Origin: Opitutus sp. GAS368
Lineage (GTDB): Bacteria > Verrucomicrobiota > Verrucomicrobiia > Opitutales > Opitutaceae
Reading direction: 5' to 3'
Assembly: GCA_945861645.1 (NCBI GenBank)
Contig: CAMAVZ010000027.1
Location: 1 to 25,962 of the forward strand
DNA: 25,962 nucleotides
Below the pieces are notes generated by a model. That model did no database searches, had not been told where the DNA came from, and saw only the letters and a program-made list of their open reading frames with translations. The translations under genes were made by a program, and so were the position numbers. This document shows positions 1 to 25,962 of this stretch, in pieces (the first letter of the stretch is position 1; every line of letters begins with the position of its first letter).

Positions 1-26
1 GGGGTAATACCAACACGAACATTAAA

Positions 27-55
27 ACTATGAAGGGCATGCCACTCGTCGGCAA
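27..55 (-). promoter_or_regulatory. candidate sigma70-type promoter driving a gene off the left edge of the window
   Basis: Minus strand reads TTGCCG-N17-CATAGT (55-50, 32-27), followed by an AT-rich leader running off the window. Confidence 0.35.
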
Positions 56-168
56 GGCACTTTTATTTAGCCGCGGAAATTCTATGCCCGCGGCCCGCGG
101 GTGATGGGGCTTTTTCGCGCCAGTCAGCTCTCGTCCGTTGCAGCAGGCCACCGGCGATTTGCGGGCAT

Positions 169-1107
169 CTATTTTCCGCTCTTCACGCCACTCGCAAGCA
201 GAGTTTCGAAATTGGGCTCGTGCGCTTCGCGGGAAACCGTCTCTACCTCTACCTGCTGAAAACCGGCTTTCTTAAGCCACCCATGCAGCGTGCTTTCTTT
301 GAAGCCGAGCCAGAGATCGCCGTAGAGCTCATGGGCTTTTTCGAAGCTGTGGGCTTTGAGATCAAGCACGAGTAGTTGACCGCCAGGTTTGAGGATACGG
401 TGGGCCTCGTTGACCGCTGTCTGCGGGTGGCTGGCGTGATGCAGAGCTTGCGAAAGAATTGCGAGGTCAACGGATTGATCGGGCAGCGGCACTTGTTCGA
501 TGTCGCCGAGTTTATAAGTTAGGTTCGCGAGCCCATTCTTTTTCGCTAGCTGCGAGCCGACGGCGACCATCTTGGCGGAATTATCGATGCACCAGACGCG
601 CGCGGCGCGATGGGCGAGGAGTTGAGAGATGAGTCCCTCGCCGGCGCCGAGATCGGCCACCGTGATGGCCGGCACCAAGCGCAGCGCGAGTTGGCCAATG
701 GCCTCCCACGAGCGGCCGGGACAGTGATTTTTACCCAGCCGACCGGCGATCAGGTTAAAATATTGTTCCGAGAGCTGCCGGCGTTTTTGCAGGCTGCGAT
801 TGAGATTGCTGTGGTCTTCCGTGGATTCAGGCAGGGCGGCGACTGATTCGCAGGCGGCTTTAAGCAGAGTCAGGGTGCCATTGGGCAGGTCGGGCCGGAG
901 TGAGTAGAAGGCTTTTTTACCTTCGCGCCGATCGGCAACAAAGCCCGCTTGGCGCAGGAGCGCGAGTTGGGAGGAAATACGCGATTGGCCCATGCCAAGA
1001 ATTTCCTGCAATTCGGCGACGGAGAGTTCTTCCTTCAGCAGCAAGGCGAGCAGGCGCAGCCGAGTGGGATCGGAAAGTATTTTGAGGGTTTCCCAAGAAG
1101 AATTCAC
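169..1107 (-). CDS. ArsR/SmtB HTH transcription regulator fused to a class I SAM-dependent methyltransferase-like domain (SahR-type architecture)
   Basis: N-terminal ArsR HTH (LKILSDPTRLRLL...ELSVAEL...QSRISSQLALLRQAGFV..RREG...FYSL). C-terminal SAM motif ADLGAGEG, plus GDIEQVPLPDQSVD and ILKPGGQL. GTG start. Confidence 0.9.
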   Translation of the reverse strand: MNSSWETLKILSDPTRLRLLALLLKEELSVAELQEILGMGQSRISSQLALLRQAGFVADRREGKKAFYSLRPDLPNGTLTLLKAACESVAALPESTEDHSNLNRSLQKRRQLSEQYFNLIAGRLGKNHCPGRSWEAIGQLALRLVPAITVADLGAGEGLISQLLAHRAARVWCIDNSAKMVAVGSQLAKKNGLANLTYKLGDIEQVPLPDQSVDLAILSQALHHASHPQTAVNEAHRILKPGGQLLVLDLKAHSFEKAHELYGDLWLGFKESTLHGWLKKAGFQQVEVETVSREAHEPNFETLLASGVKSGK

Positions 1108-1126
1108 GGCAGGGTAGGACCAAGGA

Positions 1127-1149
1127 CATTCTGGGCTGGGCCCAGAATG
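1127..1149. promoter_or_regulatory. perfect 10-3-10 inverted repeat upstream of the ArsR gene, candidate operator
   Basis: CATTCTGGGC-tgg-GCCCAGAATG lies 20-42 nt upstream of the GTG start and overlaps a TTGTCA hexamer on the minus strand (1153-1148). Confidence 0.35.
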
Positions 1150-1228
1150 ACAAGACGCGAAAAATTAACTCAGAGCGGGTCTCTTCACCCCGCCCGGCCA
1201 AGCGCGCCAGCGGGCTTGGGCCAGTTAC

Positions 1229-3082
1229 TCAGCCTTTTTTGCTATCGTTGTAACGAACAATGCCCGCGATCTGGTACTCGTGATTAGTTGCACCAATCTT
1301 GAGCTTCACATGTTCGCCAATTTTCTTGCCCATGATCGCCTGGCCGAGGGGAGTCTTGTAAGCAATAATGTGCTTATCAGGATCGCTATCCCAGGCCCCG
1401 AGTACGCTGTAACGAATGGCCTTGCCGCTGGCGACATCGCGTAAATCGACAATGGTGCCAACGCTGACCGCATCGGTGCTGGCTTCAGAATAATCGGTGA
1501 TCCGGGCCCGCGCTAGATCGCGCTCAAGTTGGGCCTTCTGGCCCATGAGGACGGACTGGTCTTGCTTGGCCATCTTGAACTCGGAGTTTTCTTTGAGATC
1601 GCCGTGTTCGCGGGCGATCGAGATTGCTTTAGAGTTATCGGGAATACGTTTGGAAACGATTTCCTCGTATTCTGTCCGCTTGTGCTCGTAGCTTTCGCGC
1701 GAAACAAGAAACTGTTCATCCTTGGTGCCGGCGTCGCTGGAAACGAGAGATTGGAGCGAAGGAAACAGCTTAATGAAGCGGGCGAGCAGCGATTTCTTGG
1801 TGAGTTCCTCGAAGCCTTGGTTGAGCAACAGGCTATTCGCGAGGTCGCGGGCGGTTTCCGTATCGGCGGTTGAAAGCAAATCGGAGATCAGATCAGGGTC
1901 ATCGCTCAAGACTTCCCCGAGCGGAATGCGGCGAGTGCCGGCTGATTTCAACGCCTCGTAATCGATAGCGAAGAAAATGGCGCCGAGCAGGCGGGGCGTG
2001 ACCAAATCATTCAGCAGCTTGGAGAATTTCTTGGAATGGCGATTCTTAATTACCCAGAGCAAGACGGGGGCGCGGAGATTCTGTTCTGTCTTCCAGCGTT
2101 TCAGGGCGGCCGCGAGTTCATCGGCTTGCCCATTCGCCATCAGGAAATTAATACACTCGGTGGTGAATTTCCCCTGCGAAGTTTTCAGCAGCGCGAAGAC
2201 GATCTCGCGCCATTCTAGCGGGTGCGTCTCTTTGACGAGGTCGAGGAAGCGCGATTGGAAATGAACGGGAATTTTCTCTGCGATGGCGGTAAGGCCGCGG
2301 ACTTCCTTGATCAAATCGGTTTGGCTGGGGTTGGCGGAAGAATTTTCGTGGCCGAGGATTTTGGCGAGCTCGTCGCGTACAAAAGCCCCATAGAGGCGCT
2401 CGGCGGCGTCCAATTGATTGCTGTCGCGCACGGCTTCGGTGATGCCGTTGAGCACCTTGGAAAGGGAGGCCTTGGCTTCCTCTTTAATCGAAGCGGCGAG
2501 GAGATCCTCCGCTAAGGAAATGCGGCGGCGGGCTGACCGAGTGTTCGTGAATTCCTCCATGATTTCCGACTCAGCGGAAACAGGCTCGGCGCGAACAATG
2601 TAGCAGTCGGTTTTCTTAGCTGGGACCCCGATGCGCGGGTCTTTAATGAGCTGCTTTTTAACGCTGGAGAACCAGCGTTTAAATTTTTCCTCACCAACGA
2701 CCTGAGTGAGCACGATCTCTAACTCAATGGCGGTAGCGGCTTTATTGGGGTAAGCGGAAAGGGTATCGATCACCAATTGCATGGGATCATCTTCAATGAG
2801 GGCCTTAACTACCTTCGGTTCGGTCTCTTTGCGGGCCAAAATGTGCTTAGCGGAAAGAACATCCATACTCGTGACGCAAAAAGCAGGGTCCATGCGGTGG
2901 CTTTTCTTACCCTTGAAGTCGATGACGAGTTTCATGTCCGACTCGTCGTATTCCTTGATTTGCCCGAATCCCCAGCTGCGGTGGACAACATAGGTGCCTG
3001 CCGCCATGGCCTCTAATTTAGCCTTGGAGGTCTTGAGGGTGGCGTGTTTGGCAATGATTGCGGAGATGGCTTCAGAATTCAT
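1229..3082 (-). CDS. greA: transcription elongation factor GreA with a ~450 aa N-terminal extension
   Basis: C-terminal ~160 aa carry Gre motifs IAREHGDLKENSEFKMAK, VSVGTIV, YSVLGAWDSDP and YKTPLGQAIMGKKIGE. Confidence 0.9.
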   Translation of the reverse strand: MNSEAISAIIAKHATLKTSKAKLEAMAAGTYVVHRSWGFGQIKEYDESDMKLVIDFKGKKSHRMDPAFCVTSMDVLSAKHILARKETEPKVVKALIEDDPMQLVIDTLSAYPNKAATAIELEIVLTQVVGEEKFKRWFSSVKKQLIKDPRIGVPAKKTDCYIVRAEPVSAESEIMEEFTNTRSARRRISLAEDLLAASIKEEAKASLSKVLNGITEAVRDSNQLDAAERLYGAFVRDELAKILGHENSSANPSQTDLIKEVRGLTAIAEKIPVHFQSRFLDLVKETHPLEWREIVFALLKTSQGKFTTECINFLMANGQADELAAALKRWKTEQNLRAPVLLWVIKNRHSKKFSKLLNDLVTPRLLGAIFFAIDYEALKSAGTRRIPLGEVLSDDPDLISDLLSTADTETARDLANSLLLNQGFEELTKKSLLARFIKLFPSLQSLVSSDAGTKDEQFLVSRESYEHKRTEYEEIVSKRIPDNSKAISIAREHGDLKENSEFKMAKQDQSVLMGQKAQLERDLARARITDYSEASTDAVSVGTIVDLRDVASGKAIRYSVLGAWDSDPDKHIIAYKTPLGQAIMGKKIGEHVKLKIGATNHEYQIAGIVRYNDSKKG

Positions 3083-3124
3083 ATATTGCTTATCGAGTCA
3101 GTGAACCGATTAGTAGAGGGGACA

Positions 3125-4486
3125 ATGGAGCATGATGTCAAACAGGGTTTGGAGAAAGCCGCGGGAGGAGCTAAGCATACGCTTAGCGGCTGGGTCGCGG
3201 CGGTTGGCTTGGCGGAGCGCTGGGTGGCCCGATCAGAACGGGTGGACGCTTTACTGGAGGGACTTGCGCCGGGTCTCACGGGGCAGGAGCGGGCCCGCGC
3301 TCAGCATTTATTTTATGGGGTGGTGCGCTGGTCGAACCGGCTCGAAGCTGCTTTGGATGGGCTGATGATGCATCCGCCGCGCACGAAGGTGCGGGCTGTC
3401 TTATTGGTGGCGGGATTTGAATTACTGGAGAACGCGGCCGCGGCTCAGGCCGCGGGCGATGGTGGCGTTGCCAAAATTATTCATCATGCGGTGGAGCAGG
3501 CAAAATCTGTCGCCAGTCCTAAGGAGGCGAAGTTGGTTAATGCGGTGATGCGTAAAATGTCCGCGCGCTTAGCGGTGAAGCCGACCGATCTTGCCATCGA
3601 ATTTGCGCACCCCGAGTGGCTGGTGACGCGTTGGTTGCGGCAATTTGGCCCGGAAATAACCCGCCAACTCCTCACCTGGAATCAACAGCCGGCACCCGTT
3701 TATGCGCGCTGGCGTCCGGCTTTCGCGGGCGCGGGCGCGGCTCAGTCTGAACGGGCGGTGCCCGAATTTTTGGCGCCCACCGCGTGGGCGGGTTTTTACG
3801 AAGTCAAGGCGGGGAAGTGGGCCGAAGTTCGGCAGTTGGCCAATGAGGGGGTGATTTATTTGCAAGACCCCTCAACGCGACTGTGTATCGACTTGCTCGC
3901 GCCACAGCCGGGCGAAGTAATTTTGGACGCTTGTGCGGCTCCTGGCGGCAAGAGTCTTTTTATCGCTGATGTGATGAAGGCTGGGAAAATCGTCGCGCTC
4001 GATCAGCCGGCCGAGCCGGGCAAAATCGATCTTCGGCTGCTGCGGCTAAAAGAAAATCTCGCGCGCTCACCGCAGGGAGTTGCGGTGGCGATGATTGAGG
4101 CTGATCTCACCCAGGTGGGCAGCGTATTTTATAAAAACCTTAATCTGCCGGAAAGTTATGATGCCGTGCTGCTCGATGCGCCCTGTTCGAATACCGGGGT
4201 CATGCGTCACCGCATCGATGTAAAATGGCGGCTGCAAGATGGTGATTTTGCCCGACACGCGGAACAGCAGGTGGAATTGCTGCACGCCGCGGCGCGGCTC
4301 GTGAAAGCGGGCGGCCGGATTGTTTATAGTACGTGCAGTGTCGATGCCACGGAGAACGAGCAGGTCATCAAAACGTTCTTCGATAGTCGGGCGGGCGGCC
4401 CTTTTAAGTTGGCTCGCAGCATGTCGGCGTACCCCTGGGTGGATGGGCACGATGGCGCGGGGGCCTTTTTGCTGATTAAAGGATAG
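3125..4486 (+). CDS. rsmB: RsmB/Sun (NOL1/NOP2) family RNA m5C methyltransferase with NusB-like N-terminal domain
   Basis: Motifs LVNAVMRK, HPEWLV, YLQDPST, ILDACAAPGGKS, LLDAPCSNTG and VYSTCS. Start moved from the ORF-track 3044, which overlaps greA, to ATG 3125; the true start is uncertain. Confidence 0.88.
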   Translation: MEHDVKQGLEKAAGGAKHTLSGWVAAVGLAERWVARSERVDALLEGLAPGLTGQERARAQHLFYGVVRWSNRLEAALDGLMMHPPRTKVRAVLLVAGFELLENAAAAQAAGDGGVAKIIHHAVEQAKSVASPKEAKLVNAVMRKMSARLAVKPTDLAIEFAHPEWLVTRWLRQFGPEITRQLLTWNQQPAPVYARWRPAFAGAGAAQSERAVPEFLAPTAWAGFYEVKAGKWAEVRQLANEGVIYLQDPSTRLCIDLLAPQPGEVILDACAAPGGKSLFIADVMKAGKIVALDQPAEPGKIDLRLLRLKENLARSPQGVAVAMIEADLTQVGSVFYKNLNLPESYDAVLLDAPCSNTGVMRHRIDVKWRLQDGDFARHAEQQVELLHAAARLVKAGGRIVYSTCSVDATENEQVIKTFFDSRAGGPFKLARSMSAYPWVDGHDGAGAFLLIKG

Positions 4487-4519
4487 CGGGTGCCCTCGGG
4501 CTATTCGTTGCTTTCCTGA

Positions 4520-5737
4520 TTATGGGACGAGTTCGAATACCGGCAGCTCTAGGTCAATTTCTTTGGGTCCAGCGAGAAAAGTATACGTGATTTTTGCGGT
4601 CGATTTTACGAGCGCCGCATAGCGGACGTAGTCCCAGTCCTTGACGAGTTCGCCGTTAATCCGAATGCAAAGATCGCCGGCTTTGATGGAAAATTGCTCC
4701 GCTGGGGTGTTGGGGATAACGGTCAGCACGCGCCAAGTAGTCGGGGCGCGGGAGAAGGAGAGTCCCGTGCTGCGCCGTGGTTCCATGGTGATGGGGCCAC
4801 GGGTGGGACACTCAAAAGTTACTTGGTGGCGGCGTTGATCGAAGGTTAGGATAAAGGGGCGCAGAAATTCTCCACCGATCGACGAGAGTTGCTCGGAGAG
4901 ATCGACGATCGGACGTTCGATCAGATGGTTTCCGAGCCGTACGTTTTGATTCAGGCGCGCCGTAAGTGGCTGTCGATCGCCTTGCAGTGAAGAGATGAGA
5001 GTGCCGGCGCGGGGCGCCTGGACGAACAGCGGATGCAGTCCTGACGGATTTAGATTCAGGCTGCCATCGCTGCCGGTGTCGATTTGGGCAATGAAAGATT
5101 CGTTGCCCATCTGCAGAGAAATCAGTGGGGTGGGATGCTCGCGGCTAAAAATGAGCGTCGAGCTGCGCGGCGAGGTGGGGCGCATCGCGCCGGTCACCGG
5201 TAAGGGTGCAATGATGAGGCGGGCGCGAGGATAATCGAGGGTTAGGAGGACGTCGCCAAAAACAGGAAAACCGATCAGACCATCGATCACCACGCCGAGA
5301 TGGGCGGAGAGATCGGCGAAATCAAAGAGCAGGGCGGGAACATTTTCAAAGGCGGTCGCGCCGAGGGGCAGGCGGCGCAGGCGAACTGGCTCTAGCGCAA
5401 TTTCGCTGCCGTTAGCGGAGCGCACCTTAACCTTGGTCGGGGGTCCTTTTGGCGGATTTTTTTGGCGATAGCGCTGAGCAAGCGCCGGCGAGATCAGCGT
5501 GGCGGTGGAGCCGGTATCGATGATAAAGTGTTGGGTCGTCCCAGCACTAGTCGGACAGGCGATGACAAAAAAATTTGAAATAATCTGCGCGGGAATAATA
5601 ATGCGCTCAGTGGTTGCCCACCGGTTATTCGGTTCGTGGCGCGGCGCCGTGGCGCAGCCGGCGAGCAGCAGTAATTCGAGAGCCAAACCGGCAAGCAGTT
5701 CAAGCGACCGGCTAATTTTGGCGGCAGCGGGCTTCAT
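4520..5737 (-). CDS. putative lipoprotein with two retropepsin-like aspartyl protease domains and a C-terminal PDZ domain
   Basis: Lipobox LAGC; two catalytic motifs, FIIDTGS and AQIDTGS, with flanking DGLIG and SSIGGEFL; PDZ-like VLTVIPNTPAEQFSIKAGDLCIRING. Confidence 0.8.
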   Translation of the reverse strand: MKPAAAKISRSLELLAGLALELLLLAGCATAPRHEPNNRWATTERIIIPAQIISNFFVIACPTSAGTTQHFIIDTGSTATLISPALAQRYRQKNPPKGPPTKVKVRSANGSEIALEPVRLRRLPLGATAFENVPALLFDFADLSAHLGVVIDGLIGFPVFGDVLLTLDYPRARLIIAPLPVTGAMRPTSPRSSTLIFSREHPTPLISLQMGNESFIAQIDTGSDGSLNLNPSGLHPLFVQAPRAGTLISSLQGDRQPLTARLNQNVRLGNHLIERPIVDLSEQLSSIGGEFLRPFILTFDQRRHQVTFECPTRGPITMEPRRSTGLSFSRAPTTWRVLTVIPNTPAEQFSIKAGDLCIRINGELVKDWDYVRYAALVKSTAKITYTFLAGPKEIDLELPVFELVP

Positions 5738-5951
5738 TGAGCAAAAATAACGTAGGTTATGCGCAAGAGGATCACGGAAGATCGCAAGCTAGCGGCAACC
5801 ACGGTCGCGAGCAAAGCCCGTTCTTTTTTCGTAAGCCTGGGCTCGGACGGTTGGCTGCCTGAGATCAGTGGGTCGAGCTATCTCCGGAAATTGGCCCACC
5901 CTTTCTCCTCGGCAATTGAGCGGGCTGCTTAAGAGCAGCAGAGGCGCGTGG

Positions 5952-7220
5952 TTATAATTTGTAAGGGAGCGGAAACCGTGCGGTGAGCTTGATGACGCGC
6001 TCCTTCGTGGTAGCCAGAACCGCCGCCTCGTGCTCTGTGCCGATGGCCACGAGAACGCCGTCGATCAAGTTGGCGATTTCTTCCATCTCGGCCACTTGCA
6101 TTCCGCGAGTGGTCATAGCGGGTGAGCCTAAGCGAATACCTGAAGCTTGAAAGGGCGAACGGGTTTCGAACGGTACCGTGTTCTTATTGCACGTAATATT
6201 TGCGCGCTCGAGCGTTTCTTGAGCCACCTTGCCGGTCAGGTTGGGTAATTTAGCGCGCAGGTCGACGAGCATCAGGTGATTGTCGGTGCCGCCTGAGACA
6301 ATAGTGTAGCCCCGCTTGAGCATCCCCGCCGCTAGCGCTTGGGCATTTTTGACGACTTGGCCGGAATACGTTTGGAAGCTTGGTTTAAGGCATTCGCCAA
6401 AACACACCGCCTTCGCCGCGATAATGTGCATGAGCGGGCCACCTTGCCCGCCGGGGAACACGGAGGAATCAATCGCTTTGGCGTGAGCCGCTTTGCATAA
6501 CGCGAGGCCGCCGCGTGGCCCGCGCAGCGTTTTGTGGGTCGTCGTCGTAACAAAATCTGCGTGGGGGAAGGGCGAGGGGTGATGGCCCGAGGCGACGAGT
6601 CCGGCGATGTGGGCGATATCGGCAAAGAGCAACGCGCCGACGCTGCGGGCAATTTCACCCATACGCGCGAAATCGATAATCCGGGAGTAGGCCGACGCGC
6701 CCACGGTGATCATCTTGGGCTGCTCCCGGGCGGCGACCGCCGCGAGTTCATCATAATCGATTAGCCCATCGGCCTCGCGCACGCCGTATTGGCAGAATTT
6801 ATAAAGCTTACCGGAAAAATTAGCTGGGTTGCCGTGGGTCAAATGACCGCCATGGCTCAGGTTCATGCCGAGGATTTTATCGCCGGGTTGGAGCATTGCG
6901 GTGTAGACCGCAAAATTAGCCTGCGAGCCGGAGTGGGGCTGAACGTTGGCATGTTCGGCTTGGAAGAGCTGCTTGGCGCGCTCAATGGCCAGCGTCTCGA
7001 TTTGATCAACAAATTCACAGCCACCGTACCAGCGTTTGCCGGGATAGCCTTCAGCGTATTTGTTGGTCAGGACGCTGCCGGCCGCTTCCATGACCGCAGG
7101 ATAGGTGAAATTTTCTGAGGCAATCAGCTCGAGGTGATGCGCCTGTCGGGCGAATTCGGCCGCAATGGCAGCGGCGACAGCGGAATCAAGTTGGGCGAGC
7201 GGGGTGGCGTTGAGCGACAT
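5952..7220 (-). CDS. glyA: serine hydroxymethyltransferase
   Basis: Motifs [47 protein letters not shown]-lysine [14 protein letters not shown] and [14 protein letters not shown]. Confidence 0.98.
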
Positions 7221-7261
7221 GGTGAAAAGTACGAGGGAGGGAAGGAGAAAAGAGAACGAGC

Positions 7262-7747
7262 CTATTTTTCGCGCACGAGTGTCTTAAGCAAAGCGAGCAG
7301 GCTGGGGATCGCCTCCACCATCTCATCACGGCTAGACTCATAGATTTTCAAGGGCCCGCCATAGGGATCGCCAATTTCTTGATCGGCGGCGTGAGGCAGG
7401 AATTCGCGAAAAAGATACAGGTGCCGGGGGACGGGAGTGGCTTGCGCTTGGATGATCGCGCGATGGGACTCAGTCATGCCAAAGACGATCAGCGCGCCAT
7501 CGAGCAAATCCTGGGTAGCGGCCTGACTACGGTGTCCGCTGATATCAATTCCGGTTTTTTTCAATGCGAGCACGGAATTTTCTGAGACCATTTCTCCGGG
7601 GCGAGCCGCGACGCCGGCGGAGATAACTTTGAGGGATTTGAGCGGCTCCGTTTGACCGGCCAGAGCGTGTTTCAGCAAACCTTCCGCCATGGGGCTGCGG
7701 CAGATATTGCCGGTGCAAAGAATTAAAATATGACCCGATTCAGACAT
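7262..7747 (-). CDS. low-molecular-weight protein tyrosine/arginine phosphatase
   Basis: P-loop [12 protein letters not shown] and general-acid motif DPYG. Start set at ATG 7747 ([11 protein letters not shown]) rather than 7819. Confidence 0.92.
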
Positions 7748-7852
7748 GGATAAATACCGACCGAATGGACACGAATTTTTGCGAAAAGCAAAGACCGAGT
7801 TCGTTTTGCTCCTGACCATCAGCTAGGCCGCAACCGCCATGTTGGCGCGAGC

Positions 7853-8509
7853 TTAGCGGCGAGTTTCCAGCGCGAGCAAAGCCCGATGAAGCTGAATGGC
7901 GCGTTGCAGCACGCGGTCGATCAAGGGGGCTTTAACCGGCGCCGCCTGATTTGATTTAGGCTGAGTGGGATCGGGGAGAGGCGGGGGCTCGGCGTCGGGA
8001 TTGCCGTTTTTAAATTCTTGGACGAGCGTGGCCTCGTCGAAACGTTCTTTTTCGATTTTTCCTGTAACGAGGATAGCGGGTAACGTGCCTTGGCCTAAAG
8101 CCTCATAAGCTAATCGATCCGCGGCGGGATCAGCCTGTACCTGAATTTGGGCGGGCGCATCGGCGCCAGCCACGCTGAGCGTGATGATGGCGCCCGCACT
8201 TTGTTTAACTACCGCGATAATTTCTTGAGGGGTCGCCGCACTGAATAAGATAAAAAGGGGGGCGCGGTGGCGCGCGAGCGCAGTTTGAAAAACAGAAAGT
8301 GCGGCGGCTTCGCTGGTGGCGTAGCGCAGATCGAGCACCAACGGACGCTGAGCGGATCGAGCGGTCGAGAGGAGGGGCGCGGCGTCCGCCACGCTTTTGA
8401 TATGAAGATAGGCGAGATTGGCCCCGAGATCAATGGGCTCCGGTGGGGCAGCGCGGGCGACCCCCGTCAGCACTAAAGCAAAAAAAAGCGCGGGGAGTAA
8501 ATTCTTCAC
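7853..8509 (-). CDS. secreted hypothetical protein resembling a degenerate S41 (CtpA/Tsp) protease fold
   Basis: Signal peptide MKNLLPALFFALVLTGVARA; S41-like LAYLHI, LVLDLRY and C-terminal DRVLQRAIQL. GTG start overlaps the purD stop (GTGA). Confidence 0.6.
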   Translation of the reverse strand: MKNLLPALFFALVLTGVARAAPPEPIDLGANLAYLHIKSVADAAPLLSTARSAQRPLVLDLRYATSEAAALSVFQTALARHRAPLFILFSAATPQEIIAVVKQSAGAIITLSVAGADAPAQIQVQADPAADRLAYEALGQGTLPAILVTGKIEKERFDEATLVQEFKNGNPDAEPPPLPDPTQPKSNQAAPVKAPLIDRVLQRAIQLHRALLALETRR

Positions 8510-9795
8510 GAGCGATTGAGTTGGCGGGCCCCAATATCACGGCGAAAATAACGAGAACGACACTGAATCTGGTCGCAGGTCGCATACGCGCGCGCGGCTG
8601 CTTCGCGGAGCGTGGTGGCGAGGGACGTGACGCCCAGCACGCGGCCGCCATTAGTCACGATTTGCCCAGCAGGATTTTTGGCGGTGCCAGCATGATAAAT
8701 GCAAGTTTGCGGGGCGAGATCTGCGGCCGCGGGGAGCGTGATGACATCGCCTCGGTTAAAAGCCTCTGGGTAACCATGAGCTGCGATGACGACGCACAGC
8801 GCATAATCCGGTTTTACCTCAAGCGTGAAGTGGCGCAGTTGATTGGTGGCTGCAGCCCACAGGAGGGCGAGTAAATCAGTGGCGAGGCGCGGGAGTACGA
8901 CTTGAGTTTCGGGGTCGCCGAAGCGCGCGTTATATTCGATCACGCTGGGGCCTGCGGGGGTGAGCATGATGCCAATGAAAAGCGTGCCGCGATAATGCAT
9001 ACCTTCATCGGCAATGGCATTGACGGAAGGGCGGACGATTTCATTTTCGATTCGGGTGAGTAGCGCGGGGGTGACGACTTCCGCCGGAGAATAAGTGCCC
9101 ATGCCGCCGGTGTTGGGGCCGGTATCGCCATCGCCAATCCGCTTGTGATCCTGCGAGGTGGGTAAAATTACGTAATCTCGTCCTGCGACGACCACCAGCA
9201 GGGAGGTTTCTTCGCCCCAAAGGCAGTCCTCGATAAGAATGCGGCTACCCGCCGCGCCGAATTTATTCCCCGCCAGCATGTCATGAACCGCGGCCTCCGC
9301 TTCGGCCGATGATTGGGCGACCACGACCCCTTTGCCTGCGGCTAATCCATCCGCCTTGATAACGATAGGCGCAGAGCGCGAGCGTAGATAGTCTAAGGCA
9401 GGGCCAACTTGCGTAAAAAATCCCGCGGCCGCGGTGGGGATTTTATATTTTAAGAGAATTTCTTTGGTGAACGTTTTGGAAGCTTCGAGCCGGGCCCCAT
9501 CAGCCGTTGGGCCATAAACAGGAATACCTGCCGCCAGTAATTGATCGGCGAGCCCGAGCGACAGCGGCACTTCGGGGCCGACGACCACTAATTCGACGCG
9601 TTCCCGTTGGGCCAGCGCTACCAAGCCCGTGATATCATCCACCGGCACCGTAAAGCAGGTTACGGCTTCCGCGATCCCCGCATTGCCCGGTGCGCAGATT
9701 ACCCGCGGCTGGGTCGGCGAGGCGGTCAGTGATTTGACGAGTGCGTGTTCGCGTCCGCCGGAGCCGACAACAAGAACAGATTTGGGCAAAGGCAT
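8506..9795 (-). CDS. purD: phosphoribosylamine--glycine ligase
   Basis: Motifs VVGSGGREHAL, APGNAGI, VVVGPEVPL, VIKADGLAAGKGV, QDHKRIGDGDTGPNTGGMG, EYNARFGDPETQ and TNGGRVL. Confidence 0.98.
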   Translation of the reverse strand: MPLPKSVLVVGSGGREHALVKSLTASPTQPRVICAPGNAGIAEAVTCFTVPVDDITGLVALAQRERVELVVVGPEVPLSLGLADQLLAAGIPVYGPTADGARLEASKTFTKEILLKYKIPTAAAGFFTQVGPALDYLRSRSAPIVIKADGLAAGKGVVVAQSSAEAEAAVHDMLAGNKFGAAGSRILIEDCLWGEETSLLVVVAGRDYVILPTSQDHKRIGDGDTGPNTGGMGTYSPAEVVTPALLTRIENEIVRPSVNAIADEGMHYRGTLFIGIMLTPAGPSVIEYNARFGDPETQVVLPRLATDLLALLWAAATNQLRHFTLEVKPDYALCVVIAAHGYPEAFNRGDVITLPAAADLAPQTCIYHAGTAKNPAGQIVTNGGRVLGVTSLATTLREAAARAYATCDQIQCRSRYFRRDIGARQLNRS

Positions 9796-9907
9796 GAGGG
9801 AGGTGTTAGCGTTTAGCTCTCGGGCAACAAGATCTTACTGTCGGCAAAATTTTGAAAAAAATAATCGCTCAGGCGGGATCGTTTTGCCGGCAACGTCACT
9901 CGATCGA

Positions 9908-11815
9908 TTAAAGGACTTGCAGGGTCTTGCGATAGAATCTGACGACTTCGTCGGGATCGTCGGTGAAGAGAATGTAATCTACAATCCAGGCGGGTGCCCG
10001 TTTGGTGCGGATCATTTCGCGCAGTTGACGGCGCAGATCGCCCCAGAATTTCGAATTAAAGAAAACATAAGGCACGCGCGGCCGGATCCCGAGTTTGAGA
10101 TTGCACATCTCGATGCCAATTTCCTCGAGCGTGCCGACGCCGCCGACGTTGAAAATACAGAAATCGGCTGCTTCGAACCATTTTTGGCGAAAGTGCCGCG
10201 AGGTTTCCTGGAAGGTGTTAAAGAAATCCACCCCGAGTTCGGGGGGCTGAGCCTCCAGTTCGAGAAAGCACGCTCCGGTGAGCGCGCCTTTGCCGCGGGC
10301 CTGGTCAGTCGCTAGGCGCATAACCCCGCCGCCACCGCCGGTGAGTACGCCGACGTTGGGTCCGATAAAACCGGTCAATTGTTCGACGAGCCGAGTGATG
10401 CGATCGGTGTCCGCTTGTTCGATCCCCACGGCGGAACCATAAAAAGCGAGGATGGTGCTCTCTTGGAATTTGCGCGCCATTTCCTCGCGCACGAAGAAGC
10501 CGTGTTCTTTTTTATACGTATGCACATAGAGATCTTTGGTGACTTCGTCGTACCAATAAACCTGCACCCCAATGGCATTAAAGGTGTCGAGGCGCGCGTG
10601 GGCGTTGCTGGAGAGAAAATAACCGTGCGTGCGAGAGGCCTGACGGAAAATGATGCGTTTAAGTTTTACATCACCAATGCGCGTGAGGAGCTCGATGTGT
10701 TCTAGCAGGTCTGGAAAATAATTGATGATTAAGGTGTCGGCATCGCTAGGGGCAGCATCGAGAGCTTGAATCATCGTGCGACTGCCGATGGGGCAGGCCG
10801 CACTGGCTAGAAACTTTTTGAGATCTTCATTGGCGCGGACGAGGACGCTACGATTTTCCATCGTCGCACTTTGGCCGCGCACGGTGATCTTGGTTTTCGG
10901 GCGAGCCTCAGAGGTGTCGAGGGGCGGATTGCGATCAAGGCATTGGTAAAGGCTGCTGGCGGTGGACAGCAGTCTTTGGCGTTTCTTGGTGAGGGTTTTG
11001 ACCTCGGGATCGGTAAATGGGGGCGCGCGGAAAATATCTACCGAGACCATCGGATTAACCACGGGCTGGTCGCCGGTGTTATAAATTTCTAGCATGATAT
11101 TTGTGCCGAAAGTTTTAATGGGGTCGAGGAGCACCGCGCTCGTGTGGAGGCCAAAATTACCTTCGCCCTGATTCAGGACGACATAGTGTTCCTTCAGGTA
11201 CATGGAACAGCTGGTGAGAATGCCGGAGCGCGGGGGAATGGTCAGCGGCGAGGCGTCGTGGCGAATCTGCACCTTATCGAGGAAATTGCGCCCCGCGTTG
11301 CCGCTGACGATGAGCTCAAAATTCAGCCGCTGCAGGCGCGGCGAGAGGGTGTAGTTAACTTGGTGCGGCGTCAGAAAAACGCGGCCGCGGGAATCGATGC
11401 TAATCGTATTAGGCAGTTTGAGATCGTTGGCTCTGATCGCGGCCCAGATCTCAGCGCTCGAAAGTTTAGCGGCCGCCGGCGCGTAGAAAAGTCGGCCGAC
11501 CGGTGATCCGGGACGGAGAAGTTTTTTCCAATAGGCGGCGTTGGGGAAGTTGGCGTCGTAAATGAAAGCGTCAGCGGATAACAAGAGGCGATGACCGTCG
11601 ACGGTAGGTGGTCCTTGGAGATGCATCTCGATCCCGATGCGGGCGAGTGAGCTGCGTTCGGTGAAATGGAGGTCCGCCAGGTGCGCCTGGAGGAATTCCA
11701 TTTCGGCTGGATGGCGCGGCCAGAAGACGAGGGTCAGGGCAACTTTGTCGCCGCCGCGGTTCTTAACCGTGAGGATCTGGCCATCCGTACTGTGCCAGAA
11801 TTGGTTTTCGTTCAT
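9908..11815 (-). CDS. LOG/SLOG-family nucleotide monophosphate nucleosidase-like protein with a long N-terminal region containing dCTP deaminase-like motifs
   Basis: C-terminal LOG motifs FYGS, LTGGGGGVM, FRQKWF..ADF and VGGVGTLEE. N-terminal RSSLARIGI, LRPGSPVGRLF and LDP..FG..IMLEIYNTG. ATG 11815 is preferred over TTG 11854. Confidence 0.75.
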   Translation of the reverse strand: MNENQFWHSTDGQILTVKNRGGDKVALTLVFWPRHPAEMEFLQAHLADLHFTERSSLARIGIEMHLQGPPTVDGHRLLLSADAFIYDANFPNAAYWKKLLRPGSPVGRLFYAPAAAKLSSAEIWAAIRANDLKLPNTISIDSRGRVFLTPHQVNYTLSPRLQRLNFELIVSGNAGRNFLDKVQIRHDASPLTIPPRSGILTSCSMYLKEHYVVLNQGEGNFGLHTSAVLLDPIKTFGTNIMLEIYNTGDQPVVNPMVSVDIFRAPPFTDPEVKTLTKKRQRLLSTASSLYQCLDRNPPLDTSEARPKTKITVRGQSATMENRSVLVRANEDLKKFLASAACPIGSRTMIQALDAAPSDADTLIINYFPDLLEHIELLTRIGDVKLKRIIFRQASRTHGYFLSSNAHARLDTFNAIGVQVYWYDEVTKDLYVHTYKKEHGFFVREEMARKFQESTILAFYGSAVGIEQADTDRITRLVEQLTGFIGPNVGVLTGGGGGVMRLATDQARGKGALTGACFLELEAQPPELGVDFFNTFQETSRHFRQKWFEAADFCIFNVGGVGTLEEIGIEMCNLKLGIRPRVPYVFFNSKFWGDLRRQLREMIRTKRAPAWIVDYILFTDDPDEVVRFYRKTLQVL

Positions 11816-11990
11816 GGGATTGGCTAGCTTTAGGGGGGGAGCGCTGACTGACAAGCTTGCGCTGGCGTGGTTCCGGCCGTGATTTTTCTAGCCAAAGGGG
11901 TTGATTTTTAATTGAGGTTCTCCAAGTTCCGACGTTTTTAACGGCACAAAATCACTCGGGCCGTTTCTCAACCGAGTTTACCCATACGAT

Positions 11991-12776
11991 ATGAAATTCC
12001 CATCCAAGCTCACGGCCGCTCTCTTCGGCCTCGTTCTCCTCAACGCTGCTTCTGCGGAAGATGCGGTTAAATTTAACGTTCCCGGCGTGGCCGTCAGTCC
12101 CACCGCCGCGGCTAAACCAGCGGCCCCCAAGTTCACCGAGGCGCAAATTGCCGAGGCCTATGGTTGGTACATGGGCGGACAAATGGGCTTGCGCCAAATG
12201 GAATTCACGCAGGCGCAAGTCGAAGCCATGGCGCGCGGCCTGATTGGGGCAGCGGCCGGCGGTCAGCCCTCTTTTGATGCGAAAGCTATCGGACCTGAGG
12301 TTGAAGCTTTCTTGGGCAAGAAAAATGAAGCCTTCATGACCAAATTGCGTTACCAGAATATGGCGGCGAGCACGGCCTTCTTTGAGCAACTTAAGGAAAA
12401 TAAAAACGTGGTCTCCCTTTCCAGCGGGCTGCGTTATGAGATCGTGAAGGCAGGTACGGGGGCGATGCCGCAACCCGGTCAACTGCTCACCATTCATTAT
12501 ACGGGGGCACTCGTTTCTGGCCAGATTTTCGACAATACGCGTGAGCGCGGTCAGCCGGCTGAACTCGTGTTACAGGATGGCGTCGTGATTCCCGGCATGT
12601 TCGAGGGCATGCAGAAAATTGGCATCGGTGGCACGATCAAGCTCTACATTCCGCCCTCGTTGGCTTACGGCGATCAGGGCAGCCAAGTGATTCCTCCGGG
12701 CGCGACACTCATCTTCGAGATCGAAGTGTTGAGCGCCAAGGAAGGACCGAAGGTGCCTGCTCCCGCGGCTAAATAA
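11991..12776 (+). CDS. periplasmic FKBP-type peptidyl-prolyl cis-trans isomerase (FkpA/Mip-like)
   Basis: Signal peptide; N-terminal helical dimerisation region; FKBP motifs SGLRYEI, IHYTGAL..GQIFD, VIPGMFEG, LYIPPSLAYG and IPPGATLIFEIEVL. Confidence 0.93.
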   Translation: MKFPSKLTAALFGLVLLNAASAEDAVKFNVPGVAVSPTAAAKPAAPKFTEAQIAEAYGWYMGGQMGLRQMEFTQAQVEAMARGLIGAAAGGQPSFDAKAIGPEVEAFLGKKNEAFMTKLRYQNMAASTAFFEQLKENKNVVSLSSGLRYEIVKAGTGAMPQPGQLLTIHYTGALVSGQIFDNTRERGQPAELVLQDGVVIPGMFEGMQKIGIGGTIKLYIPPSLAYGDQGSQVIPPGATLIFEIEVLSAKEGPKVPAPAAK

Positions 12777-12806
12777 GCCGGCGCGAGTTAAATTAATTTT
12801 GCCGAC

Positions 12807-12836
12807 AAAGCGCTTCCCGCAAGGGAGGCGCTTTTT
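12807..12836. terminator. intrinsic terminator, probably bidirectional, between the convergent FKBP and threonine aldolase genes
   Basis: AAAGCGCTTCCC-GCAA-GGGAGGCGCTTT: a 12-bp stem with one G-U pair, a GNRA loop, a T-run on the + side and an A-run on the other side. Confidence 0.85.
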
Positions 12837-13923
12837 ATTGTTTGGCTGAAGCGGCTGCTGGGCTGAGGACGGCGCGTAATTCAGCCGCGAATTGATCAAC
12901 AATGGCGGGAGTGGTGGCCCACGAACACATCAGGCGGTAACCATGTTCTCCAATGAAACGATAAAAATGCCAGCCACGGGCCCACATCGTTTCAGCGGCG
13001 GCGGTCGGTAGTTCGACAAAGAGACCGTTCACGGCAGGTGCGGTGATGAATTTTAATTGCGGCAGTGGGCGGAGTGCGGCGGCGAGGCGCTGCGTCATCG
13101 CGTTGGCGTGCGCGGCATGCTTGAGCCATGCGCCGGTCTCGAGCATGCCGACCCATTGGGCACTGGCGAACCGCTGCTTGGAGGCGAGTTGGGCCGCTTG
13201 CTTCACGCGGTAGTCGAATTCACGGGCCAGCTCGCGATTAAAGAAGACCACGGCTTCGGTGCTGTTCATGCCATTTTTAGTCCCGCCAAAGCTGAGCACG
13301 TCCACTCCCGCCCGCCAGGTGAAGTCGGCTGGGCTGATGCCGCGAGCCGCTAAGGCCGCGGCGGCGTTGGCGAAGCGGGCGCCGTCCATTTGCAGGGTCA
13401 GCTGGTGTTTTTTGGCCACGGCACTGAGCGCCCTGACTTCGTCGGGGGTATACAGTGTACCCCACTCAGTGGACTGCGTGAGCGAAAGTGCGCCGGCCTT
13501 AGAGTAGTGTACATCGGCGCGTTTGAGCGCTACCCGTTCGACATCAGTCGGCAGCAATTTTCCGTCAGGTCCAGCGACAGAGATGATTTTGGTCCCGCCG
13601 GTAAAAAATTCCGGCGCCGCGCATTCATCGTTATCTAAATGGGAATATTGATGACAGATGACGCTATGGTAACTGCGGCATAAGGCGGCTAGCGATAGGG
13701 CATTGGCGGCCGTGCCGTTGAAAATAAAATGAATGTCGCAGTTGGTTTCGAAAATATCGCGAATGAGAATTTTCGCGCGCTGCGTCCAGTCATCCTGCCC
13801 GTAGGAGGGCGCCGCTCCCTGATTGGCCGCATTCAGGGCGCTCAGGGCTTCCGGCGCCATCCCAGCTGTATTATCGCTAGCAAAACTGTAATCGTGGTGA
13901 ACTGCATGATCAGGGGAGGGCAT
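12835..13923 (-). CDS. ltaE: low-specificity L-threonine aldolase (PLP-dependent beta-eliminating lyase family)
   Basis: Motifs FASDNTAG, YGQDDWT, FNGTAANAL, DECAAPEFF, MDGARFANA, PLP-lysine SFGGTKNG and RLMCSWAT. Confidence 0.9.
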   Translation of the reverse strand: MPSPDHAVHHDYSFASDNTAGMAPEALSALNAANQGAAPSYGQDDWTQRAKILIRDIFETNCDIHFIFNGTAANALSLAALCRSYHSVICHQYSHLDNDECAAPEFFTGGTKIISVAGPDGKLLPTDVERVALKRADVHYSKAGALSLTQSTEWGTLYTPDEVRALSAVAKKHQLTLQMDGARFANAAAALAARGISPADFTWRAGVDVLSFGGTKNGMNSTEAVVFFNRELAREFDYRVKQAAQLASKQRFASAQWVGMLETGAWLKHAAHANAMTQRLAAALRPLPQLKFITAPAVNGLFVELPTAAAETMWARGWHFYRFIGEHGYRLMCSWATTPAIVDQFAAELRAVLSPAAASAKQ

Positions 13924-14078
13924 GGCGTTACAGGATAGAATTATTATCTAGCCTTGAACAGGGTGAATTTATTCAAGGCCCGCGCGGTGACCAACTAGCG
14001 ATGGGCGCGGCGCAGGCGTCGCGGCCCTTAACCCGTTCTTGCACCCGTGACTTTCGCGGTGTTCGTTAGGTGCAACGA

Positions 14079-14615
14079 ATGACTGTTGCGAATCTCAATC
14101 TCTACCTTGTGGGGTTCATGGGTACGGGTAAAAGTACCATTGGCCGATTGCTGGCGCGGCAGCTCAATTTTCAATTTCTCGACAGCGATCACGAAATCGA
14201 GCGGACGCAAGGCAAGGCGGTGACGCAGATTTTTGCGGAGGAAGGGGAGGCTAAATTTCGTGAACTCGAACTGGCTTTTATTGAGCACGGTCATCCGACG
14301 CAGGGTTGCATTGTCGCCTGTGGCGGTGGCTTGGTGGTACCTCCGGGGCGCCGAGAATTGCTGAAGAGTCGTGGAATGGTGATTTGTTTGCACGCCTCGG
14401 TTGAGACTATTCTGGAACGAACCTTGCACACCAACCACCGCCCGCTGCTGCAAGTGGCGGATCCCGCGGAACGGGTGCGCACGCTTTATGCCCAGCGCGA
14501 AGCAATTTATCGTGGAATGGGGACCATGGTGCTGACGGATCATCGGTCCATGAAGGAAATCGCGGCACACGTCCTGCGGGTTTATCGGCAAGAGGCTCGG
14601 TCGACAAAATCATGA
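14079..14615 (+). CDS. aroK: shikimate kinase
   Basis: Walker A GFMGTGKST, plus FLDSDHEIE, GEAKFRELE, ACGGG and RPLL. Start is ATG 14079 (alternative GTG 14070). Confidence 0.95.
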   Translation: MTVANLNLYLVGFMGTGKSTIGRLLARQLNFQFLDSDHEIERTQGKAVTQIFAEEGEAKFRELELAFIEHGHPTQGCIVACGGGLVVPPGRRELLKSRGMVICLHASVETILERTLHTNHRPLLQVADPAERVRTLYAQREAIYRGMGTMVLTDHRSMKEIAAHVLRVYRQEARSTKS

Positions 14616-15823
14616 CAGCCAGTGCGGGCGCAGCGGTAACCGGTGAGCGCCGCGAGCTGCTGCGTCGCCGATTGCAGGCTTTGGGTTTTGATGAAGTGCG
14701 TTTTGCGGCGGTGACATCCTTTGGTCGCGCCGGGCTGGCGCCATGGTTAGATCAAGGGCTGCAGGCGGATATGGCGTGGATGGAGCGAACCAAAGAAAAG
14801 CGGCTCAATCCCGATCTCGTCTTAGCGGGGGCGCGCACCGTTATTATTTTGGGCGTGAATTATGGGTCGCCCGCTGAGCGGCAAGCGCTCGCGGCCGCCG
14901 CGGGTGAAATGGGAAAGCCTGCGCGCGCTCCCGTTTGGGCGCGTTATGCGCTGCACGCTGATTATCATGATACGATCAAGCCAGGGCTAGCCGCAGCTGG
15001 GCGAGTGCTCGAGGAGATGGGCGGACTGGCCGCGACCGATTATCGTTACTCTGTCGATACGGGTCCTGTGTTGGAACGTGGCTGGGCCGCGCGCAGCGGT
15101 TTGGGTTTTCGCGGGAAAAATGCGATGCTGATCTCCAAGCAGCACGGGAATTGGCTTTTGCTCGCTTCGATCCTGACGCGTTGGGAGATCGCGGCTGATG
15201 AGCCGCTCCGCAAGAAACTGCCAACGCCTGACCAACTTGAGCCAACCGGTTTGCTGTGTGGAAAGTGTACGCGTTGTCTCGACGCGTGCCCCACCGCGGC
15301 CTTTGCGCAACCGGGGGTGATAGATGCGCGCCGCTGCATTTCCTATCACACGATTGAAAATAAGGGGATTATTCCCCGCGAATTGCGGCGCGGGATTGGC
15401 GCCCGCATTTATGGTTGCGATGTTTGTTTGGAGGTTTGCCCGTGGAATCGTTTCGCTCTGGCTGGTCGGCGGATGTTGCTCAGCGCGCGGGGGGATATTG
15501 CCGAGCTTGATTTAGGGGAGATTCTTGCCCTCACCCCACTGCGTTTTGCCGAGATTTTTAAAGGCACCGCCATCAAGCGACTCAAATTGGTTGGTCTCCT
15601 GCGTAATGCCTGCATCGTGGCGGCTAATACGGGCGCGGCTGATTTATTGCCGACCCTTCAGTCACTCGCCGCGCAGGCCTCGCCGATCGTTCGCGCTCAT
15701 GCGGTGTGGGCCGTGCAACAATTGGCCGGGGCGGCCTCGGCGCGGACGAGGCTCGCAGTCGCTCGATCGCGTGAAACTGATCCACTGGTTTTGGCGGAAT
15801 ATGATCAGGGCGCCGGTGACTAG
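14612..15823 (+). CDS. queG: tRNA epoxyqueuosine(34) reductase
   Basis: Motifs ARYA...DYH, VDTGPVLER..A.RSGLG..GKN, CGKCTRCLDACPT, RCISYHTIE, YGCDVCLEVCPWN and RNA; HEAT-like tail VRAHAVWA. ATGA overlap with aroK. Confidence 0.95.
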   Translation: MTASAGAAVTGERRELLRRRLQALGFDEVRFAAVTSFGRAGLAPWLDQGLQADMAWMERTKEKRLNPDLVLAGARTVIILGVNYGSPAERQALAAAAGEMGKPARAPVWARYALHADYHDTIKPGLAAAGRVLEEMGGLAATDYRYSVDTGPVLERGWAARSGLGFRGKNAMLISKQHGNWLLLASILTRWEIAADEPLRKKLPTPDQLEPTGLLCGKCTRCLDACPTAAFAQPGVIDARRCISYHTIENKGIIPRELRRGIGARIYGCDVCLEVCPWNRFALAGRRMLLSARGDIAELDLGEILALTPLRFAEIFKGTAIKRLKLVGLLRNACIVAANTGAADLLPTLQSLAAQASPIVRAHAVWAVQQLAGAASARTRLAVARSRETDPLVLAEYDQGAGD

Positions 15824-15840
15824 GCCGCGCAGGTCCAAAC

Positions 15841-16251
15841 TTAAGCTGCGGGCGGAAAATAGGCGCGCATTTTTTCGGTAAAGAGAGCCGGCGGGCGGAC
15901 GGGCTCGCCGGCTTTATTAATGAAGCCGTGGACGGTGAAGCCGGTGACGAGGAGGTCGTCACCACGACGAATTTCGTAATCAAGCCTGATGCGCAGCAGG
16001 GGACGCTCATGTAGCCGCGTAATGATCGTCACGGTATCGTCGTAGAGCGCTGGTTTGGCGAATTTCACCCCGAGTTCAACCACTGGCAGGAGATATCCCT
16101 GCGCTTCCAGTTCGCGGTAGGGCAGGCCGCATTCTTTGAGCAGCGTGGTGCGACCGACCTCAAACCAGGGCAAATAATTTCCGTGATAGACGATACCCAT
16201 CATATCAGTTTCAGCGTAGCGTACGGTGATCTGGGTGCGCGATTCGATCAT
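15841..16251 (-). CDS. YbgC/FadM-family acyl-CoA/acyl-ACP thioesterase (4HBT hotdog fold)
   Basis: Motif VRYAETDMMGIVYHGNYLPWFEVGRT and KPALYDD. Start set at ATG 16251, 4 nt after the upstream GT stop. Confidence 0.9.
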   Translation of the reverse strand: MIESRTQITVRYAETDMMGIVYHGNYLPWFEVGRTTLLKECGLPYRELEAQGYLLPVVELGVKFAKPALYDDTVTIITRLHERPLLRIRLDYEIRRGDDLLVTGFTVHGFINKAGEPVRPPALFTEKMRAYFPPAA

Positions 16252-16255
16252 GGGC

Positions 16256-17434
16256 TTAGGCGGTAAGGTTCGGATTGGTGGGTTGGCCGAGCAAAGATTG
16301 CACCGCATCGGTCCACGTATGGCGAATTGCTCGGATGCGACCAGCTTCGCCCAGACGGTGGCGCAGGGCGGGGTCGGCGATGAGTTGGGCAAAAGCGGCC
16401 GTCAGTGCGGCGATGTCGCCGGGGGCGACCAGCAAGCCAGTTTCTCCATGCGCCACGGCCTCGGGTACGCCGCCGATAGCGTGCGCAATAATCGGGAGGC
16501 CATGCGCGCCGGCTTCGAGATACACGAGGCCAAAGCCCTCGATGCTTTGTCTGTGCGGCATGCTCGTCATCGCAAAGATATCGGCTTGAGCATAAATATC
16601 ACTCAGTTGGTCATCGGGAATATCGCCTAGAAATTTTACCGGAAAATCTGCCTCCTGCGCAGCGGTGGTGAGTGCGTCGTCGTACTTATCATTGCCGTGC
16701 GATCCGACGAGCCAGTATTCAAGTGAGGCGCGCTGATCGGCCGGCAGCGCTTGGAGCGCGGCGATGACTTGCAGCTGGCCTTTCCGTGGGTTGAGGCGGG
16801 CCACGGTCAGGATGATCGTTTTGGGCTTGGGGTGGGGCCGCCTTTCTAGCGCGCACGAGGAGAGATCAGTGCGCAGGGCCCCTGGAGTAATCACGGCTTT
16901 AGTTACCGCGGCGGGAAAATGTTGGCGTAGGAGGTCCAGCGCAAAGGCGCTTACTACGCCAATCCGGGTGGCCTTGCGTAGGAGATGGGTGGTGCTCCAG
17001 CGCAAAATCCAACGGGAGGCTAACCATTGAATTTCTGACCCATGAAAGGTGAGCACGAGTTGCGCTGGCTTTAGGCGATCGAAATATTGCAAAAAAAGCA
17101 GGGCGAGGAGGGGGCCGGGCTCAGGCACATACAAAATTGCAGATCGCAAGCGCTGACGATTGGCGATGAGTCGTCGAGCCATGCGCCATTGGCTCAATAA
17201 ACTGTGGTTGCCGGCCATGGGCAGGCGTTCGATCTGATAGTTGCGCGGTAATTCGAGCACACCTGGCGGAAGGGCTGGGGCCCAGACTTCGACCGCATAG
17301 CCTAAATCTCGGGCAGCTCGTGCCATCTCGGTGGCATAGACCGCGATACCCCCGCGGTGGGGAAAGAATTCATGGGTAACCAGAATCAGCGGCTCGTTAT
17401 GCTGAGTGGGTTTTTTGAGGGGGGGGCGCGACAT
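16256..17434 (-). CDS. GT4 (GT-B retaining) glycosyltransferase, PimB'-like
   Basis: Motifs EFFPHRGGI, TFHGSE, LTVARLNPRKG and the EX7E motif IEGFGLVYLEA. Confidence 0.9.
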   Translation of the reverse strand: MSRPPLKKPTQHNEPLILVTHEFFPHRGGIAVYATEMARAARDLGYAVEVWAPALPPGVLELPRNYQIERLPMAGNHSLLSQWRMARRLIANRQRLRSAILYVPEPGPLLALLFLQYFDRLKPAQLVLTFHGSEIQWLASRWILRWSTTHLLRKATRIGVVSAFALDLLRQHFPAAVTKAVITPGALRTDLSSCALERRPHPKPKTIILTVARLNPRKGQLQVIAALQALPADQRASLEYWLVGSHGNDKYDDALTTAAQEADFPVKFLGDIPDDQLSDIYAQADIFAMTSMPHRQSIEGFGLVYLEAGAHGLPIIAHAIGGVPEAVAHGETGLLVAPGDIAALTAAFAQLIADPALRHRLGEAGRIRAIRHTWTDAVQSLLGQPTNPNLTA

Positions 17435-17604
17435 CAGTCGAATTAGGATGATTAAATCAGAGAGCGACTACTGAGGGATGACCCAAAAATGAAGTCGGAT
17501 GTGGCCCCGTAAACATCAGCAAGTCAATCGGCTAAACTGGGGGGGCGGCACAGAGGGCTATCTTTTGGGTTTACAAAATCCCGACCTTCCCATTGATTAC
17601 TTAA

Positions 17605-18540
17605 ATGGCTCCTACTGTACACACTGCTAGCGGATTTCAGCTAAAACCTTTTACATCCGAAGATGACGCAAATCTTCGCGAGGCCCTTAAGCGCTGTTCA
17701 GCGGCAACTTATGAGTCTGCCGCCCAGTTCCGGAAGACAGGTAACACCGAGCATTTACCGGCCATTGTTTTGGGCATAATTGAGCGCTATATTGAACCTG
17801 ATCTCAGGGGTAAACTTAAGGATGCTGATGATGATCTCCGGATCATCGAAGATCTCGGCATTGATTCACTCACGATGATGGAAGTCGTGATCTTGGTGGA
17901 GGATGTGCTCCAATTGACCATCAATAACGAAGAGTTACGCCACTTACGGTCGGTGGGTGATGTTAAAACTTTCTTGGATTGTAAGGTCCGTGGCTTGCCC
18001 CTGCCGCAGCCCACCAAATTTATCCCTATCGAGCAGATCATGACGGTCATGCCGATCCAGCCGCCGTTTCTTTTTCTCGGCGAGGCTACCGTGGGTGCTC
18101 ATGGTGCCAATGCTAAGTACAAGATCAGCGGGCAGGAATTTTTTCTCCAAGGACATTTTAAGGATAATCCAATATTACCTGCCTCCATTATGTTAGAGGC
18201 GCTTGGGCAACTCGCCGTACTTTTTCTCCTCGAGGGGCAAGTGGGCGAAGCCGGCAAGGTGGTGGATCCGAAGATGATTTTCTTCACTTCGTGTGAAGGT
18301 GTCCGCTGTCATCGGATGTGTCGTCCTGGCGATGTCCTCAACTTATCAATTAAGCCGAAGCGCTTGAAGGCGCCGCTGGCCACCTTCGAAGGTCAGATTC
18401 GCGTTGGTCAGGAAAAAGCGGCGATTGCGGAAGAAATCACGCTCACGTTTGGCTTTGCCGACGTCGTTGCTCAGCCTGTCCCGCAAGCTGAACCCGCTGC
18501 TATTTCGGACGCCCCTAATAAGGCGGTCGTCAACGCCTGA
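17605..18540 (+). CDS. fusion of an acyl carrier protein and a FabZ-like 3-hydroxyacyl-ACP dehydratase
   Basis: ACP motif EDLGIDSLTMMEVVILVED (Ser88). FabZ-like MPIQPPFLFL, FFLQGHF (His184), PILPASIMLEALGQ (Glu198) and RPGDVL. Confidence 0.88.
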   Translation: MAPTVHTASGFQLKPFTSEDDANLREALKRCSAATYESAAQFRKTGNTEHLPAIVLGIIERYIEPDLRGKLKDADDDLRIIEDLGIDSLTMMEVVILVEDVLQLTINNEELRHLRSVGDVKTFLDCKVRGLPLPQPTKFIPIEQIMTVMPIQPPFLFLGEATVGAHGANAKYKISGQEFFLQGHFKDNPILPASIMLEALGQLAVLFLLEGQVGEAGKVVDPKMIFFTSCEGVRCHRMCRPGDVLNLSIKPKRLKAPLATFEGQIRVGQEKAAIAEEITLTFGFADVVAQPVPQAEPAAISDAPNKAVVNA

Positions 18541-18651
18541 ACCGGCGGGACTTGGTTGGCGTGCGGCGGTGGTTGACCGTCTGACTAAAAGCGTTTTCAT
18601 ACGCTGCAAGGCAGTCGTGGCTAATCGAGCGACGGGTGCGTTTTAATTAAT

Positions 18652-19911
18652 ATGCGGAAAGTTTATATTACGGGGGTCGGTTTTATTACGAGCATAGGCA
18701 ATGATGCGGTCGCTGTTTCCGATAGTTTACGGGAGTTGCGGCATGGGATGATCCAATACCAGCCGTTTCAAAAAGCTGATGTGCCGGTCAAAGTGGCTGC
18801 GCCGATTCGCAATTTTATCACAGATACCACTGAGGCGGAGGATTGGGTTTTCCCTGCGCGTTATAACCTGCGGCGGGAAGTTCTTCGTGGCATGGCGCCC
18901 CATGGAGTTTATGCTTACTGTGCGATGCAGCAAGCGGTGGAGGATGCTAAATTATCGGAAGCTGATTACTCTAATCCCCATACAGGCTTATATGCGGCTT
19001 CAGGCGGCTCACCTTTCTTATTGGGTTATTATTTAGAGCGGATGCGGAAATATGGGGTGATGCGCTGTCAGCCGCTCGGGATTGTCGCCTCAATTTCCGG
19101 CACAGTTAATTTCAACCTCGTTTCGCAATTTAAAATTAAGGGGGCTTCCACGGGATTTTCATCGGCCTGCGCCTCCTCGGCTCATGCGATGGGTTTTGCC
19201 TACGATGAAATTGCGCTCGGTCGGCAGAACCGGATGTTTGTGGTGGGGGGTGAGGATGGTAACGTAGAGAGCATTTTACCTTTTGCGGGCATGCGCGCTC
19301 TCTCGCTGCAATCTGATCCAGCCCTGGCTTCGCGGCCCTTTGATGTGGCGCGCGACGGTTTTGTCGGCACGGGCGGCGGGGCGGTCTTGGTGCTCGAAAG
19401 CGAGGAGGAAGTTGAGCGCCGCGGGGCCAAAATTTACTGTGAGCTCGCGGGTTGGGGGCAAGGATCAGATGGACACAATGTGGCTATTTCTCACCCCGAG
19501 GGAGCCGGGCTGCAGCTCGCGATCGAAAATGCGCTCCGCGCTGCTGGAGTAGGGGCCGACGAGGTAGATTATATTAATGCCCACGCTACCTCGACCCCGA
19601 TTGGCGATATTTCAGAGGCCAAAGCGATTCGGGCCATTTTTAAAAATAATCTAGCGCGCACAGCCATCAGCAGCACCAAGGCGCTCACTGGTCATGGGCT
19701 CTCCCTGTCAGGCGCCATGGAAGCTGGTTTTTGTGCGCTCGCCATTAAGGAAGGGTTTATGCCCGGATCGGCCCATATCACGAAAATCGATCCGGCCTGT
19801 GCGGGCCTCAATATTATCCGGGCGACATTGCCGCAGCGCCCTCAGGTGGTGCTGAGCAACAGTTGCGGCTTTGGTGGGGCTAATGTCACTTTGGTCTTTC
19901 GTGCGGTCTAA
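18652..19911 (+). CDS. beta-ketoacyl-ACP synthase, FabB (KAS I)-like
   Basis: Cys-His-His triad in SSACASSAH, INAHATST and KALTGHGL; also SRPFDVARDGFV and C-terminal SNSCGFGGAN. Confidence 0.92.
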   Translation: MRKVYITGVGFITSIGNDAVAVSDSLRELRHGMIQYQPFQKADVPVKVAAPIRNFITDTTEAEDWVFPARYNLRREVLRGMAPHGVYAYCAMQQAVEDAKLSEADYSNPHTGLYAASGGSPFLLGYYLERMRKYGVMRCQPLGIVASISGTVNFNLVSQFKIKGASTGFSSACASSAHAMGFAYDEIALGRQNRMFVVGGEDGNVESILPFAGMRALSLQSDPALASRPFDVARDGFVGTGGGAVLVLESEEEVERRGAKIYCELAGWGQGSDGHNVAISHPEGAGLQLAIENALRAAGVGADEVDYINAHATSTPIGDISEAKAIRAIFKNNLARTAISSTKALTGHGLSLSGAMEAGFCALAIKEGFMPGSAHITKIDPACAGLNIIRATLPQRPQVVLSNSCGFGGANVTLVFRAV

Positions 19912-19914
19912 CGC

Positions 19915-20757
19915 ATGAGCGCTATTCGTCTTTCGACCCGCTATCGCACCGCTTTTGTGACCGGGGCGAGTACTGGGCTAGGCTTGGCCTTTACCGATAT
20001 GTTACTGGCGCAGGGCGTTGAGGTTTGGGGTACCGCGCGCGATACGATTCGTCTGCCGGCGCGGCCGGGCTTTCATGCGGTTGCGCTCGAGCTGGGTGAT
20101 GGCTCCGCGGCGGAAGCGATATTTCTTGCGGCCGAGCAGGCCGCGGGGGGCTTTGATATAGTGATTAACAATGCTGGTTTTGGGGCCTTTGGGGCTTTCG
20201 CCCACACTGAGTTTGCCGTCTGGGAAGAACAACTTCGGCTGATGTTAGTTAATACGGCGCGGCTCAGTCATGTCGCCCTGCGCGGTATGCTCGCGCGCCG
20301 GCGTGGGGCGCTGGTTAATATCTCATCGATTGCGGGTGAATTCGGGCTGCCCTATCAGGCCATCTATAATACGACCAAGGCGGGCCTTTCGGCTCTCAAC
20401 GAAAGCTTGATGTATGAGCTGTCTGGCACTGGCGTTATCATGATCGATTTTCGGCCGGGTGATTACCGGACTAATTTTGAAGGTTCAGTGCGCCGCCCAG
20501 AGCAAGCGGTTGGTTGGGTTCATGACACAATCAACACCGCACGGATGAGCCGCGCCTGGTCCTCTTTTGTGGCACTCATGCGTTCTGGTCCCGCGCCGGT
20601 TCATGCGGCAGAATCATTGCGCCGTACCCTCCTGCGTGGTCGGAGTGGCACGGTGCGGACCGGACGTTTTGTCCAAGCTCACCTCGGGCCCTTTTTAGCG
20701 CGCTTCGGTTCTTTGGCTTTCAAGCGCAAAGTGCAGGGAAAATATTTCGGACTCTAA
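19915..20757 (+). CDS. classical SDR NAD(P)-dependent oxidoreductase
   Basis: Motifs TGASTGLG, INNAGFG, NISS, YNTTK and RPGDYRT. Starts 3 nt after the ketosynthase stop. Confidence 0.9.
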   Translation: MSAIRLSTRYRTAFVTGASTGLGLAFTDMLLAQGVEVWGTARDTIRLPARPGFHAVALELGDGSAAEAIFLAAEQAAGGFDIVINNAGFGAFGAFAHTEFAVWEEQLRLMLVNTARLSHVALRGMLARRRGALVNISSIAGEFGLPYQAIYNTTKAGLSALNESLMYELSGTGVIMIDFRPGDYRTNFEGSVRRPEQAVGWVHDTINTARMSRAWSSFVALMRSGPAPVHAAESLRRTLLRGRSGTVRTGRFVQAHLGPFLARFGSLAFKRKVQGKYFGL

Positions 20758-20825
20758 AGTTGCGGAATTCCTTTTAGCTGATGCGCTGGCTCTCTTTCTT
20801 GGATAGTATTTCGCTTTTATAAATC

Positions 20826-22040
20826 ATGGCTCGCGTACGCATCCTTGTTCTCACCTCAAGCACTGGCGCTGGTCATGATACGCGGGCGCAGGCTTTTGCG
20901 GAGTGGTGCTTTGAACTTTATCGGCACGAGGTCGATGTGCGCATTGAGCAGATGCTCGAGAAGTCCTCCGGTTTTTTTAGCGCCGGCGTGCATTTCTATA
21001 ATTGGATTCAGAAGAAATCACCCTGGGTGCATAAAGGTTTTTATCTTTTTGTAGAGTTACTGAGTTGGCTTAATCGGCGGACGGTTACCTTCGGGCGCAC
21101 TTATTACGAATCAGTGCTGCGGGAATATCAGCCGCATCTCGTGTTCAGCGTGCATGATTGCTTGAATCGGGGGTATTTTCAAATGGCTAAGAGGATTCTG
21201 GGCTCCGAGCGGGTGCGCTGCGCCACTTACTGCGGCGAATTTTCCGGTGGTTTTGGCTATAGTATCAATTGGGTAGAACCGAGCGCAGACCTCTATGTGT
21301 CGCGCACCGACACCGCTCGCGATTATGCGGTCAAGCTCGGTATGCCCGTGGCGCGGACGCAAGTCCGCGGCTACTTGATGCAACCGCGCTCATCGATTGA
21401 GGTATTTAATGCTAAAAATCGGGCGGACTATTTATCAGCAACGCTGCATCTGCGTCCCGACTTGTTCACGGTGTTCCTCGCCACGGGGGGGAATGGCGCC
21501 AACAACCATGTGGAGCTTTTGGCCAAGTTGCTGTCGTATGCGGATAAAATCCAAGCGATCGTAATTTGTGGCAATAATCGCGAAGCTTATAATCAGTTGG
21601 TGCGTTGGCGGGCAGCGCATCCCCAGCTCAATTGCTTTGTGGATGGTTTTTCGGAGGAAGTGCATCTCCTCATGCAAGTCAGTGATGTCATTGTGACTCG
21701 GGGCGGCACGACCACCTGCGCCAAGGCGCTGCATTTTCGCTGCCCCATCATTTTTAACGCCCTCGGGGGCATTATGCCGCAGGAAGAATTAACTGTAAAA
21801 TTTTTTCAACGGGGGGCCGGCGTGGAACGAATTAATAACGCCGCGGATTTTGAGACGATTATCGCCGCTTGGATGGCTGATCGGTCGGTTTACGATCGCT
21901 TGCGCCATAATTTCCTAAAATTGCGCTATGAGGAAACCCCCACGGTTCTGATCACCGAGCTGGTTGATTTAGCGCAGCAGGTGGCGGGTACTTCAATCAA
22001 ACCCCGTCCATTTTCACCTAAAGCGTACGGGCCGCAGTGA
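20826..22040 (+). CDS. GT28-type glycolipid synthase (MGDG synthase/UgtP-like)
   Basis: Motifs ILVLTSSTGAGH, VICGNN, LMQVSDVIVTRGGTTT and PQEE. Confidence 0.82.
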   Translation: MARVRILVLTSSTGAGHDTRAQAFAEWCFELYRHEVDVRIEQMLEKSSGFFSAGVHFYNWIQKKSPWVHKGFYLFVELLSWLNRRTVTFGRTYYESVLREYQPHLVFSVHDCLNRGYFQMAKRILGSERVRCATYCGEFSGGFGYSINWVEPSADLYVSRTDTARDYAVKLGMPVARTQVRGYLMQPRSSIEVFNAKNRADYLSATLHLRPDLFTVFLATGGNGANNHVELLAKLLSYADKIQAIVICGNNREAYNQLVRWRAAHPQLNCFVDGFSEEVHLLMQVSDVIVTRGGTTTCAKALHFRCPIIFNALGGIMPQEELTVKFFQRGAGVERINNAADFETIIAAWMADRSVYDRLRHNFLKLRYEETPTVLITELVDLAQQVAGTSIKPRPFSPKAYGPQ

Positions 22041-22175
22041 AGAGTTCGGCCCAGGACCCAGGGGCAGCCACCGGCGCCTCGGTGCTAACCGGACTCAACG
22101 GGAGGCAGGATGGCGCCTGATTTTCCTGCTTTCCTGAGCCCTGCATTATGCGTTGGCTGGTAGTCGCCCCGCGCG

Positions 22176-23405
22176 ATGTCTCGTCCCCCTTCCATAGCCC
22201 TGATTTTTACGACGTTTCCAAAGGTTTCCGAAACCTTTCTGCAACGTGATGTTTTGGCGCTCCAGGCGCAGGGAATCCGGCTGAAACTCTATTCATTGTG
22301 GGGCGGCGGGGGTGAGTTTAGCGGTATGACGGTGCAGCGTTTTCCTAAGTGGCGGCTGCTGCCGTTAATTATTTTTACGATTCCGTGGAATTGCTTTCGT
22401 CGGCCGCGCATCGTGCGCGATCTTTTCGCGGGAGTGCTGACGCGGGGAGCGCCCTCTTGGTTGAATTTTTGGGAAAACATGCTCGGGGCCGGTTTTGCGG
22501 GCTGTTATTATCGCCAATTTCGGCAGGATCCGCCGGCCTTGGTGCACGGAGCTTGGGCGGGTGCGCCCGCCACGGCCGGTTGGCTACTCGGTCGGATAGC
22601 TGGCTGGCGCTATAGCACGGGGGCGCATGCCTATGATATTTATGAGCACGGTGGTGATTGGTGGTTGCAGGAAAAATTACAGCACGCGCAATTTATTCAT
22701 ACCTCAACCGAGATGGGGCGTTGCGAATTAATCACCCGCGGGGTATCCGCTGATAAAATTATCTGTATCCGTCGCGGGCTGGAGACTTTTCCTCCTTGCA
22801 AGCCGCTCCGTTTAAATCGTCGTCCACTGCGCTTGTTGTGTATTGCCCGACTCGTGCCGAAGAAAGGATTGTTCCACCAACTGAGAATCTACGCCGCGCT
22901 TAAGCAAGCGGGACTAGCCTTTGAGGCGCGGGTGGTGGGGGATGGCCCCCTCCGCGCATCACTCGAAGCGGCCGTGCAAACGCTAGATTTAGGCGCAGAG
23001 GTAAAATTTATAGGCCATCAAGGATCGGCCGCCGTTTGGTCGGAATTGGCTTGGGCTGATGTGTTGCTGCATACGGGAATTATTGCCCCGAGTGGCGATC
23101 GGGATGGGTTGCCGAACGTGATTCCCGAGGCGATGGCCGCGGGCGTGCTCGTGGTCACTTCGCCGGTTTCAGCCACGACCGAGGCTATTCATGACGAACT
23201 AACCGGCTTGGTGGCGGCCGTCGAAGCGCCGCTCGCTTGGGTAAATGCCCTGCGCCGATTGAGTGAAGATGATGAGTTGGCTGAGCGCTTGCGTGTGGCG
23301 GCGCGCCATTGGGTGGAGGAACACTACGATGCGCATAAGAATACTGCGCAATTGATCCATTGTTTTCGGCGCGCGATGGACCATGAGACTCACGGTCATG
23401 AATAA
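22176..23405 (+). CDS. GT4 glycosyltransferase, WcaL-like
   Basis: Motifs FPKVSETF, AHAYDIY, IARLVPKKG, VGDGPLR and GDRDGLPNVIPEAMAAG. Confidence 0.88.
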   Translation: MSRPPSIALIFTTFPKVSETFLQRDVLALQAQGIRLKLYSLWGGGGEFSGMTVQRFPKWRLLPLIIFTIPWNCFRRPRIVRDLFAGVLTRGAPSWLNFWENMLGAGFAGCYYRQFRQDPPALVHGAWAGAPATAGWLLGRIAGWRYSTGAHAYDIYEHGGDWWLQEKLQHAQFIHTSTEMGRCELITRGVSADKIICIRRGLETFPPCKPLRLNRRPLRLLCIARLVPKKGLFHQLRIYAALKQAGLAFEARVVGDGPLRASLEAAVQTLDLGAEVKFIGHQGSAAVWSELAWADVLLHTGIIAPSGDRDGLPNVIPEAMAAGVLVVTSPVSATTEAIHDELTGLVAAVEAPLAWVNALRRLSEDDELAERLRVAARHWVEEHYDAHKNTAQLIHCFRRAMDHETHGHE

Positions 23406-23485
23406 TTTTCCGCCGCTGGCCCAAGGTCATTTCCGTCGTGCCCTCTCGTGGCGATGGATTAATCTTTTTTTGACCTAATCCTGCT

Positions 23486-24538
23486 ATGATTTATTATGAT
23501 ATCACCAAGATGGGCGCCGCGCAGCATCGCTCGGGTTTGATGCGGCTAACTTCGCGGTTGATGGAAGAGCTCGGCGGTCATGTCACGGCGGTGGTTTGGG
23601 ATAATTCGCGGCGGACATTTTTGACTCACGCCCAAAAAATATCGGTAAATTTTACTCCCGCCGACTGGTTGCTCACGGTGGAGATGTTCAGCAAGGTCGA
23701 GCGGCCAGGTTTTTCTGATTTTGTGCATCATCCCCCCTGCCGATTGGCGGCGGTGTTTCATGATGCTATTCCGATTAAATTTCCTCACATCACGTGGCCG
23801 CAGAGCGTTCAGCGGCATCCGGAGTACATGAAATTATTGGCGAGTTTTGATCGGACGTGGGCCATCTCTGAGGCGACTCGGCAGGATTTTACGGGCTTCT
23901 GGCATTGGCAGGGGGTCGTATCGAAGGGCCCGGTAGAGGTCATCGAACTCGGCGCAGATTTTGATGGGAGCGATCGCGTGCAGCGCGATCCCCGATCGAC
24001 GCCAGGCCGCCCAGCGCTGGTGTGCGTGGGGATTGTCGAGCCGAGAAAAAATCAGGGCTTTCTGCTGGAAGTGGCGGAGACTTTATGGGGGGAGGGCGTG
24101 AATTTTGAACTACATGTCGTGGGTCGAGTAAATCCTCACTTTGGTCGCCCGTTACTTAAACGCATGCGAGCACTCGAGGATCGGCAGAAGCTTTTCCATT
24201 TTTATGCACAAGTCAGCGATCAGGAATTAGGTCGCCTGTACGCAAACGCGCGGGCCGTCGTTTTCCCGACGATTGCGGAAGGCTGTGGCTTGCCGCTGCG
24301 CGAAGCTTTATGGCGAGGTGTGCCGTGCGTGTGCAGTGACCTGCCGGTCTTGCGCGAGAATGCCGCGGCGGGGGGCTGTCTTTTGGCGCAGGTTAATCAT
24401 CACTCGGATTGGCAGAAACAATTGCGCGGCCTCTTGACGAATGAGGCAGATTATCAGCGCCTACAAACTGAGGCCATGGCGCGACCATTACCCCGGTGGG
24501 CCGATACCGCGCGGACGTTATTGCAGGCTTTGCGCTAA
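23486..24538 (+). CDS. GT4 glycosyltransferase
   Basis: Motifs FHDAIP, VGIVEPRKN, the EX7E motif AEGCGLPLREAL, and CSDLPVLRE. Confidence 0.88.
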   Translation: MIYYDITKMGAAQHRSGLMRLTSRLMEELGGHVTAVVWDNSRRTFLTHAQKISVNFTPADWLLTVEMFSKVERPGFSDFVHHPPCRLAAVFHDAIPIKFPHITWPQSVQRHPEYMKLLASFDRTWAISEATRQDFTGFWHWQGVVSKGPVEVIELGADFDGSDRVQRDPRSTPGRPALVCVGIVEPRKNQGFLLEVAETLWGEGVNFELHVVGRVNPHFGRPLLKRMRALEDRQKLFHFYAQVSDQELGRLYANARAVVFPTIAEGCGLPLREALWRGVPCVCSDLPVLRENAAAGGCLLAQVNHHSDWQKQLRGLLTNEADYQRLQTEAMARPLPRWADTARTLLQALR

Positions 24539-24539
24539 C

Positions 24540-25739
24540 TTACATTTGCTTCACCGCATAGGCCATGGCGGTGGCAATTTTATCTAAATCTTCCTCACTA
24601 TGCAGAGCAGAGACGGCCGTGCGAATCAGATCCTTGCTGGGCGGAACCGCGGGCGCGATCGACATGACTGTGAATACGCCTTTCTCCAATAGGGCTTGCC
24701 AGAAACGGTAGACGAGTTCTTTCGATCCCAGCACAATCGGCACGGCGGGGGTTTCGCTCTCCCAGGTATCGAGGCCAAGGCCTTTCAGCATCTCACGGTA
24801 GCGCTTGGTGTTTTTCCACAGTTTAGCCAGGTGCTCGGGTTCCGATTGCATGAGCTCAAGCGAGGTCGTCGCGGCCGCCGCTTGGCTCGGGGCGAGCGCG
24901 GCGCTGAAGAGGGTTTGTTTGGAATGGCTCCGCAGATATTCGATGAGCTCGCGCGAGCCCGCAATAAAGCCGCCCGTGCTAGCGAGCGATTTCGACATCG
25001 AGCCGCAAATAATGTCGACCTTATCGTTCAGTTGAAAGTGATCGACAGTGCCGCGGCCTTGGCGGCCTAGAATGCCGAAACCATGAGCGTCATCGACCAC
25101 CAGAAAGGAACCGGACTCCTCGCTGGTGCGGGCGATTTCAGGCAGGCGACAGATATGTCCTTCCATGGAATAAACGCCTTCTACGACGATCATTTTTGGC
25201 GTCTTCGATTCAAGGGCCTGCAAGATTTGGCGAAGATCTTCTGGGTTGTTGTGGCTGAAGCGTTCGACGGCCGCACTCGACAAGCGCACGCCGTCCCACA
25301 GGCACGAGTGGATATTTTTATCCGCCAGGATGGTGTCCCCTTTCTGGGCAAAAGTTGCGACCGCCGAGATGCAAGAAACATAGCCCGCCACACTGACGTG
25401 GCAGGCCTCGCGCCCGAGGAAGGCCGCCAGTTTTTCCTCGAGCACGGTATGGTAAGCCCGCGAGCCGTTGGAGATCCGCGCGCCGGTGGTGCTGGAGCCC
25501 CAAGTCCTGGCTCCTTGCGCGCAGGCTTCGATCACTTTGGGGTGAAAGGAAAGTCCAAGGTAATCGTTACTTGAGAGCATTACCATTTGGCGGCCTTGCA
25601 GCTGGATCTTGGTCCCTTTTTGGGCCTCCATGGCATGGTAGTAGGGCTTATATTTCAGCCGCATCTTGGTCGCATAATCATCTCGCGCTCGGGCGATGAT
25701 CGCTTTGCTCGTTTTGGTCGTGAATAGGGACAGAGGCAT
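24540..25739 (-). CDS. PLP-dependent alpha-oxoamine synthase, serine palmitoyltransferase-like
   Basis: Motifs SNDYLGL, TTGARISNG, His144 (NIHSC), EGVYSMEG, DDAH, GSMSKS (Lys250), LFSAAL and PAVP..DLIR. The family call is confident; SPT versus BioF or Kbl is an inference. Confidence 0.85.
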   Translation of the reverse strand: MPLSLFTTKTSKAIIARARDDYATKMRLKYKPYYHAMEAQKGTKIQLQGRQMVMLSSNDYLGLSFHPKVIEACAQGARTWGSSTTGARISNGSRAYHTVLEEKLAAFLGREACHVSVAGYVSCISAVATFAQKGDTILADKNIHSCLWDGVRLSSAAVERFSHNNPEDLRQILQALESKTPKMIVVEGVYSMEGHICRLPEIARTSEESGSFLVVDDAHGFGILGRQGRGTVDHFQLNDKVDIICGSMSKSLASTGGFIAGSRELIEYLRSHSKQTLFSAALAPSQAAAATTSLELMQSEPEHLAKLWKNTKRYREMLKGLGLDTWESETPAVPIVLGSKELVYRFWQALLEKGVFTVMSIAPAVPPSKDLIRTAVSALHSEEDLDKIATAMAYAVKQM

Positions 25740-25753
25740 GGAAATTGCGTGGG

Positions 25754-25782
25754 ACTAAAGGTCAGTGAATGATGCTAAGCAA
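25754..25782 (-). promoter_or_regulatory. candidate sigma70-type promoter for the SPT-like gene
   Basis: Minus strand TTGCTT-N17-TTTAGT, ending 14 nt upstream of the ATG at 25739. Confidence 0.3.
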
Positions 25783-25797
25783 CCGCAAAGCCTTGGC

Positions 25798-25962
25798 TCA
25801 AGCGCGGCGCGGCAGGGCGCGCAGCCACGTCGTGAAATCGGTGGCGTACTCTGGCCACGTTTTCAGGTGGCGGGCGCGGGCCTGAGCTGCGAGCTGCACA
25901 ACTTCGGCTGGATTTTTAATCAATCGGCCTAACGTTGCGGCGAGATTATGGGCATCGACTGA
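25798..25962 (-). CDS. C-terminal fragment of a GT4-type glycosyltransferase, truncated by the window edge and absent from the ORF track
   Basis: Manual translation gives SVDAHNLAATLGRLIKNPAEVVQLAAQARARHLKTWPEYATDFTTWLRALPRRA*. This parallels the C-terminus of 23486..24538 (QVNHHSDWQKQLRGLLTNEADYQRLQTEAMARPLPRWADTARTL). Confidence 0.7.
   Translation of the reverse strand, partial: SVDAHNLAATLGRLIKNPAEVVQLAAQARARHLKTWPEYATDFTTWLRALPRRA

Follow-up and report, generated by a model that had tools for sequence, protein, structure and literature searches.

The question raised by this locus is whether a series of adjacent lipid and sugar genes of an Opitutaceae bacterium acts as one pathway and, if so, what its product is. 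The window, that is, the whole stretch of 25,962 nt that was analysed, is the entire contig C27 of a MAG (2.30 Mb, 116 contigs, 84% complete); therefore, the flank beyond position 25962 could be read in relatives only. An earlier note on this DNA had described nine lipid and sugar genes and a tenth, of GT4 type, leaving the window. All of the nine (9/9) were found as open reading frames where it had placed them and matched the named families in Pfam and NCBIfam, and the tenth was confirmed as an incomplete GT4 gene at the edge of the contig.

The series starts on the minus strand with a gene for a 4HBT/YbgC-type acyl thioesterase (15841-16392), located 3' of the glycosyltransferase gene GT4a (16256-17434) on the same strand. 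The thioesterase scored 49.5 bits with Pfam 4HBT_2 and 73.4 bits with TIGR00051 (YbgC/FadM subfamily; cut-off 68.7) and, as the family alignment starts at residue 48 (48-56), its true start is probably Met48, giving a gene at 15841-16251. It adjoins GT4a in relatives too, and in two families (f1 and the f36 family) the module has kept it as a neighbour; by the clustering used it was present in only 8/60 loci and is thus no constant part of the module. GT4a is divergent from the ACP-DH operon, and the open reading frame coordinates leave between them an intergenic region of 170 nt (17435-17604) that presumably holds the promoters, for which no Rfam family was found and where the consensus promoter scan reported none.

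The first three genes of the plus strand encode chain-building proteins. ACP-DH (17605-18540) is a fusion of an ACP (residues about 65-126) with a FabA/FabZ-like hot-dog dehydratase (about 140-276), in which the motifs of both parts are intact (GIDSL with Ser88 in the former, His184 and Glu199 in the latter). It scored 24.2 bits with PP-binding and 57.8 bits with FabA in Pfam and matched solved FabZ and ACP structures, but stayed below the NCBIfam cut-offs of the housekeeping models (FabZ, 67 bits vs. 113; ACP, 37.5 vs. 84); in the ESM Atlas, this fusion architecture was found mainly in Verrucomicrobiota clusters. The next gene encodes an elongating, FabB-like beta-ketoacyl-ACP synthase (KS, 18652-19911) with an intact Cys173/His311/His348 triad, whose nearest solved structures were all KAS I/FabB (272 bits vs. 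about 221 for FabF). As its NCBIfam scores were below the cut-offs of both the KAS I (331 vs. 630) and the FabF models (320 vs. 494), the KS is no housekeeping equivalog. Other KS genes of the genome were located on contigs C12 (FabF-like) and C9, and an LpxC-FabZ fusion on contig C25. In line with the dedicated acyl-chain module that had been proposed from the sequence, the ACP, dehydratase and KS are additional to the housekeeping FabF and LpxC-FabZ encoded elsewhere.

The third protein is a classical SDR of 280 aa with a C-terminal extension (19915-20757), with intact TGxxxGxG and Tyr151/Lys155 motifs. It scored 106.5 bits with adh_short, its top NCBIfam matches were generic, and with FabG it reached 96 bits vs. 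a cut-off of 222. The earlier note had assigned to it the reduction of 3-ketosphinganine, but it is not a KdsR-type reductase: the KdsR-type model NF049977 gave 97.5-97.7 bits vs. a cut-off of 400, below the scores of two other SDRs of the same genome, and had no match above cut-off in 5/5 genomes. The SDR would serve as the chain module's ketoreductase or else reduce an amino-ketone. No enoyl reductase was found in the cluster.

Among the glycosyltransferases, GT4a reached 125.9 bits with Glycos_transf_1 and 60.2 bits with Glyco_transf_4, but no NCBIfam equivalog; it travels with the cluster and in other families is often paired with the SDR. The GT28-like protein (20826-22040, plus strand), of the MGDG-synthase/UgtP type, scored 29.9 bits with Glyco_tran_28_C of Pfam (cut-off 22, E 7e-7). 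It shares the fold family of MGDG synthase and UgtP, and its sole solved relatives were a processive diacylglycerol beta-glucosyltransferase (58.8 bits) and the plant MGD1 (46 bits), whereas with the diglucosyl-diacylglycerol synthase (UgtP) model it obtained 76.7 bits vs. an equivalog cut-off of 500. It thus resembles lipid (diacylglycerol) glycosyltransferases. GT4b (22176-23405) and GT4c (23486-24538), both on the plus strand and identified with Pfam, differed in constancy. Of all the glycosyltransferases, GT4b had the steadiest link with ACP-DH/KS and with the last complete gene of the series, and it adjoined AOS and/or ACP-DH in 21/40 and 15/20 loci of other genomes. In contrast, the GT4c slot was variable, with a GT9 instead in 11/60 loci and a GT2 in 6/60, and in other families divergent GT9 (heptosyltransferase family) genes were found between GT4b and AOS.

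This last complete gene, convergent with GT4c, encodes a PLP-dependent alpha-oxoamine synthase (AOS, 24540-25739, minus strand) that matched Aminotran_1_2 over its whole length (161.8 bits, residues 51-391). It carries SMSK with Lys250 and DDAHG at 215-219, which from these motifs we take to be the Schiff-base lysine and the Asp/His contacts of PLP. The best solved match was the Sphingobacterium SPT (296 bits vs. 245 for a BioF/Kbl enzyme, the next non-SPT); CAI-1 synthase and related entries were also among the solved relatives, and a 'cysteate-C-fatty acyltransferase' appeared at 203 bits. Among the NCBIfam models, those of SPT-CFB (368) and SPT-beta (352) scored above BioF (TIGR00858, 328.5, cut-off 426.45) and Kbl (309.3, cut-off 460), and the CqsA type scored lowest (229 vs. 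428). All scores were below the cut-offs of SPT, BioF, Kbl, ALAS and CqsA, the three SPT models giving 368.1 vs. 640 (NF047600), 351.7 vs. 500 (NF047599) and 254.2 vs. 670 (NF047603). In a tree built without characterised reference sequences, and in which a single row passed an SPT cut-off, the AOS formed its own Opitutales-specific clade (SH-aLRT 100) on a backbone without resolution, outside a 30-row SPT-like group (SH-aLRT 91). Thus, the earlier label of an 'SPT-like' synthase was borne out by the ranking of scores, led by SPTs, but not by the SPT cut-offs, all of which exceeded the scores of the protein, nor by the tree, which did not place it within the SPT-like group.

Grouping with BioF or Kbl had been named in the earlier note as a finding that would speak against its proposal. 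Constraining the AOS with the BioF/Kbl clade made the tree 2.08 log-likelihood units worse (p-AU 0.455), so that a sister position was not rejected, whereas a BioF or Kbl role was ruled out: the true Kbl is a paralogue on contig C28 (600 bits vs. a cut-off of 460), and no bioA, bioB or bioD was found above cut-off in 5/5 genomes of the genus, four of them 95-100% complete.

Conservation of the cluster was analysed in 151 Opitutales genomes, each at least 85% complete. An AOS orthologue was present in 80/151 and the two-domain ACP-DH in 75/151; both were found in 71, one only in 13 and neither in 67, numbers that are a pattern and not a test, as related genomes are not independent. Among single carriers, nine had AOS alone (five with a DH-only homologue) and four ACP-DH alone; a DH-only homologue adjoins AOS in genome G067. 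The cluster was vertically kept in 50/90 genera of the order. ACP-DH, KS, the GT28-like gene and GT4b stayed adjacent in many families, often with AOS, and AOS and ACP-DH were adjacent in at least eleven families, synteny and co-occurrence persisting across families at 55-65% AOS identity. Within the Opitutaceae, AOS, GT4c and GT4b were together in 65/66 loci (those with at least 2.6 kb of flank), and the full run to ACP-DH was intact in 20/47 (at least 9.5 kb of flank). In 40 loci of other genera and families, ACP-DH was at most 9.4 kb from AOS in 18, and none of the other cluster genes was within 9.4 kb of AOS in 14. When AOS was elsewhere, ACP-DH was still with KS in 16/20 loci and with GT4b in 15/20. 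As the grouping is conserved across families, it far exceeds chance, and the cluster genes are functionally linked. The lipid genes, the glycosyltransferases and AOS behave as one conserved, co-inherited unit, as the earlier note had expected.

Beyond AOS, the window ends within an open frame on the minus strand (25798-25962), which comprises the last 54 codons of a truncated GT4 gene; the encoded residues were 89-91% identical to the C-terminal end of a 412-aa GT4 of the closest relatives. In relatives, the region past this point encodes, besides the GT4, a membrane transferase of GT-C type, a protein of 'cell surface glycopolymer formation' and one that resembles flippases, AOS being the last gene of a GT-C, GT4, AOS operon. 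Inspection of this flank, suggested in the earlier note, thus yielded the flippase-like gene but no N-acyltransferase; as the note had observed, neither a GNAT nor any other N-acyltransferase was found in the window, and none recurs near the cluster in relatives. Acyltransferase domains of any kind were absent from the window, from the upstream flank of relatives and from the families recurring in at least 6/60 loci; neither bCerS nor CerR was in the window or among recurrent neighbours, and no acyl-ACP synthetase was among the cluster genes. As relatives have GT9, GT2, GT-C and flippase-like genes as well as O-antigen genes within the cluster or next to it, a lipoglycan or LPS-linked product is as compatible with the data as the simple glycosphingolipid proposed before.

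The reading that we favour, tentatively and at somewhat less than an even chance, is that a chain built on the dedicated ACP is passed by AOS to an amino acid and the product glycosylated, to give an Opitutales-wide glycosylated long-chain amino-lipid with a sphingoid-type base. In such a pathway, the FabD of the cell would charge the ACP domain of ACP-DH with malonate, and the FabB-like KS would condense the malonyl-ACP with an acyl primer supplied by ordinary fatty-acid synthesis, by which the chain would be moved to the private ACP and lengthened by two carbons; this transfer is assigned to the KS because its Cys-His-His triad is present and no acyl-ACP synthetase was found. The beta-carbon would then be processed by a ketoreductase, either FabG or the SDR of the cluster, and by the dehydratase of the fusion, leaving an enoyl-ACP or, after FabI, a saturated acyl-ACP. 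AOS, the sole acyl-transferring enzyme that travels with the module, would release the chain in a decarboxylative Claisen condensation, the amino acid partner most likely being serine, to yield a 2-amino-3-keto lipid whose ketone may be reduced by the SDR. As suggested by family and conserved gene order, the MGDG-synthase-like GT28 would add the first sugar to a lipid hydroxyl, and GT4b, GT4a and GT4c would extend it. The GT4, GT-C, glycopolymer-formation and flippase-like genes suggest that the glycolipid is exported and extended further on the outer side.

A more specific and rather unlikely form of this reading is that the Opitutales make, beside ordinary LPS, a new lipid class: an oligoglycosylated sphingoid-type base, its chain moved to the private ACP by the KS ('elongate-to-load'), flipped and extended by GT-C into a surface lipoglycan with family-variable outer sugars (GT4c, GT9 or GT2 in the same slot). 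In this form, the chain may keep a 2,3-double bond after the fused dehydratase has acted; AOS would then directly yield a base that is 4,5-unsaturated, like sphingosine, with no need for a desaturase, and the known bacterial ceramide synthase might be dispensable. Speaking against an amino-lipid product, PE, PG and DPG are the only lipids given in a chemotaxonomic table for those two genera of the Opitutaceae on which it has data (PMC13274419, Table 1). No characterised pathway with this layout was found in print, in agreement with the earlier note. On the favoured reading, the cluster, kept across an order of freshwater and soil bacteria, would make a cell-surface amino-lipid decorated with sugars that has yet to be described.

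The alternative of an LPS-linked module, which we regard as unlikely, would have ACP-DH, KS and SDR making an acyl chain of lipid A that is special in being very long, hydroxylated or unsaturated and the glycosyltransferases building outer core or O-chain, with AOS adding an amino-keto substituent or having a side role. Its model would be the rhizobial VLCFA cluster acpXL-fabZXL-fabF2XL-fabF1XL-(adhA2XL)-lpxXL, described as feeding an envelope glycolipid and offering the same parts list: private ACP, FabZ, KS and an alcohol-dehydrogenase-type gene together (PMC5613085). However, in our cluster ACP and dehydratase are one polypeptide, a single KS replaces two, and AOS and several glycosyltransferases take the place of LpxXL, no LpxXL/LpxL-type or other acyltransferase accompanying the module. 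The GT9-family genes inside the cluster also point towards LPS, as do the Wzm/Wzt, sulfotransferase and O-antigen-ligase genes near AOS in two families (genomes G037 and G030), the BamA and LpxD genes that adjoin AOS in genome G143 and the upstream GT-C and 'cell surface glycopolymer formation' genes. Nevertheless, the cluster GT9s scored 51-76 bits vs. LPS heptosyltransferase cut-offs of 135-185 and did not match the GT9 genes of the genome itself at the threshold used, and canonical LPS genes (LpxC, WaaA and three GT9) lie on other contigs; the genus has LpxC, WaaA and GT9 genes elsewhere. The GT28-type lipid glycosyltransferase is, to our knowledge, foreign to known LPS pathways, and AOS would be left without a role despite accompanying ACP-DH in 71/75 genomes.

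A nitrogen-free glycolipid appears improbable as well. This would be a glycosyl-diacylglycerol or hydroxy-fatty-acid glycoside whose unusual acyl or hydroxy-acyl chain is supplied by the private ACP, KS and dehydratase, released by the thioesterase and glycosylated by GT28 and the GT4s, with AOS in another, loosely coupled step. The use of diacylglycerol by the solved relatives of GT28, the cohesion of ACP-DH, KS, GT28 and GT4b where AOS is distant, and the thioesterase conserved beside the module in two families are in line with it, and the combination of a FabB-like KS with a FabA/FabZ-like dehydratase recalls the pairs known from unsaturated-fatty-acid synthesis, but AOS and ACP-DH share their phyletic pattern and are adjacent in many families, and the thioesterase is no constant part of the loci. 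A diffusible signal or antibiotic, a glycosylated amino-ketone or amino-alcohol made by CqsA/LqsA or fungal sphinganine-analogue logic, appears still more improbable. AOS enzymes do catalyse the last step of such pathways, the solved relatives include CAI-1 synthase, and a dedicated carrier, KS, KR and dehydratase form a minimal polyketide-like set without enoyl reductase; against this, the cluster is vertically retained beside housekeeping genes (QueG, AroK, TyrS and PheA), no transporter, regulator or resistance gene dedicated to it was seen, the CqsA-type score of its AOS was the lowest among the AOS models, and an envelope glycoconjugate would better fit the many glycosyltransferases and their GT-C and flippase-like neighbours. 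We give hardly any credit to the view that these are unrelated neighbours around a housekeeping BioF or Kbl. The LysR, LeuCD and GH43 genes between GT4b and GT28 in relatives (gap of 82 to 6576 nt in 29 loci) and the AU test would allow it, but the separate Kbl, the absent biotin genes and the synteny and co-occurrence across families argue strongly against it.

The favoured amino-lipid pathway shares parts with known systems. In the synthesis of fumonisin, sphingofungin, myriocin and capnine/sulfonolipid, an AOS joins a carrier-built chain to an amino acid, thereby releasing it, and an SDR then reduces the product, the same off-loading and reduction as in the proposed scheme; however, the chains come from type I PKS enzymes or are plain acyl-CoA/ACP, no such system is known to be combined with an MGDG-synthase-like glycosyltransferase and a GT4 train, and none was found in the literature for Verrucomicrobiota. 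The bacterial sphingolipid pathway of Caulobacter, Sphingomonas and Bacteroidota (Spt, bCerS and CerR) has in common an AOS as committing enzyme and, in Caulobacter, a dedicated ACP adjoining spt. It is described as a three-enzyme scheme (PMC11087976) whose lipid is decorated by the ceramide glycosyltransferases Sgt1 and Sgt2 (PMC6445935), much as the cluster glycosyltransferases would do, and 'Spt-like' proteins were counted in 22 Verrucomicrobiota MAGs (PMC11334938). In contrast, the Opitutales AOS forms a clade apart and stays below every SPT cut-off, the ACP shares one polypeptide with a dehydratase and, judging from the genes present, receives its chain from a KS in place of an acyl-ACP synthetase, a KdsR-type reductase is absent from the cluster, the first glycosyltransferase is GT28-like, and GT-C and flippase-like genes are neighbours. 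Finally, compatible with expression of the cluster, though no proof of it, were contigs from freshwater RNA libraries of two studies, many of them free of mismatches, which matched parts of the thioesterase, GT4a, ACP-DH, KS, SDR, GT28 and AOS genes.

The window comprises the whole of contig C27, which belongs to a 2.30-Mb assembly of 116 contigs that is 84% complete; it carries housekeeping genes at positions 1-15823, including those for RsmB, SHMT, PurD, FKBP, AroK and QueG, and the cluster at 15841-25962. The named genomes with relatives of the window genes, MAGs as well as isolates, bear the labels Opitutaceae, Opitutia, Lacunisphaera, Oleiharenicola, Opitutus and Didemnitutus, which upholds the earlier taxonomic guess. 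The nine genes that the earlier note had listed from 15841 to the contig end all match the families proposed for them: a 4HBT thioesterase and a GT4 (GT4a) on the minus strand, a fusion of an ACP with a FabZ/FabA-like dehydratase (ACP-DH, 17605-18540), a FabB-like beta-ketoacyl-ACP synthase (KS), a short-chain oxidoreductase (SDR), a GT28-like enzyme and two GT4s (GT4b and GT4c) on the plus strand, and a PLP-dependent alpha-oxoamine synthase (AOS, 24540-25739) on the minus strand, with the last 165 bases of the window forming the 3' end of another GT4 gene. The thioesterase probably spans 15841-16251, since its family alignment begins at Met48. Catalytic motifs were intact in all cases readable from the sequence.

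The nearest solved structures of the KS were all KAS I, and the only solved relatives of the GT28-like protein were a processive diacylglycerol glucosyltransferase and plant MGD1. KS, DH and ACP each score under the housekeeping cut-offs (NCBIfam curated scores), and they come on top of a FabF-like gene on contig C12 and an LpxC-FabZ fusion on contig C25. In the latter (G000:C25:914-2239), a 503-aa open frame holds LpxC, and directly after it comes the genome's FabZ-like match (1817-2239); the locus was therefore taken as a fusion like NCBIfam PRK13188. The ACP-DH fusion was common to all ten best ESM Atlas clusters, most of whose members carry an ApeI-like dehydratase label, and appears to be a Verrucomicrobiota architecture. 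The SDR is generic, reaching 97.5-97.7 bits against the cut-off of 400 of the Bacteroides-type KdsR model, on which it is outscored by two further SDRs of the genome. No Rfam match at gathering score was detected in the whole window, and a consensus scan of 15500-25962 returned 5 promoter-like sites (6.4 ± 2.7 expected) and 23 terminator-like sites (14.2 ± 3.5 expected), none of them informatively placed.

Three minus-strand genes of the housekeeping part were noted for their domain layouts. The product of 169-1107 joins a SAM-dependent methyltransferase domain to an ArsR-type HTH; that of 1229-3082 (617 aa) has GreA/GreB domains only in its last ~160 residues, after an N-terminal part of ~450 aa with no Pfam match; and that of 9908-11854 (648 aa), which adjoins PurD in a relative too, has as its sole match a C-terminal LOG/'lysine decarboxylase' domain at residues 557-639.

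The flank past the contig end was read in the closest relatives, whose AOS is 92-97% identical. There, the full-length version of the cut GT4 has 412 aa, and a 497-aa PMT_2/GT-C-type membrane transferase lies ahead of it on that strand; this gene order makes the AOS the final member of a GT-C, GT4, AOS operon converging on GT4c. Upstream and divergent are a 560-aa protein scoring 137.5 against the cut-off of 150 of the 'AZOBR_p60025 family cell surface glycopolymer formation protein', two unknown proteins, a flippase-like LPG_synthase_TM protein and a methyltransferase. Among the genes that the earlier note had suggested looking for here, a flippase-like one was thus present in the relatives, and neither a GNAT nor a phosphopantetheinyl transferase was found in their flank, nor an AMP-dependent ligase.

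Co-conservation of the genes, on which the earlier note had made its proposal depend, was seen both as synteny across families and as co-occurrence. AOS, GT4c and GT4b are kept together in 65 of the 66 Opitutaceae loci with enough flank, and the whole run to ACP-DH is found in window order in 20 of the 47 loci that extend over at least 9.5 kb; in several of these 20, GT4a, the thioesterase, QueG and AroK come next. GT4b and GT28 are separated by a spacer of 82 to 6576 nt (29 loci), its long forms holding LysR, LeuCD and GH43, so that the cluster consists of two blocks able to drift apart. LysR, LeuC, LeuD and a GH43 xylosidase lie in this spacer in L014 (5251-10288), L015 (9689-15243) and other loci of the same genus; the window itself, from a smaller genome, shows the compact form, with a gap of 135 nt.

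Throughout the order, 151 Opitutales genomes, each at least 85% complete, were compared. AOS orthologues (54-100% identity) were found in 80 genomes and in 50 of 90 genera, and the two-domain ACP-DH in 75 genomes; the two occur together in 71 genomes, AOS occurs alone in 9 (of which 5 carry a DH-only homologue) and ACP-DH alone in 4, and 67 lack both, which is to be taken only as a pattern, since the relatives are not independent. Of 40 AOS-centred loci from other genera and families, 18 have ACP-DH and 21 have GT4b within 9.4 kb, and 14 have none of the cluster genes near. In 20 ACP-DH-centred loci, mostly from genomes with AOS elsewhere or missing, an adjacent KS was present in 16 and GT4b in 15, and one family without AOS has the whole run GT4c, GT4b, GT28, SDR, KS, ACP-DH, followed by GT4a, thioesterase and AroK. 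These comparisons therefore define a constant core of ACP-DH, KS, (GT28) and GT4b, with which AOS, SDR and GT4a travel in varying order.

When all ORFs in these 60 loci were clustered without bias, the recurrent neighbours were a divergent GT9 that occupies the slot of GT4c of the window (11 loci), another GT4 (8), TyrS (7), a GT2 (6) and an MBL-fold protein (6); no acyltransferase family recurred in at least six of the 60. A 360-aa tRNA-synthetase-like gene considered as a replacement for the KS was rejected as TyrS, a housekeeping neighbour. A 282-aa protein directly adjoining AOS in one genus of another family (L116:8147-8995 and L115:10765-11598) matches GINT1_N, the N-terminal domain of plant glucosamine inositolphosphorylceramide transferase 1, with 139.8 bits; being limited to two loci of that genus, it was discarded as a general part of the cluster. 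In locus L161 (G067:C2, 7485-12077), the order is AOS, GT4b, DH, TyrS, with a stand-alone dehydratase lacking the ACP domain, and DH-only homologues ~50% identical to the DH half occur in ten other genomes.

The identity of the AOS was assayed against family models, solved structures and a phylogeny. Its scores are below the cut-off for every SPT model (SPT-CFB 368/640, SPT-beta 352/500, SPT-alpha 254/670) and for BioF (328/426), Kbl (309/460), ALAS (233/339) and the CqsA type (229/428). Among solved structures, the best match was the Sphingobacterium SPT (296 bits), followed by a BioF/Kbl enzyme (245), Sphingomonas SPTs (218-235), Kbl (217), cysteate-C-fatty acyltransferase (203) and BioF (at most 199). 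Across a library that holds 1.84 billion representatives, a single full-length protein outside its own cluster was more than 50% identical, the others reaching at most 42%. The tree comprised 65 rows, a chosen subset: 57 NCBIfam-labelled near-full-length proteins picked among the 150 best representatives, and 8 of our own sequences, with fused and fragmentary matches excluded. The Opitutales AOS formed a clade of their own (SH-aLRT 100, stem 0.67), outside both an 11-row clade passing the BioF or Kbl cut-offs (SH-aLRT 95) and a 30-row SPT-like group (SH-aLRT 91).

The backbone of this tree is weak, with 31 of 62 inner branches below 80, and a tree uniting the Opitutales AOS with the BioF/Kbl clade was 2.08 log-likelihood units worse and not rejected by the AU test (p-AU 0.455). 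Therefore, the phylogeny does not decide whether the enzyme groups with BioF or Kbl, the outcome that the earlier note had named as contrary to its proposal; function speaks against either role. The true Kbl of the genome is on contig C28 (600 bits), and bioB, bioA and bioD were over the cut-off in none of five genomes of the genus (the own genome, G008, G024, G002 and G017; four of them 95-100% complete), whereas the control genomes did pass. Thus, the AOS is neither the Kbl of the cell nor part of a biotin pathway. The genus of the window is probably a biotin auxotroph. The cluster is classed as a putative AOS-initiated amino-lipid pathway, with the AOS filed outside the SPT family.

Besides a KS whose triad is of the decarboxylating type, the cluster module includes a carrier, a dehydratase and a reductase, and it holds no acyl-ACP synthetase, enoyl reductase or acyltransferase beyond the AOS. 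From family assignments and linkage only, we infer each chemical step of the following route, the simplest one. The KS would transfer an acyl primer to the private ACP through one or more elongations, after which the beta-carbon would be processed, the chain off-loaded by the AOS onto an amino acid and the ketone reduced. The GT28, similar to diacylglycerol glycosyltransferases, would then glycosylate a lipid hydroxyl, and the GT4 enzymes would extend the sugar. The GT-C, flippase-like and glycopolymer genes suggest that extension also takes place outside the cytoplasmic membrane. Off-loading of a private-ACP chain by the AOS onto an amino acid, followed by glycosylation, is our best explanation, held tentatively and at slightly less than even chances. 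A role linked to LPS also fits: GT9-family genes, Wzm/Wzt, an O-antigen-ligase gene and BamA-LpxD neighbours are found in some families, and the chain module has a good precedent in the rhizobial acpXL cluster, as described in the available part of PMC5613085. However, the GT9s of the cluster score far below heptosyltransferase cut-offs, LpxC, WaaA and GT9 genes are placed elsewhere in the genomes of the genus, and the AOS would be left without a task. Of the glycosphingolipid or glyco-aminolipid proposal in the earlier note, the gene set has been borne out, and its interpretation as an amino-glycolipid pathway finds partial support.

Opitutales are abundant polysaccharide degraders of lakes, soils and guts, and to our knowledge almost nothing is known of their envelope lipids past PE, PG and DPG. 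The cluster, found in about half of the genera of the order, combines a private fatty-acid module with an amino-acid-condensing enzyme and several glycosyltransferases in a row, a gene set that predicts a specific lipid or lipoglycan testable in cultured Oleiharenicola, Lacunisphaera and Opitutus. Carriers of the cluster among isolates include an Oleiharenicola with a complete genome and a strain of O. lentus. Should the cluster make a sphingoid glycolipid, elongation by the KS onto a fused ACP would be a third, independent feed into the first bacterial sphingolipid step, and the range of 'Spt-like' enzymes countable in metagenome surveys would widen; if the product is linked to LPS, the cluster would be a new route to tailoring lipid A or core. 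Under either reading, both the AOS clade and the fused ACP-DH offer useful markers.

Among known systems, the sphingolipid pathway of bacteria and its glycosyltransferases come nearest in logic, as far as the available parts of PMC11087976 and PMC6445935 describe it. In contrast to that pathway, the AOS belongs here to a different clade, ACP and DH are fused, loading is predicted to be KS-based, the putative first transferase is of GT28 type, and there is neither a KdsR-type reductase nor a linked N-acyltransferase. The accessible portion of one survey reports 'Spt-like' proteins in 22 Verrucomicrobiota MAGs (PMC11334938), and a comparative lipid table, in the part available, gives PE, PG and DPG for Rariglobus and Nibricoccus and 'nd' for other Opitutaceae (PMC13274419). 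Searches of the literature, supplements aside, for sphingolipids or SPT in Verrucomicrobia and Opitutus, for polar lipids or glycolipids of Opitutaceae and for AOS with ACP, KS and GT found no such cluster or lipid.

Contigs from four freshwater metatranscriptome runs (two studies) match parts of seven cluster genes, many of them mismatch-free, with strand and ends not given and uncovered parts, such as 22829-23526, being uninformative. The population occurs in those RNA libraries, and the matches are compatible with expression, short of proof.

A second private cluster of fatty-acid or polyketide-like type is present in the same genome at G000:C9:55058-62532 (L165:3058-10533), reaching the contig end. 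It contains a cut KS, a stand-alone ACP, two amine-oxidase/phytoene-desaturase-like FAD enzymes, a FabA-like dehydratase, an enoyl-ACP-reductase-type SDR, a KAS III-like enzyme and an alpha/beta hydrolase.
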